This document shows, piece after piece, positions 1 to 64,000 of a stretch of 64,000 bases of DNA. The notes beneath the pieces are model-generated. The model searched no databases. It saw only the letters and a program-made list of their open reading frames with translations, and had not been told where the DNA came from. The DNA is taken from the NCBI RefSeq assembly GCF_050920415.1, contig NZ_CP169309.1, one strand, 5' to 3'. This stretch comes from Escherichia coli (lineage in GTDB: Bacteria > Pseudomonadota > Gammaproteobacteria > Enterobacterales > Enterobacteriaceae). Each line of letters starts with the position of its first letter. Within the stretch, counting starts at the first letter, position 1. Made by a program: the position numbers and the translations under genes.

Positions 1-1187
1 TCAATCGTAAACTGCCCATGCGGCATAGAGAGTGCATGCATACTGTCGGTGATCAGCTGTGCCAACTCATTTGCATAATGCTGGCGTTGCTGGTGTAACG
101 CGCGCGCCGTTTCCAGTGCCTGCTGATGATGTTTCGTTACCGCCAGCGCGAGCGTTTCTTGTGAGTCGGCCTGATTGTCCAGTTGCTGCTGCTCTTCCAG
201 TAGCGACTGGTAATACTGTGGCAATACCTCAGGGCTGACGTGATGTTTACGTGCCAGCGAAATCTGTTTTGAGATGCGCTGTTCAAGTTCAAACAGTCGG
301 TTGGGATCGAGATCCAGACGATCGCAGTAGTGGCGTAGTTCGTCGCTGGCTTCAACAATCTGGATGGTAGCTTCTTCCAGCATATCAAGTACGCCGGACA
401 GTTTGCTGTCCATGCCAATCAATTCGCTCACCAGTTGTTTAGCCGTGTAAAGCTGACTTTGCAGGTTTGCGTCTTCGCCGTCGGCCATTAATGCCAATGC
501 ATTCTGGCTGGTGGTCAGCAATTGACCGCTGTTCGCCAGACGTTTGTACTCTTCGTCGATTTGCTCAAACTCTCCGGGCTGCGGATTAAATTCGTTCAGT
601 TCTTTTAATTGGTATTGCAGCAGCTCCGCACGAGCGGCGCGTTCCTGACTTAACTGTTGATGATGCGCGAGGTCGCGGCAGCTTTGATGCCACAACTGAT
701 AACGTGCGGTCATTTCCTGAAGCAGAGAGGTTTCATTGGCATAGCCATCAAGCAGGAATTTTTGGTGCTCGGGTTTGGTGAGTAATTGATGGGCGTGCTG
801 ACCATGGATCTGAATGAGCAACTGGCCCAGTTCGCGCAGTTGTGACAGTGGAACAGCTGTACCGTTGATAAAACCACGAGAGCGACCATCGCTACTGATT
901 ACGCGACGAAGCAGGCATTCACGGCCATCTTCCAGTTGGTTTTCTTCCAGCCAGCGCAGTGCTGCGGGTGTATCTTTCAGAGAAAAACGGGCGCACAGAT
1001 CTGCGCGAGCAGCGCCGGTACGCACCATGTCGGCTTCAGCGCGACCGCCGAGACAAAGGCCCAGGGCATCTATTGCAATAGATTTACCCGCGCCAGTCTC
1101 GCCGGTGATTACGGTCATGCCGCTGTGAAAATCAATCTCAAGCTCACGAACGATAGCAAAGTTGCTGATGGTCAGTTGTGCCAACAT
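1..1187 (-). CDS. recN: DNA repair protein RecN, N-terminal ~395 codons; 3' end runs off the window
   Basis: Minus-strand ORF from ATG at 1185-1187 translating [36 protein letters not shown] (Walker A); not in ORF track because no stop in window; LexA boxes upstream. Confidence 0.9.
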
Positions 1188-1215
1188 AGTTGTTTTCCTG
1201 TATGAAAAACCATTA

Positions 1216-1253
1216 CTGTTATTGTGTACAGTATAAACTGGTTTTATATACAG
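1216..1253. promoter_or_regulatory. recN: Tandem LexA (SOS) operators in the recN promoter
   Basis: CTGT-N8-ACAG at 1216-1231 and CTGG-N8-ACAG at 1238-1253, 30-70 bp upstream of the recN ATG. Confidence 0.7.
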
Positions 1254-1272
1254 TAAAGAGGCTGGCGTAAAA

Positions 1273-2151
1273 TTAGAATAATTTTTTTGACCAGCCGAGC
1301 TTGGTGCTTAATGTATTGAAATAACTGTAATCTTTCGGATGAATCAGATTCAGATGGTAATCACAGCGACGAATCAGGACATCTTCTCCTTCCTGAATCG
1401 GCAGTGCTATCTGACTGTCGCAACTGATTTCCAGGTCGTTACGGCGATGTGAAAAACGCAGACGGATCGTGCTGCTGCTGTTTATGACCAGTGGTCGTGC
1501 TGACAACGTATGCGGGAACATGGGCACCAGGGTAATCGCATCCAGAGAAGGCGTCAGGATTGGACCGCCTGCCGAGAGAGAATAGGCAGTAGAGCCTGTA
1601 GGTGTCGAAATAATCAGGCCATCGGAACGCTGCGAAAACGCAAAGATCTCGTCGATATATACTTCGAATTCAATCATATGCGCCACTTTTCCTGGGTGAA
1701 GCACCACTTCATTTATCGCGGTGCTGATGCGCTTTTGGCAATCTTGCTGACAGACTTGCGCTTCCAGCAAAAAACGTTTCTCGCTGATGTAGTGACCTTC
1801 CAGCACATCGGCTAATTGTTGCTGAGCGTTATCGGGGTCAAGGTCGGTCAGGAAACCCAGGTTGCCACGGTTGATTCCAATAACTTTAATATCGTAACGG
1901 GCGAGTGTGCGCGCCGCGCCCAGCATATTACCGTCGCCACCAACGACTACCGCGAGATCAGCCAGTTGCCCAATCTCCGCGAGCGTGCCAGTTTTCACAT
2001 TCTTCAGTTGCAGTTCGTGAGCGATTTGTTGCTCAACGATGACCTCGTAACCTTTTGTGCACAGCCAGCGGTAGAGCATTTCATGTGTTGTCAGTGCAGT
2101 AGGGTGCCGTGGGTGTCCCACAATGCCAATACACTTGAAATGATTATTCAT
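1273..2151 (-). CDS. nadK: NAD kinase
   Basis: 292-aa [20 protein letters not shown]... with GGDG motif; conserved position between recN and grpE. Confidence 0.95.
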
Positions 2152-2197
2152 TTTTCCGAGGTCCTTGTTGCGAAGATTGATGACAATGTGAGTGCTT

Positions 2198-2228
2198 CCC
2201 TTGAAACCCTGAAACTGATCCCCATAAT
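2198..2228 (+). promoter_or_regulatory. grpE: sigma32 heat-shock promoter of grpE
   Basis: cccTTGAAA at 2198-2206, 13-bp spacer, CCCCATAAT at 2220-2228; matches sigma32 consensus CTTGAAA-N13-15-CCCCATnT. Confidence 0.6.
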
Positions 2229-2240
2229 AAGCGAAGTTAG

Positions 2241-2867
<627 letters not shown>

Positions 2868-2888
2868 TTTCTGCTTTCGTAATAAATC

Positions 2889-2920
2889 ACGGCCCAGCAT
2901 GCGAATGCCGGGCCGTTTTC
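2889..2920. terminator. Hairpin plus T-run between convergent grpE and yfjD, probable bidirectional terminator
   Basis: cggccc...gggccg stem 2891-2916 followed by tttt 2917-2920. Confidence 0.5.
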
Positions 2921-2921
2921 G

Positions 2922-4208
2922 TTACTCCGCCACACTCTCACGCAGCGGTTTCACAGGAAAAACTTTTACCTGCTTAATCATATTGTCCTGTACATCGAGA
3001 ATATCGATATCGTACTCGCCAATACGCACGCGAGTTCCTGCGACAGGAATCTCTTCCAGTGCCTCAAGAATGACGCCATTAACCGTTCGTGCATCATCTT
3101 CCGGTAGATGCCAGTTAAAGGCTTTGTTGATTTCCCGCACGTTGGCAGTGCCATCGATAATCACCGAACCGTCGTTTTGCGGCGTGACCTCTTCGGCGAG
3201 CGTTGGCGACATCGACGTGGTGAAATCACCAACAATCTCTTCGAGAATATCTTCGACCGTCACCAGACCCTGAATATCTCCATACTCGTTGACGACCAGG
3301 CCGACTTTCTTTTTGTTGCGCTGAAACTTCACCAGCTGCGTGCTGAGCGGCGTACCTTCCGGGACAAAATAGATTTCGTCCGCGGCGCGTAGCATGGTTT
3401 CTTTGGTGAACTCTTTTTTCTCCGACATCAACCGCCAGGCTTCACGCACACGCAGCATACTGATGGCGTCGTCCAGCGAGTCACGGTAGAGCACGATGCG
3501 TCCGTGAGGTGAGTGGGAGAGTTGGCGGAGAATCGATTTCCAGTCATCGTTGATATCAATACCGATAATTTCACTACGCGGCACCATGATGTCATCGACG
3601 GTCATCTTTTCCAGATCGAGTACCGACAGCAGCATATCCTGATTGCGACGGGAAATTTGTGAGCGCGATTCGTGCACGATAGTACGCAACTCTTCTTTGC
3701 TCAAAGAGCCGCTAACCACGATATCGGTTTTGATGCCCATCATGCGCATTAACATTCGGGTAATAGCATTCAGCAACCAGACCAGCGGCATCATCAAAAT
3801 TTGTAGCGGTGCCAGCAGAAAACTACTTGGATAGGCGACTTTTTCCGGGTACAGCGCGGCAATGGTTTTCGGCAATACTTCAGCAAAAACCAGTACGACA
3901 AAAGTTAGTACACCAGTCGCAATTGCCACGCCCGCATCCCCGTACAAACGCATCCCCACAATAGTACCGAGCGCGGAGGCAAGAATATTGACCAGGTTAT
4001 TGCCGATTAACACCAGGCTTATCAGGCGGTCTGGCTTACGCAGCAATTTTTCGACGCGTTTGGCCGAGCGATTACCCTGTTTCGCCATATGCCGCAGACG
4101 ATAGCGGTTGAGTGTCATCATTCCGGTTTCGGACCCGGAAAAATAGGCTGAAATGACCACCATGATGATCAGAATAATGATCAACGTAGTAGTAGAAATG
4201 TGTTCCAG
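2922..4208 (-). CDS. yfjD: CNNM/CorC-family inner membrane protein YfjD (DUF21-CBS-CorC_HlyC); CTG occupies the expected start codon position
   Basis: ORF track gives 2922-4184 (420 aa); frame stays open upstream to an SD aaggag followed 6 nt later by CTG at 4206-4208, giving 428 codons, the K-12 YfjD length as recalled. Confidence 0.85.
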   Translation of the reverse strand: MEHISTTTLIIILIIMVVISAYFSGSETGMMTLNRYRLRHMAKQGNRSAKRVEKLLRKPDRLISLVLIGNNLVNILASALGTIVGMRLYGDAGVAIATGVLTFVVLVFAEVLPKTIAALYPEKVAYPSSFLLAPLQILMMPLVWLLNAITRMLMRMMGIKTDIVVSGSLSKEELRTIVHESRSQISRRNQDMLLSVLDLEKMTVDDIMVPRSEIIGIDINDDWKSILRQLSHSPHGRIVLYRDSLDDAISMLRVREAWRLMSEKKEFTKETMLRAADEIYFVPEGTPLSTQLVKFQRNKKKVGLVVNEYGDIQGLVTVEDILEEIVGDFTTSMSPTLAEEVTPQNDGSVIIDGTANVREINKAFNWHLPEDDARTVNGVILEALEEIPVAGTRVRIGEYDIDILDVQDNMIKQVKVFPVKPLRESVAE

Positions 4209-4228
4209 GGGAAACTCCTTTTCTGGGT

Positions 4229-5095
4229 TTAGCTGATTAACTGCTGGACAATTCGGCTGCCGAAGTAGGCCAGTGTCAGAATGACTGCACCCGCAACGTT
4301 AAACCAGACGACGCGGCGTCCACGCCATCCTTCATGATAATGTCCCCACAGCAGCACAATATAGACAAACCACGCCACGATAGAGAGCACGGCCTTGTCG
4401 ATATTTTCCATGCTAAATAAGTTGTGCATGTAGAACAGGCCAGTGCAAAGAGTGAGCGTTAACAGCACCACGCCAATCTGCGTGATGTGGAACATTTTAC
4501 GCTCGATACTCATCAACGGCGGCATTTCCTGGTTAAACGCCAGCTTCTTGTTCTTCAGTTGGTAATCAATCCACGCCAGTTGTAATGCATACAGAGCGGC
4601 GATAATCAGCGTGGCATAGGAAAAGAGCGATAAGCCAATGTGCACCAGCATCCCAGGCGTTGCTTCCAGATGGGTGATGTATTCATTGGGCATAAAGGTT
4701 GCCAGCGCCAGGTTGATAAGCGCAAAGGCATAGACAATGGGTAGCAGTAACCAGCCACGATTGCGGGAAGCCACGATGGTCATTACCGTACAGATCATCA
4801 AACTGACCAGCGAACCAACGTTCAGTAAGCTGAGGTTTTGTCCGCTATCACCGTCGGGCAAGATGCGGGCTTCCAGAGCGATTGCGTGGCAGACCAGCGC
4901 GATGACCGCAGAAATAATAGCCATGCGCCGCCAGCCGCCGTTTTTTTGCAGCAGACCGGGAACAATCAGCGCAAGACTGACGGAGTAGGCGACAAGCGCG
5001 AGCAGAGCAAAAACGGGCATAGTAATGTCGACAGTTTGAGCAATAAGAAAGAGAAGCAGTATAGCGTCAGGTGAACGCTGCTCCAACCGTTGCAT
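4229..5095 (-). CDS. ypjD: Inner membrane protein YpjD (cytochrome c assembly-like family); true start probably the internal Met at 5020
   Basis: 288-aa ORF; polytopic hydrophobic protein ...MPVFALLALVAYSVSLALIVPGLLQKNGGWRRMAIISAVIALVCHAIALE... Confidence 0.85.
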   Translation of the reverse strand: MQRLEQRSPDAILLLFLIAQTVDITMPVFALLALVAYSVSLALIVPGLLQKNGGWRRMAIISAVIALVCHAIALEARILPDGDSGQNLSLLNVGSLVSLMICTVMTIVASRNRGWLLLPIVYAFALINLALATFMPNEYITHLEATPGMLVHIGLSLFSYATLIIAALYALQLAWIDYQLKNKKLAFNQEMPPLMSIERKMFHITQIGVVLLTLTLCTGLFYMHNLFSMENIDKAVLSIVAWFVYIVLLWGHYHEGWRGRRVVWFNVAGAVILTLAYFGSRIVQQLIS

Positions 5096-5186
5096 AACAA
5101 CAAAGACGCCTTCATGTTATACTGCGGCAAAATACTGATGATGTGTCGCGATTGCGGCCAACCGTTTCCACCCCAGGCGAGAGACA

Positions 5187-6548
5187 ATGTTTGATAATTT
5201 AACCGATCGTTTGTCGCGCACGCTGCGCAATATCAGTGGCCGTGGACGCCTCACTGAAGACAACGTAAAAGATACGCTGCGCGAAGTGCGCATGGCGCTG
5301 CTGGAGGCGGACGTCGCCCTGCCGGTAGTGCGTGAGTTTATCAATCGCGTAAAAGAGAAAGCGGTTGGTCATGAAGTTAATAAGAGCCTGACGCCGGGGC
5401 AGGAGTTCGTCAAAATCGTCCGTAACGAACTGGTTGCGGCGATGGGCGAAGAGAACCAGACCCTGAATCTGGCTGCGCAACCGCCAGCGGTGGTACTGAT
5501 GGCGGGCCTGCAAGGTGCCGGTAAAACAACCAGCGTGGGCAAGCTCGGTAAGTTCCTGCGTGAGAAGCACAAGAAAAAAGTGCTGGTGGTTTCTGCCGAC
5601 GTTTATCGTCCGGCGGCAATCAAACAGCTGGAGACGCTGGCAGAGCAGGTGGGTGTTGATTTCTTCCCTTCTGATGTTGGTCAGAAGCCGGTTGATATCG
5701 TTAACGCGGCGCTGAAAGAAGCCAAACTGAAATTCTACGACGTGTTGCTGGTGGATACCGCCGGTCGTTTGCACGTTGACGAAGCGATGATGGACGAGAT
5801 CAAGCAGGTCCATGCATCGATTAATCCGGTTGAAACTTTGTTCGTGGTTGACGCCATGACCGGTCAGGATGCGGCCAATACGGCAAAAGCATTCAATGAA
5901 GCGTTACCGCTGACCGGTGTGGTACTGACTAAAGTCGACGGCGATGCCCGTGGCGGTGCGGCGCTCTCTATTCGTCACATTACGGGCAAACCGATCAAGT
6001 TCCTCGGTGTTGGCGAGAAAACTGAGGCGCTGGAGCCGTTCCATCCGGACCGTATCGCTTCCCGTATTCTCGGCATGGGCGACGTACTGTCGCTGATCGA
6101 AGATATCGAAAGCAAAGTTGACCGCGCGCAGGCAGAGAAATTAGCCAGCAAGCTGAAAAAAGGTGACGGCTTCGATCTCAACGACTTCCTTGAGCAACTG
6201 CGCCAGATGAAAAATATGGGCGGCATGGCTAGCCTGATGGGCAAACTGCCGGGCATGGGGCAGATCCCGGATAACGTCAAGTCGCAGATGGACGATAAAG
6301 TGCTGGTGCGTATGGAAGCCATCATCAACTCGATGACGATGAAAGAGCGCGCTAAGCCAGAAATCATCAAAGGTTCGCGTAAACGCCGTATCGCTGCCGG
6401 TTGCGGTATGCAGGTGCAGGACGTTAACCGTCTTCTGAAACAGTTCGACGACATGCAGCGCATGATGAAGAAAATGAAGAAGGGCGGAATGGCGAAGATG
6501 ATGAGAAGCATGAAAGGGATGATGCCGCCGGGATTTCCTGGTCGCTAA
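5187..6548 (+). CDS. ffh: Signal recognition particle protein Ffh
   Basis: 453-aa ORF MFDNLTDRLSRTLRNISGRGRLTEDNVKDTLREVRMALLEADV..., GTPase motifs and Met-rich C-terminal M domain. Confidence 0.97.
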   Translation: MFDNLTDRLSRTLRNISGRGRLTEDNVKDTLREVRMALLEADVALPVVREFINRVKEKAVGHEVNKSLTPGQEFVKIVRNELVAAMGEENQTLNLAAQPPAVVLMAGLQGAGKTTSVGKLGKFLREKHKKKVLVVSADVYRPAAIKQLETLAEQVGVDFFPSDVGQKPVDIVNAALKEAKLKFYDVLLVDTAGRLHVDEAMMDEIKQVHASINPVETLFVVDAMTGQDAANTAKAFNEALPLTGVVLTKVDGDARGGAALSIRHITGKPIKFLGVGEKTEALEPFHPDRIASRILGMGDVLSLIEDIESKVDRAQAEKLASKLKKGDGFDLNDFLEQLRQMKNMGGMASLMGKLPGMGQIPDNVKSQMDDKVLVRMEAIINSMTMKERAKPEIIKGSRKRRIAAGCGMQVQDVNRLLKQFDDMQRMMKKMKKGGMAKMMRSMKGMMPPGFPGR

Positions 6549-6606
6549 ATGACCTTATGCGACAGAGTTATTAACTGCTGATTGCATTTTCTCCAGAAAT
6601 CAGTAA

Positions 6607-6933
<327 letters not shown>

Positions 6934-6951
6934 TCTGTCACGGTGGTCATG

Positions 6952-7500
6952 ATGAGCAAACAACTCACCGCGCAAGCACCTGTTGATCCCATCGTTTTGG
7001 GAAAAATGGGTTCGTCTTACGGTATTCGTGGGTGGCTCAGAGTGTTTTCTTCCACCGAAGACGCCGAAAGCATTTTTGACTATCAGCCCTGGTTTATCCA
7101 GAAGGCGGGTCAGTGGCAGCAAGTCCAGCTGGAAAGCTGGAAGCACCACAATCAGGACATGATCATCAAGCTGAAAGGCGTTGACGATCGTGATGCGGCG
7201 AACCTGCTGACGAATTGTGAAATTGTCGTGGATTCATCGCAGCTGCCTCAGCTTGAAGAGGGTGACTACTACTGGAAAGACCTGATGGGCTGCCAGGTAG
7301 TAACCACTGAAGGCTACGATCTCGGTAAAGTCGTCGATATGATGGAAACCGGATCTAATGACGTTCTCGTCATTAAGGCAAACCTGAAAGATGCGTTTGG
7401 TATCAAGGAACGACTTGTACCGTTCCTCGATGGGCAGGTTATCAAGAAAGTCGATCTCACTACTCGTTCAATCGAAGTAGATTGGGATCCTGGTTTTTAA
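6952..7500 (+). CDS. rimM: Ribosome maturation factor RimM
   Basis: [21 protein letters not shown]...; start placed at ATG 6952 to give 182 aa; ORF track begins at GTG 6943. Confidence 0.93.
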
Positions 7501-7530
7501 ACCACCGGATAAACGGTAAAAGACGGCGCT

Positions 7531-8298
7531 ATGTGGATTGGCATAATTAGCCTGTTTCCTGAAATGTTCCGCGCAATTACCGATTACGGGGTAACTGGCC
7601 GGGCAGTTAAAAATGGCCTGCTGAGCATCCAGAGCTGGAGTCCTCGTGACTTCACGCATGACCGGCACCGTACCGTGGACGATCGTCCTTACGGCGGCGG
7701 ACCGGGGATGTTAATGATGGTGCAACCTTTACGGGACGCCATTCATGCAGCAAAAGCCGCGGCGGGTGAAGGCGCAAAGGTGATTTATCTGTCACCGCAG
7801 GGGCGCAAGCTTGATCAAGCAGGCGTCAGCGAACTGGCAACGAATCAAAAATTGATTCTGGTGTGCGGTCGCTACGAAGGTATAGATGAGCGCGTGATCC
7901 AAACCGAAATTGACGAAGAATGGTCAATCGGCGATTACGTTCTCAGTGGTGGTGAGTTACCCGCAATGACGCTGATTGACTCCGTTTCCCGGTTTATTCC
8001 GGGAGTACTGGGACATGAAGCTTCGGCAACGGAAGACTCCTTTGCTGAAGGATTGCTGGATTGCCCGCACTATACGCGGCCTGAGGTGTTAGAAGGGATG
8101 GAAGTTCCGTCAGTGTTACTGTCGGGCAACCATGCCGAGATACGTCGCTGGCGTTTGAAACAGTCGCTGGGCCGTACCTGGCTTAGAAGACCTGAACTTC
8201 TGGAAAACCTGGCTCTGACTGAAGAGCAAGCAAGGTTGCTGGCGGAGTTCAAAACGGAACACGCACAACAGCAACATAAACATGATGGGATGGCGTAA
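7531..8298 (+). CDS. trmD: tRNA (guanine37-N1)-methyltransferase TrmD
   Basis: 255-aa [34 protein letters not shown]... Confidence 0.97.
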
Positions 8299-8336
8299 GC
8301 CCCCGAGATATCAGTTTACCCAGGATAAGAGATTAA

Positions 8337-8687
<351 letters not shown>

Positions 8688-8716
8688 GATTTCGCTTAAG
8701 CGACATCCTGTTAAGA

Positions 8717-8747
8717 AGGGCTGGCCAATTGGCTGGCCCTTTTTTTG
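8717..8747 (+). terminator. Rho-independent terminator of the rpsP-rimM-trmD-rplS operon
   Basis: Hairpin agggctggccaattggctggccct 8717-8740 followed by T6 8741-8746. Confidence 0.55.
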
Positions 8748-8763
8748 TCTGTTTGCTCGTGTT

Positions 8764-9246
8764 TTAAGGGGTTGTAATCACCACTGCGACGCGGCGGTTC
8801 TCGGCGCGACCCTGGGCGGTCTTGTTACTGGCTATGGGATATTTTTTTCCTAAACCCTGTGTGGTGAGATTTCTGCGCGGAATTTGTCCACCCATAGCCC
8901 ATGCATCGGCCACAACATTCGCCCGTTTCAATGATAAGGCTTCGTTGTAACTGTCTTCACCATAGTTGTCGGTGTGTCCATCCATACGGGCATGCGTTAG
9001 CCCTGTCGAGGCCAATTTGGCTGCCATGGTTTGGATCTGTTGCTGGCTTTCCGGGAGCAATTTGTAGTCATTTTTTGCGAACAGAATGGCATCTGATAAT
9101 CCCAGCGACCAGTCGCCGGCGGATTCAGTAAATCCATAAGATTGCATAGCGGCAACTTGCTCAGGAGTAAACTTTCCCTGAGGGGACTGGCAGCCAGTCA
9201 GTACTAGCGAGGTGAAAATCAGGGGTGCTACCAGGTGCTTTATCAT
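8764..9246 (-). CDS. yfiB: OmpA-family outer membrane lipoprotein YfiB
   Basis: 160-aa ORF with lipoprotein signal (LTGC) and OmpA-like C-terminal domain; last gene of yfiR-yfiN-yfiB. Confidence 0.9.
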   Translation of the reverse strand: MIKHLVAPLIFTSLVLTGCQSPQGKFTPEQVAAMQSYGFTESAGDWSLGLSDAILFAKNDYKLLPESQQQIQTMAAKLASTGLTHARMDGHTDNYGEDSYNEALSLKRANVVADAWAMGGQIPRRNLTTQGLGKKYPIASNKTAQGRAENRRVAVVITTP

Positions 9247-9261
9247 ATCGATATATCCTTG

Positions 9262-10488
9262 TTATCTCACCAGCTTTTCGGCACGCTGGTGTTTGGCCTG
9301 ATACATATTGTGATCGGCCAGCTCTTGTAATTTTTCCGCAGAGGCATGCTCAATGGTCATCGCGTAACCAATGCTTAATGTCATGGTGGTCTGATGACCA
9401 TTATGAAGATCAAACGGGCGATTAAAGATTTGTGTCAGTGCTGAGCAAATCCGCTGTACTTCGGATTCCGACTGTACACCAAAGAGGACCATCGCAAATT
9501 CATCGCCGCCTATGCGGTATGCTTTATGTTGCAGCCCGCCAAATTCAGCTAACCGTTTTGCTACCTCAATCAAGACACGATCGCCCGTCGCATGACCCCA
9601 GGTATCATTGATATATTTGAAATTATCGCCATCAAGAAATAGTAACGCCGACGTTTTTCGGGCGTCGGAACTGCTCATCAACGTGTTGATGCCGCTACGA
9701 AACGCAGCCCGGTTCGCCAGCCCGGTTAATGGGTCATGTAGCGCGGTACGTAGCAGCTGCGCATTTTTAGCCTGTAAGCGAAGCTGCCACTCTTCCATTT
9801 CATCCAGCAGACTGTTGAAGTCGAGAGCGAAGCGGTGAAACTCAGCGATACGTTCTTCCGAAACTCGTCGGGAAAAATTGCGGTTGGAACGCACATCATG
9901 TACGACATCGGTGATATTTTTCAGCGCTTCCACCAGGCCATTGTGCAAATGGCGGGTGAGGGTAATTGCGATGCCTGATGCCAGCAGAATACAACCGGTC
10001 AGGACAGCGAGCGAAAACCAGATAAAATGGCTGATCGAGCTGTCGCGAGCGGTTAAGCGTACTTCGCCAATGGTTTCACCATTGTGACGAATCGGCTGAG
10101 TGATGGGGGCAGGGAAGAGCCAGTGGCTTATGAAATTGCTGAAAGTATCGCCTGGATCCTTACGGGTGTAATGCCAGGATGCCAGAATATTTTGCTGCTT
10201 ATCACGCACTTCTGCAGTTGAAAATTGCCCTTGCTTCCCCAGCGCTGCCAGTGTTTGAGTTGCTGCAGGGCCATCGGCAAAAACGACCGCTGCTTCCAGA
10301 CTGTAAGTCATTGTTGCTGCTGTCAGTGCCAGGTTTTTTTGCGCGTACTGTTTCAGAGTCAGCACCGAGGTCACGGAAAGCAGCAACCAGATCAGCATCA
10401 TAGTGATAAATATGCTGGTCATACTGATGTTGCGTAATGCTCTTTTAAACGTGGGGCGCTTATTAAGAGAATTATCGTTATCCATCAT
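9262..10488 (-). CDS. dgcN: Inner membrane diguanylate cyclase DgcN (YfiN), HAMP-GGDEF
   Basis: 408-aa ORF with N-terminal TM segments and C-terminal GGDEF domain (RIGGDEF present). Confidence 0.9.
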
Positions 10489-10996
10489 TTTTCTTCCGTG
10501 CGAGCATTAAGACATCCGGGTTGACCTTTACACCGCTACGCGATAAGGCATCCAGGTTTACGGCAAATCTGACGTCATTATTGTGGATGATCAGACAAAA
10601 GGCGCTACCAATAATGCAATCGGTATTTTGTTCGGCAATTAATAATAACGCCTTTGACGGATATTGTTCGGTTAATTCCATCTGGAATGTCGGTGACTCC
10701 TTGCCAAAATAAAAACCATTGCAGCCTGAAATCATCGCCTCTTGTTGAGTGTGAATGATGACAGGCAAATAAGGCAAAGATGTCGCGGCATTCTCTTGTA
10801 GGGCGGTACTAAAACGTGAAGATGAAAAGATACATAACTTTGGTGGCCCTGATAGCACGGGCCAGCGGGTGTAACTGACAATACCGGAAACCATCATACG
10901 CACGTTTTTCGCAACGTCAGAAGGTTCCTGAGCGAGTATTGGTGCTCCCGTCAGCAGGAGAATCAGCAGTAAGAACAGTCGGTGAGAAAAACGCAT
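10478..10996 (-). CDS. yfiR: Periplasmic repressor of DgcN, YfiR
   Basis: 172-aa ORF with signal peptide [24 protein letters not shown]; overlaps dgcN start by 11 nt. Confidence 0.9.
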
Positions 10997-11145
10997 TCAG
11001 GGATCCTCACCATCTTCGCTCGAAATGCATCGATATTTTTTCAGAATGCTCATTAAAATATCATTCTTTCATGCGTTCGTCATCAATGTGAGAAATAAAA
11101 CACAATGAGTAGAATCTCATGTTTAATTTATTTGTGGGGGTTTAA

Positions 11146-11550
11146 TTAATTTAATCGTATTGTGCTGGCATTTTCATCAGCCCCTTTTTGCCATACTTCA
11201 TGCAGTTGGCTGGCATTTTCAACATTGTTGCAGCTGGCAGGAAAGATTTTACCGGAAAGTCCTCGGGCATAAGTAAAATCGGTCTGGCAAGTTTTCTTTT
11301 GTCCTTCGGCATATCCTTTAAGGTATAGACCGCGATCCGCCTGTGAATCGCTAAATGCATCGTCTTCTTTTATGGCGTTGCCCGATATCGCATCTTCCAT
11401 ACCAACATCATACCAGTCGGTGCTGGTCAAGGTTGGCGCGTGAGTATAAGGATCAATCTGACATCCGCTAACCAGTAAAGCCAACAAGGGGGCGATAAAC
11501 TTTTTCATCATTTCTTTCTCCTTTTTCAAAGCATAGCGGATTGTTTTCAA
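11146..11550 (-). CDS. yfiL: Lipoprotein YfiL (DUF2799); start may be an internal Met near 11511
   Basis: 134-aa ORF with lipobox LLVSGC. Confidence 0.8.
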   Translation of the reverse strand: MKTIRYALKKEKEMMKKFIAPLLALLVSGCQIDPYTHAPTLTSTDWYDVGMEDAISGNAIKEDDAFSDSQADRGLYLKGYAEGQKKTCQTDFTYARGLSGKIFPASCNNVENASQLHEVWQKGADENASTIRLN

Positions 11551-11556
11551 AGGCGA

Positions 11557-11626
11557 TGTAAATTTATTTATACATAAACAAGGGTTAAAAGCGCGAATAA
11601 ATTGCTTGTGTAAAGAAAAATGTACG
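11557..11626. promoter_or_regulatory. aroF: TyrR boxes in the aroF promoter
   Basis: TGTAAA-N6-TATACA at 11557-11574 and TGTAAA-N6-TGTACG at 11609-11626, upstream of the aroF ATG at 11721. Confidence 0.55.
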
Positions 11627-11720
11627 AAATATGGATTGAAAACTTTACTTTATGTGTTATCGTTACGTCATCCTCGCTGAGGATCAACTATCGCAAACGA
11701 GCATAAACAGGATCGCCATC

Positions 11721-12791
11721 ATGCAAAAAGACGCGCTGAATAACGTACATATTACCGACGAACAAGTTTTAATGACTCCGGAACAACTGAAGGCCGCTTT
11801 TCCATTAAGCCTGCAACAGGAAGCCCAGATTGCTGACTCGCGTAAAACCATTTCAGATATTATCGCCGGGCGCGATCCTCGTCTGTTGGTAGTATGTGGT
11901 CCTTGTTCCATTCATGATCCGGAAACTGCTCTGGAATATGCTCGTCGATTTAAAGCCCTTGCCGCAGAGGTCAGCGATAGCCTCTATCTGGTAATGCGCG
12001 TCTATTTTGAAAAACCCCGTACCACTGTCGGTTGGAAAGGGTTGATTAACGATCCCCATATGGATGGCTCTTTTGATGTAGAAGCCGGGCTGCAGATCGC
12101 GCGTAAATTGCTGCTTGAGCTGGTGAATATGGGACTGCCACTGGCGACGGAAGCGTTAGATCCTAATAGCCCGCAATACCTGGGCGATCTGTTTAGCTGG
12201 TCAGCAATTGGTGCTCGTACAACGGAATCGCAAACACACCGTGAAATGGCCTCCGGGCTTTCCATGCCGGTTGGTTTTAAAAACGGCACCGACGGCAGCC
12301 TTGCAACGGCTATTAACGCTATGCGTGCCGCCGCCCAGCCGCACCGTTTTGTTGGCATTAACCAGGCAGGGCAGGTTGCGTTGCTACAAACTCAGGGGAA
12401 TCCGGACGGGCATGTGATCCTGCGCGGTGGTAAAGCGCCGAACTATAGCCCTGCGGATGTTGCGCAATGTGAAAAAGAGATGGAACAGGCGGGACTGCGC
12501 CCGTCTCTGATGGTAGATTGCAGCCACGGTAATTCCAATAAAGATTATCGCCGTCAGCCTGCGGTGGCAGAATCCGTGGTTGCTCAAATCAAAGATGGCA
12601 ATCGCTCAATTATTGGTCTGATGATCGAAAGTAATATCCACGAGGGCAATCAGTCTTCCGAGCAACCGCGCAGTGAAATGAAATACGGTGTATCCGTAAC
12701 CGATGCCTGCATTAGTTGGGAAATGACCGATGCCTTGCTGCGTGAAATTCATCAGGATCTGAACGGGCAGCTGACGGCTCGCGTGGCTTAA
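11721..12791 (+). CDS. aroF: DAHP synthase, Tyr-sensitive (AroF)
   Basis: [30 protein letters not shown]...; ORF track begins 69 nt upstream. Confidence 0.95.
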
Positions 12792-12801
12792 GAGGTTTAT
12801 T

Positions 12802-13923
12802 ATGGTTGCTGAATTGACCGCATTACGCGATCAAATTGATGAAGTCGATAAAGCGCTGCTGAATTTATTAGCGAAGCGTCTGGAACTGGTTGCTGAAGTT
12901 GGCGAGGTGAAAAGCCGCTTTGGACTGCCTATTTATGTTCCGGAGCGCGAGGCATCTATGCTGGCCTCGCGGCGTGCAGAGGCGGAAGCTCTGGGTGTAC
13001 CGCCAGATCTGATTGAGGATGTTTTGCGTCGGGTGATGCGTGAATCTTACTCCAGTGAAAACGACAAAGGATTTAAAACGCTTTGTCCGTCTCTGCGTCC
13101 GGTGGTTATCGTCGGTGGTGGCGGTCAGATGGGACGTCTGTTCGAGAAGATGCTGGCACTCTCGGGTTATCAGGTGCGGATTCTGGAGCAACATGACTGG
13201 GATCGAGCGGCTGATATTGTTGCCGATGCCGGAATGGTGATTGTTAGTGTGCCCATCCACGTTACTGAACAAGTTATTGGCAAATTACCGCCTTTACCGA
13301 AAGATTGTATTCTGGTCGATCTGGCATCGGTGAAAAATGGACCATTACAGGCCATGCTGGCGGCGCATGATGGTCCGGTGCTGGGGTTACACCCGATGTT
13401 CGGCCCGGACAGCGGTAGCCTGGCAAAGCAAGTTGTGGTCTGGTGTGATGGACGTAAGCCGGAAGCATACCAATGGTTTCTGGAGCAAATTCAGGTCTGG
13501 GGCGCTCGGCTGCATCGTATTAGCGCTGTCGAGCACGATCAGAATATGGCGTTTATTCAGGCACTGCGCCACTTTGCTACTTTTGCTTATGGGCTGCACC
13601 TGGCAGAAGAAAATGTTCAGCTTGAGCAACTTCTGGCGCTTTCTTCGCCGATTTACCGCCTTGAGCTGGCGATGGTTGGGCGACTGTTTGCTCAGGATCC
13701 GCAACTGTATGCCGACATTATTATGTCGTCAGAGCGTAATCTGGCGTTAATCAAACGTTACTATAAGCGTTTCGGCGAGGCGATTGAGTTGCTGGAGCAG
13801 GGCGATAAGCAGGCGTTTATTGACAGTTTCCGCAAGGTGGAGCACTGGTTCGGCGATTACGCACAGCGTTTTCAGAGTGAAAGCCGCGTGTTATTGCGTC
13901 AGGCGAATGACAGTCGCCAGTAA
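12802..13923 (+). CDS. tyrA: T-protein: chorismate mutase / prephenate dehydrogenase (TyrA)
   Basis: 373-aa [44 protein letters not shown]... Confidence 0.97.
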
Positions 13924-13965
13924 TAATCCAGTGCCGGGTGGCGTGTTTCACCCGGCACGATTTCA

Positions 13966-15126
13966 TTATGCCGGATCGACTGGTACCACATTCTCGCTTG
14001 GGTAACAGCCCAGGACTTTCATCGAGCGAGTGATTTCACCTAGCTCTTTCAACGCCTGTTGCATTTCCGCTGATTCCAGATTGGCCTGAATATCCAGATA
14101 AAACATCTCTTCCCACGGGTTTCCGTGAATCGGGCGTGATTCCAGACGGGTCATAATCAGATTGTGGTTGCGCAGTACCAGCAACGCTTCAACCAGCGCA
14201 CCAGCTTGTTGTCCGGTCGCCATTAACAACGTCGTTTTCGCCGGAACCTGGTCAGAAACGTTAATGGCTTTACGTGCCAACACCACAAATCGGGTGAAGT
14301 TTTGTCGCTGATTCGCTTCAATATGCTCCAGTACCTGCAAACCGTACAAAGTGCCGCCAGCTTCGCTTCCCAACGCAGCAACATGCGGTGATTTTGCCTG
14401 TGCAACCTTTTCCATTGCCGCAGACGTACTTTCGGTATATTCAATCTTCCAGTGCGGATAACGATTAAGGAATTTGCTGCATTGCTGGAATGGCTGCGGA
14501 TGGCTGTAGACCGTATTAATGGTGGATAAATCAGTAGTGCCGGAGACCAACAAACAATGATCGATAGTTAACGTCATCTCGCCAACAATCGACAAACTGG
14601 TATGTTGCAGCAGATCGTAAACGTCGTTTATGGCACCGGAGCTGGTATTTTCAATCGGTACGACGGCATAGTCGGCCTGGCCGGTTTCCACCTGATTAAA
14701 AATATCGGCAAATTTGGCGCAGCCACTTTCAATGAATTGCTCAAAGTGACGCGCAGCGTACTGACGAGCGGCAAGATGTGAATAGGAGCCTTTGGGGCCG
14801 AGAAAAGCGATGCGTGCTGAGTGCGGATTAATTTTATTGAGATGTTGCTGGAGCAGTGCCTGCTGAGTTAATACGGAATCTTCAATGATGAGCTGGAACA
14901 GGCGAGTAATGTAATGGGCGTCCAGATGGTGCGCTTTACCGAGCGTAATTAATCTTTCCAGCAAATCGCGTTCGCGATCAATATCACGTACCGGGCGATG
15001 AGAGAGCAGTTTGGCTTTTCCCACCTCGACGGCCAGTTCGCGCCGCTCTGCCAGTAATGCTAATAATTTTTCATCCAGCGCGCTGATTTTCTCTCGCAGC
15101 GCCAGTAACGGGTTTTCCGATGTCAT
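13966..15126 (-). CDS. pheA: P-protein: chorismate mutase / prephenate dehydratase (PheA)
   Basis: 386-aa [42 protein letters not shown]... Confidence 0.97.
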
Positions 15127-15148
15127 AGTGTTGCCTTTTTGTTATCAA

Positions 15149-15178
15149 TAAAAAAGGCCCCCCGGTTTGGGAGGCCTT
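15149..15178 (-). terminator. pheA attenuator terminator
   Basis: Minus-strand RNA aaggccucccaaaccggggggccuu followed by U-run, between pheL stop and pheA start. Confidence 0.8.
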
Positions 15179-15224
15179 ATTGTTCGTCTTCGCATTCTGT
15201 TTCACACGACGAAACGCCTCCCAT

Positions 15225-15272
15225 TCAGGGGAAGGTAAAAAAGAATGCGAAGAAAAACGGTGTGTGTTTCAT
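15225..15272 (-). CDS. pheL: pheA leader peptide (15 aa, 7 Phe codons)
   Basis: atgaaacacacaccgtttttcttcgcattcttttttaccttcccctga = [15 protein letters not shown]; too short for the ORF track. Confidence 0.9.
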   Translation of the reverse strand: [15 protein letters not shown]

Positions 15273-15375
15273 GTTTGTTTCCTTAAGTGACTTTAGTACA
15301 GTACCCGTACTGTTTTCACGCTGTCAACAAAAAACGCGCCCGAAGGCGCGTTGGCGATACACTCAATATAAAGGA

Positions 15376-15771
<396 letters not shown>

Positions 15772-15908
15772 TCAAAATGTGTGATGGAAATCTCATAATT
15801 TTGTCACTTTTTGTCAACGAATCTTTTTTGTGAGAAATCGCAGGAAGAGGTGTTTTTTTACTTGAGGAATATCTCAAAGCGAGCCATATTTGATGAGATC
15901 GGTAGTGA

Positions 15909-16688
15909 CTAAATCGCTTCAGTTACACAACTAACAGAATAAAAAAACGGTAGCTCAAGGCTGTAATGCCAGTCAGTTAAGCAACTGACTGGCTCTTTTT
16001 TGGGGCTGTGGGGTATTTCCAGGGCCTCTCCTTTACCACTCTCGGGAAGGCCCTTTCCCTTCTTGTCGGTAATTTCACAAGTTGTCCCATACTTGCAAGA
16101 TCGCGCATCAGCTCCGGTATACGTCCCGGTGAAGCGCATGGCGTCCGTCATCGACGTCAGCAGATGGCTGGTCAGTTCCATCTGGCAGACCATTTTGACC
16201 TGCGGGTAGAGCGCCGGGGTCCCGGTATGTGTCTGGCGAGGGAAGGCTGCATCGTTCTCTGGTGTATCCGGTGTGCGCCAGAACACACCATCGATGGCCA
16301 GCAGGGTCAGGCCGCACCAGTGCGGATGCGGCGTGGCGTTATGCCAGAGCTGCGCTGTTTTCGTGAACACGCGGCGGACAGCCTCACTTCCCAGGCGCTG
16401 GCGGGCCTGAATAACGGCACTGGGGGCAACGAAGGGGCGATTGCCCGGCAGCATGATGTCCAGGCGATTCACAATCTGGTGAAGAGGTTCTTTACGCTCA
16501 AGCGCCATGCCAACAATACACCAGACCATCATTTCGAGGGGAAGACGGCGCTTGCGTAGCGTTACAGTACCTGATTCGGCAAGGCAACGAGAGATGAGTT
16601 CGGGGTCGAGGTAATCCCCCAGAGAAGTCAGTGGGTTACGCAGAGAATCGTAACGGGATACCAAATCAAGGGCCTGTCCAATGAGCAT
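15909..16688 (-). pseudogene. Truncated IS4-family transposase; N-terminal ~175 aa conserved, catalytic region lost or out of frame
   Basis: ORF MLIGQALDLVSRYDSLRNPLTSLGDYLDPELISRCLAESGTVTLRKRRLPLEMMVWCIVGMALERKEPLHQIVNRLDIMLPG... recognised as IS4 transposase N-terminus; ORF reads out through the element end. Confidence 0.75.
15952..15963. repeat. Target-site duplication, left copy
   Basis: agctcaaggctg immediately outside the IS end; identical copy at 16775-16786. Confidence 0.7.
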
Positions 16689-16773
16689 AAAAAAAATCCG
16701 GAAACGAGTGAGCGTTTCCGGATTCTTACACAGGCACTGGATCGGTCAACTGATCCTTAACTGATCGGCATTA
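15964..16773 (-). mobile_element. Internally deleted IS4-family insertion sequence (~810 bp versus ~1.4 kb full length)
   Basis: Imperfect terminal inverted repeats taatgccagtcagttaag (15964-15981) and taatgccgatcagttaag (reverse complement of 16756-16773); flanking 12-bp direct repeats; transposase fragment inside. Confidence 0.8.
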
Positions 16774-16774
16774 C

Positions 16775-16786
16775 AGCTCAAGGCTG
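16775..16786. repeat. Target-site duplication, right copy
   Basis: agctcaaggctg, identical to 15952-15963. Confidence 0.7.
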
Positions 16787-16809
16787 CCGTTTTGTGTTTC
16801 AGGTTTCTG

Positions 16810-17547
16810 TTATGTATTGCTGCTGTTTGCGGCGATGATTTTCGCTACTTTTTCAGCTTGCGCATTCATCTGCATCTGACGGTATGCATTTTCCATCAGC
16901 GGCAGCGCATCACGCGTAGCCTGGGTATCCGGATAGTCGCGCAACATGTCTTCTACGCGGTTAACGACAGCAACCCATGCACCACGTTCTGTATAGTACT
17001 CGGCAACGGAGTATTCATATTTCGCCAGACGATCTTTCAGGAATACCAGACGTTTGGTGGCATCGGTGGTGTACTGACTGTTCGGATAGCCGCGCACCAG
17101 TTTGGAAAAGTCACTAAACGCAGCTCGTGCATGTTGAGGATCGCGATCGCTACGGTCAACGCCAAAGAACCCTTGCAGCGCACTGTCATCCAGCGCCATA
17201 TTGGTCAGGCCACGCATGTACATGACATAATCGATATTCGGATGGGTCGGGTTAAGGCGAATAAAACGATCGATGGCAGCCTGTGCTAACGGCAAATCGG
17301 CGTTTTTATAGTAGGCGTAGATGAGATCCAGCTGCACCTGCTGCGAATACGGACCAAACGGATAGCGATTATCTAACGCTTCCAGTTGCGTTATTGCCTG
17401 TCTCCAGTTACCGTCCTGCAGCTTTTGTTGTGCAGTCGCGTAAATTTCATTTGGCGGATTATCAGGTACTTCTTCCTTTGACCCCGAGCAACCCGCCAAA
17501 AACAGGCTTAGTGTGGCGGCTGCCACCAGATATTTCATGCGCGTCAT
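16810..17547 (-). CDS. bamD: Outer membrane protein assembly factor BamD (YfiO), TPR lipoprotein
   Basis: 245-aa [54 protein letters not shown]... Confidence 0.95.
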
Positions 17548-17681
17548 GACGTTTTGACTTTCCTCAAAATGTAATACGGGAGATTCTCTGTTCCTGCTCC
17601 CGGTTAAGACCAGCTACAATAGCACACTATATTAAACGGCAAAGCCGTAAAACCCCAACGATAAACGAAGAAGCAGTATAT

Positions 17682-18662
17682 ATGGCACAACGAGTACAGC
17701 TCACTGCAACGGTGTCCGAAAACCAACTCGGTCAACGCTTAGATCAGGCTTTGGCCGAAATGTTCCCGGATTATTCACGTTCGCGAATAAAAGAATGGAT
17801 CCTCGACCAGCGCGTGCTGGTTAACGGCAAAGTTTGCGATAAGCCGAAAGAAAAAGTATTGGGTGGCGAGCAGGTGGCCATCAACGCTGAGATTGAAGAA
17901 GAAGCGCGTTTTGAACCGCAGGATATCCCGCTGGATATCGTCTATGAAGATGAAGATATCATCGTCATTAATAAACCACGCGACCTGGTGGTACATCCTG
18001 GCGCGGGTAACCCGGATGGCACGGTACTGAATGCGTTGCTTCATTATTATCCGCCCATTGCCGATGTACCGCGTGCGGGCATCGTCCATCGTCTGGATAA
18101 AGACACCACCGGCCTGATGGTTGTGGCAAAAACCGTTCCGGCTCAGACGCGTTTAGTCGAATCTTTGCAACGGCGTGAAATTACTCGTGAGTATGAAGCG
18201 GTGGCAATTGGTCATATGACCGCTGGCGGTACAGTAGATGAACCAATCAGCCGCCACCCGACCAAACGTACTCACATGGCGGTGCATCCGATGGGTAAAC
18301 CGGCGGTCACTCACTATCGCATCATGGAACACTTCCGTGTGCACACGCGTCTGCGGTTGCGTCTGGAAACCGGACGTACGCACCAGATCCGCGTGCATAT
18401 GGCCCATATCACTCATCCGCTGGTGGGCGATCCGGTTTATGGCGGCCGTCCGCGTCCGCCAAAAGGTGCTTCGGAAGCGTTTATCTCCACGCTGCGTAAG
18501 TTTGACCGCCAGGCGCTTCATGCAACCATGCTGCGTCTTTATCACCCGATCTCCGGCATCGAAATGGAATGGCATGCGCCTATTCCACAAGATATGGTGG
18601 AGCTGATTGAGGTGATGCGCGCCGATTTCGAAGAGCATAAGGATGAAGTGGACTGGTTATGA
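17682..18662 (+). CDS. rluD: 23S rRNA pseudouridine synthase RluD
   Basis: 326-aa ORF with S4 domain and RluA-family motif HRLDKDTTG. Confidence 0.95.
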   Translation: MAQRVQLTATVSENQLGQRLDQALAEMFPDYSRSRIKEWILDQRVLVNGKVCDKPKEKVLGGEQVAINAEIEEEARFEPQDIPLDIVYEDEDIIVINKPRDLVVHPGAGNPDGTVLNALLHYYPPIADVPRAGIVHRLDKDTTGLMVVAKTVPAQTRLVESLQRREITREYEAVAIGHMTAGGTVDEPISRHPTKRTHMAVHPMGKPAVTHYRIMEHFRVHTRLRLRLETGRTHQIRVHMAHITHPLVGDPVYGGRPRPPKGASEAFISTLRKFDRQALHATMLRLYHPISGIEMEWHAPIPQDMVELIEVMRADFEEHKDEVDWL

Positions 18663-19390
18663 GTAAGCTGATTGTCCCGCAGTGGCCGCTGCCAAAAGGT
18701 GTTGCGGCCTGTAGCTCTACCCGTATCGGCGGCGTGAGCTTGCCGCCGTATGACTCGCTCAACCTCGGTGCCCATTGTGGCGATAACCCGGATTACGTCG
18801 AGGAAAATCGTAAGCGACTTTTTGCTGCGGGCAATTTGCCTTCAAAACCGGTCTGGCTTGAGCAGGTACACGGCAAAGATGTGCTTAAGCTTACTGGCGG
18901 ACCTTATGCCTCAAAACGAGCGGATGCCTCTTATAGCAATACGCCCGGCACGGTTTGCGCCGTGATGACGGCTGACTGCCTCCCTGTGCTGTTTTGCAAT
19001 CGAGCGGGAACGGAAGTCGCCGCCGCTCATGCTGGCTGGCGTGGACTGTGCGCAGGCGTGCTGGAAGAGACGGTTTCCTGTTTTGCTGATAATCCCGAAA
19101 ACATTCTCGCCTGGTTAGGGCCGGCAATTGGTCCACGCGCGTTTGAAGTGGGAGCGGAGGTTCGCGAGGCGTTTATGGCAGTAGACGCCAAAGCGAGTGC
19201 AGCTTTCATTCAGCATGGAGATAAATATCTGGCGGATATTTATCAGCTTGCCCGGCAGCGTCTGGCGAATGTTGGTGTTGAGCAAATTTTCGGCGGTGAC
19301 CGCTGTACATACACAGAAAATGAGACATTCTTCTCTTATCGTCGCGACAAGACCACTGGTCGTATGGCAAGTTTCATTTGGCTGATATAA
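18659..19390 (+). CDS. yfiH: YfiH/PgeF (DUF152 laccase-domain protein)
   Basis: 243-aa ORF; start overlaps rluD stop (ATGA). Confidence 0.9.
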   Translation: MSKLIVPQWPLPKGVAACSSTRIGGVSLPPYDSLNLGAHCGDNPDYVEENRKRLFAAGNLPSKPVWLEQVHGKDVLKLTGGPYASKRADASYSNTPGTVCAVMTADCLPVLFCNRAGTEVAAAHAGWRGLCAGVLEETVSCFADNPENILAWLGPAIGPRAFEVGAEVREAFMAVDAKASAAFIQHGDKYLADIYQLARQRLANVGVEQIFGGDRCTYTENETFFSYRRDKTTGRMASFIWLI

Positions 19391-19452
19391 CCTAAAGAAT
19401 CAAGACGATCCGGTACGCGTGATTTTCTTTTCACATTAATCTGGTCAATAAC

Positions 19453-19480
19453 CTTGAATAATTGAGGGATGACCTCATTT
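19453..19480 (+). promoter_or_regulatory. clpB: sigma32 heat-shock promoter of clpB
   Basis: CTTGAA 19453-19458, 14-bp spacer, CCTCATTT 19473-19480. Confidence 0.6.
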
Positions 19481-19519
19481 AATCTCCAGTAGCAACTTTG
19501 ATCCGTTATGGGAGGAGTT

Positions 19520-22093
19520 ATGCGTCTGGATCGTCTTACTAATAAATTCCAGCTTGCTCTTGCCGATGCCCAATCACTTGCACTCGGGCACGACAACCAA
19601 TTCATCGAACCACTTCATTTAATGAGCGCCCTGCTGAATCAGGAAGGGGGTTCGGTTAGTCCTTTATTAACATCCGCCGGCATCAATGCTGGTCAGTTGC
19701 GCACAGATATCAATCAGGCATTAAATCGTTTACCGCAGGTTGAAGGCACTGGTGGCGATGTCCAGCCCTCACAGGATCTGGTGCGCGTTCTTAATCTTTG
19801 CGACAAGCTGGCGCAAAAACGTGGTGATAACTTTATCTCGTCAGAACTGTTCGTTCTGGCGGCACTTGAGTCTCGCGGCACGCTGGCCGACATCCTGAAA
19901 GCAGCAGGGGCGACCACCGCCAACATTACTCAAGCGATTGAACAAATGCGTGGAGGTGAAAGCGTGAACGATCAAGGAGCTGAAGACCAACGTCAGGCTT
20001 TGAAAAAATACACTATCGACCTCACCGAACGAGCCGAACAAGGCAAACTCGATCCGGTGATTGGCCGTGATGAAGAAATTCGCCGTACCATTCAGGTACT
20101 GCAACGTCGTACTAAAAATAACCCGGTGCTGATTGGTGAACCAGGCGTTGGTAAAACAGCCATCGTTGAAGGTCTGGCTCAGCGTATTATCAATGGCGAA
20201 GTACCGGAAGGGCTGAAAGGCCGCCGCGTACTGGCGCTGGATATGGGCGCGCTGGTGGCCGGGGCGAAATATCGCGGTGAGTTTGAAGAACGTTTAAAAG
20301 GCGTGCTTAACGATCTCGCCAAACAGGAAGGCAACGTCATCCTGTTTATCGACGAATTACATACCATGGTCGGTGCGGGTAAAGCCGATGGCGCAATGGA
20401 TGCCGGCAACATGCTGAAACCGGCGCTGGCGCGTGGTGAATTGCACTGCGTAGGTGCCACGACGCTTGACGAATATCGCCAGTACATCGAAAAAGATGCT
20501 GCGCTGGAACGTCGTTTCCAGAAAGTGTTTGTTGCCGAGCCTTCTGTTGAAGACACCATTGCTATTCTGCGTGGCCTGAAAGAACGTTACGAACTGCACC
20601 ACCATGTGCAAATTACTGACCCGGCAATTGTTGCAGCGGCGACGTTGTCTCATCGCTACATTGCTGACCGTCAGTTGCCGGATAAAGCCATCGACCTGAT
20701 CGATGAAGCAGCATCCAGCATTCGTATGCAGATTGACTCAAAACCAGAAGAACTCGACCGACTCGATCGTCGTATCATCCAGCTCAAACTGGAACAACAG
20801 GCGTTAATGAAAGAGTCTGATGAAGCCAGTAAAAAACGCCTGGATATGCTCAACGAAGAACTGAGCGACAAAGAACGTCAGTATTCCGAGTTAGAAGAAG
20901 AGTGGAAAGCTGAGAAAGCGTCGCTTTCTGGTACGCAGACCATTAAAGCGGAACTGGAACAGGCGAAAATCGCCATTGAACAGGCTCGCCGTGTGGGTGA
21001 TCTGGCGCGGATGTCTGAACTGCAATATGGCAAAATTCCAGAACTGGAAAAGCAACTGGAAGCCGCAACGCAGCTCGAAGGCAAAACTATGCGTCTCTTG
21101 CGTAATAAAGTGACCGACGCCGAAATTGCTGAAGTGCTGGCGCGTTGGACGGGGATTCCGGTTTCTCGCATGATGGAAAGCGAGCGCGAAAAACTGCTGC
21201 GTATGGAGCAAGAACTGCACCATCGCGTTATTGGTCAGAACGAAGCGGTTGATGCGGTATCTAACGCTATTCGTCGTAGCCGTGCGGGGCTTGCGGATCC
21301 AAATCGCCCGATTGGTTCATTCCTGTTCCTTGGCCCAACTGGTGTGGGTAAAACTGAGCTTTGTAAGGCGCTGGCGAACTTTATGTTTGATAGCGACGAG
21401 GCGATGGTCCGTATCGATATGTCCGAGTTTATGGAGAAACACTCGGTGTCTCGTCTGGTTGGTGCGCCTCCGGGATATGTCGGTTATGAAGAAGGTGGCT
21501 ACCTGACCGAAGCGGTGCGTCGTCGTCCGTATTCCGTCATCCTGCTGGATGAAGTGGAAAAAGCGCATCCGGATGTCTTCAACATTCTGTTGCAGGTACT
21601 GGATGATGGACGTCTGACTGACGGGCAGGGGAGAACGGTCGACTTCCGTAATACGGTTGTCATTATGACCTCTAACCTAGGTTCCGATTTGATTCAGGAA
21701 CGCTTCGGTGAACTGGATTATGCGCACATGAAAGAGCTGGTACTCGGTGTGGTAAGCCATAACTTCCGTCCGGAATTCATTAACCGTATCGATGAAGTGG
21801 TGGTCTTCCATCCGCTGGGTGAACAGCACATTGCGTCGATTGCGCAGATTCAGTTGAAACGTCTGTACAAACGTCTGGAAGAACGTGGTTATGAAATCCA
21901 CATTTCTGACGAGGCGCTGAAACTGCTGAGCGAGAACGGTTACGATCCGGTCTATGGTGCACGTCCTCTGAAACGTGCTATCCAGCAGCAGATCGAAAAC
22001 CCGCTGGCACAGCAAATACTGTCTGGTGAATTGGTTCCGGGTAAAGTTATTCGCCTGGAAGTTAATGAAGACAGGATTGTCGCCGTCCAGTAA
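19520..22093 (+). CDS. clpB: Disaggregase ClpB (Hsp100 AAA+)
   Basis: 857 aa from ATG 19520: [39 protein letters not shown]...; two Walker A boxes GEPGVGKT and GPTGVGKT. Confidence 0.97.
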
Positions 22094-22097
22094 TGAT

Positions 22098-22125
22098 AAA
22101 ACGAGTCCTTCGGGGCTCGTTTTTG
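22098..22125 (+). terminator. clpB rho-independent terminator
   Basis: Hairpin acgagtccttcggggctcgt followed by ttttt 22121-22125. Confidence 0.55.
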
Positions 22126-22207
22126 TCTATAAATTAGACGGAAAAGACTATATTCAAGATGTTTTGCCTGAAAAATGAGCGAACGATAAAGTTTTTATAT
22201 TTTTCGC

Positions 22208-22235
22208 TTGTCAGGCCGGAATAACTCCCTATAAT
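22208..22235 (+). promoter_or_regulatory. rrn P1 promoter
   Basis: TTGTCA 22208-22213, 16-bp spacer, TATAAT 22230-22235, GC-rich discriminator gcgccacc, AT-rich UP element upstream. Confidence 0.7.
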
Positions 22236-22326
22236 GCGCCACCACTGACACGGAACAACGGCAAACACGCCGCCGGGTCAGCGAGGTTCTCCTGAGAATC
22301 TCGACAGAGAAAAGCAAAAAAAATGC

Positions 22327-22354
22327 TTGACTCTGTAGCGGGAAAGCGTATTAT
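22327..22354 (+). promoter_or_regulatory. rrn P2 promoter
   Basis: TTGACT 22327-22332, 16-bp spacer, TATTAT 22349-22354. Confidence 0.7.
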
Positions 22355-22391
22355 GCACACCCCGCGCCGCTGAGAAAAAGCGAAGCGGCAC

Positions 22392-22404
22392 TGCTCTTTA
22401 ACAA
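22392..22404 (+). promoter_or_regulatory. rrn leader boxA antitermination element
   Basis: tgctctttaacaa in the leader between P2 and 16S. Confidence 0.6.
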
Positions 22405-22535
22405 TTTATCAGGCAATCTGTGTGGGCACTCGAAGATACGGATTCTTAACGTCGCAAGACGAAAAATGAATACCAAGTCTCAAGAGTGAACACGTAATTC
22501 ATTACGAAGTTTAATTCTTTGAGCATCAAACTTTT

Positions 22536-24070
<1,535 letters not shown>

Positions 24071-24241
24071 CCTTAAAGAACTGTTCTTTGCAGTGCTCAC
24101 ACAGATTGTCTGATGAAAAGTGAATAGCAAGGCGTTTACGCGTTGGGAGTGAGGCTGAAGAGAATAAGGCCGTTCGCTTTCTGTTAATGAAAGCTCACCC
24201 TACACGAAAATATCACGCAGCGCGTGATAAGCAATTTTCGT

Positions 24242-24317
24242 GTCCCCTTCGTCTAGAGGCCCAGGACACCGCCCTTTCACGGCGGTAACAGGGGTTCGAA
24301 TCCCCTAGGGGACGCCA
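24242..24317 (+). tRNA. gltW: tRNA-Glu (UUC) in the 16S-23S spacer
   Basis: gtccccttcgtctagaggcccaggacaccgccctttcacggcggtaacaggggttcgaatcccctaggggacgcca, 76 nt, anticodon TTC in context ccctTTCacgg. Confidence 0.97.
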
Positions 24318-24501
24318 CTTGCTGGTTTGTGAGTGAAAGTCGCCGACCTTGATATCGTTAAAGATGACTTACGAGTCATGTTTAAGATATTTGCTCTTTA
24401 AAAATCTGGATCAAGCTGAAAATTGAAACACTGAACAACGAAAGTTGTTCGTGAGTCTCTCAAATTTTCGCAATCAGAAGTGAAACATCTTCGGGTTGTG
24501 A

Positions 24502-27401
<2,900 letters not shown>

Positions 27402-27494
27402 ACAACGCCGAAGATGTTTTGGCGGATTGAGAGAAGATTTTCAGCCTGATACAGATTAAATCAGAACGCAGAAGCGGTCTGATGAAACAGAATT

Positions 27495-27614
27495 TGCCTG
27501 GCGGCCTTAGCGCGGTGGTCCCACCTGACCCCATGCCGAACTCAGAAGTGAAACGCCGTAGCGCCGATGGTAGTGTGGGGTCTCCCCATGCGAGAGTAGG
27601 GAACTGCCAGGCAT
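27495..27614 (+). rRNA. rrfG: 5S ribosomal RNA
   Basis: 120 nt tgcctggcggccttagcgcggtggtcccacctgaccccatgccgaactcag...gggaactgccaggcat. Confidence 0.95.
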
Positions 27615-27626
27615 CAAATTAAGCAG

Positions 27627-27654
27627 AAGGCCATCCGTCAGGATGGCCTTTTTG
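27627..27654 (+). terminator. rrn operon terminator
   Basis: Hairpin aaggccatccgtcaggatggcctt followed by T-run. Confidence 0.7.
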
Positions 27655-27671
27655 CGCTGGTGCGGAAAAAA

Positions 27672-27712
27672 TGCCGGATGCGACGCTGGCTGCATCTTAT
27701 CCGTCCTACGCT
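27672..27712. repeat. REP-like palindromic element
   Basis: gccggatgcgacgctggctgcatcttatccgtcctac resembles the REP consensus. Confidence 0.4.
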
Positions 27713-27938
27713 CCCACATAAGCCAGATTCAACAGCGAATACGGCTTCCCCAACTTGCCCACTTCTATACGTCCTCCATACCTGAATTCTATACTGAAGA
27801 TCCTCAATAACTATTCCCCTGCTAACTAAATTCATGGTTAAGGTTGCATAATTACATGCAACAAATGTATAACATTTTCTTTGCCAAAAAATAACGATAA
27901 CCGATAAAGCATCGGATTACGGCAGGAGACATAATGGC

Positions 27939-29237
27939 ATGACTGAAAGTACTGTAACGGCAGACAGCAAACTGACAAGTAGTGATACTCGTCGCCGCAT
28001 CTGGGCAATTGTGGGGGCCTCTTCAGGTAATTTGGTCGAGTGGTTCGATTTCTATGTCTACTCGTTCTGTTCACTCTACTTCGCCCACATCTTCTTCCCT
28101 TCCGGGAACACGACGACTCAACTACTGCAAACAGCAGGTGTTTTTGCTGCGGGATTTCTGATGCGCCCAATAGGCGGTTGGCTATTTGGCCGGATAGCCG
28201 ATAAACATGGTCGCAAAAAATCGATGTTGTTATCGGTGTGTATGATGTGTTTCGGCTCACTGGTTATCGCCTGTTTGCCAGGCTACGAAACAATCGGTAC
28301 CTGGGCTCCGGCATTATTGCTTCTTGCTCGTTTATTCCAGGGATTATCCGTTGGCGGAGAATATGGCACCAGCGCCACCTATATGAGTGAAGTTGCCGTT
28401 GAAGGGCGCAAAGGTTTTTACGCATCATTTCAGTATGTGACGTTGATCGGCGGGCAACTGCTAGCTCTACTGGTTGTCGTGGTTTTACAACACACCATGG
28501 AAGACGCTGCACTCAGAGAGTGGGGATGGCGTATTCCTTTCGCGTTAGGAGCTGTGTTAGCTGTTGTGGCGTTGTGGTTACGTCGTCAGTTAGATGAAAC
28601 TTCACAACAAGAAACACGCGCTTTAAAAGAAGCTGGATCTCTGAAAGGATTATGGCGCAATCGCCGTGCATTCATCATGGTTCTCGGTTTTACCGCTGCG
28701 GGCTCCCTTTGTTTCTATACCTTCACCACTTATATGCAGAAGTATCTGGTAAATACTGCGGGAATGCATGCCAACGTGGCGAGTGGCATTATGACTGCCG
28801 CATTGTTTGTATTCATGCTTATTCAACCACTTATTGGCGCGCTGTCGGATAAGATTGGTCGTCGTACCTCAATGTTATGTTTCGGTTCTCTGGCAACCAT
28901 TTTTACCGTTCCTATTCTCTCAGCATTGCAGAACGTTTCTTCGCCTTATGCCGCTTTTGGTCTAGTGATGTGCGCCCTGCTGATAGTGAGTTTTTATACT
29001 TCAATCAGTGGAATACTAAAGGCTGAAATGTTCCCGGCACAGGTTCGCGCATTAGGTGTTGGTCTGTCGTATGCGGTCGCCAATGCTATATTTGGTGGCT
29101 CAGCAGAGTACGTAGCGTTGTCGCTGAAATCAATAGGAATGGAAACAGCCTTCTTCTGGTATGTGACCTTGATGGCCGTGGTGGCGTTTCTGGTTTCTTT
29201 GATGCTACATCGCAAAGGGAAGGGGATGCGCCTTTAA
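27939..29237 (+). CDS. kgtP: Alpha-ketoglutarate:H+ symporter KgtP (MFS)
   Basis: 432-aa [46 protein letters not shown]... Confidence 0.95.
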
Positions 29238-29557
29238 TTATGCGCCAACTGCCAGACGGTATAGCCAGTAGTTGCACCGGCGACATCCCAGGTAAAATCT
29301 TTCCAGCTCCAGCCGCTCCCCTCGGGGCGGCTATCCCAAAGTTCTTTTGACGCGCCCAGCCCAACAGAGAACATCAGCCCGAAAGTGGCACTGCGATCGC
29401 GACTCATCCCCTGATGCTGTGAATATTCATTTCCGGCAGCGGAAAGCATCGCCGAGGCGATAAAGTGTTGAGCTTTATCCTGCCCGCTCCAGCTATCGTT
29501 AGCCATATGGCTGCATCCAGAAAGTAACAATAGCGAACAGACAAAAAGAATACGCAA
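29234..29557 (-). CDS. yfiM: Lipoprotein YfiM
   Basis: 107-aa ORF with lipobox LLLSGC; 3' end overlaps kgtP stop by 4 nt (convergent). Confidence 0.85.
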
Positions 29558-29601
29558 AACGTGGCCTCCAAAAACAAACCCCGTACAGGACGGGGTTGTG
29601 A

Positions 29602-30957
29602 TTACAGGATGCGGCTAATTAATCGGTCGATGCGGATACGGCGCAAACGGCGGATAAGTTTACGAACCTTCACCGGATAATCGGCAATGCTTTGCAGATC
29701 GCGGTAGTGCTTAACGATGGTGGTATGCTCGCGGATCAGTTCCAGTTCTTTCTCACGCTGTGGCGCAAGTTCCAGTTGCGGATCGTGAATCAAAATGGCG
29801 TTTTCCAGATCCAGACGCCAGGCGCGTGGGTTCAGGTTATTGCCGGTGATCAGCATCCACTTATCATCAACCCACATCCCTTTCAGGTGATAGGTGTTGT
29901 CGTCGTCTTTCCATAACCGAACCACTAACTGGTCAGTATTGACGTAATACTGCAAACGGCTCAGGAAACGACGCAGATTGATCTCATAGAGATAAGGCAG
30001 TGCACCGATTATCTTGAAAGGTTCATCTTCCGGAATAAAGAAGTCATTCGCAGTTTTATCGCCAACAATAATTTCGACCTTTTTCCCTTCGCGCAGTAAC
30101 TGGATGATATTACGCACAAGGATTGCTGGCAGGTTGAAATATGGTGTACAAATGGTTAGTTTCTGCTCGGCACAAGGCATAAGATGGAAAATGGTCTTGT
30201 TCAACAGACTCGATTTCCCCAGACCTACCAACGGCGTTACGGAAAGCTGATCGTTGTCAGCATCGCCCTGGAAATGATAAGCGGCATCACGCAGCTCCTG
30301 GCGGAACAGACGAATATCGTTCTTGATTTCCGGGCTTTTTGGCCGATTAACATCATCCAGACGATTAACGCCGCGGCCATTCATAATATTCTGTGTAACC
30401 CATTCAAACATAATGTCTGACATCTTACGGTTACGGATCAGATGATAACGGTCGTAGCGATATTTATCGTGCTGATGCAGGTAAACATCGTTCAGGCTGG
30501 CACCGCTATAAAGTACGGTATCGTCGATGATAAAGCCTTTAAAGTGCAGGACGCCAAGGGCTTCACGGGTATTGATTGGAACGCCATAAACCGGAACATC
30601 TACGCCCGGATTTTCCTGCGCCATGCGGCAGTACCAGTCAGCGTTAGTATTAGACGCCGCAGCACCAATGCGTCCACGTTGTGCACGATGCCAGTCGACC
30701 AGCACCCGCACATCCAGTTCCGGACGCTGCCGTTTAGCCTCATACAACGCGTTCAGAATGCCTTTGCCACCGTCATCCTGTTCGAGATACAGGGCGACAA
30801 TGCAAATGCGCTGCTTCGCGCTGGCTATTTTTTCCAGCAGCGTCTCCCGGAAGTCGGCGGGAGCGTAAAAGAAATCGACATCATCAACTGATTGAGAAAT
30901 CTTGGGTAGTTGGGCAAGGTGTTGTTGATGTTTATTACGCTTAAATTTTGACAACAT
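29602..30957 (-). CDS. pssA: CDP-diacylglycerol-serine O-phosphatidyltransferase (phosphatidylserine synthase)
   Basis: [41 protein letters not shown]...; PLD-type HKD motifs. Confidence 0.95.
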
Positions 30958-31070
30958 CACAGTGCATTTCTTCTCTGTTCATTGAAGGGTCCTCTGTGCA
31001 ATGCAGACGACATAAGCGGGCAATAATAACACCAGTCCCGATTAAGTGGTCAACATTTCCAGTACCTTAC

Positions 31071-33731
31071 TCATGATTCCTCGCGCTGGGCAAGATTTAG
31101 CGTAAGCCCAACGATCCCCTCTTCGAGCTGGATATCAACGTTAAACCCGAGCTTGCGGGCCAGCGCCACCATGCCACGATTGTTTGGCATCGTAATACCA
31201 TTCAGACGTTGCAGTCCGTGATCTCGCGTATAGGTAATCAACTTTTCCATTAAGCGTCGACCTAAGCCTAACCCTTTGAGATCCGAGCGAACCAGCACGG
31301 CAAATTCGGCATCGATGTTATCAGGATCGGAGATCGCACGCGTGACGCCGAGGATCTCTTCCGTTTGATCAATACGTCGTACCGCTACAAACGCCATTTC
31401 CCGATCGTAGTCGATCTGCGTCATGTTGGCTAAATCTTCATGGGTAAATTCGTTGATCTCGCTAAAGTAGCGGTAATAAAGATCTTCTTTGGTGACTCGC
31501 GAAATGAATTGCTGAAGCTGTGGCTCATCTTCCGGCAAAATCGGGCGGAACAAGCAACGTTCGCCGTTTTTCAATTCTACCCATTCTTCCAGCTGATGAG
31601 GATAAGGGCGCACAGCCAGGCGACTCTCGTTATCGCCTTCAAACGGAGCGATATCCAGCGTGACATCAAGCGCGGTAAATTCATTGCCGGAAGCCAGCAA
31701 AGGATGAATATCCAGCCTCTGAATCTCCGGACAATCAACAATCAAGTTAGAAACCTGCACCAGTAACTGGCTTAATCCCGCCACATCCAGCGGGCGTAGC
31801 GCACTACGCGCACGAATCTTTTTACTTTTGATCCCCTGAATGACCAGATAACGTGCCAGGTTCATGTTCAGCGGCGGTAGTGCGACGACGGCTTGATCTT
31901 CAGGACGCCACTCCACACCGCCTTCGCCCAGCATGATCAACGGTCCGAAAACCGGATCGTGCTCAACCACTACTCGCAACTCCTGAGCGCCAGCACGGTT
32001 AGCCATACTTTGTACCAGCAGGCCGTGGATACGCGCCTGCGGCCAGGCCATTTTTACGCGATCGAAAATAGCATTTGCGGCTTGCTGGACTTCATTGGCT
32101 GTACGCAAGTAGAGCATGACGCCCTGAACTTCTGATTTATGTGGAATATCCGGCGAGCGTAATTTTAGTGCCACCGGATAACCAATCTGTTCGGCAATAT
32201 GCACAGCCTCGGTGCTGTCAGTGGCAATCCAGGTGGGAAGTGTGTTCATGCCGTACGCTTGCAGGATAGGCTGAACTTCATGGGTATCGAGCGACGTTGC
32301 CCCTTCGACAATGGCCTGTTGCAACAGAAGATGCGCTTCTGCGGTATTAGAGGTCAGATTGCTGGGCAACGCCGGCGTTTCGCGTAGTTGCTTCTGATTA
32401 CGCCGGTACTCCACCATATGCATAAAAGCGGTGATGGTTCCTTCCGGGGTGCGGTAGGTCGGCAGCCCGGCTTCGCTGAATAAACGTCGTGCCTCTTGCG
32501 AGGAGTGCTCGCCGCACCAGTTCGTCAGCAGAGAAACATACTTGCTGCGGGGATGATGCTTTACCGCTTCAATTAATGCATGTGCGCTTTCTGTTGCGGG
32601 AGCAGCGGCGCTGGGCGAATGAATAACCATCAGCGCATCAAAATCCTGACTGTGGAGCAGAATATCCAGCGTTTTAATATAATGCTCACTACTGGCGTCA
32701 TCACGAAGATCGAGCGGGTTAGAGATTGCCACATGTTCTGGCAGTGCATCGCGCAATTTCTGGCAGGTTTCTTCACTGAGCGTAGCCAGCTTGCCATTGC
32801 GTGACCATAAGGCATCCAGCGCCAGTGCGGCAGGTGCTGCACCGTTGCTGATAATCATCAGCCGCTCTCCACGTAGCGGGCGCATATGGCTAAGGGTTTC
32901 GACTGCCGAAAACAGCTCGTGGGTATCCTGTACTCGCAACAAACCGGCGCGCTGAATAGCTGCATCCCAAGCAGGATCCATTCCTGCCGTGGTGTTCAGT
33001 AGTCGTTGCGCCGCCGGGCTACGTCCACTTTTAATCACCAGAATCGGTTTATTACGTGAGGCGCTACGTGCAGCCGAAACAAAACGTCGCGCATCACTTA
33101 ATTGTTCGAGGTAGAGCAGGATTGCACTGGTTTTGCTGTCGCGCGCCAGATAATCGAGCAATTCATCAACGTCGATATCCAGGCTGTCGCCGAGAGCAAT
33201 AAAGTAGGAAAAGCCCATTTCCCGCTGTTGTGCCCAGTCGAGGATGGTATTGGAGACGGCGGCAGACTGCGAAATAAACGCCAGTTTGCCGCGTTTAATC
33301 GGTACAGGCGAAAAGCTGGCATTCAGGCCTTGCCAGGGGGCCAGTAATCCCAGACTGTTTGGCCCCAGCAGACGCATGTTATGGCGCAGGGCGCAGGCGC
33401 GGAGATCTTCGTGTTGCGATACCGGGGCGGAAAGAATAATGCAGGTTTTACAGCCTTTCTCGCCGAGCTCTTCCAGAAGAGCAAGATTGCGGCTGGCATT
33501 GGTACATAAAACCGCAAGATCGGGTGTAAAGGGCAGGCTGGCAATATCCGGCCAGGCCAACACACCCAACACCGCTTTCCAGGCAGGCGTCACCGGGAGT
33601 ACCGGCCCGTTAAATCCCCCCGCCAGCAGGTTACGCATCATCAGATAACCTGCGCGATTGGGTTTCATCGATGCGCCAATTACCGCAATCGATTTTGGTC
33701 GCAGTAATGCTTCCAGTCCTCGCTGACTCAT
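31071..33731 (-). CDS. patZ: Protein lysine acetyltransferase PatZ/Pka (YfiQ)
   Basis: 886-aa ORF with CoA-binding, ATP-grasp and C-terminal GNAT regions. Confidence 0.95.
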   Translation of the reverse strand: MSQRGLEALLRPKSIAVIGASMKPNRAGYLMMRNLLAGGFNGPVLPVTPAWKAVLGVLAWPDIASLPFTPDLAVLCTNASRNLALLEELGEKGCKTCIILSAPVSQHEDLRACALRHNMRLLGPNSLGLLAPWQGLNASFSPVPIKRGKLAFISQSAAVSNTILDWAQQREMGFSYFIALGDSLDIDVDELLDYLARDSKTSAILLYLEQLSDARRFVSAARSASRNKPILVIKSGRSPAAQRLLNTTAGMDPAWDAAIQRAGLLRVQDTHELFSAVETLSHMRPLRGERLMIISNGAAPAALALDALWSRNGKLATLSEETCQKLRDALPEHVAISNPLDLRDDASSEHYIKTLDILLHSQDFDALMVIHSPSAAAPATESAHALIEAVKHHPRSKYVSLLTNWCGEHSSQEARRLFSEAGLPTYRTPEGTITAFMHMVEYRRNQKQLRETPALPSNLTSNTAEAHLLLQQAIVEGATSLDTHEVQPILQAYGMNTLPTWIATDSTEAVHIAEQIGYPVALKLRSPDIPHKSEVQGVMLYLRTANEVQQAANAIFDRVKMAWPQARIHGLLVQSMANRAGAQELRVVVEHDPVFGPLIMLGEGGVEWRPEDQAVVALPPLNMNLARYLVIQGIKSKKIRARSALRPLDVAGLSQLLVQVSNLIVDCPEIQRLDIHPLLASGNEFTALDVTLDIAPFEGDNESRLAVRPYPHQLEEWVELKNGERCLFRPILPEDEPQLQQFISRVTKEDLYYRYFSEINEFTHEDLANMTQIDYDREMAFVAVRRIDQTEEILGVTRAISDPDNIDAEFAVLVRSDLKGLGLGRRLMEKLITYTRDHGLQRLNGITMPNNRGMVALARKLGFNVDIQLEEGIVGLTLNLAQREES

Positions 33732-33762
33732 ATCGGTCTCCCGCAGAAGTGACCGAATGATT

Positions 33763-34461
33763 TTAAACGCTTTCTAACTGTTCTGCTGTGATGCTACCCA
33801 GATGTTGCGTTTTTCCTGCCAGATAGCGTGTTTTAAAGCGGGTGAAATACTCGCCTAGACCTGCCGCCGCTCCGGTATCGCCGGCCATATCTAACAGTGC
33901 GATGGCAACTTCGGCAGTGCAGTATTGGCCTTCAGCCTGGGCTTCACGCAGGCGATAGGCAGATAGCCGGGAAAGATCGACGGAAATGACGGGGAGATTA
34001 TCCAGATACGGACTTTTACGAAACATCTTGCGAGCTTCCGGCCAGGTACCATCGAGCATGATAAACAGCGGTGGCTTACCAGCAGGTGGTGTAAAAATCA
34101 CTTCCCGTTGTTCATTAGCATATGAGGCAGGGAAGACCACCACCGGTTGATAATCCGGGTTTTGTACCAGAGCCAGCAAATCCTGCGAGGGTTCGGTACG
34201 GGACCATTGAAACGCGACGGTATTTGGCAAGATATCGGCAATCAGACGCCCGGTGTTACTGGGCTTCATTGGCTCGGTGTCGAACATCAGCAAACAAAAG
34301 CGACTTTTAGCTTCCGCTGGAGTAATTGTCGAACAGAGACATAATTTCTCTGGCAAAAGACAGCGTTGGCAGCGACGAACGCGATTACCGCGGGCAAGAA
34401 AAGGACGTGTTGCGCGCGCAATACGCTCGGCGCGTAACTGGAGAACAGCGTTTTCGGTCAT
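33763..34461 (-). CDS. tapT: DTW-domain tRNA aminocarboxypropyltransferase TapT (YfiP)
   Basis: MTENAVLQLRAERIARATRPFLARGNRVRRCQRCLLPEKLCLC...DGTW motif; ORF track starts 66 nt upstream. Confidence 0.85.
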   Translation of the reverse strand: MTENAVLQLRAERIARATRPFLARGNRVRRCQRCLLPEKLCLCSTITPAEAKSRFCLLMFDTEPMKPSNTGRLIADILPNTVAFQWSRTEPSQDLLALVQNPDYQPVVVFPASYANEQREVIFTPPAGKPPLFIMLDGTWPEARKMFRKSPYLDNLPVISVDLSRLSAYRLREAQAEGQYCTAEVAIALLDMAGDTGAAAGLGEYFTRFKTRYLAGKTQHLGSITAEQLESV

Positions 34462-34529
34462 AAGAGAGCGTCGAAAAAACGCCATTGTCGCAGAGGAGAA
34501 AACGGGGCACAAGATGCACCCCGACAAGA

Positions 34530-34949
34530 TTAAAGCGATTCGTTCAGCCAGCTATCGAAAGGTGCTTTTGGTACTGCGCCATTAAGCATGTCGACAACCT
34601 GACCGTTTTTGAAAATCATGATTGTCGGAATGCTACGAATACCAAAGCGGCTGCTTAATTCACGTTCAGCTTCGGTATTCACTTTCACAAAGCGCACTTT
34701 ACCGCTACGCTCTTGCGCAACATCTTCAAAAATTGGTGCGAAATTACGGCAGGGGCCGCACCACGGCGCCCAGAAGTCGATCACCACAGGCAGATCATCT
34801 TTCAGCAATTTATCGAGCGTTTCACCGGTCGCATTAATCACCTCTCCGTCAAACAAGTCGTGACCGCAGCGTCCGCATTTTGCCGCATCTTCGATCCGAT
34901 CGTCGGGAATGCGATTGATGGCCTGACAATGGGTACAAACGGTATTCAT
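34530..34949 (-). CDS. trxC: Thioredoxin 2
   Basis: 139-aa ORF with N-terminal zinc-finger cysteines (CTHC, CGRC) and WCGPC active site. Confidence 0.95.
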
Positions 34950-35155
34950 AACTAACCTCGGGATGAGTAAGGAGACTTATCGGCAACGACGCCGGTATGT
35001 TTCTAATATGTTACATATTATCGGGGACATTGTTCCAGACAACAATCTGTTTTATTCAATAGGTATGATAGTCGCAGGCTTTGGTACGAAATCATGGCGA
35101 ACCGCGCGCACTTCGGGTAATCTGCGCGCTTCGCGCAGCGCTGGTGGAGAAAAGC

Positions 35156-36193
35156 ATGAACGATGAGATGAAAGGTAAAAGCGGCAAGGTCAAAGTGATG
35201 TATGTCCGCAGTGATGATGATTCTGATAAACGTACCCATAACCCGCGTACCGGGAAAGGGGGCGGGCGTCCAGGAAAATCTCGTGCCGACGGTGGCCGTC
35301 GCCCCGCCCGCGATGACAAACAAAGTCAGCCCCGTGACCGCAAGTGGGAAGAGTCTCCGTGGCGCACGGTTTCCCGCGCGCCGGGTGATGAGACGCCGGA
35401 AAAGGCCGATCACGGTGGCATCAGTGGTAAAAGTTTTATTGATCCGGAAGTGTTGCGTCGTCAGCGTGCGGAAGAAACCCGCGTCTACGGCGAAAACGCC
35501 TGTCAGGCACTGTTCCAGAGCCGCCCCGAAGCGATTGTTCGCGCCTGGTTTATTCAGAGCGTAACGCCACGTTTTAAAGAAGCATTGCGCTGGATGGCGG
35601 CAAACCGCAAAGCGTATCATGTGGTGGATGAAGCGGAACTGACCAAAGCGTCAGGCACGGAACATCACGGCGGCGTTTGCTTCCTGATCAAAAAGCGTAA
35701 CGGTACAACCGTGCAGCAGTGGGTAAGTCAGGCAGGTGCGCAGGATTGTGTACTGGCACTGGAAAACGAATCTAACCCGCATAACCTGGGTGGCATGATG
35801 CGCAGTTGCGCGCACTTCGGCGTGAAAGGCGTTGTGGTGCAGGATGCGGCGTTGCTGGAATCCGGTGCGGCTATCCGTACCGCAGAAGGCGGTGCAGAGC
35901 ATGTTCAGCCGATTACTGGCGACAACATTGTTAACGTGCTGGATGACTTCCGCCAGGCGGGTTACACCGTAGTGACCACCTCCAGCGAGCAGGGTAAACC
36001 GCTGTTCAAAACCAGTCTGCCAGAGAAAATGGTGCTAGTGCTGGGTCAGGAATATGAAGGGTTACCGGATGCCGCACGCGATCCGAACGATTTGCGCGTG
36101 AAGATTGACGGAACTGGCAATGTTGCCGGGCTGAATATCTCTGTTGCAACCGGCGTTTTGCTTGGCGAATGGTGGCGTCAGAACAAAGCCTGA
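35156..36193 (+). CDS. yfiF: SpoU-family RNA 2'-O-methyltransferase YfiF
   Basis: 345 aa from ATG 35156: [42 protein letters not shown]... Confidence 0.9.
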
Positions 36194-36200
36194 TAAATCA

Positions 36201-36232
36201 GCCGGGTGGCAATTCTGCCATCCGGCGTTTTC
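36201..36232. terminator. Bidirectional terminator between convergent yfiF and ung
   Basis: Hairpin gccgggtggca/tgccatccggc with attc loop and flanking T-run. Confidence 0.55.
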
Positions 36233-36240
36233 CCTTAAAT

Positions 36241-36930
36241 TTACTCACTCTCTGCCGGTAATACTGGCATCCAGTCAATCGGTTTCTCGCCACGTTGTTC
36301 CAGCCACTGATTTGCCAGCACAAAATGATTGCAGCCAAAGAATCCACGATGTGCAGAAAGCGGCGATGGATGCGGCGCTTTCAGTACGTGGTGGCGTTGC
36401 TTATCTATAATCGCCCCTTTCTTTTGCGCATGTGATCCCCACAACAAAAACACCACGCCTTCGCGGTGCTGGTTAATCAGGCTGATGACTTTGTCGGTGA
36501 AGGTCTCCCAACCGAGGCTGGCGTGGGAATGCGCCTGACCTGCGCGAACCGTCAAGACGGTATTGAGCAGCAAAACGCCCTGACGCGCCCAGCTCTCAAG
36601 ATAGCCATGATCAGGGCGGGTAAAGCCGGGAATGGTATTTTCCAACTCTTTATACATATTCAGTAATGACGGAGGAATGGCGATTCCGGGACGAACAGAA
36701 AATGCCAGACCATGCGCTTGCCCGGGGCCATGATAGGGGTCCTGACCGAGGATCACGACTTTGACATCGCCCAACTCGGTAAAGCGAAAGGCGTTAAAGA
36801 CATCTTTTTGTGGTGGATAGATAGTGATGCCGGACTGCCGCTCGCTGGCGACGGTTTGAAGGGTATTAAGGAAATAGGGTTGTTGCTTCTCTTCAGCCAG
36901 CACGTCATGCCAGGTTAATTCGTTAGCCAT
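36241..36930 (-). CDS. ung: Uracil-DNA glycosylase
   Basis: 229-aa [82 protein letters not shown]... Confidence 0.97.
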
Positions 36931-37113
36931 CTCGCTCTCCTGCGAATTTTCAATCCGCCTAGCTTAACTGCTTCTTTCTACAGAACAAAACCAAGCTCAT
37001 TTTTTAGACTTTAATGAGTGCAAAAAAATGTAAATTGGTAAAATTTCACACCCGTATAAGTTGATGTAAAACAATAAAATCCATTTGCGACCACACTTGA
37101 TGCGTGGTTTTTA

Positions 37114-37127
37114 TTGATTTAAATCAA
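37114..37127. promoter_or_regulatory. grcA: FNR-type site in the grcA promoter
   Basis: TTGAT-TTAA-ATCAA perfect FNR half-sites ~110 bp upstream of the grcA ATG. Confidence 0.6.
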
Positions 37128-37234
37128 TGAATCAAGGGTGTTTGAGGAGTATATATACACTCAAGCAACAATGGTTTTACCAATTGGCCGCGACAGGCTA
37201 AACAAATCAAATAATTTTGCCGGGGAGGCATCAC

Positions 37235-37618
37235 ATGATTACAGGTATCCAGATTACTAAAGCTGCTAATGACGATCTGCTGAACTCTTTCTGGCTGCTG
37301 GACAGCGAAAAAGGCGAAGCGCGTTGCATCGTTGCGAAAGCAGGTTTTGCAGAAGACGAAGTGGTTGCAGTAAGCAAACTGGGTGACATTGAATACCGTG
37401 AAGTTCCAGTAGAAGTTAAACCAGAAGTTCGCGTTGAAGGTGGTCAGCACCTGAACGTAAACGTTCTGCGTCGTGAAACTCTGGAAGATGCAGTTAAGCA
37501 TCCGGAAAAATATCCGCAGCTGACCATCCGTGTATCCGGTTATGCAGTTCGCTTTAACTCTCTGACTCCGGAACAGCAGCGCGATGTTATCGCTCGTACC
37601 TTTACTGAAAGCCTGTAA
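37235..37618 (+). CDS. grcA: Autonomous glycyl radical cofactor GrcA (YfiD)
   Basis: 127 aa [61 protein letters not shown]...[29 protein letters not shown]. Confidence 0.95.
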
Positions 37619-37640
37619 GGTTTAAGTAGCAAGTTACTAA

Positions 37641-37671
37641 GCGGAAGAGGGCGACCTCTTCCGCTTTTTTT
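37641..37671. terminator. Bidirectional terminator between grcA and eamB
   Basis: Hairpin gcggaagagggcgacctcttccgc followed by T7. Confidence 0.65.
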
Positions 37672-37673
37672 CA

Positions 37674-38261
37674 TTAACAGAAAATGCGCACCGCGCAATA
37701 GACCAGCAACAACGCCAGCACGATATTTAACTGGCGACCATACTGGCGAAACAATCGCTGAAACAGATGCCCCGCCAGCGCCCAGCACACATTGCCAAAG
37801 GTCCCAATCATTGCCAGCAAAACGCTGACGCCAATCACCCAGCTTAACGCCTGCGTTTGTGGCAGGACAAATGTCGACAGTGCTGTAATGCCGTACAAAA
37901 TAATTTTGACGTTCACAAACTGCAAAGCAAAGCTGGCCCAGAAGCTGATCGGTTTGGCCTGAAGTCCGTCTTCCTTGGTTGGACTGGTAGCGATTTTCCA
38001 CGCCAGCCAGACAATATATGCCGCTCCTGCCCAACTCAAAAGGTGCACCGCTGCCGGGTCAATAACAGCCAGTGAAAATGAAATTCCTGCACACAGTAAC
38101 ATCACAATCAAAAATCCCAGACTCATCCCTGCCAGCACGTGGGTACTCCGACGAAATCCATGCGACGTGGCAGAGCTAAGAGCGAGTATATTGTTTGGTC
38201 CTGGCGTCAGGGCGGTAATCAGGGTGTAGGTCCAAAAAGCACTTAAAAGGGTCGGTGTCAC
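37674..38261 (-). CDS. eamB: Cysteine/O-acetylserine exporter EamB (YfiK), RhtB/LysE family
   Basis: 195-aa polytopic membrane ORF MTPTLLSAFWTYTLITALTPGPNNILALSSATSHGF... Confidence 0.9.
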   Translation of the reverse strand: MTPTLLSAFWTYTLITALTPGPNNILALSSATSHGFRRSTHVLAGMSLGFLIVMLLCAGISFSLAVIDPAAVHLLSWAGAAYIVWLAWKIATSPTKEDGLQAKPISFWASFALQFVNVKIILYGITALSTFVLPQTQALSWVIGVSVLLAMIGTFGNVCWALAGHLFQRLFRQYGRQLNIVLALLLVYCAVRIFC

Positions 38262-38363
38262 TTGTTATCTCCTCTGTTTTGGTAGACAGTACCCGACACA
38301 AAACATTTAAAAAAATGAATGTTTTAACATTCTAAATTCGATATTTTCGATAGGTTTGGGGTT

Positions 38364-39245
38364 ATGGATCTGCGCCGTTTTATTACGCTTAAAACCGTGG
38401 TGGAAGAGGGTTCCTTTTTGCGAGCTTCGCAAAAATTGTGCTGCACACAATCGACGGTGACTTTTCATATTCAGCAGCTTGAACAGGAGTTCTCAGTACA
38501 ATTGTTTGAGAAAATTGGTCGACGCATGTGCCTCACTCGCGAAGGCAAAAAGTTGCTGCCGCACATCTATGAACTCACCAGAGTGATGGATACGCTTCGT
38601 GAGGCTGCCAAAAAAGAGTCTGATCCGGACGGAGAACTGCGCGTTGTTTCAGGCGAAACGCTGCTCTCTTACCGAATGCCGCAGGTGTTGCAGCGTTTTC
38701 GGCAACGTGCACCAAAAGTGCGTTTATCACTGCAGTCGCTGAACTGTTACGTGATCCGTGATGCTCTACTGAATGATGAGGCCGACGTCGGTGTTTTTTA
38801 TCGCGTAGGAAATGATGATGCTCTGAATCGACGAGAATTGGGTGAACAATCGCTGGTGCTGGTGGCTTCACCGCAAATTGCAGATGTCGATTTTACCCAG
38901 CCGGGAAGACATAACGCCTGTAGTTTTATTATCAACGAACCGCAATGTGTCTTCCGGCAGATATTTGAGAGCACGCTGCGCCAGCGGCGGATCACGGTGG
39001 AAAATACCATTGAGCTTATAAGTATCGAAAGCATAAAGCGTTGTGTCGCGGCGAATATCGGAGTTAGCTATCTGCCGCGTTTTGCGGTGGCAAAAGAGTT
39101 GGAGTGCGGAGAATTAATCGAATTGCCTTTTGGCGAACAGTCGCAGACCATTACGGCAATGTGCGCACACCATGCCGGGAAAGCGGTTAGCCCGGCGATG
39201 CACACTTTTATTCAGTGTGTTGAAGAGTGTTTTTTGCCGGGATAA
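38364..39245 (+). CDS. yfiE: LysR-family transcriptional regulator YfiE
   Basis: 293-aa ORF with N-terminal LysR HTH; divergent from eamB. Confidence 0.9.
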   Translation: MDLRRFITLKTVVEEGSFLRASQKLCCTQSTVTFHIQQLEQEFSVQLFEKIGRRMCLTREGKKLLPHIYELTRVMDTLREAAKKESDPDGELRVVSGETLLSYRMPQVLQRFRQRAPKVRLSLQSLNCYVIRDALLNDEADVGVFYRVGNDDALNRRELGEQSLVLVASPQIADVDFTQPGRHNACSFIINEPQCVFRQIFESTLRQRRITVENTIELISIESIKRCVAANIGVSYLPRFAVAKELECGELIELPFGEQSQTITAMCAHHAGKAVSPAMHTFIQCVEECFLPG

Positions 39246-39249
39246 AAAT

Positions 39250-39450
39250 AATGCCGGGCTTAAACCCGGCACCCAACTTGTCGACGAAGTGCGTTTTGTT
39301 CATGCCGGATGCGGCGTGAACGCCTTATCCGGCCTACAAGATCGTGCAAATTCAATATATTGCATGAGCCATGTAGGCCTGATAAGCGTAGCGCATCAGG
39401 CAGTTTTGCGTTTGCCAGCACTTTTAATTCCGGGCTTAAACCCGGAATTA
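39250..39450. repeat. BIME/REP cluster: two inverted REP units bracketed by two copies of the palindrome ccgggcttaaacccgg
   Basis: Palindromes at 39253-39270 and 39428-39449; REP-like gccggatgcggcgtgaacgccttatccggcctac 39304-39337 and inverted gtaggcctgataagcgtagcgcatcaggca 39373-39402. Confidence 0.6.
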
Positions 39451-39453
39451 AGA

Positions 39454-40788
39454 TCACTCTTCTGTCGTTTGCGGTGGTACGCCTGTTCCGCTTGGTTTGC
39501 GTCGCTTACCAATATTTTTGGTATCGCGATGGCGTTTTTTCACCCGTGGCTTCTCTTTCTCTTTAGCCTTTTTCTTCTCGGCGCGTTTTGCCAGTACTTT
39601 CTTCGATGGCTTGCCGGTCTGCTTCTCGCTTGGCGCACGCGTTTTCGGGCGTAACTCATCAATTACGCGAGCTTTAATTGGCTCTTCAATATAACGGCCT
39701 ACTTTGCCCAGCAGCAGATGGTCATGAGCTTCAACCAGTGAAATCGCGGTTCCCTTACGACCAGCGCGAGCAGTACGTCCGATACGGTGTAAATAAGTAT
39801 CGCCACTGCGTGGCATATCGAAGTTAAAGACATGGCTGACATCCGGAATGTCGATACCGCGCGCGGCAACATCAGTGGCAACCAGTACGTTAACGCGACC
39901 TTCGGTCAGACGCTTGATCGCTTCGTTACGCTTGCCTTGTACCATCTCACCTTCGAGATAGCAGTTGTTGATGCCCGCTTCGCGCAGCCAGTTTGCCAAC
40001 TCATGCACACGCTCACGCTTACGCACAAATACAATTGAGCGGGTCGCTTCCGGTTGTTTTAACAGATGCACCAGTAATGCGGTTTTATGTTCCAGGTCAT
40101 CAGCGCGGTAATACCACTGATGAATCTTTTTGCGCTCACGGGTGGATGGATTCGCAGAAACTTCCACCGGATCTTCAAGCAGACGCTCGGCAAAATCCTG
40201 AATGGCATCGCCTTCAAGCGTTGCCGAGAAGAACAGAGTCTGTTTACGCCAGCGCGTTTCGCCCGCAATATGTTCGATATCCTGAGCAAAACCCATATCC
40301 AGCATTCGGTCTGCTTCGTCGAGGATCAGCGTTTCAACCGCGCGGCAATCGAAGTTCTCTTCTTTTATGTATTGCAGCAGACGTCCGGTCGTGGCAACCA
40401 CGATATCCTGGTTTTCGCTGAATACTTCCGCGTGGTTCATATAGGCTACGCCGCCGGTGATGGTGGCGATATCCAGATGCGTATGTTTCGCCAGTTCGCG
40501 GGCATGATCGGCCACCTGCATCGCCAATTCGCGAGTCGGGGTGAGGATCAAAATACGCGGCGGACCGGATTTCTTACGGGGAAAATCGAGCAGGTGCTGC
40601 AACGCTGGCAGCAGATACGCCGCCGTTTTACCGGTGCCTGTCGGCGCAGAACCGAGTACATCACGGCCATCGAGCGCAGGCGGAATGGCGGCAGCCTGAA
40701 TGGCGGTCGGGCGAGTGAAACCTTTATCCTGGAGGGCTTCCAGCAGGCTTTCGTCGAGTTCAAGTTCGGAAAAAGTCGTTACAGTCAT
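39454..40788 (-). CDS. srmB: DEAD-box RNA helicase SrmB
   Basis: 444-aa ORF with DEAD and SAT motifs and Lys/Arg-rich C-terminal tail. Confidence 0.95.
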
Positions 40789-40919
40789 GTTCTACCTCTG
40801 TGTGGGGCGCTGATTATAGACGTTACGGCTGCAATCTTCATCTGTTTGTATGGATATCGCTTCTCGGGTATTGTTCTCACCCGGTGCTATCGCCGTTTTT
40901 CCTGCAAGGTTTTATTTTC

Positions 40920-41657
40920 ATGTCACAGTCTACATCCGTGCTTCGTCGTAATGGATTTACTTTTAAACAGTTTTTTGTTGCTCACGATCGCTGTGCGATG
41001 AAAGTGGGAACGGATGGCATTTTGCTGGGCGCATGGGCACCGGTGGCTGGGGTAAAACGTTGCCTTGATATCGGCGCGGGTAGCGGGTTGCTGGCATTAA
41101 TGCTGGCGCAGCGAACCGATGACAGCGTGATGATTGATGCCGTTGAACTGGAAGGTGAAGCTGCGACTCAGGCGCAGGAAAATATCAACCAGTCCCCTTG
41201 GGCAGAGCGGATTAATATCTATCCGGCGGATATTCAGCAGTGGATCACCCAGCAGACAGCACGCTTTGATTTAATCATCAGTAACCCGCCTTATTATCAG
41301 CAGGGCGTTGAGTGCGCTACGCCGCAGAGGGAACAGGCACGCTATACCACTACGCTTGATCATCAATCGTTGCTAACCTGCGCGGCGGAGTGCATTACTG
41401 AAGAGGGATTTTTTTGCGTGGTGTTGCCAGAGCAGATTGGTAATGGTTTTACTGAACTGGCATTAAGAATGGGCTGGCATTTACGTTTACGGACGGATGT
41501 GGCGGAAAACGAAACGCGACAGCCGCATCGGGTGCTGCTGGCATTCTCCCCACAGGCGGGAGAATGCTATAGCGATCGCTTAGTGATTCGTGGGCCAGAC
41601 CAGAGCTATTCCGAAGCGTACACTGCGCTGACCCAGGCTTTTTATTTGTTTATGTAA
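40920..41657 (+). CDS. trmN6: tRNA1(Val) adenine37-N6 methyltransferase (YfiC/TrmN6)
   Basis: [41 protein letters not shown]...NPPY motif; ORF track starts 120 nt upstream. Confidence 0.9.
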
Positions 41658-43264
41658 AGGTTGTCGGGGGAAAGGATCGATGGGCCAGAGTGAGTGAGCA
41701 ACTCCGGGTAATCCAGCGTGAAATGCAGCCCCCGGCTCTCCTTGCGCACCATCGCACAGCGAACAATCAACTCGGCAACCTGTACCAGATTACGCAGCTC
41801 CAGCAAATTATTTGATACGCGGAAATGGGCGTAATATTCGTCTATTTCCTGCTGAAGCATATTGATCCGCCGCAGGGCGCGTTCCAGACGTTTCGTTGTG
41901 CGCACAATGCCGACGTAATCCCACATAAACAGACGTAGCTCGTGCCAGTTATGTTGAATCACCACCAGTTCGTCAGGGTTCTCAACACGGCTTTCATCCC
42001 ACGGCGGTAACGTACTGACGTCGTGGGCATAAGGCATACGCCTGGTAATATCCTCCGCCGCCGACCAGCCGTAAACCAGACACTCCAGTAATGAATTTGA
42101 GGCCATGCGGTTAGCGCCGTGTAAGCCGGTATAACTCACTTCGCCAATGGCGTACAAACCTTCGACGTCCGTACGCCCATGATCATCAACCATTACACCA
42201 CCGCAGGTATAGTGTGCAGCAGGCACAATCGGCACAGGGCCTTTCGTGAGATCAATCCCCAGTCCCAATAACTTTTCATAAATCATCGGGAAATGCTGAC
42301 GAATAAAATCGGCAGGCTTATGGCTGATGTCGAGATACATACAATCCGCACCGAGGCGTTTCATTTCATGATCAATAGCGCGGGCGACAATATCGCGCGG
42401 GGCCAGTTCGCCGCGCTCATCGAAATCGGGCATAAAACGCGTGCCATCCGGGCGCTTGAGATAAGCACCTTCGCCGCGCAGTGCTTCCGTTAACAGGAAA
42501 TTTCGTGCCTGTGGGTGATAGAGCGCGGTAGGGTGAAACTGATTAAATTCGAGATTGGCGACCCGGCAGCCCGCGCGCCACGCCATAGCAATGCCATCGC
42601 CAGAAGAAATATCCGGATTGGTGGTGTACTGATAAACCTTCGACGCACCGCCGGTTGCCAGCACAACCGCTTTTGCGTGGCAGGTTTCAACCGTTTCTTT
42701 ATTTCGGTTCCATACCCACGCGCCTACAACTCGTCGCGTGCCCGGCAGGCCAATTTTGTCAGAGACAATCAGATCAACCGCGTTGCTGCGCTCCAGCACG
42801 CGAATATTCGGATGGTTCTGCGCCTTGCTCACTAGGGTGGTTTCTACTTCTTTACCGGTGGCGTCCGCAGCATGAAGAATTCGTCGGTGACTATGTCCAC
42901 CTTCACGGGTCAAATGGTAACTTTCTTCGCCATTCGATTGAACGTGGGTATCAAACAACACCCCCTGGTCGATTAACCATTGCACACAGGAACGCGCATT
43001 GCTGGCGACAAATTCAACTGCATGGCGATCACAAATACCAGCACCGGCTATCATTGTGTCTTCCACATGCGAATCAATGCTGTCAGTTTCATCAAACACG
43101 GCGGCAATTCCGCCCTGGGCATAAAATGTTGAACCTTCCGTGACTGGGCCTTTACTTAGAACGATGACATGATGCCGATCAGCCAGACGTAGCGCCAGTG
43201 AAAGCCCGGCAGCGCCGCTACCGATAATCAACACGTCACATGAATGTTCAGGGAGAGTATTCAT
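41642..43264 (-). CDS. nadB: L-aspartate oxidase
   Basis: 540-aa [59 protein letters not shown]... Confidence 0.97.
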
Positions 43265-43561
43265 TTTCTTTGTTTAATTTACTAAACACGGTTTGGTCAG
43301 CATAGCATCATGTTGTGCGATTAAACACCTGCTATTTTAATTTTTGTTACAGAGGCTAAACAGACCGAATCACGGCGACGAGAAAACGAGAAGTTACTGG
43401 CTGGCGAAGGATTAGGTGGTGAAATAAAAAGGCCGTTGGGTTACTCTTCAGGCAGTTAAATGGGCATTTCTACACAGATAATGCGATGTTCAGATTCTGT
43501 AGACTTATAATGATAGATAATGATCCGTCTACAGCATGACAAACAAAAACAGATGCGTTAC

Positions 43562-43589
43562 GGAACTTTACAAAAACGAGACACTCTAA
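43562..43589 (+). promoter_or_regulatory. rpoE: sigmaE-dependent rpoE P2 promoter
   Basis: GGAACTT 43562-43568, 16-bp spacer, TCTAA 43585-43589; matches the sigmaE consensus. Confidence 0.6.
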
Positions 43590-43671
43590 CCCTTTGCTTG
43601 CTCAAATTGCAGCTAATGGAGTGGCGTTTCGATAGCGCGTGGAAATTTGGTTTGGGGAGACTTTACCTCGG

Positions 43672-44247
43672 ATGAGCGAGCAGTTAACGGACCAGGTCCT
43701 GGTTGAACGGGTCCAGAAGGGAGATCAGAAAGCCTTTAACTTACTGGTAGTGCGCTATCAGCATAAAGTGGCGAGTCTGGTTTCCCGCTATGTGCCGTCG
43801 GGTGATGTTCCCGATGTGGTACAAGAAGCTTTTATTAAAGCCTATCGTGCGCTGGATTCGTTCCGGGGAGATAGCGCTTTTTATACATGGCTGTATCGGA
43901 TTGCTGTAAATACAGCGAAAAATTACCTGGTTGCTCAGGGACGCCGTCCACCTTCCAGTGATGTGGATGCCATTGAAGCTGAAAACTTCGAAAGTGGCGG
44001 CGCGTTGAAAGAAATTTCGAACCCTGAGAACTTAATGTTGTCAGAAGAACTGAGACAGATAGTTTTCCGAACTATTGAGTCCCTCCCGGAAGATTTACGC
44101 ATGGCAATAACCTTGCGGGAGCTGGATGGCCTGAGCTATGAAGAGATAGCCGCTATCATGGATTGTCCGGTAGGTACGGTGCGTTCACGTATCTTCCGAG
44201 CGAGGGAAGCTATTGATAACAAAGTTCAACCGCTTATCAGGCGTTGA
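43672..44247 (+). CDS. rpoE: RNA polymerase sigma-E (sigma-24)
   Basis: 191 aa MSEQLTDQVLVERVQKGDQKAFNLLVVRYQHKVASLVSRYV...; ORF track starts 33 nt upstream. Confidence 0.97.
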   Translation: MSEQLTDQVLVERVQKGDQKAFNLLVVRYQHKVASLVSRYVPSGDVPDVVQEAFIKAYRALDSFRGDSAFYTWLYRIAVNTAKNYLVAQGRRPPSSDVDAIEAENFESGGALKEISNPENLMLSEELRQIVFRTIESLPEDLRMAITLRELDGLSYEEIAAIMDCPVGTVRSRIFRAREAIDNKVQPLIRR

Positions 44248-44279
44248 CGATAGCGGGATACTGGATAAGGGTATTAGGC

Positions 44280-44930
44280 ATGCAGAAAGAACAACTTTCC
44301 GCTTTAATGGATGGCGAAACGCTGGATAGTGAGCTGCTTAACGAACTGGCTCATAACCCAGAAATGCAGAAAACCTGGGAAAGCTATCACTTAATCCGTG
44401 ACTCAATGCGGGGTGATACTCCCGAGGTGCTCCATTTCGATATCTCTTCACGCGTAATGGCCGCCATTGAAGAAGAGCCAGTACGTCAACCGGCGACACT
44501 GATCCCAGAGGCCCAGCCTGCGCCGCATCAATGGCAGAAAATGCCATTCTGGCAGAAAGTACGTCCATGGGCTGCACAGCTTACCCAAATGGGCGTAGCA
44601 GCATGCGTATCGCTTGCAGTTATCGTTGGCGTCCAGCACTATAATGGGCAATCTGAAACGTCCCAGCAGCCCGAAACGCCAGTATTTAATACACTGCCGA
44701 TGATGGGTAAAGCCAGCCCGGTTAGCCTGGGAGTACCTTCTGAAGCGACTGCAAATAATGGTCAACAGCAGCAGGTACAGGAGCAGCGTCGTCGCATTAA
44801 TGCTATGTTGCAGGATTACGAACTGCAACGTCGACTCCACTCTGAACAGCTTCAGTTTGAGCAGGCCCAAACCCAGCAAGCCGCTGTACAGGTGCCAGGA
44901 ATTCAAACTTTAGGAACGCAATCGCAGTAA
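44280..44930 (+). CDS. rseA: Anti-sigma-E factor RseA
   Basis: 216 aa MQKEQLSALMDGETLDSELLNELAHNPEMQKTWESYHLIRDSMRGD... Confidence 0.95.
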   Translation: MQKEQLSALMDGETLDSELLNELAHNPEMQKTWESYHLIRDSMRGDTPEVLHFDISSRVMAAIEEEPVRQPATLIPEAQPAPHQWQKMPFWQKVRPWAAQLTQMGVAACVSLAVIVGVQHYNGQSETSQQPETPVFNTLPMMGKASPVSLGVPSEATANNGQQQQVQEQRRRINAMLQDYELQRRLHSEQLQFEQAQTQQAAVQVPGIQTLGTQSQ

Positions 44931-45886
44931 TGAAGCAACTTTGGTTTGCCATGTCATTAGTGACAGGTAGCCTGTTATTCTCTGCTAACGCCTCGGCCAC
45001 TCCCGCGTCCGGGGCGTTATTACAGCAGATGAACCTGGCCAGTCAGTCACTGAATTACGAGCTGTCATTCATCAGCATCAATAAACAGGGTGTTGAGTCT
45101 CTGCGTTATCGACATGCACGCCTCGATAACCGTCCTCTTGCACAATTGTTGCAAATGGATGGCCCGCGCCGGGAAGTGGTACAGCGCGGCAATGAAATCA
45201 GCTACTTTGAACCGGGCCTTGAACCGTTCACGCTTAATGGCGATTACATTGTTGATTCTCTGCCATCGCTCATCTATACCGATTTCAAACGCCTTTCTCC
45301 TTACTACGACTTTATCTCCGTGGGACGCACGCGTATTGCTGATCGTCTTTGCGAAGTCATTCGCGTGGTGGCCCGTGATGGCACACGCTACAGCTACATC
45401 GTGTGGATGGACACCGAATCGAAATTACCGATGCGGGTTGATCTCCTTGATCGCGATGGTGAAACGCTGGAACAATTTCGCGTGATTGCTTTTAACGTTA
45501 ATCAGGATATCAGCAGCAGTATGCAGACGCTGGCGAAAGCAAATCTGCCGCCGCTGCTTTCTGTTCCTGTAGGTGAAAAAGCTAAATTCAGCTGGACGCC
45601 AACCTGGTTGCCACAGGGGTTTAGTGAGGTTTCCAGCAGCCGACGTCCGTTACCGACGATGGACAACATGCCTATCGAATCACGTCTCTATTCCGACGGA
45701 TTATTCAGCTTCTCGGTAAACGTTAACCGCGCTACGCCATCGAGCACCGATCAGATGTTGCGCACCGGACGCAGAACCGTCAGTACAAGCGTACGTGATA
45801 ACGCCGAAATCACCATTGTCGGCGAACTGCCGCCGCAAACGGCGAAACGCATTGCCGAGAATATTAAGTTCGGGGCAGCGCAATGA
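44930..45886 (+). CDS. rseB: Sigma-E regulatory protein RseB
   Basis: 318-aa ORF with signal peptide; start overlaps rseA stop. Confidence 0.95.
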   Translation: MKQLWFAMSLVTGSLLFSANASATPASGALLQQMNLASQSLNYELSFISINKQGVESLRYRHARLDNRPLAQLLQMDGPRREVVQRGNEISYFEPGLEPFTLNGDYIVDSLPSLIYTDFKRLSPYYDFISVGRTRIADRLCEVIRVVARDGTRYSYIVWMDTESKLPMRVDLLDRDGETLEQFRVIAFNVNQDISSSMQTLAKANLPPLLSVPVGEKAKFSWTPTWLPQGFSEVSSSRRPLPTMDNMPIESRLYSDGLFSFSVNVNRATPSSTDQMLRTGRRTVSTSVRDNAEITIVGELPPQTAKRIAENIKFGAAQ

Positions 45887-46362
45887 TCAAAGAGTGGGCT
45901 ACGGTCGTCTCCTGGCAAAACGGGCAGGCGCTGGTCAGTTGTGATGTTAAAGCCTCATGCAGCAGCTGTGCTTCTCGTGTCGGTTGCGGTAGCCGCGTGC
46001 TGAATAAACTTGGCCCACAAACCACGCATACCATTGTCGTACCCTGTGATGAACCGTTAGTGCCGGGGCAAAAAGTGGAATTAGGAATCGCCGAGGGCAG
46101 CCTGCTTAGCTCCGCATTACTGGTTTATATGTCGCCGTTGGTGGGATTATTCCTCATCGCTTCGTTATTTCAGCTACTCTTTGCTTCAGATATTGCAGCA
46201 TTATGCGGTGCGATTCTCGGCGGCGTTGGTGGATTCCTGATTGCACGCGGCTACTCGCGAAAGTTTGCTGCCCGGGCGGAATGGCAACCGATCATCTTAA
46301 GCGTGGCATTGCCGCCAGGCCTTGTGCGATTTGAAACATCTTCGGAAGACGCGAGCCAGTGA
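45883..46362 (+). CDS. rseC: RseC (SoxR-reducing system family)
   Basis: 159-aa ORF; start overlaps rseB stop; last gene of rpoE operon. Confidence 0.93.
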   Translation: MIKEWATVVSWQNGQALVSCDVKASCSSCASRVGCGSRVLNKLGPQTTHTIVVPCDEPLVPGQKVELGIAEGSLLSSALLVYMSPLVGLFLIASLFQLLFASDIAALCGAILGGVGGFLIARGYSRKFAARAEWQPIILSVALPPGLVRFETSSEDASQ

Positions 46363-46559
46363 TTTCACTGGCTTTGTTGCATTTTGCATAACAAATGCGA
46401 GGACGTTTCCAGATACCACAATCCATACCGTATGAACATTTCCTCGCCTCAATGTTGTAGTGTAGAATGCGGCGTTTCTATTAATACAGACGTTAAGCTC
46501 AGAACAGCGACTTCTAAAAGCCTGGTTAACCGGGCATTAAGGCACAATAATCATACTTT

Positions 46560-48359
<1,800 letters not shown>

Positions 48360-48374
48360 CCCTTAGGAGTTGGC

Positions 48375-49349
48375 ATGGCGAATATGTTTGCCCTCATTCT
48401 GGTGATTGCCACACTGGTGACGGGCATTTTATGGTGCGTGGATAAATTCTTTTTCGCACCTAAGCGACGGGAACGTCAGGCAGCGGCTCAAGCGGCTGCT
48501 GGTGACTCACTGGATAAAGCAACGCTGAAAAAAGTTGCGCCGAAGCCAGGTTGGCTGGAAACCGGGGCTTCTGTTTTTCCGGTGCTGGCTATTGTATTGA
48601 TTGTGCGTTCGTTTATTTATGAACCGTTCCAAATCCCGTCAGGTTCGATGATGCCGACTCTGTTAATCGGTGACTTTATTCTGGTAGAAAAGTTTGCTTA
48701 CGGCATTAAAGATCCTATCTACCAGAAAACGCTGATCGAAACCGGTCATCCGAAACGTGGCGATATCGTGGTCTTTAAATACCCGGAAGATCCAAAGCTT
48801 GATTACATCAAGCGTGCGGTGGGTTTACCGGGCGATAAAGTCACTTACGATCCGGTTTCAAAAGAGCTGACGATTCAGCCGGGATGCAGTTCCGGTCAGG
48901 CGTGTGAAAACGCGCTGCCGGTCACCTACTCAAACGTGGAACCGAGCGATTTCGTTCAGACCTTCTCGCGCCGTAATGGTGGGGAAGCAACCAGCGGATT
49001 CTTTGAAGTGCCGAAAAACGAAACCAAAGAAAATGGAATTCGTCTTTCCGAGCGTAAAGAGACTCTGGGTGATGTGACGCACCGTATTCTGACAGTGCCG
49101 ATTGCGCAGGATCAGGTGGGGATGTATTACCAGCAGCCAGGGCAACAACTGGCAACCTGGATTGTTCCACCGGGCCAATACTTCATGATGGGTGACAACC
49201 GTGACAACAGCGCGGACAGCCGTTACTGGGGCTTTGTGCCGGAAGCGAATCTGGTAGGTCGGGCAACGGCTATCTGGATGAGTTTCGATAAGCAAGAAGG
49301 CGAATGGCCGACTGGTGTGCGCTTAAGTCGTATTGGCGGCATCCATTAA
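48375..49349 (+). CDS. lepB: Signal peptidase I
   Basis: 324-aa ORF with catalytic Ser context SGSMMPTL. Confidence 0.97.
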   Translation: MANMFALILVIATLVTGILWCVDKFFFAPKRRERQAAAQAAAGDSLDKATLKKVAPKPGWLETGASVFPVLAIVLIVRSFIYEPFQIPSGSMMPTLLIGDFILVEKFAYGIKDPIYQKTLIETGHPKRGDIVVFKYPEDPKLDYIKRAVGLPGDKVTYDPVSKELTIQPGCSSGQACENALPVTYSNVEPSDFVQTFSRRNGGEATSGFFEVPKNETKENGIRLSERKETLGDVTHRILTVPIAQDQVGMYYQQPGQQLATWIVPPGQYFMMGDNRDNSADSRYWGFVPEANLVGRATAIWMSFDKQEGEWPTGVRLSRIGGIH

Positions 49350-49362
49350 TAGCTTATCTTCG

Positions 49363-49395
49363 TTCACGTTGTCGCCGTTATGGCGACAACGTGAA
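49363..49395 (+). terminator. Perfect 14-bp-stem hairpin downstream of lepB (lepB terminator / rnc leader region)
   Basis: ttcacgttgtcgcc-gttat-ggcgacaacgtgaa followed by ttatttat. Confidence 0.5.
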
Positions 49396-49591
49396 TTATT
49401 TATGAGATAAATCTCCCGTGGCTAACGACATCCCCCGTCGTTGTGTATAGAATATTCCCCCGAAGTTTAAGGTTGGCACCTCCAGGTTGCCACGGCACAC
49501 GAAACAGCGTTGGTCCCCATATACCGGTAAACTGAAACTGCAGCGAAGCAGTTAGCAGAGCCATGTATATCAGGTCTGTTTCGTGTGCTGA

Positions 49592-51204
<1,613 letters not shown>

Positions 51205-51215
51205 GAGTTACTCCG

Positions 51216-51944
51216 ATGGAAGGCTGGCAGCGCGCATTTGTCCTGCATAGTCGCCCGTGGAGCGAAACCAGCCTGATGCTGGACGTCTTCACGGAGGAAT
51301 CGGGTCGCGTGCGTCTGGTTGCCAAAGGCGCACGCTCTAAACGCTCTACTCTGAAAGGTGCATTACAGCCTTTCACCCCTCTCTTGCTACGTTTTGGCGG
51401 GCGTGGCGAAGTCAAAACGCTGCGCAGTGCTGAAGCTGTCTCGCTGGCGCTGCCATTAAGCGGTATCACCCTTTACAGTGGTTTGTACATTAACGAACTT
51501 CTCTCCCGCGTGCTGGAATACGAGACGCGCTTCTCTGAACTCTTTTTCGATTACTTGCACTGCATTCAGTCTCTTGCAGGTGCCACTGGTACGCCAGAAC
51601 CCGCGCTGCGCCGCTTTGAACTGGCACTGCTCGGGCATCTGGGCTATGGCGTCAATTTTACCCATTGTGCGGGTAGCGGCGAGCCGGTAGATGACACCAT
51701 GACGTATCGTTATCGCGAAGAAAAAGGGTTTATCGCAAGTGTCGTTATCGATAATAAAACGTTCACCGGAAGGCAGTTAAAAGCGTTAAACGCGCGGGAA
51801 TTTCCTGACGCAGACACACTGCGCGCCGCGAAACGCTTTACCCGCATGGCGCTAAAGCCGTATCTTGGCGGTAAACCATTAAAGAGCAGGGAACTGTTCC
51901 GGCAGTTTATGCCTAAGCGAACGGTGAAAACACATTATGAATGA
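51216..51944 (+). CDS. recO: DNA repair protein RecO
   Basis: 242-aa [44 protein letters not shown]... Confidence 0.95.
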
Positions 51945-51955
51945 TGAGGATTGTC

Positions 51956-52687
51956 ATGGCTGAATTACTGTTAGGCGTCAACATTGACCATATTGCAACG
52001 CTGCGTAACGCACGTGGTACTGCTTACCCGGATCCGGTGCAGGCGGCGTTTATTGCTGAGCAGGCGGGGGCGGATGGCATTACCGTGCATCTACGTGAAG
52101 ATCGTCGCCACATTACCGACCGCGACGTGCGCATCCTGCGTCAGACGCTGGATACCCGCATGAATCTGGAGATGGCGGTGACCGAAGAGATGCTGGCGAT
52201 CGCCGTTGAAATAAAGCCGCATTTTTGCTGCCTGGTACCTGAAAAGCGCCAGGAAGTCACAACCGAAGGTGGCCTGGACGTCGCAGGGCAGCGTGACAAA
52301 ATGCGCGATGCCTGTAAACGTCTGGCGGATGCCGGGATTCAGGTTTCTCTGTTTATCGACGCCGATGAAGAGCAGATCAAAGCCGCGGCAGAGGTTGGCG
52401 CACCGTTTATTGAGATCCACACCGGTTGCTATGCCGATGCCAAAACTGATGCCGAACAGGCGCAAGAGCTGGCGCGCATTACGAAAGCCGCGACCTTTGC
52501 GGCAAGCCTCGGTCTGAAAGTTAACGCTGGTCACGGTCTGACCTATCACAACGTGAAAGCCATTGCCGCCATCCCTGAGATGCATGAACTGAATATCGGT
52601 CATGCCATTATTGGTCGTGCAGTGATGACCGGACTGAAAGATGCGGTGGCAGAAATGAAGCGTTTGATGCTGGAAGCGCGTGGCTAA
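51956..52687 (+). CDS. pdxJ: Pyridoxine 5'-phosphate synthase
   Basis: 243 aa [53 protein letters not shown]... Confidence 0.95.
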
Positions 52688-53067
52688 TGGCAATATTAGG
52701 TTTAGGTACGGATATTGTGGAGATCGCTCGCATTGAATCGGTGATCGCCCGATCCGGTGAGCGCCTGGCTCGCCGCGTATTAAGCGATAACGAATGGGAA
52801 ATCTGGAAAACGCACCACCAGCCAGTGCGTTTTCTGGCGAAACGCTTTGCCGTAAAAGAAGCCGCAGCAAAAGCGTTTGGCACCGGGATCCGCAATGGTC
52901 TGGCGTTTAATCAGTTTGAAGTATTTAACGATGAGCTTGGTAAGCCACGGCTGCGACTGTGGGGTGAGGCATTAAAACTGGCGGAAAAGCTCGGCGTTGT
53001 AAATATGCATGTAACGCTGGCAGATGAACGCCACTATGCTTGCGCCACGGTAATTATCGAAAGTTAA
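52687..53067 (+). CDS. acpS: Holo-[acyl-carrier-protein] synthase
   Basis: 126-aa [43 protein letters not shown]... Confidence 0.95.
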
Positions 53068-53082
53068 AATAATACCGTTCTC

Positions 53083-53166
53083 TTTAAAAAGTAAAACCCC
53101 CGAACTGGTAAGGAACGGGGGTTTTACTTTACAACTTTAATTTTGTGCAGCACGCACCCTCAATGA
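53083..53166 (-). ncRNA. ohsC: Putative OhsC antitoxin sRNA of the shoB/ohsC type I TA pair (boundaries approximate)
   Basis: Minus-strand unit ending at a strong terminator (hairpin 53091-53127 plus T-run) and containing the reverse complement of 53145-53164, which pairs with shoB 5' UTR segment 53393-53412 (19/20 plus one G-U); candidate -10 cataat upstream on minus strand. Confidence 0.45.
53091..53127. terminator. Bidirectional terminator shared by acpS and the putative ohsC
   Basis: 11-bp stem gtaaaaccccc/gggggttttac, 15-nt loop, T-runs on both strands. Confidence 0.6.
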
Positions 53167-53486
53167 GAGCGATTATGGATCAGTGTGGTTATCTTTTACA
53201 AGCAACTTGCAATCTTTAGTATAAAAACTCGAGCCTTGACGAAGAAATCGATATTGATGGAAAGATTAACGTGACCACCAATTCGTAAGTACATTAAAAT
53301 TGGCTTCGTTATTGGAGATTTTGCTGTGCTTTAAACCATATCACTGAATTCCCCCATTGAAACGAGTGGTGTCGTCAAAGCTCTGGTGTGGAGTGCAGCA
53401 TGCACCCTCAATAACTCGCACGTTCAGATTTGGGGAGATGTAAGGGCTAATCTTAACGGCTGCATTCCTTGTTTAAGGAAAAACGA

Positions 53487-53567
53487 ATGACTGATTGCCG
53501 ATACCTGATTAAACGGGTCATTAAAGTCGTCATTGCTGTTTTACAGCTGATCCTTCTGTTCTTGTAA
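53487..53567 (+). CDS. shoB: Type I toxin ShoB, 26-aa hydrophobic peptide
   Basis: atgactgattgccgatacctgattaaacgggtcattaaagtcgtcattgctgttttacagctgatccttctgttcttgtaa = MTDCRYLIKRVIKVVIAVLQLILLFL; too short for the ORF track. Confidence 0.85.
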   Translation: MTDCRYLIKRVIKVVIAVLQLILLFL

Positions 53568-53760
53568 CACCAGGAAACGTACTTAAGGCGCGTCAGGTTA
53601 ACCAGCCAGGCGCGCCTTTAATAATTAGACGTAAGTGTCGGCGTATATATTATCGGAATTCATTTAATGAATATATTCATTAATGATATTATGGAAATTA
53701 ATATATAACTTTCGCTTTTATACGAGCAAATAAGTAATATCCTGTTCATAGAGCAAAATA

Positions 53761-54057
<297 letters not shown>

Positions 54058-54076
54058 TTATACGCGCATTCTTTAC

Positions 54077-54925
54077 TCAAACCAGTTTTTTCACCAGCGC
54101 TTCACTATGACGAATACGTTCTGGTGCCAGTTCCAGATCCTGCTGAATCAGCGCAATGAACAGTAAATCCGTTAACATTCCCTGAGCGTGACAAGCAGAG
54201 ATTGAAGCACTGTTTGTCGCTTGTTCTTCGGCAATGGTATACAGGCAGTGAGAAGCGCGTTGTTGCAGGGCATTGGGAGTAAAGCCGGTAATCGCCAGTA
54301 CTTTTCCGCCCACTCGCAGCATCTCATCTGCCGCCAGGTTTAACTCGCGTCGTACACCAGTGTAGGAAATGGCTAATAACAGATCGTCAGGGGACGACGC
54401 CTGGACTGTGGCGAGTAGCGCATGCATATCGCGCACTGCGGCGGCATTGAAGCCAATCTTCATCAGCTTCCAGGCAAAGTTTTGCGCCACCAGACCCGAA
54501 GCGCCAATACCGGTCAGAATTATCCGCCGTGCAGAGCGCAACATTGTTACGCATTCATGCAGTTTCTCTTCACTATTAACATTTAGCGTTGCGTACATAG
54601 CGGCAGTATTTTCTTTAATCAGTTTTTCGCCGACCAGCCGTAACGGATCATCACCGCGGATTTGGTTATGAATGGGCACGGAGGGAGATTCCGGCTGGCT
54701 TGCCAGCGCTTCACTCAACGCCAACTTAAGTGCCGGAAAACCTTTATAGCCGAGTTTTTGCGCGAACTTCACGACGCTGGACTGACTGACTCCGGCTTCG
54801 TTGGCCAGTTGCTGAGAGCTTAAATGGCGCGCCGTATCAGGTTGTAGTAGCAAATAGTCCGCCAGTTTTTTATCACTCTGGGCAAGCCCCTGGTAACGCT
54901 GACGGATACGAAGTAAGCCGTTCAT
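54077..54925 (-). CDS. yfhH: RpiR/MurR-family transcriptional regulator YfhH (HTH + SIS domain)
   Basis: MNGLLRIRQRYQGLAQSDKKLADYLLLQPDTARHLSSQQLANEAGVSQSSVVKFAQKLGYKGF...; ORF track starts 72 nt upstream. Confidence 0.88.
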   Translation of the reverse strand: MNGLLRIRQRYQGLAQSDKKLADYLLLQPDTARHLSSQQLANEAGVSQSSVVKFAQKLGYKGFPALKLALSEALASQPESPSVPIHNQIRGDDPLRLVGEKLIKENTAAMYATLNVNSEEKLHECVTMLRSARRIILTGIGASGLVAQNFAWKLMKIGFNAAAVRDMHALLATVQASSPDDLLLAISYTGVRRELNLAADEMLRVGGKVLAITGFTPNALQQRASHCLYTIAEEQATNSASISACHAQGMLTDLLFIALIQQDLELAPERIRHSEALVKKLV

Positions 54926-55133
54926 ATCTTTCCTCGCGATGAAACTATGGCGACAACAGGCAATATGAAACACACGCGAGTGAATTTTATATTCCATTGC
55001 TGTTAATTGCCATGAATTAAAAATTCCAGATAGCCATGATGCAGTCGATTGTTGCCGGAAAAGTGATGATCTATCTGTTAGGCTATGTAGTAGCGAAGAT
55101 TAATCAGGATGTTTCAGTCCAGAGGAGTATGGT

Positions 55134-55769
55134 TTGGCAACTCACGAGCGTCGTGTGGTGTTTTTTGACTTAGATGGAACATTGCATCAGCAGGATATGT
55201 TCGGCAGTTTTTTGCGTTATTTACTGCGTCGCCAACCGCTGAATGCATTACTTGTCCTGCCGTTGTTGCCGGTCATTGCCATCGCGTTATTGATAAAAGG
55301 TCGTGCAGCACGCTGGCCGATGAGTCTGCTTCTTTGGGGATGCACTTTTGGTCACAATGAAGCGCGTTTGCAGGCGTTGCAGGCCGATTTCGTACGCTGG
55401 TTTCGTGACAATGTTACCGCCTTTCCGCTGGTTCAGGAGCGATTAACCACCTACCTGTTAAGTTCCGATGCTGATATCTGGTTGATTACCGGCTCTCCGC
55501 AGCCGCTGGTTGAAGCGGTTTATTATGATACGCCCTGGCTGCCGCGGGTTAATCTTATTGCCAGTCAGATTCAGCGTGGCTATGGTGGTTGGGTATTGAC
55601 GATGCGTTGCCTCGGGCATGAGAAGGTCGCGCAACTGGAGCGTAAAATCGGCACGCCACTGCGGTTGTACAGTGGCTATAGCGACAGTAATCAGGACAAC
55701 CCGCTGCTTTATTTCTGCCAGCATCGTTGGCGGGTAACCCCGCGCGGTGAACTCCAGCAACTGGAATAG
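55134..55769 (+). CDS. pgpC: Phosphatidylglycerophosphatase C (YfhB), HAD family
   Basis: 211-aa ORF with HAD motif I FFDLDGTL. Confidence 0.92.
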   Translation: MATHERRVVFFDLDGTLHQQDMFGSFLRYLLRRQPLNALLVLPLLPVIAIALLIKGRAARWPMSLLLWGCTFGHNEARLQALQADFVRWFRDNVTAFPLVQERLTTYLLSSDADIWLITGSPQPLVEAVYYDTPWLPRVNLIASQIQRGYGGWVLTMRCLGHEKVAQLERKIGTPLRLYSGYSDSNQDNPLLYFCQHRWRVTPRGELQQLE

Positions 55770-55781
55770 AGTAAAGCATAG

Positions 55782-57882
<2,101 letters not shown>

Positions 57883-58047
57883 TTAGTTAATTCTCTGTGT
57901 CGTGCGCATCCCAGCTTGAAAAAACGTAATAATAGTGAAAGGTTTACTCATAAATGAGCGGCATTTTGCGTAAACCAGCGCCAGTTGGCAACTTATTACA
58001 GCCATTGGCGGCACGCGTTGCTAATTCACAATGGTGATTTTATTTCC

Positions 58048-58063
58048 ACGCAAACGGTTTCGT
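58048..58063. promoter_or_regulatory. purL: PurR operator in the purL promoter
   Basis: acgcaaacggtttcgt matches the PurR box consensus aCGCAAACGTTTtCnT, ~80 bp upstream of the purL ATG. Confidence 0.7.
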
Positions 58064-58139
58064 CAGCGCATCAGATTCTTTATAATGACGCCCGTTTCCC
58101 CCCCTTGGGTACACCGAAAGCTTAGAAGACGAGAGACTT

Positions 58140-61100
58140 ATGATGGAAATTCTGCGTGGTTCGCCTGCATTGTCGGCATTCCGAATCAACAAACTGCTGG
58201 CACGTTTTCAGGCTGCCAGGCTCCCGGTTCACAATATTTACGCCGAGTATGTCCATTTTGCTGACCTCAATGCGCCGTTAAACGATGATGAGCACGCACA
58301 ACTTGAACGCCTGCTGAAATATGGCCCGGCACTCGCCAGCCACGCCCCGCAAGGTAAACTCCTGCTGGTGACCCCGCGTCCTGGTACCATCTCTCCCTGG
58401 TCTTCGAAAGCGACCGATATCGCCCATAACTGCGGGCTGCAACAGGTAAACCGCCTTGAGCGCGGCGTTGCTTACTATATAGAAGCCGGTACGCTGACCC
58501 ATGAACAATGGCAGCAGGTGACCGCTGAACTGCACGACCGCATGATGGAAACGGTCTTTTCTGCTTTAGATGATGCAGAGCAGCTGTTTGCACACCATCA
58601 ACCGACTCCGGTCACCAGCGTTGATTTGCTGGGGCAGGGACGTCAGGCGCTAATCGACGCTAACCTGCGTCTTGGCCTGGCACTGGCGGAAGATGAAATT
58701 GACTATCTGCAGGATGCATTCACAAAGCTGGGTCGTAACCCGAACGACATCGAGCTGTATATGTTCGCCCAGGCGAACTCTGAGCACTGCCGCCATAAAA
58801 TTTTTAACGCCGACTGGATTATCGACGGTGAACAACAGCCGAAATCGCTGTTCAAGATGATCAAAAACACCTTCGAAACCACGCCGGATCACGTTCTCTC
58901 GGCTTATAAAGATAACGCCGCCGTAATGGAAGGTTCTGAAGTGGGCCGCTACTTTGCTGACCACGAAACGGGCCGCTACGATTTCCATCAGGAACCGGCG
59001 CATATCCTGATGAAAGTAGAAACCCACAACCACCCAACGGCGATTTCTCCGTGGCCGGGTGCGGCAACCGGTTCCGGTGGCGAAATTCGTGATGAAGGTG
59101 CCACCGGCCGCGGCGCGAAGCCGAAAGCTGGTCTGGTCGGTTTCTCCGTATCCAACCTGCGTATTCCTGGCTTTGAACAACCGTGGGAAGAAGATTTCGG
59201 TAAGCCTGAGCGCATTGTCACCGCGCTGGACATCATGACAGAAGGTCCGCTGGGCGGCGCGGCATTTAACAACGAATTTGGTCGTCCGGCACTGAACGGC
59301 TACTTCCGTACCTATGAAGAAAAAGTGAACAGCCACAACGGCGAAGAGCTGCGCGGGTATCACAAACCGATCATGCTGGCGGGTGGGATCGGCAACATTC
59401 GCGCCGATCACGTACAAAAAGGCGAGATCAACGTCGGTGCGAAACTGGTCGTTCTCGGCGGCCCGGCAATGAACATCGGTCTTGGCGGCGGCGCGGCCTC
59501 TTCCATGGCCTCCGGCCAGTCTGACGCGGATCTCGATTTCGCGTCCGTTCAGCGCGATAACCCGGAAATGGAACGTCGCTGTCAGGAAGTGATCGACCGC
59601 TGCTGGCAGCTTGGCGACGCGAACCCGATTCTGTTTATCCACGACGTCGGCGCAGGCGGTCTTTCTAACGCCATGCCGGAGCTGGTGAGCGACGGCGGAC
59701 GCGGCGGTAAATTTGAACTGCGCGATATCCTGAGCGACGAACCGGGCATGAGCCCGCTGGAAATCTGGTGTAACGAATCCCAGGAACGCTACGTGCTGGC
59801 CGTTGCTGCCGATCAGTTACCGCTGTTTGACGAACTGTGTAAGCGTGAGCGCGCACCGTACGCGGTGATTGGTGAGGCCACCGAAGAATTACATCTTTCT
59901 CTGCACGATCGTCATTTTGATAATCAACCCATCGATCTGCCGCTCGACGTACTACTTGGCAAAACGCCGAAGATGACCCGCGATGTGCAAACGCTGAAAG
60001 CGAAAGGCGACGCGTTGTCCCGTGAAGGGATCACCATCGCTGACGCGGTGAAGCGTGTGTTACATCTGCCGACTGTGGCGGAGAAAACCTTTCTGGTGAC
60101 CATCGGCGATCGCAGCGTAACCGGCATGGTGGCGCGCGATCAGATGGTGGGTCCGTGGCAGGTGCCGGTCGCTAACTGCGCAGTCACTACCGCCAGCCTC
60201 GACAGTTACTACGGTGAAGCGATGGCAATAGGCGAACGTGCGCCAGTTGCACTGCTGGATTTCGCCGCTTCTGCCCGCCTGGCGGTCGGTGAAGCGTTAA
60301 CTAACATCGCCGCTACGCAGATTGGCGATATCAAACGCATTAAACTTTCCGCTAACTGGATGGCGGCAGCAGGTCATCCAGGTGAAGACGCGGGCCTGTA
60401 TGAAGCCGTTAAAGCGGTGGGCGAAGAGCTTTGTCCGGCGCTGGGCCTGACGATTCCGGTGGGTAAAGACTCTATGTCGATGAAAACCCGCTGGCAGGAA
60501 GGTAGCGAAGAGCGCGAAATGACCTCGCCGCTTTCGCTGGTGATTTCTGCATTTGCCCGCGTGGAAGATGTGCGTCACACCATCACGCCGCAGCTTTCTA
60601 CCGAAGATAACGCACTGCTGCTGATTGATCTGGGCAAAGGCAATAACGCGCTGGGCGCAACGGCGCTGGCGCAGGTTTATCGTCAGCTTGGCGACAAACC
60701 GGCAGATGTACGCGATGTCGCGCAACTGAAAGGCTTCTATGATGCGATTCAGGCGCTGGTTGCACAGCGTAAGCTGCTCGCGTATCACGACCGCTCTGAT
60801 GGCGGGCTGGTGGTAACGCTGGCGGAAATGGCCTTTGCTGGTCATTGCGGCATTGACGCGGATATCGCCACTCTGGGTGACGATCGCCTGGCGGCGTTGT
60901 TTAACGAAGAACTGGGGGCGGTGATTCAGGTGCGCGCTGCTGACCGTGAAGCGGTCGAAGCGGTACTGGCACAGCATGGCCTTGCTGATTGCGTCCATTA
61001 TGTTGGGCAGGCGGTTTCCGGTGACCGTTTTGTAATTACCGCCAACGGGCAGACTGTATTCAGCGAAAGCCGCACCACGTTGCGTGTCTGGTGGGCAGAA

Positions 61101-62027
61101 ACTACCTGGCAGATGCAGCGCCTGCGTGACAACCCGGAGTGTGCCGATCAGGAACATCAGGCGAAATCTAACGACGCCGATCCGGGCCTGAATGTGAAAC
61201 TGTCGTTTGATATCAACGAAGATGTGGCAGCACCGTATATTGCCACTGGTGCGCGTCCGAAAGTTGCCGTGCTGCGTGAGCAGGGGGTGAACTCGCATGT
61301 TGAAATGGCGGCAGCTTTCCACCGTGCAGGCTTCGATGCACTCGATGTGCATATGAGCGACCTGCTGGCTGGACGCACGGGCCTGGAGGATTTCCACGCT
61401 CTGGTAGCGTGCGGCGGTTTCTCCTACGGTGATGTGCTGGGTGCTGGTGAAGGCTGGGCGAAGTCTATCCTGTTCAATGACCGTGTACGCGATGAGTTTG
61501 CAACCTTCTTCCACCGTCCGCAAACGCTGGCGCTGGGGGTATGTAACGGTTGCCAGATGATGTCTAACCTACGCGAACTGATCCCAGGTAGCGAGTTGTG
61601 GCCACGTTTCGTGCGTAACACCTCCGATCGCTTTGAAGCGCGTTTCAGCCTGGTAGAAGTGACCCAAAGCCCGTCTCTGCTGTTGCAAGGGATGGTGGGT
61701 TCGCAGATGCCGATTGCTGTCTCTCACGGCGAAGGACGCGTGGAAGTGCGCGATGCGGCGCATCTGGCGGCACTGGAAAGCAAAGGGCTGGTGGCACTGC
61801 GCTATGTCGATAACTTCGGCAAAGTCACTGAAACCTACCCGGCTAACCCGAACGGTTCTCCGAATGGTATTACGGCGGTCACGACTGAAAGTGGTCGAGT
61901 CACCATTATGATGCCGCACCCGGAACGTGTTTTCCGTACTGTCAGTAACTCCTGGCATCCGGAAAACTGGGGCGAGGATGGCCCATGGATGCGTATTTTC
62001 CGCAATGCGCGTAAGCAGTTGGGGTAA
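58140..62027 (+). CDS. purL: Phosphoribosylformylglycinamidine synthase (large PurL)
   Basis: 1295-aa [46 protein letters not shown]... with C-terminal glutaminase region. Confidence 0.98.
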
Positions 62028-62049
62028 GTCGTCAAACTATTGGTTTTGC

Positions 62050-62083
62050 TGCCCGGATGTGGCATTCACGCCGCATCCGGCAT
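62050..62083. repeat. REP-like palindromic element downstream of purL
   Basis: gcccggatgtggcattcacgccgcatccggcat. Confidence 0.4.
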
Positions 62084-62105
62084 TAAACGCCGACCACTAT
62101 CATAA

Positions 62106-62130
62106 GCTCCCAGCTCCGGGAGCTTTTTTT
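62106..62130 (+). terminator. purL rho-independent terminator
   Basis: Stem gctccc/gggagc with 6-nt loop followed by T7 at 62124-62130. Confidence 0.6.
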
Positions 62131-62131
62131 G

Positions 62132-62245
62132 TGTCTGTAAATCACGACAATGGGTGGTTTACTGTGTCGCTTTTTGGCGACATTTAATTGATTGATTTTA
62201 TTTGGGTCTAATAAATTTATCTTAAGGTGTCTCTTTTTAGCGACA
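62132..62245. promoter_or_regulatory. glmY: Three GlrR (QseF) binding sites of the glmY upstream activating region
   Basis: TGTC-N10-GACA at 62132-62149, 62165-62182 and 62228-62245. Confidence 0.6.
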
Positions 62246-62334
62246 CAATGGCTGATTGACACCCAAATAGCGAAGAAGTCATAAATCCATCAAAACAACG
62301 TATAATCAGTACGTTACCAAACTATTTTATTTAT

Positions 62335-62350
62335 TGGCACAGTTACTGCA
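62335..62350 (+). promoter_or_regulatory. glmY: sigma54 promoter of glmY (overlaps a sigma70 -10 cataat)
   Basis: TGGCAC-agtta-cTGCAt with GG at -24 and GC at -12 relative to the transcript start near 62362. Confidence 0.65.
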
Positions 62351-62361
62351 TAATAGTCATC

Positions 62362-62545
62362 AGTGGCTCATTCACCGACTTATGTCAGCCCCTTCGGGAC
62401 GTGCTACATAAAATTCGAATGACGCACAACAAGGTGCCTGCCGTCCAACTTCTGATATCAGCTTAGCTATATCAACCCTCGGGCGAAACGTCGAGTTAGG
62501 CACCGCCTTATTCCATAACAAAGCCGGGTCATTCCCGGCTTTGTT
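62362..62545 (+). ncRNA. glmY: GlmY small RNA
   Basis: agtggctcattcaccgacttatgtcagccccttcgggacgtgctacataaaattcgaatgacgc... recognised as GlmY; terminator hairpin agccgggtcattcccggct 62522-62540 plus T-run; sits between purL and glrK as in K-12. Confidence 0.8.
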
Positions 62546-62603
62546 GTATCTGAACTTCCCCTCGGTTAGCATCAGGCTATTCGCGTCTGACGAGAGTAAC
62601 ACC

Positions 62604-64000
62604 TTGAAACGCTGGCCCGTTTTTCCCCGCTCATTACGACAACTGGTAATGCTGGCATTTTTGCTGATTCTGCTACCCCTGTTGGTGCTGGCATGGCAAG
62701 CCTGGCAAAGCCTGAATGCGCTTAGCGATCAGGCGGCGCTGGTTAACCGCACTACGCTTATTGATGCCCGGCGCAGTGAAGCGATGACCAACGCGGCGCT
62801 GGAGATGGAGCGTAGCTACCGTCAGTATTGCGTGCTGGATGACCCAACCCTGGCGAAGGTTTATCAAAGCCAGCGCAAGCGTTATAGCGAAATGCTCGAT
62901 GCCCACGCAGGCGTACTGCCGGACGATAAACTATACCAGGCATTGCGTCAGGACTTGAACAATCTGGCTCAACTTCAGTGTAACAACAGCGGTCCCGATG
63001 CTGCCGCCGCCGCGCGTCTGGAAGCTTTTGCCAGCGCCAATACCGAAATGGTACAGGCCACGCGCACAGTGGTGTTCTCTCGCGGACAGCAGCTTCAGCG
63101 TGAAATCGCCGAACGTGGGCAATATTTTGGTTGGCAATCGCTGGTGTTATTTCTGGTAAGTCTGGTGATGGTGCTGCTCTTCACGCGGATGATTATCGGC
63201 CCGGTGAAAAATATTGAACGGATGATCAACCGTCTGGGGGAAGGGCGTTCTCTGGGCAATAGCGTTTCGTTCAGTGGACCGAGTGAGTTACGCTCGGTTG
63301 GGCAACGTATTCTTTGGTTAAGTGAGCGCCTGTCATGGCTGGAATCCCAGCGCCATCAATTCTTAAGACATTTATCTCATGAATTAAAAACCCCGCTGGC
63401 GAGTATGCGAGAGGGCACTGAATTACTGGCTGACCAGGTTGTCGGGCCGCTTACGCCCGAGCAAAAAGAGGTGGTGAGCATCCTTGATAGCAGCAGCCGC
63501 AATTTGCAAAAACTGATCGAACAACTGCTTGATTACAACCGTAAACAGGCGGACGGTGCAGTGGAACTGGAGAGTGTAGAGTTAGCACCGCTGGTGGAAA
63601 TGGTGGTTTCTGCTCATAGCCTGCCCGCACGGGCTAAAATGATGCATACCGACGTCGATCTCAAAGCAACTGCTTGCCTGGCGGAGCCAATGCTGCTGAT
63701 GAGCGTACTGGATAATCTTTACTCCAATGCGGTGCACTACGGGGCTGAATCCGGTAACATTTGCCTTCGCAGCAGTTTACATGGCGCGCGGGTTTATATT
63801 GATGTCATCAATACGGGCACACCCATTCCGCAAGAGGAACGCGCCATGATCTTCGAACCCTTTTTTCAGGGAAGCCACCAGCGAAAAGGGGCGGTGAAGG
63901 GCAGCGGTCTGGGATTAAGCATTGCCAGGGATTGTATTCGCCGTATGCAGGGGGAACTGCATCTGGTCGACGAGAGCGGGCAAGAGGTTTGCTTCCGCAT
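62604..64000 (+). CDS. glrK: Sensor histidine kinase GlrK (QseE/YfhK), N-terminal ~465 codons; 3' end runs off the window
   Basis: Open frame from TTG 62604 to window end translating (M)KRWPVFPRSLRQLVMLAFLLILLPLLVLAWQAWQSLNALSD... with HAMP and HisKA/HATPase motifs; not in ORF track because no stop in window. Confidence 0.85.
   Translation, partial: MKRWPVFPRSLRQLVMLAFLLILLPLLVLAWQAWQSLNALSDQAALVNRTTLIDARRSEAMTNAALEMERSYRQYCVLDDPTLAKVYQSQRKRYSEMLDAHAGVLPDDKLYQALRQDLNNLAQLQCNNSGPDAAAAARLEAFASANTEMVQATRTVVFSRGQQLQREIAERGQYFGWQSLVLFLVSLVMVLLFTRMIIGPVKNIERMINRLGEGRSLGNSVSFSGPSELRSVGQRILWLSERLSWLESQRHQFLRHLSHELKTPLASMREGTELLADQVVGPLTPEQKEVVSILDSSSRNLQKLIEQLLDYNRKQADGAVELESVELAPLVEMVVSAHSLPARAKMMHTDVDLKATACLAEPMLLMSVLDNLYSNAVHYGAESGNICLRSSLHGARVYIDVINTGTPIPQEERAMIFEPFFQGSHQRKGAVKGSGLGLSIARDCIRRMQGELHLVDESGQEVCFR

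What the first reader, a model, noticed from the sequence alone, without database searches (positions are those of the whole stretch)
4185..4215. CTG at the expected yfjD start codon
The yfjD frame stays open upstream of the ORF-track start to a well-spaced SD (aaggag, 6-nt spacer) followed by CTG-gaa-cac (minus strand, 4206-4208). Starting there gives 428 codons, the K-12 YfjD length as I recall it, which implies an ATG at this position in K-12. A CTG start would either be a rare, weak initiator or reflect a T-to-G change (plus strand, position 4208) that lowers yfjD expression. The next in-frame start codons are TTG at 4184 and ATG at 4163.
Basis: partly seen in the sequence, partly recalled or inferred. 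Interest (0 to 1): 0.3.

Follow-up and report, generated by a model that had tools for sequence, protein, structure and literature searches.

The report
Known CTG start codon of yfjD
The CTG at the head of the yfjD (corB-type magnesium transporter) gene is the normal, conserved start codon, already annotated and experimentally confirmed in E. coli K-12, and not a mutation of an ATG in this strain.

Summary
On the minus strand an AAGGAG Shine-Dalgarno (4220-4215) and a 6-nt spacer precede CTG (4208-4206). Starting there gives 428 codons. The inference that K-12 has ATG here, and that this strain carries a T-to-G change, is wrong. K-12 MG1655's annotated yfjD CDS (b4461) starts at the identical CTG, and so do the four PGAP calls checked. 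At least 5421 of 5425 complete E. coli genomes carry CTG, and none carries ATG, GTG or TTG in that context. [quoted passage not shown] Comparative data agree. In 79 other Enterobacteriaceae species the homologous codon is CTG, TTG or GTG and never ATG. Codons 2-15 evolve like coding sequence, the region upstream does not, and most genera have an in-frame stop a few codons upstream. One small side result: CTG goes with a full AAGGAG SD (33 of 37 sequences), while GTG/TTG go with AAGGA-type SDs (43 of 43). This suggests the stronger SD compensates for the weak codon. Verdict: already known, low interest.

The parts
2922..4208 (-). yfjD (corB-type CNNM/CorB family transporter) CDS: 428 codons plus stop, starting at CTG
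   Evidence: Translation. 428/428 identical to K-12 YfjD. Pfam CNNM + CBS + CorC_HlyC. NCBIfam equivalog NF008604 scores 866.7 bits against a cut-off of 475, and its 428-position profile aligns from residue 1.
4206..4208 (-). CTG initiation codon of yfjD
   Evidence: Same codon at the annotated CDS start in K-12 MG1655 and in four PGAP genomes. Confirmed by mutagenesis and fusions according to EcoGene 3.0, PMC3531124. The homologous codon is CTG/TTG/GTG in 79 species.
4215..4220 (-). Shine-Dalgarno AAGGAG, 6 nt upstream of the CTG
   Evidence: Sequence. Conserved as AAGGAG in 33 of 37 CTG-start sequences and as AAGGA-type in all 43 GTG/TTG-start species.
4209..4214 (-). 6-nt spacer TTTCCC (7 nt, TTTCCCC, in O157:H7-type genomes)
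4205..4209 (-). CCTGG (Dcm recognition sequence) whose inner C is the first base of the start codon
   Evidence: Sequence. 35 of 37 CTG-start sequences have CCTGG. Methylation itself was not tested.
4182..4184 (-). TTG at codon 9, the formerly annotated start and the start of the mechanical ORF; not the functional start
   Evidence: EcoGene: mutating it had no effect. It is TTG in only 8 of 80 sequences and CTN/TTA in the rest.
4161..4163 (-). ATG at codon 16, invariant Met inside TM helix 1. Gene callers that cannot use CTG start here.
   Evidence: ATG in 80 of 80. Logan/ENA protein calls begin MVVISAYF. The Pfam CNNM domain begins at residue 11.
4229..5020 (-). ypjD (cytochrome c assembly family protein), upstream gene. 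Its stop TAA (4231-4229) lies 20 nt before the CTG.
   Evidence: K-12 annotation, ORF list. No promoter-like site between the two genes. The same gene order occurs in distant relatives.
2889..2916 (-). Terminator-like hairpin just downstream of the yfjD stop
   Evidence: Consensus scan only: 12-pair stem with 8 G-C pairs.

Best explanation
This is the wild-type translation start of yfjD, the E. coli orthologue of Salmonella corB. It encodes a CNNM/CorB-family inner-membrane protein. Translation starts at a non-canonical CTG (CUG) codon that initiator fMet-tRNA decodes with a mismatch at the first position, so the protein begins Met-Glu-His-Ile-Ser. The ribosome is positioned by a full AAGGAG Shine-Dalgarno 6 nt upstream. 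It is probably also helped by ribosomes terminating at the ypjD stop 20 nt upstream (inferred). In reporter assays CUG initiates at only about 1-2% of the AUG level, so the codon keeps output of this membrane transporter low. The strong SD partly offsets that. The state is fixed in E. coli and shared with Salmonella, Enterobacter and other genera. It is not a lesion in this strain. Shown here: sequence identity with K-12, the annotation, conservation, and the coding signature from codon 2. Taken from the literature: the mutagenesis confirmation. Inferred: coupling to ypjD, and selection for low expression.
For: The K-12 MG1655 CDS b4461 (2748774..2750060, 1287 nt) begins at the identical CTG. 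PGAP annotates the same start in four other genomes. The protein is 428/428 identical to K-12's. [quoted passage not shown] E. coli census: CTG context in 5077 + 331 + 13 = 5421 of 5425 genomes, and ATG, GTG and TTG variants in 0. Across 79 Enterobacteriaceae species the homologous codon is CTG 36, TTG 30, GTG 13. Nucleotide diversity by codon position is 0.12/0.016/0.37 for codons 2-15 and 0.08/0.04/0.46 for codons 17-60, but flat at 0.65-0.69 upstream. In most genera an in-frame stop lies 2-12 codons upstream with no canonical start in between, and in E. coli 31 open codons contain no ATG, GTG or TTG. The NCBIfam equivalog profile (428 positions) aligns from residue 1. CUG strength of about 1-2% of AUG comes from Hecht et al., bioRxiv 10.1101/063800.
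Against: The experimental confirmation is cited in EcoGene 3.0 as unpublished results (Dague and Rudd), so the primary data cannot be inspected. I found no mention of yfjD in the start-site mapping papers I could search: TetRP with its supplements, the Ribo-RET preprint, and the Salmonella riboproteogenomics paper. A minor contribution from the invariant ATG at codon 16 is not excluded. Coupling to ypjD and selection for low expression are inferences.
Confidence: 0.93

Rival explanations
1. Strain-specific point mutation (ATG to CTG, i.e. T to G at plus-strand 4208) or a sequencing error that weakens yfjD expression in this isolate.
For: None beyond the prior expectation that genes start with ATG.
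Against: K-12 has the same CTG. At least 5421 of 5425 complete E. coli genomes have it, and 0 have ATG in this context. Salmonella, Enterobacter, Raoultella, Kosakonia and others share it.
Confidence: 0.005
2. The CTG is not used. The real start is the TTG at codon 9 (old annotation) or the ATG at codon 16, and codons 1-8 or 1-15 are untranslated leader.
For: TTG and ATG are canonical starts. ATG16 is invariant in 80 of 80 sequences. Automatic gene callers pick ATG16. The mechanical ORF begins at TTG9.
Against: EcoGene reports that mutating TTG9 had no effect while the CTG was confirmed. Codon 9 is a non-start Leu codon (CTC, CTT, CTA or TTA) in 22 of 80 sequences, CTG in 50, and TTG in only 8. 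Codons 2-15 show third-position-dominated variation and near-invariant amino acids (E-H-I-S-T-T-T), so they are translated. The sequence before ATG16 (ttattctgatcatc) has no purine-rich SD. Starting at ATG16 would remove the first five residues of the Pfam CNNM domain, which begins at residue 11. Where the homologous codon is GTG or TTG, an in-frame stop 2-7 codons upstream leaves it as the only start.
Confidence: 0.04
3. Dual initiation: most protein starts at the CTG, but a functionally relevant shorter isoform starts at ATG16 (or TTG9), for example after MazF cleavage within codons 2-4 removes the SD and the CTG.
For: ATG16 is invariant. The MazF-regulon paper (PMC5001579) lists yfjD with a cleaved ACA 17 nt from 'the start'. 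That distance fits the ACAs at 4203-4199 measured from the old TTG start, not from the CTG.
Against: Met16 lies inside TM helix 1 and may be conserved for structural reasons. There is no SD before it. No experimental isoform is reported. Reading the MazF distance this way is my inference.
Confidence: 0.08
4. Initiation at the CTG depends mainly on re-initiation by ribosomes terminating at ypjD (translational coupling) rather than on de novo 30S binding.
For: The ypjD stop lies 20 nt upstream of the CTG and 8 nt upstream of the SD. No promoter-like site lies between the genes. The ypjD-like gene is immediately upstream in 5 of 8 distant relatives.
Against: Several CTG-start species (Raoultella, one C. 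amalonaticus, Intestinirhabdus) have different sequence upstream of the SD, without the nearby ypjD-type stop context, yet keep CTG plus AAGGAG. The strong conserved SD argues for standard SD-directed initiation. Coupling was not tested.
Confidence: 0.25

Closest known systems
E. coli K-12 yfjD (b4461) CTG start, EcoGene 3.0 'CTG start codon verification' (Zhou and Rudd, NAR 2013, PMC3531124)
   Same: Same gene, same codon, same SD and spacer, and an identical 428-aa protein. This is that feature in another strain.
   Different: Nothing in the start region. The window differs from K-12 only by a few substitutions in the ypjD 3' end (about 98% identity over 4100-4300 to K-12-derived strains).
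[quoted passage not shown]
   Same: Non-canonical CUG initiation of a low-abundance protein.
   Different: Unrelated gene and context. I did not examine hda here.
Adaptive weak start codons, e.g. the lacI GTG start (Nat Microbiol 2024, PMC11445065); also infC AUU autoregulation (my own knowledge)
   Same: A sub-optimal start codon conserved across strains. For lacI it was shown to set a low protein level that is beneficial.
   Different: For yfjD no fitness or regulatory role of the weak codon has been shown. CTG is roughly ten-fold weaker than GTG/TTG in reporter assays.
CNNM/CorB family Mg2+ transporters (Salmonella CorB Q8XFY3; archaeal CorB structure PMC8242095)
   Same: DUF21/CNNM transmembrane domain + CBS + CorC_HlyC architecture. 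E. coli yfjD P37908 is listed beside Salmonella CorB in the CNNM phylogeny methods.
   Different: The transport function of E. coli YfjD itself was not examined here.

Membership tests
Annotated, verified CTG start of E. coli yfjD | Orthologous locus: yfjD between ypjD and grpE, encoding the 428-aa protein | tested here: met
   Gene order ypjD-yfjD-grpE in the window and in K-12. Protein 428/428 identical.
Annotated, verified CTG start of E. coli yfjD | Same codon and ribosome-binding context as the K-12 annotated start | tested here: met
   AAGGAG-TTTCCC-CTG-GAA-CAC is identical in the window and at K-12 CDS position 1.
Annotated, verified CTG start of E. coli yfjD | Translation actually initiates at the CTG | not testable with these tools
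   Literature only: mutagenesis and fusions reported in PMC3531124 as unpublished results. Indirect support comes from the coding signature of codons 2-15 and the upstream in-frame stops in other genera.
CNNM/CorB (HlyC/CorC) transporter family | CNNM (DUF21) transmembrane domain, CBS domain(s), and a C-terminal CorC_HlyC domain | tested here: met
   PF01595 8e-54 (residues 11-184), PF00571 9.9e-09, PF03471 2.3e-19, all above the gathering scores. NCBIfam NF008604 scores 866.7 bits against a cut-off of 475.
CNNM/CorB (HlyC/CorC) transporter family | Mg2+/Co2+ transport activity | not testable with these tools
The family assignment is by sequence only.
Start-codon loss-of-function mutation (ATG to CTG) in this strain | The reference or sister strains carry a canonical start codon at this position | tested here: not met
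   0 genomes with ATG, GTG or TTG in this context. CTG in at least 5421 of 5425.

The most novel reading that the evidence does not exclude
The translation-initiation strength of yfjD/corB may be under stabilising selection across Enterobacteriaceae. ATG is excluded (0 of 80 sequences, despite at least 9 start-codon changes on the gene tree). The weakest codon, CTG, is tolerated almost only together with a full 6-nt AAGGAG SD, while GTG/TTG starts carry AAGGA-type SDs (5 nt in 40 of 43). Concordance is 76 of 80, with several co-occurring changes, and none of 20000 tree-based simulations reached it. The C of the CTG also sits in a CCTGG Dcm site, where deamination would give TTG, yet no E. coli genome has TTG. 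That is consistent with selection or Vsr repair holding the weak codon in place.
Probability: 0.4. Interest if true: 0.3.

Novelty: already known. Interest (0 to 1): 0.1.

Why it matters
For the scan this is a false alarm about a mutation: the strain's yfjD start is wild type. More generally it is a reminder of three things:
- A few E. coli genes really do start with CTG.
- ORF tracks and most automatic gene callers truncate such genes. Here they cut to Met16, which removes part of the first transmembrane helix.
- Recalled protein lengths do not imply an ATG.

The side observation, that start-codon weakness and SD strength co-vary across genera, is a small natural example of compensatory tuning of translation initiation. 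A few point mutants could test it.

Tried and rejected
1. ATG, GTG and TTG variants of the 33-mer were searched in 5426 E. coli genomes. None was found.

2. I looked for independent start-site mapping evidence for yfjD. It is not mentioned in the TetRP paper or its held supplements, the Ribo-RET preprint text, or the Salmonella riboproteogenomics paper and its supplements. That means no evidence either way, not evidence against.

3. RNA structure around the start (-40..+40) gave an MFE of -12.2 kcal/mol and z = -0.64. Nothing special, so no structure-based mechanism is proposed.

4. I considered an upstream start or a ypjD-yfjD fusion. It is rejected. There is no canonical start in the 31 open codons upstream in E. 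coli, other genera have in-frame stops 2-12 codons upstream, and there is no coding-type conservation upstream.

5. Is 'never ATG' a family-wide rule? It is not universal. Among 7 distant orthologues (≤49% identity) the homologous start is ATG in 4, TTG in 2 and GTG in 1. Within Enterobacteriaceae, the absence of ATG among the roughly 3 transversion events that produced GTG is not statistically compelling on its own.

6. The protein searches could not supply orthologues of intermediate distance (50-85% identity, e.g. Yersinia or Serratia). The best-120 list is all ≥87% identical, and the 50% representative library jumps to ≤49%.

7. Four of the 5425 E. coli genomes that hold the locus were not assigned to any tested sequence variant, and one genome had no match at all.

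Full report
**1. The observation.**
On the minus strand the window reads ...cag tta atc agc TAA accc ag aAAGGAG tttccc CTG gaa cac att tct act act acg TTG atc att att ctg atc atc ATG gtg.... The features sit as follows:
- ypjD stop TAA: 4231-4229
- AAGGAG: 4220-4215
- 6-nt spacer: 4214-4209
- CTG: 4208-4206
- TTG (codon 9): 4184-4182
- ATG (codon 16): 4163-4161

The mechanical ORF list begins at the TTG (2922..4184, 420 aa). Translation from the CTG to the stop gives 428 codons. The frame is open for 31 codons upstream of the CTG and contains no ATG, GTG or TTG.

**2. Comparison with K-12 and other E. coli.**
The K-12 MG1655 RefSeq record annotates yfjD (b4461, YP_026171.3) at 2748774..2750060. 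That is 1287 nt, or 428 codons plus stop. The first three bases of that CDS are C-T-G, in the identical context aaggagtttcccCTGgaacac. PGAP-annotated genomes also start the CDS at this CTG: strain 2017-02-2CC, O157:H7 3384, ChlosBP-23-1 and SCU-176. The window's protein is 428/428 identical to K-12 YfjD.

I then ran a census with a 33-mer in which every 28-base seed word must cover the first base of the codon:
- The CTG form is in 5077 of 5426 complete genomes.
- The ATG, GTG and TTG forms are in none.
- The O157:H7-type variant, with one extra C in the spacer and still CTG, is in 331.
- A divergent-lineage variant with synonymous changes downstream, still CTG, is in 13.

That accounts for 5421 of the 5425 genomes that hold the locus. 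So CTG is the fixed wild-type state. The idea that K-12 has ATG, and that this strain carries a T-to-G change at plus-strand 4208, is refuted. A sequencing error is equally excluded.

**3. Literature.**
EcoGene 3.0 (Zhou and Rudd, NAR 2013, PMC3531124) has a section titled 'CTG start codon verification'. [quoted passage not shown] Rudd, unpublished results). The feature is therefore already known, and it is in the reference annotation. I found no mention of yfjD in the start-site mapping papers I could search. The published experimental basis is thus that one statement.

**4. Independent comparative evidence.**
A scan of one genome per species returned 80 Enterobacteriaceae loci. At the homologous position the codon is CTG in 36 species, TTG in 30 and GTG in 13. 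It is never ATG and never a non-NTG codon. Several lines point to this codon as the start:
- Mean nucleotide diversity by codon position is 0.12/0.016/0.37 for codons 2-15. That is the same coding signature as codons 17-60 (0.08/0.04/0.46).
- The eight in-frame codons upstream of the SD are flat at 0.65-0.69.
- The amino acids E-H-I-S-T-T-T are almost invariant, while their third positions vary freely.
- In most genera an in-frame stop lies 2-12 codons upstream of the NTG, with no canonical start in between. There the NTG is the only possible start.
- Codon 9 is TTG in only 8 of 80 sequences and CTN or TTA in the rest.
- ATG16 is invariant, but it has no SD and lies inside the first transmembrane helix. 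The Pfam CNNM domain begins at residue 11.
- The NCBIfam equivalog profile NF008604 is 428 positions long and aligns from residue 1.

Together these show that the protein begins at this codon across the family, and that E. coli's CTG is homologous to GTG and TTG starts elsewhere.

**5. What the gene is.**
YfjD has CNNM (DUF21) + CBS + CorC_HlyC domains. It is the E. coli counterpart of Salmonella CorB in the CNNM/CorB Mg2+ transporter family. It follows ypjD, with 20 nt between the ypjD stop and the CTG. No promoter-like site lies between the two genes, and a terminator-like hairpin follows the yfjD stop at 2916-2889. A ypjD-like gene (PF01578) sits directly upstream in 5 of 8 distant relatives examined.

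**6. Mechanism.**
Initiator tRNA reads CUG with a first-position mismatch, so the N-terminal residue is fMet (established knowledge). In reporter assays CUG gives about 1-2% of AUG, and GUG/UUG give 10-100% (Hecht et al., bioRxiv 10.1101/063800). The full AAGGAG SD at 6-nt spacing positions the 30S subunit. Re-initiation by ribosomes terminating at ypjD may add to this (inferred). The initiation region has no unusual RNA structure (z = -0.64). The likely net effect is a low, set level of a membrane transporter.

**7. Side result.**
A full AAGGAG occurs in 33 of 37 CTG-start sequences, counting the window. It occurs in 0 of 43 GTG/TTG-start sequences, which have AAGGA-type SDs. On a neighbour-joining tree built from codons 17-420:
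- CTG against non-CTG needs 8 parsimony changes.
- The SD state needs 8.
- The joint character needs only 11, so several changes fall on the same branches.
- None of 20000 simulations of an independent binary character, with 8, 12 or 16 changes on that tree, reached the observed 76 of 80 concordance.

This fits the idea that a stronger SD compensates for the weakest start codon. It rests on a single-gene NJ tree and a crude simulation. The two sites are only 7 nt apart, so they also travel together in recombination.

The absence of ATG is Enterobacteriaceae-wide in this sample but not universal. Seven distant orthologues (≤49% identity) start at the homologous position with ATG (4), TTG (2) and GTG (1).

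**8. Verdict.**
The feature is already known and annotated, so interest is low. The only mildly new element is the covariation between start codon and SD across genera.

Noticed in passing
window 4205-4209 (minus strand): The first base of the CTG start codon is the inner C of a CCTGG site, the Dcm recognition sequence. 35 of 37 CTG-start sequences have CCTGG, and 9 of 30 TTG-start species have CTTGG, which is the deamination product. 5-methylcytosine deamination would create a stronger TTG start, yet no E. coli genome shows TTG.
   Followed up: partly
window 4199-4203 (minus strand), codons 2-4 of yfjD: The MazF-regulon paper (PMC5001579, Table 1) lists yfjD with a cleaved ACA 17 nt from the start. 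No ACA lies within 17 nt upstream of the CTG. The two overlapping ACAs in gAACACAtt lie about 17 nt upstream of the old TTG start. The paper therefore probably used the older annotation, and the cleavage would fall inside the real ORF, removing the SD and the CTG. This is my inference.
   Followed up: partly
orthologue proteins P0002, P0006, P0007, P0089, P0121, P0123, P0135: Non-NCBI gene calls (Logan, ENA) for CTG-start species begin at Met16 (MVVISAYF...), giving 413-aa or odd-length proteins. NCBI PGAP proteins begin MEHISTT. This is a systematic N-terminal truncation in automatic calls, and it cuts into TM helix 1.
   Followed up: partly
L003 (O157:H7 strain 3384) and 331 E. coli genomes: An O157:H7-type allele has one extra C in the SD-to-start spacer (7 nt instead of 6) and keeps the CTG. 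Any effect on expression is unknown.
   Followed up: partly
L004 (strain ChlosBP-23-1), just upstream of the SD: A 9-nt duplication (TAACCCCAG) sits at the ypjD stop/intergenic junction. It leaves the SD and the CTG intact.
   Followed up: no
L002 4000-4604 (NZ_AP027764.1) against window 2868-2921: The genome that matches window 4100-4300 perfectly carries a frameshifted DUF6630 pseudogene between yfjD and grpE. The window and K-12 lack it: only about 54 nt separate yfjD and grpE.
   Followed up: no
window 4229-5095 (minus strand): The mechanical ypjD ORF is 288 aa from an upstream ATG. K-12 annotates 263 aa (792 nt), which starts at the internal Met (MPVFALL...) at window 5020.
   Followed up: no

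Follow-up and report, generated by a model that had tools for sequence, protein, structure and literature searches.

Three adjacent and co-oriented genes, yfiR, dgcN (also yfiN) and yfiB, lie on the minus strand of the window, by which we mean the whole 64,000-nucleotide stretch of Escherichia coli DNA under analysis (Table 1). Their order matches the annotation of K-12 and of further E. coli genomes, and the outer ends of the three ORFs coincide exactly with the interval 8764-10996, in which an earlier note on this DNA, giving no strand, had placed an intact c-di-GMP signalling operon. The spacing between dgcN and yfiB is 15 nt, and the coding regions of yfiR and dgcN, which that note had described as overlapping, share 11 nt; the overlap suggests that translation of these two genes may be coupled, and the three genes are probably expressed as one transcript. 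The neighbourhood is syntenic with K-12 (rimM-trmD-rplS, followed by yfiB-dgcN-yfiR, yfiL and aroF-tyrA), and YfiR, DgcN and YfiB alike exceed the cut-offs of their NCBIfam equivalog models.

Table 1. Features of the yfiR-dgcN-yfiB locus and its flanks, in window positions.
Feature	Extent	Position	Strand	Basis
yfiL-yfiR intergenic region	149 nt	10997-11145	minus	sequence reading
yfiR	172 aa	10478-10996	minus	ORF list
YfiR signal peptide	residues 1-22	10931-10996	minus	single N-terminal hydrophobic segment, residues 3-25
Overlap of yfiR stop and dgcN start, ATGATGGATAA	11 nt	10478-10488	minus	sequence; K-12 annotation likewise
dgcN/yfiN	408 aa	9262-10488	minus	ORF list
DgcN periplasmic CHASE8 (PAS-like) sensor domain	residues 45-146	10051-10356	minus	Pfam
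DgcN HAMP-equivalent linker	residues 181-232	9793-9948	minus	gapless alignment to P. aeruginosa YfiN
DgcN GGDEF catalytic domain	residues 249-403	9280-9744	minus	Pfam
GGDEF motif	residues 327-331	9496-9510	minus	motif reading
Degenerate I-site tetrad GLQH		9526-9537	minus	five residues upstream of GGDEF
yfiB	160 aa	8764-9246	minus	ORF list
YfiB lipobox LTGC (Cys19), Gln at +2	residues 16-19	9190-9201	minus	
YfiB OmpA-like peptidoglycan-binding domain	residues 55-151	8794-9084	minus	
Hairpin between convergent rplS and yfiB		8713-8744	both	terminator scan and RNA folds

At the protein level, the product of yfiR is the predicted periplasmic repressor of DgcN: it matches Pfam DUF4154 (YfiR/HmsC-like; 2.2e-30), passes the NCBIfam model sequest_YfiR (NF053586; 167 bits against a cut-off of 85) and is identical to WP_001212403.1. 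Its cysteines C55, C92, C127 and C134 align with C71, C110, C145 and C152 of the Pseudomonas aeruginosa protein. The product of yfiB is a predicted outer-membrane OmpA-like lipoprotein (Pfam OmpA, 1.3e-17; NCBIfam OMP_LP_YfiB, NF053585, 232 bits against a cut-off of 128; PRK09967, 346 bits; identical to WP_000589843.1), in which C19, D93 and G96 align with P. aeruginosa C26, D102 and G105. Among solved structures, those nearest to the three proteins are all from P. aeruginosa, namely YfiR 4yn7 and 4zhu (E of about 3e-16), TpbB 7a7e for DgcN (6.7e-29) and YfiB 4zhv (1.2e-31). The OmpA-like domain of YfiB also weakly matches the PADLOC ZorB/MotB models (about 4e-10), which might suggest that the locus is some other GGDEF module or a defence-type system rather than a YfiBNR orthologue. 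However, these matches are confined to the generic peptidoglycan-binding domain, and the same scan returned no match for YfiR or DgcN. The defence-system reading is refuted by equivalog scores far above the cut-offs, by the exact synteny with K-12 and by a nucleotide identity of 96-99% to the K-12 genes (96.4% for dgcN), so that a non-orthologous system at this locus is scarcely credible.

The product of dgcN is a predicted inner-membrane diguanylate cyclase, identical to WP_000969055.1, with Pfam matches to CHASE8 (3.3e-33) and GGDEF (2.3e-42), a score of 503 bits against the DgcN/YfiN equivalog NF007423 (cut-off 325) and, on either side of CHASE8, a hydrophobic stretch that is a predicted transmembrane helix (residues 20-46 and 150-179). 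CHASE8 is the proposed YfiR-binding domain. Specifically, Y62/A66/A67/V68/F70 form the proposed YfiR-binding patch of P. aeruginosa YfiN (PMC3375315), and DgcN keeps all five of these residues. The earlier description of the protein as a HAMP-GGDEF cyclase was thus right about the GGDEF domain but omitted the periplasmic CHASE8, and named a HAMP region that is too divergent for Pfam to recognise: the Pfam HAMP model (PF00672) gave no match in the window DgcN at E<=10, nor in K-12 DgcN at E<=1, whereas residues 181-232 of P. aeruginosa YfiN score 38 bits. DgcN aligns there without gaps, and it is solely through this alignment that we infer a HAMP in the E. coli protein. DgcN residues 169-243 give weak NCBIfam matches to the TM2-proximal part of sensor kinases. 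By eye, the AS2-like segment of the linker resembles the HAMP consensus; the AS1 proline is absent.

In the catalytic domain, D286, N294, D303, R325, G327-F331 and K399 are invariant across the window, K-12 and P. aeruginosa. No RxxD I-site was found five residues upstream of the GGDEF motif of DgcN, where the tetrad reads GLQH; the K-12 protein likewise lacks an I-site and has GLRH at this place (PMC10127611). The sole RxxD in DgcN is RPFD (residues 357-360), downstream of GGDEF.

The corresponding genes of K-12, which we take to be b2603-b2605, share with the window the gene set and order, the protein lengths, the 11-nt overlap, the neighbours rplS and yfiL/aroF, the unchanged GGDEF active site and the equal absence of an I-site. 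Compared gene by gene with K-12 BW25113, the locus is colinear: each gene has the length of its counterpart, and neither a gap nor an internal stop interrupts it. The RefSeq-annotated YfiR, DgcN and YfiB of two complete E. coli genomes, N96 and MFDS1022581, are identical proteins, and the sole nucleotide difference from these genomes, at window position 10357, is synonymous. The dgcN of Shigella flexneri (S2841), at the same locus, shares more than 97.9% identity with that of K-12 but has a premature stop at codon 120 (PMC11327459), whereas the gene of the window reads through at full length. IS insertions occur at the locus in occasional E. coli strains. The ORF list, Pfam, the NCBIfam equivalogs and the K-12 comparison therefore agree with the earlier note that all three components are full length and undisrupted, with the GGDEF motif in place and no truncation. 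The locus is almost certainly the intact chromosomal yfiR-dgcN(yfiN)-yfiB operon of E. coli, orthologous to that of K-12; it is an ordinary, already annotated and known operon, and no evidence contradicts this.

The same tripartite architecture and gene order are found in YfiBNR of P. aeruginosa (YfiR, YfiN=TpbB and YfiB; presumably PA1119-PA1121), as read on a P. aeruginosa-like contig. Yersinia HmsCDE and Pseudomonas fluorescens AwsXRO are homologous modules built on the same logic, in which a membrane GGDEF cyclase is accompanied by a periplasmic repressor and an OmpA-like lipoprotein; belonging to other genera, they are family-level relatives only. The P. aeruginosa proteins are about 30-40% identical to those of E. 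coli, and conservation includes the four YfiR cysteines, the binding-patch residues, the YfiB lipobox Cys, the peptidoglycan-binding Asp and Gly, and F48 and W55. A homology search with a P. aeruginosa TpbB GGDEF fragment returned fragments only and no full-length YfiN. The N-terminal 250 residues of P. aeruginosa YfiN were rebuilt from a frameshifted contig (L006), with residue 117 ambiguous, and the resulting numbering agrees with all 18 published mutant positions; YfiN aligns without gaps to DgcN over residues 12 to about 267, at 39% identity. The two also differ in that E. coli DgcN naturally has N204, and D204N activates P. aeruginosa YfiN (PMC3375315); and DgcN of E. coli and Salmonella relocates to the division site, which P. 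aeruginosa YfiN does not do (PMC4992967).

Relative to K-12, the three genes carry 65 nucleotide and 19 amino-acid differences. The latter, given from K-12 to the window, are (i) A47V, N99K and E126D in YfiR, (ii) E78Q, Q85K, I130T, N272S, N273S, I309V, R320Q, L326I, Y336F, D337G, Q346R and L357R in DgcN and (iii) V10I, I15V, G103A and S125R in YfiB. Most of the 19 changes are conservative, and Q346R introduces the Arg that stands at the aligned P. aeruginosa position. Values of dN/dS against K-12 range from 0.12 to 0.23 over the three genes (0.13 for dgcN), which indicates purifying selection on all three ORFs.

Intact reading frames could still hide a silent inactivation by a lesion of the promoter or ribosome-binding site. 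The presumed yfiR promoter and 5′ UTR lie within the yfiL-yfiR intergenic region, where a simple scan of the 149 nt found no minus-strand sigma-70 site with at least 9 of 12 matches, and seven positions differ from K-12. Against such a lesion, window positions 10990-11150 align with K-12 end to end: of the 161 aligned positions 154 are identical, and the intergenic region is free of gaps. The Shine-Dalgarno sequence, GGTGAGGA, 7 nt ahead of the ATG, differs by one base from its K-12 counterpart (GGTGGGGA) and is if anything nearer the consensus. A candidate extended -10 (TGaTATTTT) may be read by eye upstream of yfiR; K-12 is identical there, and the missing sigma-70 consensus is therefore a property of the species and not of this strain. 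Together with the purifying selection on all three ORFs, this makes a regulatory lesion very improbable. At the other end of the operon, the hairpin between rplS and yfiB forms, on the plus strand, a stem of 14 pairs with a T-run after it (-28.3 kcal/mol, z -4.1); on the minus strand it has an internal loop and a poor T-run (-15.9 kcal/mol). It is thus a putative strong intrinsic terminator for rplS and probably a weaker one on the yfiB strand.

Across the species, the locus is carried by 5425 of 5426 complete E. coli genomes, in one chromosomal copy each, and the exact YfiR, DgcN and YfiB proteins occur on 126, 137 and 98 public contigs, respectively. The dgcN allele as a whole is rare (5 of the 5426 complete genomes at an identity of at least 99%), and it is a mosaic of blocks that are found in other strains too: the C-terminal block is common to E. 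coli 042, and sub-blocks are common to P0049 and P0051. A locus-specific import from another species was considered as a reason for the low identity to most genomes. This was rejected as unnecessary, because the flanking genes are equally divergent at synonymous sites (dS of 0.18-0.20 for ffh, yfjD and pheA, and 0.12 for dgcN) and the dgcN blocks are common to other E. coli. Given the sharing of blocks and the low dN/dS of dgcN, the probable source of its variation is standing polymorphism, neutral or nearly so.

The question of whether this allele is functionally ordinary arises from the position of its substitutions. The GGDEF domain holds nine of the 12 in DgcN, where L326I directly precedes the motif, Y336F/D337G follow shortly after it and R320Q lies inside the degenerate I-site tetrad; N272S/N273S lie near a secondary I-site engineered in K-12. 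The 'N280' given for this site (PMC10127611) could not be placed on DgcN, as residue 280 of the K-12 protein is Ser by translation and the nearest Asn are 272, 273 and 289. Taken with the rarity of the whole-gene allele, these changes could mean that the operon is intact but functionally shifted, with DgcN hyper- or hypo-active or repression by YfiR altered by the 19 substitutions. The functional and activating positions described in PMC3375315 and PMC4887326 argue against this. None of the 19 substitutions coincides with (i) the GGDEF active site or the 18 activating positions of P. aeruginosa YfiN, (ii) the YfiB activating cluster (35-55), lipobox or peptidoglycan-binding residues, or (iii) the four YfiR cysteines and the YfiR binding surface. 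The P. aeruginosa YfiN screen yielded no activating change within the GGDEF domain (PMC3375315), and the mostly conservative nature of the changes, the Arg shared at position 346, the recurrence of the blocks in other strains and the low dN/dS of dgcN weigh on the same side. YfiN, YfiR and YfiB are unmentioned in PMC10459773 and PMC5635171, which deal with naturally occurring variants of c-di-GMP proteins in E. coli. A functional shift of the operon is thus unlikely, and we likewise consider it doubtful that the rare DgcN allele would alter cyclase output or run-away GTP depletion relative to K-12. The view that, of all modules in the window, this is the likeliest to vary in function from strain to strain finds no support for this allele; the alignments to K-12 and to the Pseudomonas activating positions that the earlier note had recommended place none of the differences on such positions. 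We infer that the rare allele of the window would behave like the K-12 allele.

How the intact operon may work can be drawn from published studies of K-12, Salmonella and P. aeruginosa (PMC4992967, PMC10127611, PMC3375315, PMC4887326). DgcN would be an inner-membrane cyclase in which a periplasmic CHASE8/PAS-like domain is joined by a divergent HAMP linker to a cytoplasmic GGDEF domain, and which is held inactive by bound periplasmic YfiR. The activity of YfiR would depend on disulfide bonds, and reducing conditions would therefore inactivate it; under envelope stress, outer-membrane YfiB anchored to peptidoglycan could sequester it. By either route, DgcN would be released to make c-di-GMP, whose rise would lower motility and increase biofilm matrix. 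Cell division may be blocked as well, by active E. coli DgcN that has relocated to the division site. Because it lacks a feedback I-site, DgcN may also exhaust GTP and halt growth when the carbon source is gluconeogenic.

Beyond correct annotation, the significance of finding the operon here is slight. Envelope and redox stress are linked through it to c-di-GMP, antibiotic tolerance and the arrest of cell division, a connection that is well studied, and virtually all E. coli carry the operon. Were the allele functionally shifted after all, the c-di-GMP set-point would differ in this lineage, and a minority of E. coli would have a heritably different set-point for biofilm, motility or antibiotic tolerance. 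Its intactness is a useful baseline because of the nonsense mutation in Shigella flexneri dgcN and the occasional IS insertions in E. coli, and the comparison provides, as a by-product, a catalogue of 19 natural substitutions in a rare mosaic allele, all of which avoid the known functional positions.

The locus in the window is the chromosomal yfiR-dgcN-yfiB operon of E. coli, the known c-di-GMP signalling system itself rather than a mere relative. The outer limits that an earlier note had drawn for it coincide exactly with those of three ORFs (see the table), which match the Pfam families DUF4154 ('YfiR/HmsC-like', 2.2e-30) for YfiR, CHASE8 (3.3e-33) and GGDEF (2.3e-42) for DgcN, and OmpA (1.3e-17) for YfiB. 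Specifically, the NCBIfam equivalog models sequest_YfiR (167 bits, cut-off 85), DgcN/YfiN (503 bits, cut-off 325) and OMP_LP_YfiB (232 bits, cut-off 128) are passed by wide margins, far beyond what chance can give. The coding overlap of yfiR and dgcN claimed earlier is real and measures 11 nt (ATGATGGATAA), and the dgcN-yfiB spacer is 15 nt; because of this overlap and short spacer, the genes are probably co-transcribed and translationally coupled. A plausible Shine-Dalgarno sequence precedes each start codon (GGTGAGGA for yfiR, GGAAG for dgcN and AAGGA for yfiB). Read on the rplS strand, the hairpin beyond yfiB is a strong terminator, folding at -28.3 kcal/mol ahead of a T-run; on the yfiB strand it is weaker (-15.9 kcal/mol) and has an internal loop. 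As in K-12 (BW25113), rpsP-rimM-trmD-rplS converge on yfiB, and yfiL and then aroF-tyrA lie upstream of yfiR; every gene from yfjD through bamD is colinear with K-12 and, compared with it, shows no gaps or internal stops. The operon is thus full length and undisrupted, as first reported, and its GGDEF motif is in place.

Coordinates of the operon, its protein features and neighbouring elements (window positions; residues of the encoded protein)
Feature	Position	Strand	Length or residues	Remarks
yfiR ORF	10478-10996	minus	172 aa	versus K-12: A47V, N99K, E126D
dgcN ORF	9262-10488	minus	408 aa	versus K-12: E78Q, Q85K, I130T, N272S, N273S, I309V, R320Q, L326I, Y336F, D337G, Q346R, L357R
DgcN CHASE8			45-146	Pfam; between hydrophobic segments
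DgcN GGDEF domain			249-403	Pfam
DgcN GGDEF motif			327-331	
dgcN stretch, codons 78 and 85	10200-10290		91 nt	
DgcN residue 204	9875-9877	minus	204	
dgcN stretch, codons 257-286	9630-9720		91 nt	
DgcN residues 272 and 273	9670-9675	minus	272-273	
DgcN RPFD tetrad	9409-9420	minus	357-360	LPFD in K-12
yfiB ORF	8764-9246	minus	160 aa	versus K-12: V10I, I15V, G103A, S125R
Hairpin	8713-8744			terminator between convergent rplS and yfiB
yfiL, longest ORF	11146-11550	minus	134 aa	from TTG 11550
Phe leader	15148-15273	minus		upstream of pheA
raiA	15376-15717			
ORF in raiA-bamD insertion	15909-16688	minus	259 aa	
bamD	16810-17547			
RyfD sRNA	19401-19539	plus		shortly upstream of clpB

DgcN has two hydrophobic segments (residues 20-46 and 150-179). 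Residues D286, N294, D303, R325 and K399, which we take by analogy with PleD to be catalytic or substrate-binding, are invariant among the window, K-12 and P. aeruginosa. Of the 'HAMP-GGDEF cyclase' described in the earlier note, the GGDEF part stands, whereas Pfam detects no HAMP domain in either the window or the K-12 protein; residues 181-232 align without gaps to a P. aeruginosa segment that scores as HAMP (38 bits), and are for that reason termed here a divergent HAMP-equivalent linker. Five residues upstream of the GGDEF motif stands the tetrad GLQH (GLRH in K-12), and the feedback I-site is therefore missing, as it is from K-12 DgcN (PMC10127611). L357R creates an RxxD-like tetrad 26 residues downstream of the motif, which is probably meaningless because it lies off the canonical I-site position. 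A secondary I-site has been restored through mutation of 'N280' (Hwang & Harshey 2023; PMC10127611). By translation, residue 280 of K-12 DgcN is Ser, the nearest Asn residues being 272, 273 and 289; both 272 and 273 are Ser in the window.

The OmpA-like domain of YfiB aligns its peptidoglycan-binding D93 and G96 with D102 and G105 of P. aeruginosa. Its lipobox (LTGC, Cys19) is followed by Gln at +2, and since lipoproteins with a non-Asp residue there usually go to the outer membrane, such sorting is implied. YfiR begins with a hydrophobic signal segment of 22 residues, then QE, and its four cysteines (55, 92, 127 and 134) align with the two P. aeruginosa disulfide pairs, C71-C110 and C145-C152 (PMC4887326).

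The operon differs from K-12 at 65 nucleotides and 19 amino acids, and the alignment to K-12 and to the Pseudomonas activating positions proposed earlier places none of the 19 at a listed position. For this comparison, full-length P. aeruginosa YfiN was rebuilt from a frameshifted P. aeruginosa-like contig (L006; GCA_029382755.1), used solely for the N-terminal YfiN sequence; the resulting numbering agrees with every one of the 18 positions that Malone et al. 2012 list (Table 1; PMC3375315), and DgcN aligns to it gaplessly, in the same numbering, from residue 12 to about 267. In that contig (3408-5200) several frameshifts break yfiN and yfiB, which may have arisen in assembly or may be inactivating 'scars' of the kind reported from clinical isolates. 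No window substitution falls at the YfiN activating positions (33, 40, 51, 58, 59, 62, 66, 67, 68, 70, 87, 162, 171, 173, 204, 226, 228 and 232), in the YfiB activating cluster (P. aeruginosa 35-55, about 26-46 in E. coli), at the YfiB lipobox or peptidoglycan-binding residues, at the YfiR cysteines, or on the YfiR C-terminal binding surface (P. aeruginosa F151, L166, I169, R171, V176, P178 and L181). The closest is Q85K, two residues from the equivalent of P. aeruginosa E87 in a poorly conserved loop. Residue 204 is naturally Asn in E. coli, K-12 and window alike, whereas in P. aeruginosa YfiN D204N is activating and partly YfiR-insensitive (PMC3375315); this difference is species-level, not strain-specific. 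Nei-Gojobori dN/dS versus K-12 (yfiR 0.23, dgcN 0.13, yfiB 0.12; 0 to 0.02 for ffh, yfjD and pheA) indicates purifying selection on the operon genes, if laxer than on those three. There is a slim chance that the GGDEF-domain substitutions shift function quantitatively.

An intact operon is the norm in E. coli. Megablast of window 8600-11200 against 5426 complete genomes found the locus in 5425, chromosomal every time and annotated with these gene names. In 5413 of the 5426, at least 80% of dgcN is covered in one piece; exceptions to intactness include the IS1-disrupted locus of SW07163 and, in Shigella flexneri, a dgcN nonsense mutation at codon 120 (PMC11327459). The window proteins are identical to WP_001212403.1 (YfiR), WP_000969055.1 (DgcN) and WP_000589843.1 (YfiB); public contigs with the exact sequence number 126, 137 and 98 in that order. 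All three proteins are annotated in strain N96, from a Tibetan pig, and in MFDS1022581, isolated from food in Korea, and across 8600-11200 these genomes differ from the window by a single synonymous nucleotide (10357).

As a whole gene the dgcN allele is rare (no more than 5 of the 5426 complete genomes reach 99% identity), yet it is a mosaic of blocks found elsewhere. A 93-nt stretch spanning codons 320-346 recurs unchanged in 33 genomes, one of them E. coli 042, whose dgcN joins a K-12-like N-terminal half to the C-terminal block of the window; the stretch with codons 78 and 85 is exact in 30, and the cluster members P0049 and P0051 hold sub-blocks. Locally, codons 257-286 are the most lineage-specific part, being exact in 5 of the 5426 genomes and only 90-95% identical in 5294. 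With dS versus K-12 at 0.18-0.20 in flanking housekeeping genes and 0.12 in dgcN, the flanks are as diverged at synonymous sites; lineage history and recombination thus account for the divergence, and the locus is not special.

Several observations concern the neighbourhood. RefSeq starts yfiL at 11511 (121 aa), and of the four nucleotides that set this gene apart from K-12, three are nonsynonymous changes (dN/dS about 0.8, from very few sites). Rfam gathering-score matches comprise the Phe leader (132 bits) and RyfD (125 bits). Across about 1-15350, MFDS1022581 hardly differs from the window; its P2-like prophage (L005 16784-27001, with integrase and replication endonuclease) adjoins pheL and is absent from the window (compared from about 15350 onward). 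Between raiA and bamD, an insertion of about 820 bp absent from K-12 carries an ORF that matches Pfam Nterm_IS4 (1.9e-33), the N-terminal domain of IS4-family transposases; N96 and R32_14_1F annotate it as a frameshifted IS4 transposase, and it is therefore an IS remnant.

The window holds every sequence feature required by the published mechanism steps. According to the literature, YfiR binds the periplasmic domain of DgcN and so represses it, reductive stress inactivates YfiR, and YfiR is sequestered by YfiB, which has its anchor in the outer membrane and binds peptidoglycan (PMC3375315, PMC4887326). Under envelope stress in E. coli, active, c-di-GMP-loaded DgcN moves to the Z ring and stops division (PMC4992967), and, because I-sites are absent, DgcN can deplete GTP, leading to arrested growth when the carbon source is gluconeogenic (PMC10127611).

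Follow-up and report, generated by a model that had tools for sequence, protein, structure and literature searches.

Threonine at codon 4 of the pheL leader peptide in a non-K-12 Escherichia coli: apparently an ordinary strain difference

The question raised by this locus is whether a phenylalanine-operon leader peptide that departs from the K-12 sequence at one codon reflects a change in the control of pheA, or simply a difference between strains. The locus lies in a stretch of 64,000 nucleotides of E. coli DNA (contig NZ_CP169309.1), which we refer to in its entirety as the window, and in which an initial annotation had read a pheL gene with threonine at codon 4, as against isoleucine at this codon in K-12. 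Our analysis indicates that the locus is the pheL-pheA transcription attenuator of a non-K-12 E. coli, carrying the common Thr4 (ACA) form of the leader, and we give this explanation as a whole a probability of about 0.92. As judged from modelled RNA structures, the codon-4 change is apparently an ordinary, neutral strain difference.

The coordinates first given for pheL (15225-15272) stand, but the gene lies on the minus strand, which had been left unstated. Read on the plus strand, 15225-15272 yields no sensible peptide, and that reading was dropped as meaningless; the reverse complement yields the 15-residue PheL peptide, encoded by 15 codons and followed by a TGA stop. Minus-strand translation bears out threonine at codon 4, which is ACA at window positions 15263..15261, the variable base being 15262 (alignment column 119). 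The control region, codons 6-14 (15231..15257, minus strand), can be read directly as TTT TTC TTC GCA TTC TTT TTT ACC TTC, that is FFF-A-FFF-T-F, so that the seven Phe control codons are intact, as had been claimed, and are identical to those of K-12. Seven Phe among 15 codons is above the threshold used by Gurvich et al. (PMC3082878) for a Phe run, which is at least five Phe codons with at least two of them adjacent. The ORF ends in ACC TTC CCC TGA (15236..15225), and this places it in the UUC_CCC_UGA pheL subgroup of Gurvich et al. (2011), the UUC_CCC_UGA “shifty stop” itself occupying 15225..15233 on the minus strand.

That this short ORF is not a chance one follows from its RNA context, since the surrounding minus-strand sequence (15148..15273) matches the Phe leader/attenuator RNA of Rfam (Phe_leader, RF01859) over model positions 1-125 of 125 in cmscan, covering the whole model at 132.2 bits, with a gathering score of 55 and an E-value of 1e-24. 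Between pheL and pheA a terminator scan located an intrinsic terminator on the minus strand, the attenuator hairpin 3:4 (15178..15154), which is GC-rich and has 10 pairs and a 5-nt loop (AAACC), is followed by TTTTTT, and has a folding energy of -19.0 kcal/mol (ViennaRNA). The regulated gene, pheA (chorismate mutase/prephenate dehydratase), is a 386-aa entry in the ORF list at 13966..15126 on the same strand; it starts 98 nt past the pheL stop, and its coordinates coincide with those annotated for pheA at the K-12 locus, which is collinear. Upstream of pheL, also on the minus strand, lies raiA (15717..15376). A sigma-70 promoter scan of 15100-15420 found no promoter by the scan's criteria; the 118 bases upstream, as aligned, are identical to K-12.

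Between the raiA stop and the pheA start (281 bases) the window and K-12 differ at two positions only: codon 4 and one base of the terminator loop. The sequence preceding codon 4, which takes in the raiA terminator, the promoter region and the Shine-Dalgarno sequence, is the same in both. MG1655 has ATA at codon 4 (WP_010723158.1), so that the isoleucine given for K-12 in the initial annotation was correct; K-12 does not share the ACA codon, and the window, having ACA and not ATA, does not carry the K-12 allele. In nucleotide sequence, pheL of Shigella flexneri 2a is identical to that of K-12 (PMC3082878, Figure 2 legend). Comparison of pheL across E. coli genomes, which the initial annotation had proposed as a check, gave ATA in K-12 and ACA in UTI89, O157:H7, B, AVS0750 and 2017-02-2CC.

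To place the two alleles in the species, 61-base queries centred on the SNP were searched for exact matches against 5,426 complete E. coli genomes. The ACA (Thr) 61-mer was present in 3,560 of 5,422 genomes (66%) and the ATA (Ile, K-12) 61-mer in 1,383 (26%), while 479 (9%) had neither. Because the matches are exact 61-mers, and the collection is enriched in laboratory and clinical strains, these counts give bounds and not exact frequencies: 66-74% for Thr and 26-34% for Ile over the 5,422 genomes. The natural share of Ile is probably lower still, since the collection is rich in laboratory derivatives of K-12.

Three genomes were sampled from the 479 with neither 61-mer. N96 has ACG at codon 4, which is still Thr; NIPH17_0020 has ACA together with a Thr13Ile change (ACC to ATC), giving a third PheL protein allele (WP_001700969.1); and LZYWN_4 has ATA with a synonymous TTC-to-TTT change. 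Counted from CCC_UGA, the Thr13Ile change of NIPH17_0020 falls at -2.

The window peptide is exactly that of RefSeq WP_001386991.1, “pheA operon leader peptide PheL”, which is annotated in UTI89, O157:H7 Z852, the E. coli B derivative B-LamR, AVS0750 and 2017-02-2CC. Thr4 pheL is already known and is annotated in thousands of genomes. The same data refute the idea that an error in sequencing or assembly produced the Thr codon of the window: an identical 61-mer occurs in 3,560 independent complete genomes, and the peptide has a RefSeq accession of its own, leaving this explanation with a vanishingly small probability.

The direction of the change was considered by means of an outgroup scan, in which one genome per species was searched with a degenerate pheL pattern that left residues 3-4 free and held the initial MK and the last 11 residues fixed. 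The scan retrieved pheL from 112 enterobacterial species, a set lying outside E. coli, E. fergusonii, E. marmotae and Salmonella, and it speaks to residues 3-4, being silent on the conservation of those last 11 residues. At residues 3-4 the 112 species have 27 different dipeptides, and the sole MKHIP in the tabulated set belongs to the K-12 comparison locus, which is not one of the species of the scan. All four of the non-coli Escherichia that were recovered have Thr at codon 4, with codons 3-4 being CAT ACT in E. albertii, CAA ACG in E. whittamii, CAC ACA in Escherichia sp. MOD1-EC7003 and CAA ACG in Escherichia sp. E1V33. Because these four all have Thr4, the K-12 Ile is the derived state: on this sequence comparison, which draws on the four non-coli Escherichia species and on deep E. 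coli lineages, Thr is the ancestral form, and K-12 ATA would descend from it through one C-to-T transition, within a sublineage that forms the minority. The framing of the initial annotation, in which Thr was the departure, is therefore inverted, Thr being the majority and ancestral form and the Ile of K-12 the unusual one.

An observation made in passing concerns contig CACSKA010000005.1, labelled Chryseobacterium sp. 18061, which bears an enterobacterial-type pheL; a Citrobacter assembly from a similarly named isolate, 18056, has a pheL beginning MKIIP. This suggests that the assembly of the Chryseobacterium-labelled contig is mislabelled or contaminated.

Whether the identity of codon 4 could matter for attenuation depends on how the leader works. 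In the pheL-pheA model (PMC3082878) RNA polymerase pauses once the 1:2 structure has formed; a ribosome stalled on the Phe codons then frees segment 2, allowing the 2:3 antiterminator, and otherwise the 3:4 terminator forms and transcription ends at the U-run. By analogy with this mechanism, as established in K-12, a ribosome on the leader of the window would sense the supply of Phe-tRNA over 15 codons. Its stalling on the seven Phe codons would let segments 2 and 3 pair as an antiterminator, so that RNA polymerase could enter pheA, and its arrival at the stop codon would let the 3:4 terminator form and transcription stop. Phe-responsive control of pheA, and the neutrality of codon 4 in vivo, would likewise carry over from K-12.

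The RNA elements that this mechanism needs can be placed in the window by folding in silico. When the fold is constrained by a ribosome mask over the Phe codons, the segment 2 core, UGGGAGGC (15216..15223, minus strand), has segment 3 as its antiterminator partner, and segment 3, GCCUCCCA (15168..15175, minus strand; placed by the constrained folds and by the Rfam structure line), is also the 5′ arm of the terminator. Once segment 3 is present the 2:3 helix UGGGAGGC:GCCUCCCA is predicted to form, and is mutually exclusive with the terminator.

All the paired segments, and the Phe run too, lie downstream of codon 4, and for this reason the Thr/Ile difference would be a neutral polymorphism. The Rfam consensus leaves its first 15 positions unpaired; the SNP falls on position 12, and the first paired base follows 4 nt later. 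Folding of the full leader (ViennaRNA) gave one MFE structure, at -52.9 kcal/mol, for all four combinations of the codon-4 and loop alleles, and the terminator hairpin alone gave -19.0 kcal/mol for all four; the ensemble energies of ACA and ATA are 0.2 kcal/mol apart. ACA and ATA also agree in structure and energy whether codon 6, 8, 10 or 12 or the stop is taken as the masked ribosome site. The expectation that attenuation should be unaffected by the codon-4 change is thus upheld in these models, with the SNP in the unpaired 5′ region and structure and energy unchanged.

Variation at this codon is also in keeping with what has been described for the peptide. According to Gurvich et al. (PMC3082878), pheL varies among enterobacteria at all positions other than the AUG and the regulatory Phe codons, and UUC_CCC_UGA is the conserved ending of an enterobacterial pheL group, at which approximately 15% +1 frameshifting occurs in K-12. 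A Thr-to-Gly change at -2 raised this frameshifting by approximately 50%; frameshifting in pheL was judged incidental to pheA expression (PMC3082878). The features mapped as relevant to frameshifting, namely the -1 Phe, the -10 Pro and the CCC_UGA end, are unchanged in the window.

It could nevertheless be argued that the codon-4 polymorphism tunes attenuation, either because a slow ATA alters the early ribosome, its coupling to the 1:2 pause and hence basal pheA expression relative to Thr4 strains, or because residue -11 of the nascent peptide affects the stop at CCC_UGA. The one tRNA that reads ATA is the lysidine-modified tRNA-Ile2, which is of low abundance. Among 42 K-12 genes of the region ATA is the rarest Ile codon, accounting for 6.5% of Ile codons (3.8 per 1000); ACA, however, is likewise the rarest codon of its own family in these genes (12.7% of Thr codons), so that any kinetic contrast between the two would be small. 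As to the stop codon of pheL, basal pheA expression does depend on release of the ribosome at this codon, where the nascent peptide also has an influence (PMC3082878), but synonymous codon changes in pheL were without effect on frameshifting (PMC3082878). Residues 3-4 are, moreover, hypervariable among species, and the RNA folds are identical for ACA and ATA. We consider such tuning very improbable, and keep a small kinetic effect of codon choice on early elongation as a residual possibility beside the preferred reading of codon 4 as a neutral difference.

The second difference from K-12 is in the attenuator hairpin itself. This hairpin had been described as intact, which is true of its stems, with their 10 pairs and T-run, but the loop is AAACC in the window and AAAUC in K-12, a change that had been missed (C for U at 15165, minus strand; alignment column 216). 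The loop-C allele is rare, its exact 61-mer occurring in 110 of 5,423 complete E. coli genomes (approximately 2%), and one might suppose that this U-to-C change, and not codon 4, is the functional difference at the locus, weakening an extended antiterminator and so reducing read-through under Phe starvation. In K-12 the extended antiterminator is predicted to pair UCCCCUGA with UCGGGGGG, stacked on the 2:3 core, and it includes a pair between the loop U and the A of the pheL UGA stop, which is lost with C. When the ribosome is masked on Phe codons 6-10, the MFE state with U is the antiterminator at -36.8 kcal/mol, the terminator state being at -35.6, whereas with the C of the window it is the terminator state at -35.6 kcal/mol, the antiterminator (-34.8) lying 0.8 above it.

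Against a functional role for the loop base, the gap in energy is just 1.2-2 kcal/mol, and the 2:3 core helix forms identically with either allele when segment 3 has been transcribed (-23.3 kcal/mol at 134-138 nt), attenuation being decided kinetically. The energy of the terminator hairpin is not changed by the loop base, and the position varies between species, with C in E. albertii, with C, U and A all seen across the Enterobacteriaceae, and with c as the Rfam consensus at the equivalent of 15165. Because the position varies in this way, the loop change is probably neutral, and we regard a functional effect of it as unlikely.

Other lineages have changes in the leader as well. In O157:H7 Z852 an A replaces a C within segment 2 (GAAGACGAAC to GAAGAAGAAC); in E. 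coli B-LamR the G-run in the 3′ arm of the terminator is 1 nt shorter, and there is a T-to-A change just past the pheL stop (TGAATGGG to TGAAAGGG). Outside the lineage of the window, then, natural variation does extend to bases of the attenuator that are paired. A broader proposal would be that natural pheL-leader alleles set slightly different set-points of pheA attenuation among E. coli lineages, through the kinetics of ATA and through destabilisation of the extended antiterminator by loop C, modelled at 1.2-2 kcal/mol. We think this improbable; if it were true, K-12 would not be quantitatively representative of the species in its regulation of the phenylalanine operon.

With regard to the strain itself, the window runs collinear with K-12 between recN and era, at 96.2-97.6% identity (approximately 96.5%) over 50 kb. 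Over 24 kb the best match among complete genomes is N96, from a Tibetan pig (99.4%), followed by 2017-02-2CC (99.0%), and only five records reach 99%; against other Escherichia species the window is approximately 92% identical, or 95.8% over 1.4 kb in the case of Escherichia sp. MOD1-EC7003. As the best 24-kb match is only 99.4%, the lineage is poorly represented among complete genomes, and these identities point to the window being from a divergent, under-sampled lineage of E. coli.

Approximately 700 bp from pheL, between raiA and bamD, the window has an insertion of 813 bp relative to K-12 (15961-16773). An ORF at 15909..16688 on the minus strand matches Pfam Nterm_IS4 (E=1.9e-33), and because just the N-terminal part of an IS4 transposase is encoded, the insertion is by its sequence a truncated IS4 remnant. 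The arrangement, taken as at least 80% cover of 15800-16950, is found in 334 of 5,426 genomes (6%) and is 100% identical in MFDS1022581; an IS4 transposase is annotated within the 24-kb match in many other strains.

Elsewhere in the window, the ffh-rpsP gap (6549-6562) has 14 bases where K-12 has 126 (6438-6563 of the comparison locus), a difference of approximately 112 bp, possibly because K-12 alone carries a REP-type intergenic repeat there. There is one rRNA operon with a tRNA-Glu, and further Rfam matches are to RyfD (19401-19539), StyR-44 of the rrn spacer (24396-24494), ES036 (39338-39380), AsrC, antisense to rseC (45847-46678), rncO (49462-49676), ohsC (53088-53164) and GlmY (62362-62509). 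These other RNA features are all expected for this region of E. coli.

Thus the K-12 textbook leader is a minority, derived allele and Thr4 the norm of the species, so that the departure from K-12 at codon 4 does not amount to a variant of interest. As the initial annotation had proposed, the allele does exclude MG1655; it is a weak strain marker and a poor marker of lineage, because it excludes just the 26-34% or so of genomes that have ATA. Far more telling of lineage are the SNP in the terminator loop, shared by 2% of genomes, and the IS4 remnant, shared by 6%.

Set beside known systems, the locus is closest to pheL leaders already on record. In K-12 MG1655, pheL (WP_010723158.1, “phe operon leader peptide”) likewise lies between raiA and pheA and works by the same mechanism, with the same Shine-Dalgarno sequence, Phe codons, UUC_CCC_UGA end and paired segments as in the window; it differs in having ATA (Ile) in place of ACA (Thr) and a loop of AAAUC in place of AAACC. 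The WP_001386991.1 leader of UTI89, O157:H7 and E. coli B has the same 15-residue peptide as the window and the same ACA at codon 4; the UTI89 leader differs at 1 of the 281 bases, and most of these strains have U in the terminator loop, where the window has C (15165).

More widely, the short ORF, the Phe run, the -10 Pro and the CCC_UGA end of the window are those of the enterobacterial UUC_CCC_UGA pheL group (Gurvich et al. 2011, PMC3082878; RF01859), from which the window differs solely by variation at residues 3-4, of a kind already described within the group (PMC3082878). The trpL, hisL, thrL, leuL and ilvL attenuators follow the same logic, a stall on the cognate codons choosing between antiterminator and terminator, but they use other regulatory codons and belong to RNA families other than that of pheL.

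What the first reader, a model, noticed from the sequence alone, without database searches (positions are those of the whole stretch)
15952..16786. Internally deleted IS4-family element with 12-bp target duplication between bamD and raiA
This is the only non-core DNA in the window. The ends taatgccagtcagttaag (15964-15981) and taatgccgatcagttaag (reverse complement of 16756-16773) are imperfect inverted repeats that match IS4 termini as I recall them. They are flanked by identical direct repeats agctcaaggctg (15952-15963 and 16775-16786), consistent with the 11-13 bp duplication IS4 makes. The internal minus-strand ORF begins with a recognisable IS4 transposase N-terminus, but the element is ~810 bp rather than ~1.4 kb and the ORF reads out through the element end, so it is non-autonomous. 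It lies 24 bp downstream of the bamD stop and ~250 bp upstream of the raiA start, so it could affect bamD 3' end formation or raiA upstream regulation. The rest of the window is about the length expected for uninterrupted K-12 synteny, which suggests a strain-specific insertion.
Basis: partly seen in the sequence, partly recalled or inferred. Interest (0 to 1): 0.55.

Follow-up and report, generated by a model that had tools for sequence, protein, structure and literature searches.

The report
Decayed IS4 copy in bamD terminator
A dead, internally deleted copy of the common E. coli jumping gene IS4 sits inside the transcription stop signal of bamD, a spot that IS4 has hit repeatedly across E. 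coli; it is an ordinary relic that public genome annotations already record.

Summary
Window 15964-16773 is an 810-bp derivative of IS4, 98.7-99.4% identical to the 1426-bp element and with both 18-bp terminal repeats intact.

- Two internal deletions lie between short direct repeats: 281 bp at GAAGCGC and 336 bp at CGTCAGCAGATGGC. They remove two of the three catalytic residues and the YREK motif, so the element cannot move itself.
- The target duplication is 13 bp (CAGCTCAAGGCTG), not 12. The window's left copy has one C>T change.
- The target is the bamD intrinsic terminator (AAAAACGG|CAGCTCAAGGCTG|CCGTTTT), which the insertion splits.
- It is not strain-specific. Of 5426 complete E. coli genomes, 5007 have the empty site, 336 carry IS4 here in this orientation and 70 in the other.
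- 22 genomes carry the 336-bp deletion and 18 carry both deletions. EPEC E2348/69 has a one-deletion version at the same site.
- At least four independent insertions hit this hairpin. Across 16 site/cut combinations from other genomes, IS4 favours A-run/hairpin/T-run terminators.
- I infer that IS4's own inward-facing terminator (16727-16689) now ends bamD transcripts. The raiA control region is untouched.

This is ordinary and already annotated in RefSeq as an IS4 transposase pseudogene.

The parts
15941..15950 (-). raiA-side half of the split bamD terminator: A7 run (15941-15947) plus CGG (15948-15950). On the bamD sense strand this is the 3' stem arm and the U-tract.
   Evidence: The empty site in DSM 30083 reads AAAAACGGCAGCTCAAGGCTGCCGTTT and folds as an 11-bp stem followed by U7.
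15951..15963 (.). Left copy of the 13-bp target duplication (TAGCTCAAGGCTG; C>T at 15951).
   Evidence: Other carriers have CAGCTCAAGGCTG on both sides.
15964..15981 (.). IS4 terminal inverted repeat at the transposase-distal end (IRR).
   Evidence: Identical to the K-12 IS4 end.
15968..16000 (+). Inward-facing terminator-like hairpin: 11-bp stem at 15968-15993, then TCTTTTTT.
   Evidence: Terminator scan; folds.
15964..16137 (-). IS4 block 1, equal to IS4 nt 1-174. It encodes the C-terminal end of the transposase, now out of frame.
   Evidence: blastn 99.4%; the 43-aa ORF 15977-16108 equals the IS4 Tnp C-terminus.
16131..16137 (.). Junction of deletion A (281 bp, IS4 nt 175-455): microhomology GAAGCGC (11 of 12 over CCGG[T/G]GAAGCGC).
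16138..16168 (-). IS4 block 2, equal to IS4 nt 456-486 (31 bp left between the two deletions).
16155..16168 (.). Junction of deletion B (336 bp, IS4 nt 487-822, in frame): 14-nt microhomology CGTCAGCAGATGGC.
16169..16773 (-). IS4 block 3, equal to IS4 nt 823-1426, with one extra base in the T-run.
   Evidence: blastn 98.7%.
15909..16688 (-). Remnant transposase ORF (259 aa as a mechanical ORF). Residues 1-173 are authentic IS4 Tnp (Nterm_IS4 domain plus the first catalytic D133), followed by about 10 residues, a frameshift, and read-out into the flank.
   Evidence: RefSeq annotates the identical copy as 'IS4 family transposase, frameshifted'.
16689..16727 (-). IS4-internal inward-facing terminator: 15-bp stem (16727-16692) running into a U8 tract that ends directly at the transposase ATG (16688). 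This is the proposed new bamD 3' end.
   Evidence: Terminator scan; folds.
16722..16749 (-). Promoter-like site TTGACC-16 nt-AAGAAT (with TG) that overlaps the 5' arm of the terminator hairpin. Putative transposase promoter.
   Evidence: RNA from the predicted start lacks the hairpin. This is an inference.
16756..16773 (.). IS4 terminal inverted repeat at the transposase-proximal end (IRL).
16774..16786 (.). Right copy of the 13-bp target duplication (CAGCTCAAGGCTG).
16787..16793 (-). bamD-side half of the split terminator (CCG plus TTTT on the + strand, i.e. the 5' stem arm on the bamD sense strand).
16810..17547 (-). bamD coding sequence. Its terminator is the IS4 target.
15376..15717 (-). 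raiA coding sequence. A CRP-like site (15780-15795) and a TTGACA -35 hexamer lie within about 100 nt of the ATG.

Best explanation
A full-length IS4 transposed into the stem-loop of the bamD Rho-independent terminator and duplicated the 13 bp between its CGG and CCG stem bases. This is the type of target IS4 prefers: A-run, GC-rich hairpin, T-run. In one E. coli lineage the copy then decayed where it sat. Two deletions between short direct repeats (336 bp, in frame; 281 bp, frameshifting) removed D209, the catalytic E and the YREK motif, leaving an 810-bp shell with intact ends and no transposase. The shell is inherited vertically as a single-copy fossil. Shown: identity, boundaries, deletions, loss of catalytic residues, distribution, and the target preference. 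Inferred: bamD transcripts, having lost their own terminator, now stop at IS4's inward-facing terminator 47-85 nt inside the element. That would make the insertion nearly neutral for the essential bamD gene. Also inferred: raiA regulation is essentially unaffected, because its control region is intact.
For: Identity and deletions. Catalytic residues lost. The target is a perfect terminator palindrome in empty-site genomes. Same relic, same site, same duplication in 18 genomes (both deletions) and 22 genomes (deletion B). All of the closest genomes over 24 kb are relic carriers, at 98.6-99.4% identity. In the four sister carriers checked, the relic is the only IS4 sequence in the genome. E2348/69 has a copy with deletion B only at this site. 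Full-length IS4 with the same site, orientation and duplication is in ST95-32. Hot spot: 336 genomes in this orientation, 70 in the opposite one, 5007 empty, and all four combinations of spacer allele (13 or 14 bp) and orientation occur. Target rule: 16 site/cut combinations give AAAA-SGS|11-14 bp|SCS-TTTT, and 12 of the 16 fold as strong hairpins. This agrees with PMC2266710, which reports 'spectacular' specificity in the target arms. Terminator replacement: the bamD-side remnant keeps only a 5-bp stem and no U-run, while the IS4 hairpin plus U8 lies downstream.
Against: No transcript data were available, so the bamD 3' end and the absence of an effect on raiA are predictions. The E2348/69 copy differs from the window copy at about 20 of 810 shared positions and has different terminal-repeat variants. 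It may therefore be an independent insertion with an independent deletion B, and not the direct ancestor. Deletion A also occurs on a different IS4 backbone at tdk-adhE. Shared junctions therefore do not prove shared descent. Only 64 kb of this genome is visible, so a full-length IS4 elsewhere in the same genome cannot be excluded.
Confidence: 0.9

Rival explanations
1. The 810-bp form is a MITE-like non-autonomous element that was already deleted when it arrived here, moved in trans by a full-length IS4 transposase.
For: Both terminal repeats are canonical and a proper duplication is present. Deletion A is seen at a second locus, tdk-adhE.
Against: The deletion-B junction occurs once per genome and, in every carrier whose locus I inspected, between raiA and bamD. 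The tdk-adhE relics have a different backbone (AGTC at both ends, distinct SNPs) and lack deletion B. The carriers checked have no other IS4 copy. Full-length IS4 occupies the same site in related genomes.
Confidence: 0.05
2. It is a recent insertion private to this strain.
For: The element is absent from K-12 and from 92% of complete genomes.
Against: The identical or near-identical relic, with the same flanks, is in 18 genomes from several continents and hosts. Those genomes differ from the window by 0.6-1.4% over 24 kb, and their relic copies differ by several SNPs and 1-2-nt indels. One duplication copy has already mutated.
Confidence: 0.03
3. The relic has been co-opted. Either the truncated N-terminal DNA-binding fragment acts as an IS4 repressor giving immunity, or the transposase promoter drives raiA.
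For: The promoter-like site, the start codon and residues 1-173 (Nterm_IS4 domain) are intact in the window copy. The carriers checked have no active IS4. No strong terminator separates the element from raiA on the minus strand.
Against: The N-terminal ORF is broken after 24 residues in sister relic 2017-02-2CC, and early in the tdk-adhE relics. The window copy has non-synonymous changes relative to IS4. Absence of active IS4 is equally expected if IS4 simply died out in the lineage.
Confidence: 0.04

Closest known systems
IS4 of E. coli K-12 (insG; 1426 bp; IS4 family, IS4 subgroup)
   Same: The terminal repeats are identical. The retained 810 bp are 98.7-99.4% identical. The duplication falls within the 11-13 bp range I recall for IS4. 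The transposase N-terminus, start region and internal hairpins are the same.
   Different: It lacks IS4 nt 175-455 and 487-822, so D209, the catalytic E and YREK are gone and the frame is broken. The K-12 copy sits at a different, weakly palindromic site.
IS4 pseudogene E2348C_RS15405 between raiA and bamD in EPEC E2348/69, and the identical RefSeq-annotated relics (e.g. ACE00D_RS06370 in MFDS1022581)
   Same: Same locus, orientation and 13-bp duplication, and the same deletion-B junction. The MFDS1022581 copy is 100% identical to the window element.
   Different: The E2348/69 copy is 1089 bp, lacks deletion A, differs at about 20 of 810 shared positions, and has the two terminal-repeat variants swapped.
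IS elements that target palindromic or structured DNA (REP-targeting IS such as IS1397 and IS621; ISRm22 of the IS4 family)
   Same: Each inserts at a fixed position inside an extragenic palindrome, and the same sites are hit repeatedly (PMC1525189).
   Different: IS4's targets are individual Rho-independent terminators with A and T tracts, not a dispersed repeat family.
Protection of IS10 and IS50 from outside transcription (from my own knowledge of those elements)
   Same: A structure near the end forms only in RNA that enters from outside. RNA from the element's own promoter starts inside it and escapes.
   Different: For IS4 this is a prediction from sequence only. Here the structure is a full hairpin plus U8 terminator. 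A second inward-facing terminator lies at the other end.

Membership tests
IS4 (the element; IS4 family, IS4 subgroup) | 18-bp imperfect terminal inverted repeats beginning TAATGCC | tested here: met
   15964-15981 and 16756-16773 match each other at 16 of 18 positions, and each is identical to the corresponding K-12 IS4 end.
IS4 (the element; IS4 family, IS4 subgroup) | Near-identity of the DNA to IS4 (ISfinder treats >95% nucleotide identity as the same element; recalled from memory) | tested here: met
   99.4%, 97.7% and 98.7% identity over the three retained blocks.
IS4 (the element; IS4 family, IS4 subgroup) | Target duplication of about one helical turn (10-13 bp for the subgroup, PMC2266710) | tested here: met
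   13 bp, with 12 of 13 identical in the window and 13 of 13 in sister copies.
IS4 (the element; IS4 family, IS4 subgroup) | Single ORF encoding a DDE transposase with the YREK motif (an autonomous element) | tested here: not met
   Only residues 1-173 plus about 10 more remain in frame. D209, the catalytic E and YREK lie in the deleted segments. The fragment still passes NF033592 (122.8 bits against a cutoff of 115). It is therefore a remnant of IS4, not a functional member.
IS4 (the element; IS4 family, IS4 subgroup) | Insertion into an A-run/hairpin/T-run target (AAA-N20-TTT as I recall from Mayaux et al. 1984; conserved target arms per PMC2266710) | tested here: met
   The target is AAAAACGG|13 bp|CCGTTTT. 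The profile from 16 other site/cut combinations gives the same arms.
MITE (miniature inverted-repeat transposable element) | Multiple dispersed copies per genome, moved in trans | tested here: not met
   The deletion-B junction occurs in one place per genome in all 22 carriers, and every carrier locus inspected lies between raiA and bamD.
MITE (miniature inverted-repeat transposable element) | Intact terminal repeats and target duplication, with no functional transposase | tested here: met
   This is a structural resemblance only.

The most novel reading that the evidence does not exclude
IS4 may be a 'terminator-swapping' element. It recognises intrinsic terminators by their A-tract and T-tract arms and usually cuts 3 bp in from each tract, so the duplication (11-14 bp) tends to follow the loop length instead of a fixed stagger. 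It also carries inward-facing terminators at both ends that replace the one it destroys. That would explain how it can sit repeatedly, in either orientation, behind essential genes such as bamD, eno and mukB (about 7.5% of complete E. coli genomes at bamD alone). The window's relic would then still be serving as the bamD terminator.
Probability: 0.4. Interest if true: 0.35.

Novelty: already known. Interest (0 to 1): 0.15.

Why it matters
For this window it matters little. The element is a dead IS4 copy that RefSeq already annotates as a pseudogene in identical form. It is useful as a lineage marker, because 18 of 5426 complete genomes share the double deletion.

The wider survey is mildly useful. 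It documents the bamD terminator as one of a small set of recurrent IS4 landing sites. It gives a data-based target profile for a little-studied transposase. It also suggests a testable reason why insertion behind essential genes is tolerated, namely IS4's own terminators.

Anyone studying bamD or raiA expression in EPEC E2348/69 or related strains should know that the bamD 3' end differs from that in K-12.

Tried and rejected
- Rfam scans of the region (E-value mode) and of the whole window found no RNA family in the element or in the bamD-raiA spacer. The only hit nearby was the Phe leader.
- Searching the window for further AAACGG-N10-15-CCGTTT targets found none.
- The consensus promoter scan found only one promoter-like site, inside IS4, and none for raiA. 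The raiA promoter was therefore located only roughly, from a CRP-like site and TTGACA hexamers.
- A literature search pairing IS4 with raiA, bamD, yfiA or yfiO found nothing.
- The supplements of Lee et al. 2016, which would list 8 experimental IS4 insertions in K-12, are not held.
- I could not retrieve the papers I recall on the IS4 target rule (Mayaux et al. 1984) or on the IS4 sequence (Klaer et al. 1981). Those points rest on memory plus my own survey.
- The idea of a domesticated truncated transposase was rejected, because the ORF is broken in sister copies.
- The MITE idea was rejected on copy number.
- The idea of a single ancient insertion behind all 406 occupied sites was rejected. 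Both orientations and both spacer alleles occur, and an occupied genome and an empty genome have identical flanks.
- 'Duplication length equals spacer length' was rejected as a strict rule. The eno terminator gives 13 or 14 bp and another site gives 12 or 13 bp.

Full report
**Observation.** The 18-bp inverted repeats at 15964-15981 and 16756-16773 match at 16 of 18 positions. The exact 12-bp direct repeat AGCTCAAGGCTG lies at 15952-15963 and 16775-16786. A minus-strand ORF (15909..16688, 259 aa) runs out through the element end. bamD is 16810-17547 and raiA is 15376-15717, both on the minus strand (confirmed by the RefSeq annotation of identical loci).

**Identity.** The element is IS4. The ORF passes the NCBIfam IS4-transposase model NF033592 (122.8 bits against a cutoff of 115). 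The DNA matches full-length IS4 in complete E. coli genomes at about 99%, but in three pieces. I aligned it to a 1426-bp IS4 (L004).
- Window 15964-16137 equals IS4 nt 1-174.
- Window 16138-16168 equals IS4 nt 456-486.
- Window 16169-16773 equals IS4 nt 823-1426, with one extra base in a T-run.

So there are two deletions.
- Deletion A removes 281 bp at a 7-nt repeat, GAAGCGC (11 of 12 over a longer stretch).
- Deletion B removes 336 bp at an exact 14-nt repeat, CGTCAGCAGATGGC.

Both look like slippage or recombination between short direct repeats. No other IS4 sequence lies in the window.

**Coding capacity.** The intact transposase is 442 aa, with Nterm_IS4 at residues 18-109 and DDE_Tnp_1 at 126-352. 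Its landmarks are D133, D209, the catalytic E in WEIE near residue 312, and YREIK at 317. Deletion B removes residues 174-286 in frame. Deletion A removes residues 296-390 and shifts the frame. Only the DNA-binding N-terminus and the first aspartate survive, so the element cannot transpose by itself.

The surviving N-terminal ORF is not conserved among sister copies. It stops after 24 authentic residues in 2017-02-2CC, and early in two tdk-adhE relics. I therefore see no sign that a truncated protein is maintained.

**Boundaries and target.** In other carriers the left flank reads acgg[CAGCTCAAGGCTG] and the right flank reads [CAGCTCAAGGCTG]ccg. The duplication is therefore 13 bp and IS4 ends at ...GGCATTA (16773). 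The window and the identical MFDS1022581 copy have a later C>T change at 15951.

The empty site in DSM 30083 is AATAAAAAAACGGCAGCTCAAGGCTGCCGTTTTGTG. On the bamD sense strand it folds into an 11-bp stem followed by U7, beginning about 19 nt after the bamD stop codon. This is a textbook intrinsic terminator. IS4 sits symmetrically inside it and has duplicated the loop and inner stem.

**Distribution.** I used junction-specific queries against 5426 complete E. coli genomes.
- 5007 genomes have the uninterrupted site.
- 336 have an IS4 end at this junction in the window's orientation, mostly annotated as intact IS4.
- 70 have IS4 in the opposite orientation.
- 22 genomes have the deletion-B junction, once each. 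Every carrier locus I inspected lies between raiA and bamD.
- 51 genomes have the deletion-A junction.
- 18 genomes carry both junctions about 30 nt apart, which is the window's form.
- The remaining deletion-A hits include 1145-bp relics at a second IS4 site, tdk-adhE, in all four that I fetched.

E2348/69 has a copy with deletion B only (1089 bp) at raiA-bamD, and a copy with deletion A only at tdk-adhE. Over 24 kb the window's closest complete genomes are all relic carriers, at 98.6-99.4% identity. In the four carriers where it could be read off, the relic is the only IS4 sequence in the genome. The element is therefore a lineage-level fossil, neither strain-specific nor universal.

**Hot spot.** At this one hairpin I found IS4 in both orientations and in both target alleles.
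- 13-bp spacer, same orientation: ST95-32, E2348/69 and the relics.
- 13-bp spacer, opposite orientation: A37 and IAI39.
- K-12-type 14-bp spacer with an extra G, same orientation: STEC17-190, NN5 and MRY15-117.
- 14-bp spacer, opposite orientation: S43 and STEC388.

In each case the duplication is exactly the sequence between CGG and CCG. That requires at least four independent insertions. ST95-32 (occupied) and DSM 30083 (empty) have identical flanks, with 0 differences in 900 bp and 0 in 1200 bp, so occupancy does not follow the local haplotype.

**Target preference.** I pulled 20 contexts that encode exact IS4 transposases and added the loci already in hand. That gave 16 distinct site/cut combinations.
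- The three bases just outside the duplication are G/C-rich. G occupies position -2 in 24 of 32 arms.
- The next four bases are A in 26-30 of 32 arms.
- The profile is therefore AAAA-SGS|11-14 bp|SCS-TTTT.
- 12 of the 16 fold as strong terminator-type hairpins.

Other recurrent sites lie downstream of eno, downstream of mukB, and between tdk and adhE. This fits the statement in PMC2266710 that some IS4-subgroup elements show 'spectacular' specificity in the target arms. It also fits the AAA-N20-TTT rule that I recall from Mayaux et al. 1984, which I could not retrieve. The K-12 site fits AAA-N20-TTT but is barely palindromic.

Duplication length usually equals the spacer between the arms, but not always. 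The eno site gives 13 or 14 bp and another site gives 12 or 13 bp. The 14-bp duplications exceed the published 10-13 bp range.

**Likely consequences (inferred).** After the insertion, the bamD side keeps only a 5-bp stem and has no U-run. Inside IS4, 47-85 nt from the end, lies a 15-bp-stem hairpin running into U8 that abuts the transposase ATG (16727-16689). bamD transcripts should end there.

A promoter-like site (TTGACC-16 nt-AAGAAT, 16749-16722) overlaps the 5' arm of that hairpin. RNA from IS4's own promoter would therefore lack the hairpin, whereas RNA entering from outside would form it. The other end of IS4 carries a second inward-facing hairpin plus T-run (15968-16000, plus strand). 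That one would do the same job in the 70 opposite-orientation genomes. This would make insertion behind the essential bamD gene nearly neutral.

For raiA, all 246 nt between the old terminator and the ATG are unchanged. A CRP-like site with one mismatch (15780-15795) and TTGACA hexamers lie within about 100 nt of the ATG. Published work says raiA is controlled by cAMP-CRP, ppGpp, FNR and cold shock (PMC8778775). A sigma-S ChIP peak spans the whole spacer (PMC4447067).

On the minus strand no strong terminator separates the IS4 interior from raiA. Weak read-through from the transposase promoter is therefore possible but untested.

**History.** In-place decay of a full-length insertion is the simplest account, with three caveats.
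- The E2348/69 copy differs from the window copy at about 20 of 810 shared positions and has swapped terminal-repeat variants.
- Deletion A occurs on a different backbone at tdk-adhE.
- Identical junctions may therefore reflect recurrent deletion at the same repeats, or gene conversion, and not common descent.

**Context and novelty.** The window is collinear with K-12 W3110 (2,759,056 to 2,695,777) at 96-97.6% identity. The only other structural difference found at this resolution is about 112 bp present in K-12 just after ffh.

The element is a known insertion sequence. RefSeq already annotates it as an IS4 pseudogene in identical form, and it sits in a type of target already described for IS4. 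I rate it already known and of low interest. The hot-spot survey and the terminator-replacement idea are modest by-products.

Noticed in passing
L005:1543-2631 (E2348/69 raiA-bamD relic); L006-L009 (tdk-adhE relics): The two IS4 terminal-repeat variants (AGTC and GATC at positions 8-11) are swapped between the ends in the E2348/69 raiA-bamD copy. Both ends are AGTC in the tdk-adhE relics. Possible causes are conversion between the repeats or an older IS4 subtype.
   Followed up: partly
L007 and L008 (RM14723 and 2015C-4136CT1, tdk-adhE relic flanks): The two duplication copies differ: CCCCAGAAGGGG and CCCCTTATGGGG. The loop looks reverse-complemented, as expected from a template switch within a quasi-palindrome.
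   Followed up: no
L006-L009 compared with window 16131-16137: The same 281-bp deletion (junction GAAGCGC) occurs on two different IS4 backbones at two loci (tdk-adhE and raiA-bamD). It is either a recurrent microhomology deletion or was spread by gene conversion.
   Followed up: partly
L029 and L030 (GCA_052122925.1, about 1.88 and 1.90 Mb): Two full-length IS4 copies lack matching duplications and carry exchanged halves of two terminators. This indicates a roughly 22-kb inversion by recombination between inverted IS4 copies.
   Followed up: no
L032, L034, L036, L039 (eno terminator); L011, L019, L021, L022 (bamD terminator, K-12-type allele): IS4 duplications of 14 bp exceed the published 10-13 bp range. 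At the eno terminator, 13-bp and 14-bp duplications both occur.
   Followed up: partly
L001:1-2262 (MFDS1022581): In the strain whose relic is 100% identical to the window's, prophage-type genes (VgrG/Pvc8-family contractile-injection protein, ogr/Delta, Hok/Gef, Com, DNA methyltransferase) lie directly downstream of raiA. The window and other strains have pheL-pheA there.
   Followed up: no
window 6549-6562: K-12 has about 112 bp more than the window immediately after the ffh stop codon. This is the only other structural difference from K-12 that megablast found across the 64 kb.
   Followed up: no
window 16740-16773: The transposase-proximal end of IS4 carries three GATC (Dam) sites within its first 35 nt. 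This recalls the Dam control of IS10 and IS50, which I cite from memory.
   Followed up: no

What the first reader, a model, noticed from the sequence alone, without database searches (positions are those of the whole stretch)
39250..39450. BIME-like REP cluster bracketed by a duplicated perfect palindrome between yfiE and srmB
The 208-bp gap between convergent yfiE and srmB holds two REP-like units in inverted orientation (39304-39337 and 39373-39402). Both sides carry the same palindrome ccgggcttaaacccgg (39253-39270 and 39428-39449), which also gives each gene a terminator-like hairpin. The symmetric hairpin-REP-REP-hairpin layout looks like a composite repeat element rather than two independent terminators.
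Basis: seen in the sequence. Interest (0 to 1): 0.25.

Follow-up and report, generated by a model that had tools for sequence, protein, structure and literature searches.

The report
BIME-1 insertion duplicated a terminator hairpin
A well-known small E. coli repeat (a BIME-1 pair of REP palindromes) sits between two convergent genes, and the matching hairpin on each side is the local terminator, copied when the repeat inserted; the same pattern at other sites may hint at how these repeats spread.

Summary
The 208-bp yfiE–srmB spacer contains a canonical BIME-1: Y REP, L linker with an IHF-like site, Z1 REP and two conserved outer motifs. A 23-nt direct repeat spaced 176 bp apart brackets it. 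Each copy is a GC-rich stem-loop, not a perfect palindrome.

The hairpin is not part of a dispersed composite element. It occurs only at this locus: once in 2,446 complete E. coli genomes and twice in 2,979. Genomes with one copy lack exactly 176 bp. E. albertii, Citrobacter and Cedecea also have a single hairpin, which reads as the srmB terminator. So the BIME-1 entered the ancestral terminator and the whole stem-loop was duplicated.

This is not peculiar to this site:
- 12 of 45 independent BIME-1 loci have a locus-specific hairpin repeat abutting the outer motifs.
- Four further empty/occupied pairs (pitA–uspB, ysgA–metE, tsx–yajD, fbp) show one hairpin when empty and two when occupied.

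The element and its presence/absence polymorphism are already known. I found no description of the hairpin duplication in the papers I could read. It does not fit the duplication-free IS200-like model proposed for REP mobility.

The parts
38364..39245 (+). yfiE (LysR-family regulator) coding sequence, stop TAA at 39243-39245
   Evidence: ORF list. Annotated as yfiE in the identical E. coli record.
39243..39251 (-). T-rich tail (TTATTTTTA on the minus strand) that follows hairpin A in the srmB direction. It overlaps the yfiE stop codon.
   Evidence: The terminator-like scan reports stem 39273..39250 on the minus strand with tail ATTTTTATCC. The empty O157 allele has the same tail.
39249..39271 (.). 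Hairpin A, the left copy of the duplicated target (TAATGCCGGGCTTAAACCCGGCA). Stem 39252-39258 pairs with 39265-39271; loop CTTAAA.
   Evidence: Direct repeat D2 and inverted repeat I10. RNA fold -13.6 kcal/mol on the plus strand and -17.6 on the minus strand. It is the only copy present in empty alleles and outgroups.
39272..39302 (+). Left outer motif of the BIME-1 (CCCAACTTGTCGACGAAGTGCGTTTTGTTCA), a diverged copy of the consensus TCAGATTGCTGACAAAGTGCGCGTTGTTCA
   Evidence: Consensus of 45 BIME-1 loci. At BLAST sensitivity it is single-copy per genome and has two allele classes.
39303..39337 (-). Y-type REP. Its GTAG is on the minus strand and faces the linker.
   Evidence: Sequence. Internal palindrome I4 and pairing with the other REP, I2 and I9. 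Matches the Y part of the search pattern and the consensus.
39338..39372 (+). L linker of BIME-1, with the IHF-like site ATTCAATATATTG at 39350-39362
   Evidence: Rfam ES036 at 48.1 bits against a gathering score of 37.6. One mismatch to WATCAANNNNTTR. The L linker and its IHF site are described in PMC3333891.
39373..39402 (+). Z1-type REP, with GTAG at 39373-39376
   Evidence: Sequence, inverted repeats I2 and I9, consensus.
39403..39424 (+). Right outer motif of the BIME-1 (GTTTTGCGTTTGCCAGCACTTT). Its consensus is TTTTGCGTTTGTCATCAGTCTCA, an inverted repeat of the left outer motif.
   Evidence: Consensus. The terminal 16 nt of the two consensus motifs match 13/16 in inverted orientation.
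39425..39447 (.). Hairpin B, the right copy of the duplicated target (TAATTCCGGGCTTAAACCCGGAA). In this allele the stem extends to 39422-39434 paired with 39441-39453.
   Evidence: Direct repeat D2 and inverted repeat I3. RNA fold -17.7 and -17.4 kcal/mol. No T-tract follows it on either strand.
39454..40788 (-). srmB (DEAD-box RNA helicase) coding sequence, stop TGA at 39456-39454
   Evidence: ORF list, annotation of the identical record.

Best explanation
The spacer is an ancestral 32-bp yfiE–srmB spacer that held one GC-rich stem-loop. That stem-loop is the intrinsic terminator in the srmB direction, with an A-tract on the yfiE side.

A complete BIME-1 of about 151-153 bp has inserted into it. 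The BIME-1 consists of outer motif, Y REP, L linker with an IHF-like site, Z1 REP and outer motif; it is the E. coli REP doublet, or REPIN. The insertion came with a direct duplication of the whole stem-loop: 25 nt in the K-12-type allele, of which 23 nt are still recognisable here. This adds exactly 176 bp.

Shown:
- the anatomy of the spacer;
- the exact 176-bp indel among strains;
- a single hairpin in the outgroups;
- the same hairpin–BIME-1–hairpin architecture, each with its own local hairpin, at many other loci.

Inferred:
1. Insertion mechanism. Joining took place at both feet of the extruded hairpin on opposite strands, or a cruciform was resolved so that each end kept a whole palindrome. 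Fill-in then duplicated the stem-loop. The enzyme is unknown. The REP-associated Y1 transposase is only a candidate.
2. Later copy-number change. The two hairpin copies act as substrates for unequal recombination or slippage. This would give precise loss (the empty alleles inside E. coli) and gain (two tandem units in Escherichia sp. E1V33).
3. Transcription. The duplication separated the A-tract, which stays on the left, from the downstream tail, which stays on the right. The hairpin next to each stop codon therefore has no U-tract in that gene's direction. srmB transcripts should run through hairpin B and the BIME-1 and end at hairpin A, so the BIME-1 becomes part of overlapping 3' UTRs.
For: Anatomy.

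Polymorphism at this locus:
- Full-length matches in E. coli span 601 bp and the shorter ones 425 bp, a difference of exactly 176.
- The alignment shows one hairpin and nothing else in strains ATCC 25922, O157:H7 and Ecol_732.
- 2,979 genomes have two hairpin places and 2,446 have one. This matches the 2,977 genomes that carry the left outer motif. No common allele therefore has two hairpins without the BIME.

Polarity: E. albertii, 11 Citrobacter loci, Cedecea neteri and Enterobacteriaceae bacterium 89 all have a single hairpin between yfiE and srmB.

Terminator identity: the single hairpin scores as terminator-like in the srmB direction in O157 and in C. youngae. In the window only hairpin A on the minus strand does.

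Generality:
- 12 of 45 distinct BIME-1 loci exceed the 99th percentile of a permuted-pair control for a flank-to-flank direct repeat.
- In those loci the left copy ends about 29 nt before the Y REP and the right copy starts about 22 nt after the Z1 REP. That is exactly outside the conserved outer motifs.
- The repeats fold at roughly -5 to -18 kcal/mol.
- The direct orientation scores at least as well as the inverted one in 15 of the top 16 loci.
- Hairpins are enriched next to the element.

Four more empty/occupied pairs show one hairpin against two: pitA–uspB and fbp, ysgA–metE and tsx–yajD. At fbp the repeat is a perfect 23-mer, and none of 5,426 complete E. coli genomes is occupied. There the occupied state is clearly the derived one.

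Copy-number change: E1V33 has three hairpins spaced 176/176.

Read-through in K-12: Rho termination regions lie beyond the spacer on both strands, at 2714601(+) antisense to yfiE and 2713962(-) antisense to srmB (PMC7815308 supplementary file 2).
Against: - About two thirds of the sampled BIME-1 loci show no significant flanking repeat. Either duplication is not obligatory or it decays. One decay route is seen at tsx–yajD in strain NDM6.
- No insertion event has been observed directly.
- IS200/IS605-type Y1 transposition, the model proposed for REP/BIME mobility, makes no target duplication (PMC3333891, PMC2817692). The obvious enzyme therefore does not predict the pattern.
- Occupied and empty alleles inside E. 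coli do not follow phylogroups simply. K-12, B strains, O26/O103/O111 and CE10 are occupied; O157:H7 and ATCC 25922 are empty (phylogroup assignments are from my own knowledge). Repeated precise loss, recombination or retained ancestral polymorphism must be invoked.
- No Term-seq 3' end is curated inside the K-12 spacer, so the transcriptional consequences remain inferred.
Confidence: 0.85

Rival explanations
1. Composite dispersed element. Hairpin–REP–REP–hairpin is one repeat unit, and its palindrome recurs next to REPs elsewhere in the genome.
For: The two hairpins are nearly identical and bracket the REP pair.
Against: - The extended hairpin is found only at this locus in 5,425 genomes and only twice in the window.
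- Other BIME-1 copies carry different, locus-specific hairpins.
- The hairpin exists without REPs in the outgroups.
Confidence: 0.02
2. Two independent terminators, one evolved for each convergent gene, with a BIME that happens to lie between them.
For: Each hairpin lies 2-6 nt from a stop codon and folds stably.
Against: - The copies share 21 of 23 nt in direct orientation, including the loop and the 5' TAAT.
- Outgroups and empty alleles have one hairpin serving both genes.
- The hairpin next to each gene lacks a T-tract in that gene's direction.
Confidence: 0.02
3. The occupied state is ancestral at this locus, and every empty allele arose by deletion between the two hairpin copies. The polymorphism would then reflect loss only and say nothing about insertion.
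For: - Cryptic-clade Escherichia (MOD1-EC7003, E1V33) are occupied.
- The two occupied allele classes are old: 84% identity in the left outer motif.
- Direct repeats of 23-25 nt are good deletion substrates, and E1V33 shows that the unit number changes.
Against: - E. albertii, Citrobacter and Cedecea have the single hairpin, so the duplication still had to arise within Escherichia.
- At fbp the occupied state is absent from all 5,426 complete genomes and has a perfect repeat. There the occupied state is derived.
- Deletion probably does account for some E. coli empty alleles, so this view is partly compatible with the best explanation.
Confidence: 0.07
4. The terminator was first duplicated in tandem, for example by slippage. 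A BIME-1 later landed between the copies, unrelated to the duplication.
For: It would reconcile the duplication with a transposition mechanism that makes no target repeat.
Against: - It requires the same two-step coincidence at 12 or more independent loci, each time with the repeat abutting the outer motifs to within about 3 nt.
- No allele with two hairpins and no BIME was detected: 2,979 genomes have two hairpin places against 2,977 with the BIME flank.
Confidence: 0.04

Closest known systems
BIME-1 (also called RIP or RIB elements) of E. coli
   Same: Y and Z1 REPs in inverted orientation, a long conserved L linker with an IHF consensus, an extragenic position at the 3' ends of genes, one unit per locus, dozens of copies per genome, and strain-to-strain presence/absence (PMC3333891; PMC1187871).
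   Different: Nothing in the element itself differs. The family descriptions I could read do not include the locus-specific duplicated hairpin that brackets it. The conserved outer motifs are probably the A and B motifs of Gilson et al. 1991; that is from memory and not checked.
REPINs mobilised by RAYT / TnpA(REP) Y1 transposases
   Same: A REP doublet in inverted orientation whose RNA is predicted to fold into a strongly structured form. It is non-autonomous and is proposed to be moved by a single-copy IS200-like transposase.
   Different: IS200/IS605-type transposition leaves no target duplication. Here a 20-27-nt duplication equal to the target stem-loop flanks the element.
[quoted passage not shown]
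   Same: Small, non-coding, with inverted-repeat termini (13/16 in the consensus) and flanked by a direct duplication of the target.
   Different: The duplication is long and variable, and its length follows the size of a hairpin rather than being fixed by a DDE transposase. No parent IS with matching ends is known. A review states that REPs 'do not display MITE signatures' (PMC3184786).
Bidirectional intrinsic terminators between convergent genes
   Same: The empty allele and the outgroups have a single GC-rich hairpin shared by two convergent genes, with an A-tract on one side and T-rich sequence on the other. REPs are reported inside 78 of 306 such terminators (preprint 10.64898/2026.03.23.713779).
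   Different: Here the hairpin qualifies as terminator-like only in the srmB direction. In the occupied allele the two tracts are separated onto different hairpin copies.
Structure-targeting mobile elements (group IIC introns at terminator stem-loops, the IS1111-attC group). From my own knowledge, not tested here.
   Same: Insertion is directed by a DNA hairpin rather than by a sequence.
   Different: Those elements insert beside the hairpin without duplicating it, and they encode their own enzymes.

Membership tests
BIME-1 / RIP / RIB | One Y-type and one Z1-type REP in inverted orientation, with GTAG/CTAC facing the linker | tested here: met
   The sequence at 39303-39337 and 39373-39402 and inverted repeats I2 and I9. 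The window sequence fits the pattern TCCGGCCTAC...GTAGGCCTGATAAG and the consensus of 45 loci.
BIME-1 / RIP / RIB | Long conserved L linker carrying an IHF consensus | tested here: met
   Rfam ES036, which is the L linker, scores 48.1 bits against a gathering score of 37.6. ATTCAATATATTG has 1 mismatch to WATCAANNNNTTR. IHF binding itself cannot be tested here.
BIME-1 / RIP / RIB | Extragenic, dispersed in many copies per genome | tested here: met
   It lies between two stop codons.
BIME-1 / RIP / RIB | A single unit per locus, not a tandem array | tested here: met
   There is one unit in the window, and at most two hairpin places in any complete E. coli genome. The exception is outside E. coli: E1V33 has two units.
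REPIN moved by an IS200/IS605-like Y1 transposase | Insertion without duplication of the target | tested here: not met
   A 23-25-nt direct repeat flanks the element here, and repeats of 18-27 nt flank it at other loci.
REPIN moved by an IS200/IS605-like Y1 transposase | A cognate RAYT (tnpA-REP) gene in the same genome | not tested
   I did not look for it. It is reported between yafL and fhiA in most E. coli (PMC3333891).
MITE | Terminal inverted repeats | tested here: met
   The consensus outer motifs match 13/16 in inverted orientation. The window copy is diverged.
MITE | Short target duplication of fixed length | tested here: not met
   The duplications are 20-27 nt and follow the size of the local stem-loop.
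Intrinsic (Rho-independent) terminator | A GC-rich stem-loop followed directly by a U-tract | tested here: inconclusive
   Hairpin A meets this on the minus strand only. Hairpin B does not meet it on either strand. The K-12 allele has no qualifying site at all.
Intrinsic (Rho-independent) terminator | Mapped RNA 3' ends at the hairpin | tested here: inconclusive
   No curated Term-seq 3' end lies at K-12 coordinates 27142xx-27144xx. Rho termination regions lie beyond the spacer on both strands.
   It is found only at this locus in 5,425 genomes and only twice in the window. BLAST could not detect bare 16-mers elsewhere.

The most novel reading that the evidence does not exclude
BIME-1 elements (E. 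coli REPINs) insert preferentially at intrinsic-terminator stem-loops. They do so by joins at both feet of the hairpin, which duplicates the whole stem-loop (20-27 nt, with the length set by the hairpin).

This would be a target-site signature not reported for REP/BIME/REPIN elements. It is incompatible with a simple IS200/IS605-type single-strand 'peel and paste'. It would give a concrete, assayable target for the long-unknown in vivo insertion mechanism. It would also mean that each insertion rewires a terminator, placing the REP doublet inside the 3' UTR ahead of the copy that keeps the U-tract.
Probability: 0.35. Interest if true: 0.65.

Novelty: already known. Interest (0 to 1): 0.4.

Why it matters
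For this locus alone it matters little. It is an ordinary BIME-1 that is also present in E. coli K-12, and such elements are known to vary between strains.

The bracket of duplicated hairpins is more informative. How REP/BIME elements spread has been an open question since the 1980s. Recent papers still call the in vivo insertion mechanism unknown or 'not fully established'.

A reproducible signature now exists: one terminator hairpin at empty sites and two at occupied sites, with constant element ends and a duplication length that follows the hairpin. It names a target and constrains the geometry of the reaction. It can be tested with a plasmid-borne terminator as bait.

It also predicts a regulatory effect. 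Insertion separates the terminator's stem-loop from its U-tract for one direction of transcription and extends the 3' UTRs of convergent genes into each other.

Tried and rejected
1. Looking for E. coli genomes with two or more tandem units, using a query across the unit junction. The 296 'full-coverage' hits were an artefact of joining two separate pieces of a single-unit allele (pieces = 2, span about 200 bp). One search, with at most 2 hairpin places per genome, shows that no complete E. coli genome has three hairpins.
2. Testing whether the 31-nt left flank is repeated in the genome by BLAST. It looked single-copy, so at first I took the flanks for unique DNA. The alignment of 45 loci later showed that they are diverged copies of conserved outer motifs, too short and too diverged for BLAST against 28 Gb.
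3. K-12 annotation. This copy of NC_000913.3 lists only CDS features here, so there is no REP name. A supplement places REP187 at 2.687 Mb and REP189 at 2.717 Mb, so this element is probably REP188. That is unverified.
4. Direct RNA 3'-end evidence. No curated Term-seq end lies in the K-12 spacer. The NAR 2022 Term-seq paper has no supplement held. The bidirectional-terminator table in the 2026 REP preprint does not list this pair in the stored part.
5. Primary 1990s literature. Bachellier et al. 1997 (Genetics) and Boccard & Prentki 1993 are not held. I cannot rule out that the flanking duplication was described there.
6. A consistent orientation of the BIME-1 relative to the terminator's T-tract. 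The five verified loci disagree, so I make no claim.
7. Searching for bare 16-mer copies across whole genomes.

Full report
**What is in the sequence**

yfiE (plus strand) ends with TAA at 39243-39245. srmB (minus strand) ends with TGA at 39456-39454. The spacer between them is 208 bp. From left to right it contains:
- a stem-loop, TGCCGGG-CTTAAA-CCCGGCA, at 39252-39271;
- 31 nt of flank;
- a REP at 39303-39337;
- a linker of about 35 nt;
- a second REP in the opposite orientation at 39373-39402;
- 22 nt of flank;
- a second stem-loop, whose stem is extended in this allele to 39422-39453.

The 16-mer CCGGGCTTAAACCCGG occurs exactly twice in the 64-kb window. About 0.08 matches are expected by chance. 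It is not a perfect palindrome, because its reverse complement differs at two positions. The loop has the same orientation in both copies. The real repeat is therefore a 23-nt direct repeat, 39249-39271 against 39425-39447, with two mismatches and 176 bp spacing.

**The centre is a canonical BIME-1**

The two REPs are of the Y and Z1 types, and their GTAG tetranucleotides face the linker. The linker matches Rfam ES036 above its gathering score. It carries ATTCAATATATTG, one mismatch from the IHF consensus. This fits the published definition of BIME-1: y plus z1, a long conserved L linker with an IHF site, and a single unit per locus (PMC3333891). The REP parts are highly repeated, with a median of 39 places per E. 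coli genome at the reporting cap.

**The hairpin belongs to the locus, not to a dispersed element**

A 41-nt query centred on the hairpin finds only this locus in 5,425 of 5,426 complete E. coli genomes. There is one place in 2,446 genomes and two places in 2,979, never three and never elsewhere. The 2,979 figure agrees with the 2,977 genomes that carry the flank next to the Y REP.

Genomes with one hairpin are exactly 176 bp shorter, 425 against 601 bp. The alignment shows a 32-bp spacer holding the single hairpin and nothing else.

I fetched the region downstream of srmB from 80 species. Wherever yfiE is the neighbour, outside E. coli and two unnamed Escherichia species, there is a single hairpin of the same kind. 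This covers E. albertii, eleven Citrobacter loci, Cedecea neteri and an unnamed enterobacterium. The hairpin has an A-run on the yfiE side.

That hairpin scores as terminator-like in the srmB direction in O157:H7 and in C. youngae. The ancestral state is therefore one hairpin, serving at least as the srmB terminator. The occupied allele arose within Escherichia.

**Copy number varies**

Escherichia sp. E1V33 has two tandem 176-bp units: three hairpins spaced 176 and 176 bp, with the units differing at 5 positions. The hairpin copies therefore behave as substrates for unequal exchange. This also offers a route to precise loss.

Inside E. coli the two states do not follow phylogroups simply (phylogroup assignments are from my own knowledge):
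- occupied: K-12, B strains, O26/O103/O111 and CE10;
- empty: O157:H7 and ATCC 25922.

Two old occupied allele classes exist, with 84% identity in the left flank. There are 178 genomes of the window type and 2,787 of the K-12 type. Each class also has a close counterpart in one of the unnamed Escherichia species. Some E. coli empty alleles are therefore probably secondary deletions. I could not separate these from retained ancestral alleles.

**The same architecture recurs at other BIME-1 copies**

A pattern scan of metagenome contigs for Y...Z1 doublets returned 121 matches, which fall into 45 distinct loci.

Their alignment shows that conservation extends beyond the REPs into two outer motifs:
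- left consensus: TCAGATTGCTGACAAAGTGCGCGTTGTTCA;
- right consensus: TTTTGCGTTTGTCATCAGTCTCA.

The two motifs are inverted repeats of each other, 13 of 16 at the termini. The 31-nt and 22-nt flanks in the window are diverged copies of these motifs. The inserted unit is thus a complete BIME-1 of about 151-153 bp.

Immediately outside these motifs, many loci carry a direct repeat that differs from locus to locus:
- 12 of 45 loci exceed the 99th percentile of a control in which left and right flanks from different loci are paired.
- In nearly all of them the left copy ends 28-31 nt before the Y REP and the right copy starts 21-24 nt after the Z1 REP.
- The repeats are GC-rich stem-loops of 18-27 nt, folding at roughly -5 to -18 kcal/mol.
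- The direct orientation scores at least as well as the inverted one in 15 of the top 16 loci.
- A stable hairpin adjoins the element on at least one side in 29 of 45 loci. Adjacent windows are more stable than windows 100 nt away (Mann-Whitney p = 5e-4).

**Four more empty/occupied comparisons give the same answer**

| Locus | Empty allele | Occupied allele |
|---|---|---|
| pitA–uspB | 173 bp shorter, with the single hairpin CGAGCGGGTCAGTTTACTGGCCCGCTT | K-12 and at least 1,940 other genomes; that hairpin lies on both sides |
| ysgA–metE | one hairpin in E. coli | a related contig has hairpin–BIME-1–hairpin |
| tsx–yajD | one hairpin | a contig has two; strain NDM6 keeps the BIME-1 but has lost the right outer motif and right hairpin |
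| fbp | all 5,426 complete E. coli genomes | one metagenome contig, with a perfect 23-nt repeat |

The NDM6 allele shows one way in which one-sided loci can arise. At fbp the insertion is clearly the derived state.

In every case the A-tract stays with the left copy and the T-tract with the right copy. The duplication therefore covers the stem-loop only. The four loci whose flanking genes could be read in both alleles (srmB–yfiE, pitA–uspB, ysgA–metE, tsx–yajD) lie between convergent genes.

**Mechanism (inference)**

The element ends are constant, while the duplication length follows the local hairpin. This requires one join at each foot of the hairpin, on opposite strands. An equivalent route is resolution of an extruded cruciform into two ends that each keep a whole palindrome, followed by capture of the element and fill-in.

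The REP-associated Y1 transposase recognises hairpin feet in single-stranded DNA, so it is a candidate. However, IS200/IS605-type transposition leaves no target repeat. The enzyme and pathway therefore remain open.

The two right-hairpin alleles each carry a both-sided change that keeps a base pair, and one-sided intermediates are seen in other sequences. This is consistent either with selection on the stem or with template-directed correction within a quasi-palindrome.

**Consequences for transcription (partly inferred)**

In the window the only terminator-like site is hairpin A read in the srmB direction. Hairpin B, two bases after the srmB stop, has no U-tract. srmB transcripts should therefore cross hairpin B and the BIME-1 before reaching hairpin A. 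The predicted RNA is strongly structured, at -92 kcal/mol with z = -6.8.

In the K-12 allele the distal hairpin has a C·A mismatch in that direction, and no site qualifies. Consistent with leaky termination, published bicyclomycin data place Rho termination regions beyond the spacer on both strands. These lie at 2714601(+) antisense to yfiE and 2713962(-) antisense to srmB (PMC7815308 supplementary file 2). No curated 3' end lies inside the spacer.

**Comparison with what is known**

Already described:
- BIME-1 itself and its location at 3' ends of genes;
- its IHF site;
- its strain-to-strain variability: 71% of BIME-1 length lies in strain-specific loops (PMC1187871), and 'excisions of a whole BIME-1' appear in the abstract of Bachellier et al. 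1997, as I recall it.

REPs between convergent genes and inside bidirectional terminators have also been noted (preprint 10.64898/2026.03.23.713779).

I found no mention of a duplicated terminator or of any target duplication for REP/BIME/REPIN elements in the papers I could read. One review states that REPs lack MITE signatures.

**Verdict**

The feature is real. It is an ordinary, already-known BIME-1, and its bracket of identical hairpins is a duplication of the local terminator rather than part of a composite repeat. The locus itself deserves low interest. The general hairpin-duplication signature deserves a follow-up census and a check of the literature.

Noticed in passing
L005 (E. coli Yu5), corresponding to window 39318-39321: A 1,416-bp frameshifted IS3-family element sits at the tip of the Y REP hairpin of this BIME, with GAAC present on both sides. 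This is the behaviour reported for IS1397, which targets BIME palindromic units.
   Followed up: partly
L006 (E. coli KS-NP019), corresponding to window 39375-39376: IS621 (IS110 family, 1,277 bp) is inserted directly after the GTAG of the Z1 REP of this BIME.
   Followed up: partly
L012 (Escherichia sp. E1V33), spacer 3833-4222: There are two tandem copies of the whole 176-bp unit, giving three hairpins and two BIME-1s. The units differ at 5 of 176 positions. BIME-1 is described as occurring singly.
   Followed up: partly
window 39250-39425 compared with K-12 (L007): The window unit and the K-12 unit differ at 9 of 176 positions. Eight of these fall in the first 49 nt (left hairpin and left outer motif) and one in the remaining 127. 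This suggests a recombination breakpoint, or homogenisation of the REP core with other copies.
   Followed up: no
window 39429-39447 and the same hairpin in L001, L011 and L109: The right hairpin shows two independent both-sided changes that keep a base pair. In the window G-C became T-A, and in K-12 G-C became A-T. One-sided intermediates occur in Escherichia sp. MOD1-EC7003 and in a metagenome contig.
   Followed up: partly
L132 against L211 (fbp terminator): The stems are identical, but the 6-nt loop is reverse-complemented between the two sequences (AGCAAT against ATTGCT). This is a hairpin loop inversion.
   Followed up: no
window 39338-39380: The Rfam 'sRNA' family ES036 (CssrF) matches the L linker of BIME-1. 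The naRNA4 model gives partial, sub-threshold matches to the Y REP. The ES036 model thus matches part of a dispersed repeat here.
   Followed up: no
window 39235-39246 and 39260-39271: The last yfiE codons (TGCCGGGATAAA) resemble the 5' arm of hairpin A and can pair with its 3' arm (83% complementary). This gives an alternative stem that overlaps the stop codon (repeats D1 and I8).
   Followed up: no
L214 (E. coli NDM6), tsx–yajD spacer: The BIME-1 is retained, but the right outer motif and the right hairpin copy are deleted (about 40 bp). The BIME is left directly joined to the terminator's T-tract.
   Followed up: partly
K-12 coordinates 2714601(+) and 2713962(-), outside the spacer: Published Rho termination regions lie antisense within yfiE and within srmB. 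Convergent read-through across the spacer therefore occurs in both directions in K-12 (PMC7815308 supplementary file 2).
   Followed up: partly

What the first reader, a model, noticed from the sequence alone, without database searches (positions are those of the whole stretch)
62132..62545. glmY sRNA with sigma54 promoter and three GlrR sites upstream of glrK
A complete GlmY unit is present: three TGTC-N10-GACA sites (62132-62149, 62165-62182, 62228-62245), a sigma54 promoter TGGCAC-N5-TGCA (62335-62350) overlapping a sigma70 -10, a transcript starting at agtggctcattcacc (62362) and a terminator at 62522-62545. It feeds the GlmY/GlmZ/RapZ control of glmS. It is well described, not novel, but is non-coding and overlapped by a spurious 76-aa antisense ORF in the track (62372-62602).
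Basis: partly seen in the sequence, partly recalled or inferred. Interest (0 to 1): 0.35.

Follow-up and report, generated by a model that had tools for sequence, protein, structure and literature searches.

The report
Ordinary E. coli glmY small-RNA gene

Summary
The observation and the interpretation both hold. Rfam's GlmY_tke1 model matches window 62362-62509 (+) at 145.3 bits against a gathering score of 33. The annotated K-12 glmY (b4441, 184 nt) aligns end to end with window 62362-62545 and 180 of 184 bases are identical.

All three TGTC-N10-GACA sites lie at the stated coordinates (-230, -197 and -134 from the start site). They are the only three in the 64 kb window.

The sigma54 promoter TGGCAC-N5-CTGCA is at 62335-62350. 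The published sigma70 -10 box CATAAT (62349-62354) overlaps its -12 element.

Two perfect IHF consensus sites flank the third GlrR site, as published.

The flanking genes are purL upstream and glrK/qseE downstream. The same promoter layout recurs in 93 Enterobacterales genomes.

The 76-aa antisense ORF exists but is almost certainly not a gene. It matches no protein family, stop codons break its frame in most genera, and RefSeq annotators do not call it.

The only mildly unusual point is that the 230-bp regulatory region is a rare, diverged E. coli allele (11.7% different from K-12). None of those differences touches a motif position.

Verdict: already known, low interest.

The parts
62132..62149 (+). 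GlrR (QseF) activator binding site 1, TGTCTGTAAATCACGACA, at -230
   Evidence: Exact TGTC-N10-GACA match. Identical in K-12. Sites occur at matching offsets in other Enterobacterales.
62165..62182 (+). GlrR activator binding site 2, TGTCGCTTTTTGGCGACA, at -197
   Evidence: Exact match. The half-sites are identical to K-12 and there is one change in the spacer.
62185..62197 (-). IHF-like site upstream of site 3 (AATCAATCAATTA)
   Evidence: Perfect WATCARNNNNTTR match, one of only 5 in the 64 kb window. Gopel 2011 reports two IHF-like regions flanking site 3. The differences from K-12 fall only on the N positions.
62228..62245 (+). GlrR activator binding site 3, TGTCTCTTTTTAGCGACA, at -134
   Evidence: Exact match. 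Identical in K-12.
62304..62316 (+). IHF-like site between site 3 and the promoter (AATCAGTACGTTA), -58 to -46
   Evidence: Perfect WATCARNNNNTTR match. Invariant against K-12. Unchanged in 7 of the 8 other E. coli alleles inspected; strain SCU-124 (L126) has one change on an N position.
62335..62350 (+). Sigma54 promoter TGGCAC-N5-CTGCA (GG at 62336-62337, GC at 62348-62349)
   Evidence: A TGGCA-N7-TGC motif lies at -26 to -28 in 93 Enterobacterales glmY loci. Invariant in all 9 E. coli alleles aligned.
62349..62354 (+). Overlapping sigma70 -10 box CATAAT
   Evidence: Read directly from the sequence. It is the same hexamer that Gopel 2011 names as the characterised -10 of E. coli glmY. The generic sigma70 scanner found no full promoter because the -35 is weak (TTTATT).
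62362..62545 (+). glmY primary transcript, 184 nt
   Evidence: Aligns end to end with K-12 ncRNA glmY b4441, 180/184 identical. The fold has z = -4.95 against shuffles.
62362..62509 (+). Part corresponding to the processed, active 148-nt GlmY (stem-loops 1 and 2)
   Evidence: Rfam RF00128 hit over model positions 1-163 of 163, 145.3 bits. The 148-nt active form is stated in PMC4152352. 7 of 28 consensus pairs show compensatory changes across 94 sequences.
62517..62545 (+). Intrinsic terminator hairpin of glmY
   Evidence: A 12-bp hairpin in the minimum-energy fold. Its end coincides with the K-12 annotated 3' end.
62604..64000 (+). glrK/qseE sensor kinase gene, TTG start, cut off by the window end
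   Evidence: RefSeq annotation of a near-identical genome. Histidine-kinase family matches. 58-nt spacer after glmY, as in K-12.
62372..62602 (-). 76-aa antisense ORF, judged non-coding
   Evidence: The ORF is listed. No Pfam or NCBIfam match. The frame is interrupted by stops or frameshifts in most genera. It is not annotated in the 9 RefSeq genomes inspected.

Best explanation
This is the E. coli glmY gene with its complete, canonical control region.

Shown here from sequence: the RNA, its structure, its ends by homology, all the promoter motifs and the gene order.

Inferred from published work on K-12:
- Phosphorylated GlrR (QseF), the response regulator of the GlrK/QseE kinase encoded just downstream, binds the three TGTC-N10-GACA sites at -230, -197 and -134.
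- IHF bends the DNA at the sites flanking site 3.
- GlrR then activates sigma54 RNA polymerase at the -24/-12 promoter.
- A weak sigma70 promoter, whose -10 box CATAAT overlaps the -12 element, starts transcription at the same nucleotide (62362).
- The 184-nt transcript ends at the hairpin at 62517-62545 and is trimmed to about 148 nt.
- That RNA mimics GlmZ and sequesters the RNase E adaptor RapZ. GlmZ then survives and activates glmS translation when glucosamine-6-phosphate is low.
For: - Rfam GlmY_tke1 scores 145.3 bits against a gathering score of 33, over the full model.
- The region is 97.8% identical to K-12 glmY b4441 with both ends coincident.
- The four differences from K-12 (+54, +102, +117, +169) all fall on unpaired positions of the predicted fold.
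- The structure is supported across 94 sequences, with 7 of 28 pairs showing compensatory changes.
- The only three TGTC-N10-GACA sites in 64 kb cluster here, at offsets also seen in other Enterobacterales. 79 of 90 loci have three such sites with at most one mismatch.
- The sigma54 motif lies at about -27 in 93 loci.
- Two of the five perfect IHF consensus matches in the window flank site 3, as published.
- Of 27 differences from K-12 in the 230-bp control region, none falls on the 57 specified motif positions (P = 2.6e-4).
- The gene order is purL-glmY-glrK.
- qseG and glrR follow in a genome that differs from the window at 1 of 4,973 bases.
- glmZ is present in 5,424 of 5,426 complete E. 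coli genomes.
- The mechanism comes from PMC3045617 and PMC4152352.
Against: - No expression, binding or processing data exist for this strain, so the start site, the 148-nt processing and RapZ sequestration rest on homology.
- The generic sigma70 and terminator scanners did not call the sigma70 promoter or the glmY terminator. The -35 is weak and the U-run is interrupted.
- glrR, rapZ, glmZ and glmS are not inside the window.
Confidence: 0.97

Rival explanations
1. The RNA is the paralogue GlmZ, the base-pairing activator of glmS, rather than GlmY.
For: GlmY and GlmZ belong to one Rfam clan (CL00011), and one lower-scoring overlapping match from the same clan was suppressed. The window RNA aligns with K-12 GlmZ over stem-loops 1 and 2.
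Against: GlmY_tke1 is the best clan member at 145 bits. Identity to K-12 glmY is 97.8%, whereas the GlmZ alignment is gapped and loses similarity in the 3' part. The gene order here is purL/glrK, while glmZ lies between aslA and hemY. E. coli glmZ has no sigma54 promoter or GlrR sites.
Confidence: 0.01
2. The 76-aa ORF on the minus strand (62372-62602) is a real protein-coding gene overlapping glmY.
For: An uninterrupted GTG-started ORF exists. It stays open in Escherichia and some Citrobacter.
Against: There is no Pfam or NCBIfam match. In most other genera the homologous frame carries stop codons or frameshifts even though the DNA is conserved. The median longest antisense open stretch is 57 aa, with a minimum of 30. 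Its apparent conservation is explained by constraint on the sRNA on the other strand. It is not annotated in the 9 RefSeq genomes inspected.
Confidence: 0.02
3. In addition to making the sRNA, the glmY promoters drive glrK-qseG-glrR by read-through of the glmY terminator. The unit would then double as a leader of the two-component operon.
For: Only 58 nt separate the terminator from the glrK start. The U-run after the hairpin is interrupted, and the scanner did not call it a terminator. In Proteus mirabilis, glmY-qseE-qseG-qseF are reported as one operon (abstract of PMC8745638).
Against: [quoted passage not shown] The hairpin is strong, with 12 base pairs.
Confidence: 0.12
4. The motif cluster is a chance assembly of short consensus matches.
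For: The loose sigma54 pattern and the IHF pattern are individually no more frequent in the window than in shuffles.
Against: Three exact 8-base palindromic sites lie within 114 bp when 0.71 are expected per 64 kb. The positions are conserved across 90 or more genomes. No substitutions fall on motif positions in a region that is 11.7% diverged from K-12.
Confidence: 0.003

Closest known systems
E. coli K-12 glmY (b4441; formerly sroF/tke1), Rfam RF00128
   Same: Same locus, purL-glmY-glrK. The 5' and 3' ends are identical and 180 of 184 bases match. The three GlrR sites, the two IHF-like sites, the sigma54 -24/-12 element, the CATAAT -10 box and the 58-nt spacer to glrK are the same.
   Different: There are four base changes in the RNA, all at predicted unpaired positions. 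There are 27 changes in the 230-bp control region, all outside specified motif positions. An 18-bp longer REP-like element lies upstream, and the weak -35 region has one change (TTTATT against TTTCTT).
GlmZ sRNA (Rfam clan CL00011)
   Same: Homologous 5' two-thirds with the same stem-loop 1 and stem-loop 2 architecture. This is the basis of the mimicry for RapZ.
   Different: GlmZ sits at another locus (aslA-hemY). In E. coli it has a plain sigma70 promoter without GlrR or IHF sites. Its 3' part, which pairs with glmS in GlmZ, is not conserved in the window RNA.
glmY loci of other Enterobacterales (Salmonella, Citrobacter, Yersinia, Serratia, Photorhabdus and others)
   Same: Sigma54 promoter at about -27, two or three TGTC-N10-GACA sites upstream, and a conserved RNA core with compensatory changes.
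   Different: Site offsets shift in more distant genera, for example -246, -214 and -151 in Yersinia. According to Gopel 2011 the overlapping sigma70 -10 box is present in only some genera.

Membership tests
GlmY sRNA (Rfam RF00128 GlmY_tke1) | Covariance-model score at or above the curated gathering score | tested here: met
   145.3 bits against 33, over model positions 1-163 of 163.
GlmY sRNA (Rfam RF00128 GlmY_tke1) | Orthology to K-12 glmY with the same transcript ends | tested here: met
   b4441 aligns to 62362-62545 with 180/184 identical.
GlmY sRNA (Rfam RF00128 GlmY_tke1) | Conserved secondary structure of two 5' stem-loops plus a terminator hairpin | tested here: met
   Minimum free energy -64.2 kcal/mol, z = -4.95. 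The consensus fold of 94 sequences has 28 pairs, 7 with compensatory changes.
GlmY sRNA (Rfam RF00128 GlmY_tke1) | Location between purL and glrK/qseE | tested here: met
   The purL ORF ends at 62027. qseE starts at 62604 by RefSeq annotation of a near-identical genome. The product matches histidine-kinase families.
GlmY sRNA (Rfam RF00128 GlmY_tke1) | Transcribed as 184 nt and processed to an active 148-nt form | not testable with these tools
   Known for K-12 (PMC4152352). No expression data are available for this sequence.
GlmY sRNA (Rfam RF00128 GlmY_tke1) | Binds and sequesters RapZ, protecting GlmZ | not testable with these tools
   Published mechanism. Only sequence conservation of the stem-loops could be checked here.
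GlrR/sigma54-dependent glmY promoter (Reichenbach 2009; Gopel 2011) | Three TGTC-N10-GACA GlrR sites more than 100 bp upstream | tested here: met
   Exact sites at -230, -197 and -134, the only three in the window.
GlrR/sigma54-dependent glmY promoter (Reichenbach 2009; Gopel 2011) | Sigma54 -24 GG / -12 GC element at the correct distance from the start site | tested here: met
   TGGCACAGTTACTGCA at 62335-62350, that is -27. A TGGCA-N7-TGC motif lies at -26 to -28 in 93 loci.
GlrR/sigma54-dependent glmY promoter (Reichenbach 2009; Gopel 2011) | Two IHF-like sites (WATCARNNNNTTR) flanking GlrR site 3 | tested here: met
   Perfect matches at 62185-62197 (-) and 62304-62316 (+). Actual IHF binding was not tested.
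GlrR/sigma54-dependent glmY promoter (Reichenbach 2009; Gopel 2011) | Overlapping sigma70 promoter with -10 box CATAAT that starts at the same nucleotide | tested here: met
   CATAAT at 62349-62354 overlaps the -12 GC, and it is the published hexamer. Use of the same start site cannot be tested here.
GlrR/sigma54-dependent glmY promoter (Reichenbach 2009; Gopel 2011) | Cognate two-component system glrK-qseG-glrR encoded downstream | tested here: met
   glrK is in the window (62604 to the end). qseG and glrR lie beyond the window but follow in strain MFDS1022581, which differs from the window at 1 of 4,973 bases.

The most novel reading that the evidence does not exclude
The glmY control region here is a rare, deeply diverged E. 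coli haplotype. It is at least 95% identical in only 9 of 5,425 complete genomes and differs from K-12 by 11.7% over 230 bp, against 2.2% in glmY and about 3.8% in the flanking genes. It could have been imported by recombination, or kept by selection, and could tune glmY output differently, for example through the changed -35 region, the spacers or the IHF flanks, even though every core motif is intact.
Probability: 0.1. Interest if true: 0.3.

Novelty: already known. Interest (0 to 1): 0.08.

Why it matters
It matters little as a discovery. GlmY, its overlapping sigma54 and sigma70 promoters, the GlrR and IHF sites and the GlmY/GlmZ/RapZ/glmS circuit are well characterised in E. coli K-12.

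The practical value is for annotation:
- glmY was absent from the automated RefSeq annotation of all 8 non-K-12 E. coli genomes inspected.
- A 76-aa antisense ORF can be called over it by mistake, so this window should carry an ncRNA feature at 62362-62545 and no CDS on the opposite strand.
- The diverged regulatory allele gives a natural footprint that independently marks the published GlrR, IHF and sigma54 motifs as the constrained positions.

Tried and rejected
- The generic sigma70 and terminator scan found neither the glmY sigma70 promoter nor the glmY terminator. This reflects the scanner's thresholds (weak -35, interrupted U-run) and is not evidence of absence. It did find the purL terminator at 62104-62125.
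- The loose sigma54 and IHF patterns are not enriched window-wide, so their support comes from position and conservation, not from counts.
- The weak Rfam matches STnc260 (62163-62308 minus strand, 23 bits against 100) and naRNA4 (62051-62095, 19.8 bits against 59.5) were dismissed as chance or REP-related.
- NCBIfam gave only sub-threshold histidine-kinase matches for GlrK and no matching GlrK/QseE model. The gene name therefore rests on RefSeq annotation of a near-identical genome.
- The fixed-offset identity comparisons of the upstream and purL segments, 30 were unreliable because intergenic lengths differ. They were replaced by direct comparisons.
- 26 of the 120 genome contigs pattern matches came from unrelated taxa (Prevotellaceae, Lachnospiraceae, archaea and others). 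They lack the sigma54 motif and were discarded as chance matches.
- The GlmZ reading and the coding reading of the antisense ORF were both considered and rejected (see the rival explanations).

Full report
**Observation**

- TGTC-N10-GACA occurs exactly three times in the 64 kb window on both strands, at 62132-62149, 62165-62182 and 62228-62245.
- Shuffles give 0.71 matches per 64 kb. Three real sites within 114 bp are therefore far beyond chance.
- TGGCACAGTTACTGCA lies at 62335-62350. The correct notation is TGGCAC-N5-CTGCA, not TGGCAC-N5-TGCA.
- CATAAT at 62349-62354 overlaps the -12 GC and ends 7 nt before 62362.
- The ORF lister confirms a GTG-started 76-aa ORF at 62372-62602 on the minus strand. 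It also shows purL (1,295 aa) ending at 62027.

**Identity of the RNA**

- A whole-window Rfam scan at gathering thresholds gives GlmY_tke1 (RF00128) at 62362-62509 (+). The score is 145.3 bits against a gathering score of 33, over the full model. A more permissive rescan of 61900-62800 adds only two weak chance-level matches.
- K-12 MG1655 carries ncRNA glmY b4441 between glrK and purL. In a pairwise alignment its 5' end falls on window 62362 and its 3' end on 62545, with 180 of 184 bases identical.
- The four differences (62415, 62463, 62478 and 62530, which are +54, +102, +117 and +169) all lie at unpaired positions of the predicted fold. That fold has two 5' stem-loop domains and a 12-bp terminal hairpin at 62517-62545. 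Its energy is -64.2 kcal/mol, z = -4.95 against shuffles.

**Comparison across species**

- One DNA-pattern scan of species-representative genomes returned 120 loci. Of these, 93 are Enterobacterales glmY loci with a TGGCA-N7-TGC motif at -26 to -28. Another 26 are chance matches in unrelated taxa without that motif. One more is an Arsenophonus endosymbiont (L079) whose promoter did not match the pattern used.
- With at most one mismatch allowed, 79 of 90 loci have three TGTC-N10-GACA sites upstream and 11 have two.
- The E. coli-named representative L037 and Salmonella enterica subsp. diarizonae (L091) share the window's offsets of -230, -197 and -134.
- A 94-sequence alignment gives a consensus fold of 28 pairs. 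Seven of them keep pairing through changes on both sides.

**Promoter architecture against the literature**

- Gopel et al. 2011 (PMC3045617) state that GlrR binds three TGTCN10GACA motifs more than 100 bp upstream of E. coli glmY.
- They also state that overlapping sigma70 and sigma54 promoters start at the same nucleotide, and that the characterised -10 box is CATAAT overlapping the -12 element.
- Two IHF-like regions (WATCARXXXXTTR) flank site 3, and IHF is essential for the sigma54 promoter.
- In the window, two of the five perfect matches to that IHF consensus lie at 62185-62197 (-) and 62304-62316 (+). They flank site 3 exactly as published.
- The generic sigma70 and terminator scanner called neither the sigma70 promoter nor the glmY terminator. 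This is explained by the weak -35 (TTTATT) and the interrupted U-run.

**Surroundings**

- glrK/qseE starts with TTG at 62604, 58 nt after the terminator as in K-12, and runs off the window end.
- The window differs at 1 of 4,973 bases from E. coli MFDS1022581, where qseG and glrR follow.
- The partner sRNA gene glmZ is outside the window but is present in 5,424 of 5,426 complete E. coli genomes.
- The window RNA aligns with GlmZ only over the 5' stem-loops, consistent with the published mimicry relationship.

**Antisense ORF**

- It matches no Pfam or NCBIfam family.
- In translated comparisons with the 93 loci, the frame is open in Escherichia and some Citrobacter. It is interrupted by stops or frameshifts in Salmonella, Enterobacter, Kosakonia, Pseudescherichia and others. 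The median longest antisense open stretch is 57 aa and the minimum is 30.
- No CDS is annotated there in the 9 RefSeq genomes inspected.
- Its apparent conservation is best explained by constraint on the sRNA on the other strand.

**The one unusual aspect**

- The 583-bp intergenic segment is 100% identical to one genome and at least 95% identical in only 18 of 5,425.
- The 230-bp enhancer-promoter part is at least 95% identical in only 9 genomes and 80-95% in the rest.
- Against K-12 it carries 27 differences (11.7%). glmY differs by 2.2%. The adjacent purL and glrK sequences differ by about 3.8%.
- None of the 27 differences falls on the 57 specified positions of the GlrR half-sites, IHF consensus, sigma54 element or -10 box (hypergeometric P = 2.6e-4).
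- Nine E. coli alleles aligned together show that the region is polymorphic in general, and that the window belongs to a minority haplotype group.
- This works as a natural footprint of the published motifs and says the source is a diverged E. coli lineage. It does not change the functional reading.

**Mechanism**

Shown from sequence: the RNA, its structure, its ends by homology, all motifs and the gene order.

Inferred from K-12 work:
- GlrK/QseE phosphorylates GlrR.
- GlrR bound at the three sites, helped by IHF bending, activates sigma54 polymerase.
- A weak sigma70 promoter gives basal transcription from the same start.
- The 184-nt RNA is trimmed to 148 nt.
- That form sequesters RapZ, sparing GlmZ, which then activates glmS when glucosamine-6-phosphate is scarce.

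**Verdict**

The feature is already known and of low interest. Its practical value is for annotation: add the ncRNA feature and do not call the antisense ORF.

Noticed in passing
window 62132-62361: The glmY enhancer-promoter region is a rare, diverged E. coli allele. It is at least 95% identical in only 9 of 5,425 complete genomes and differs from K-12 by 11.7%. None of the 27 differences falls on a specified motif position.
   Followed up: partly
window 62047-62085: A REP-like palindrome sits in the purL 3' region, with a weak naRNA4 match at 62051-62095. K-12 and some other strains lack 18 bp of it (62060-62077).
   Followed up: partly
window 62104-62125: The purL intrinsic terminator (AAGCTCCCAGCTCCGGGAGCTT followed by a T-run) ends 7 nt before GlrR site 1.
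   Followed up: no
window 61483-62027 and 62604-63302: The flanking coding sequence is 3.9% (purL 3' end) and 3.7% (glrK 5' end) diverged from K-12. This suggests a deep or atypical E. coli lineage. The window differs from strain MFDS1022581 (NZ_CP169399.1) at 1 of 4,973 bases.
   Followed up: partly
L005 (Escherichia albertii NBRC 107761), about 260 nt upstream of glmY: GlmY is 98.4% identical to the window, but the upstream control region barely aligns with E. coli outside the motifs. Two of its GlrR sites end in GACG instead of GACA.
   Followed up: no
L128 (E. coli 2013C-4282), position equivalent to window 62165-62168: A close relative of the window allele has TGTT instead of TGTC in the left half of GlrR site 2. 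This is a natural variant in a core position.
   Followed up: no
L001 and L123-L129 (RefSeq E. coli genomes): The automated RefSeq annotation of the 8 non-K-12 genomes inspected carries no glmY ncRNA feature. Only K-12 does.
   Followed up: yes
window 15148-53164 (several sites): Other Rfam matches at gathering score: an rrn operon with StyR-44 and a tRNA (22536-27612), Phe leader (15148-15273, minus strand), RyfD (19401-19539), ES036/CssrF (39338-39380), AsrC antisense of rseC (45847-46678, minus strand), rncO (49462-49676) and ohsC (53088-53164, minus strand).
   Followed up: no
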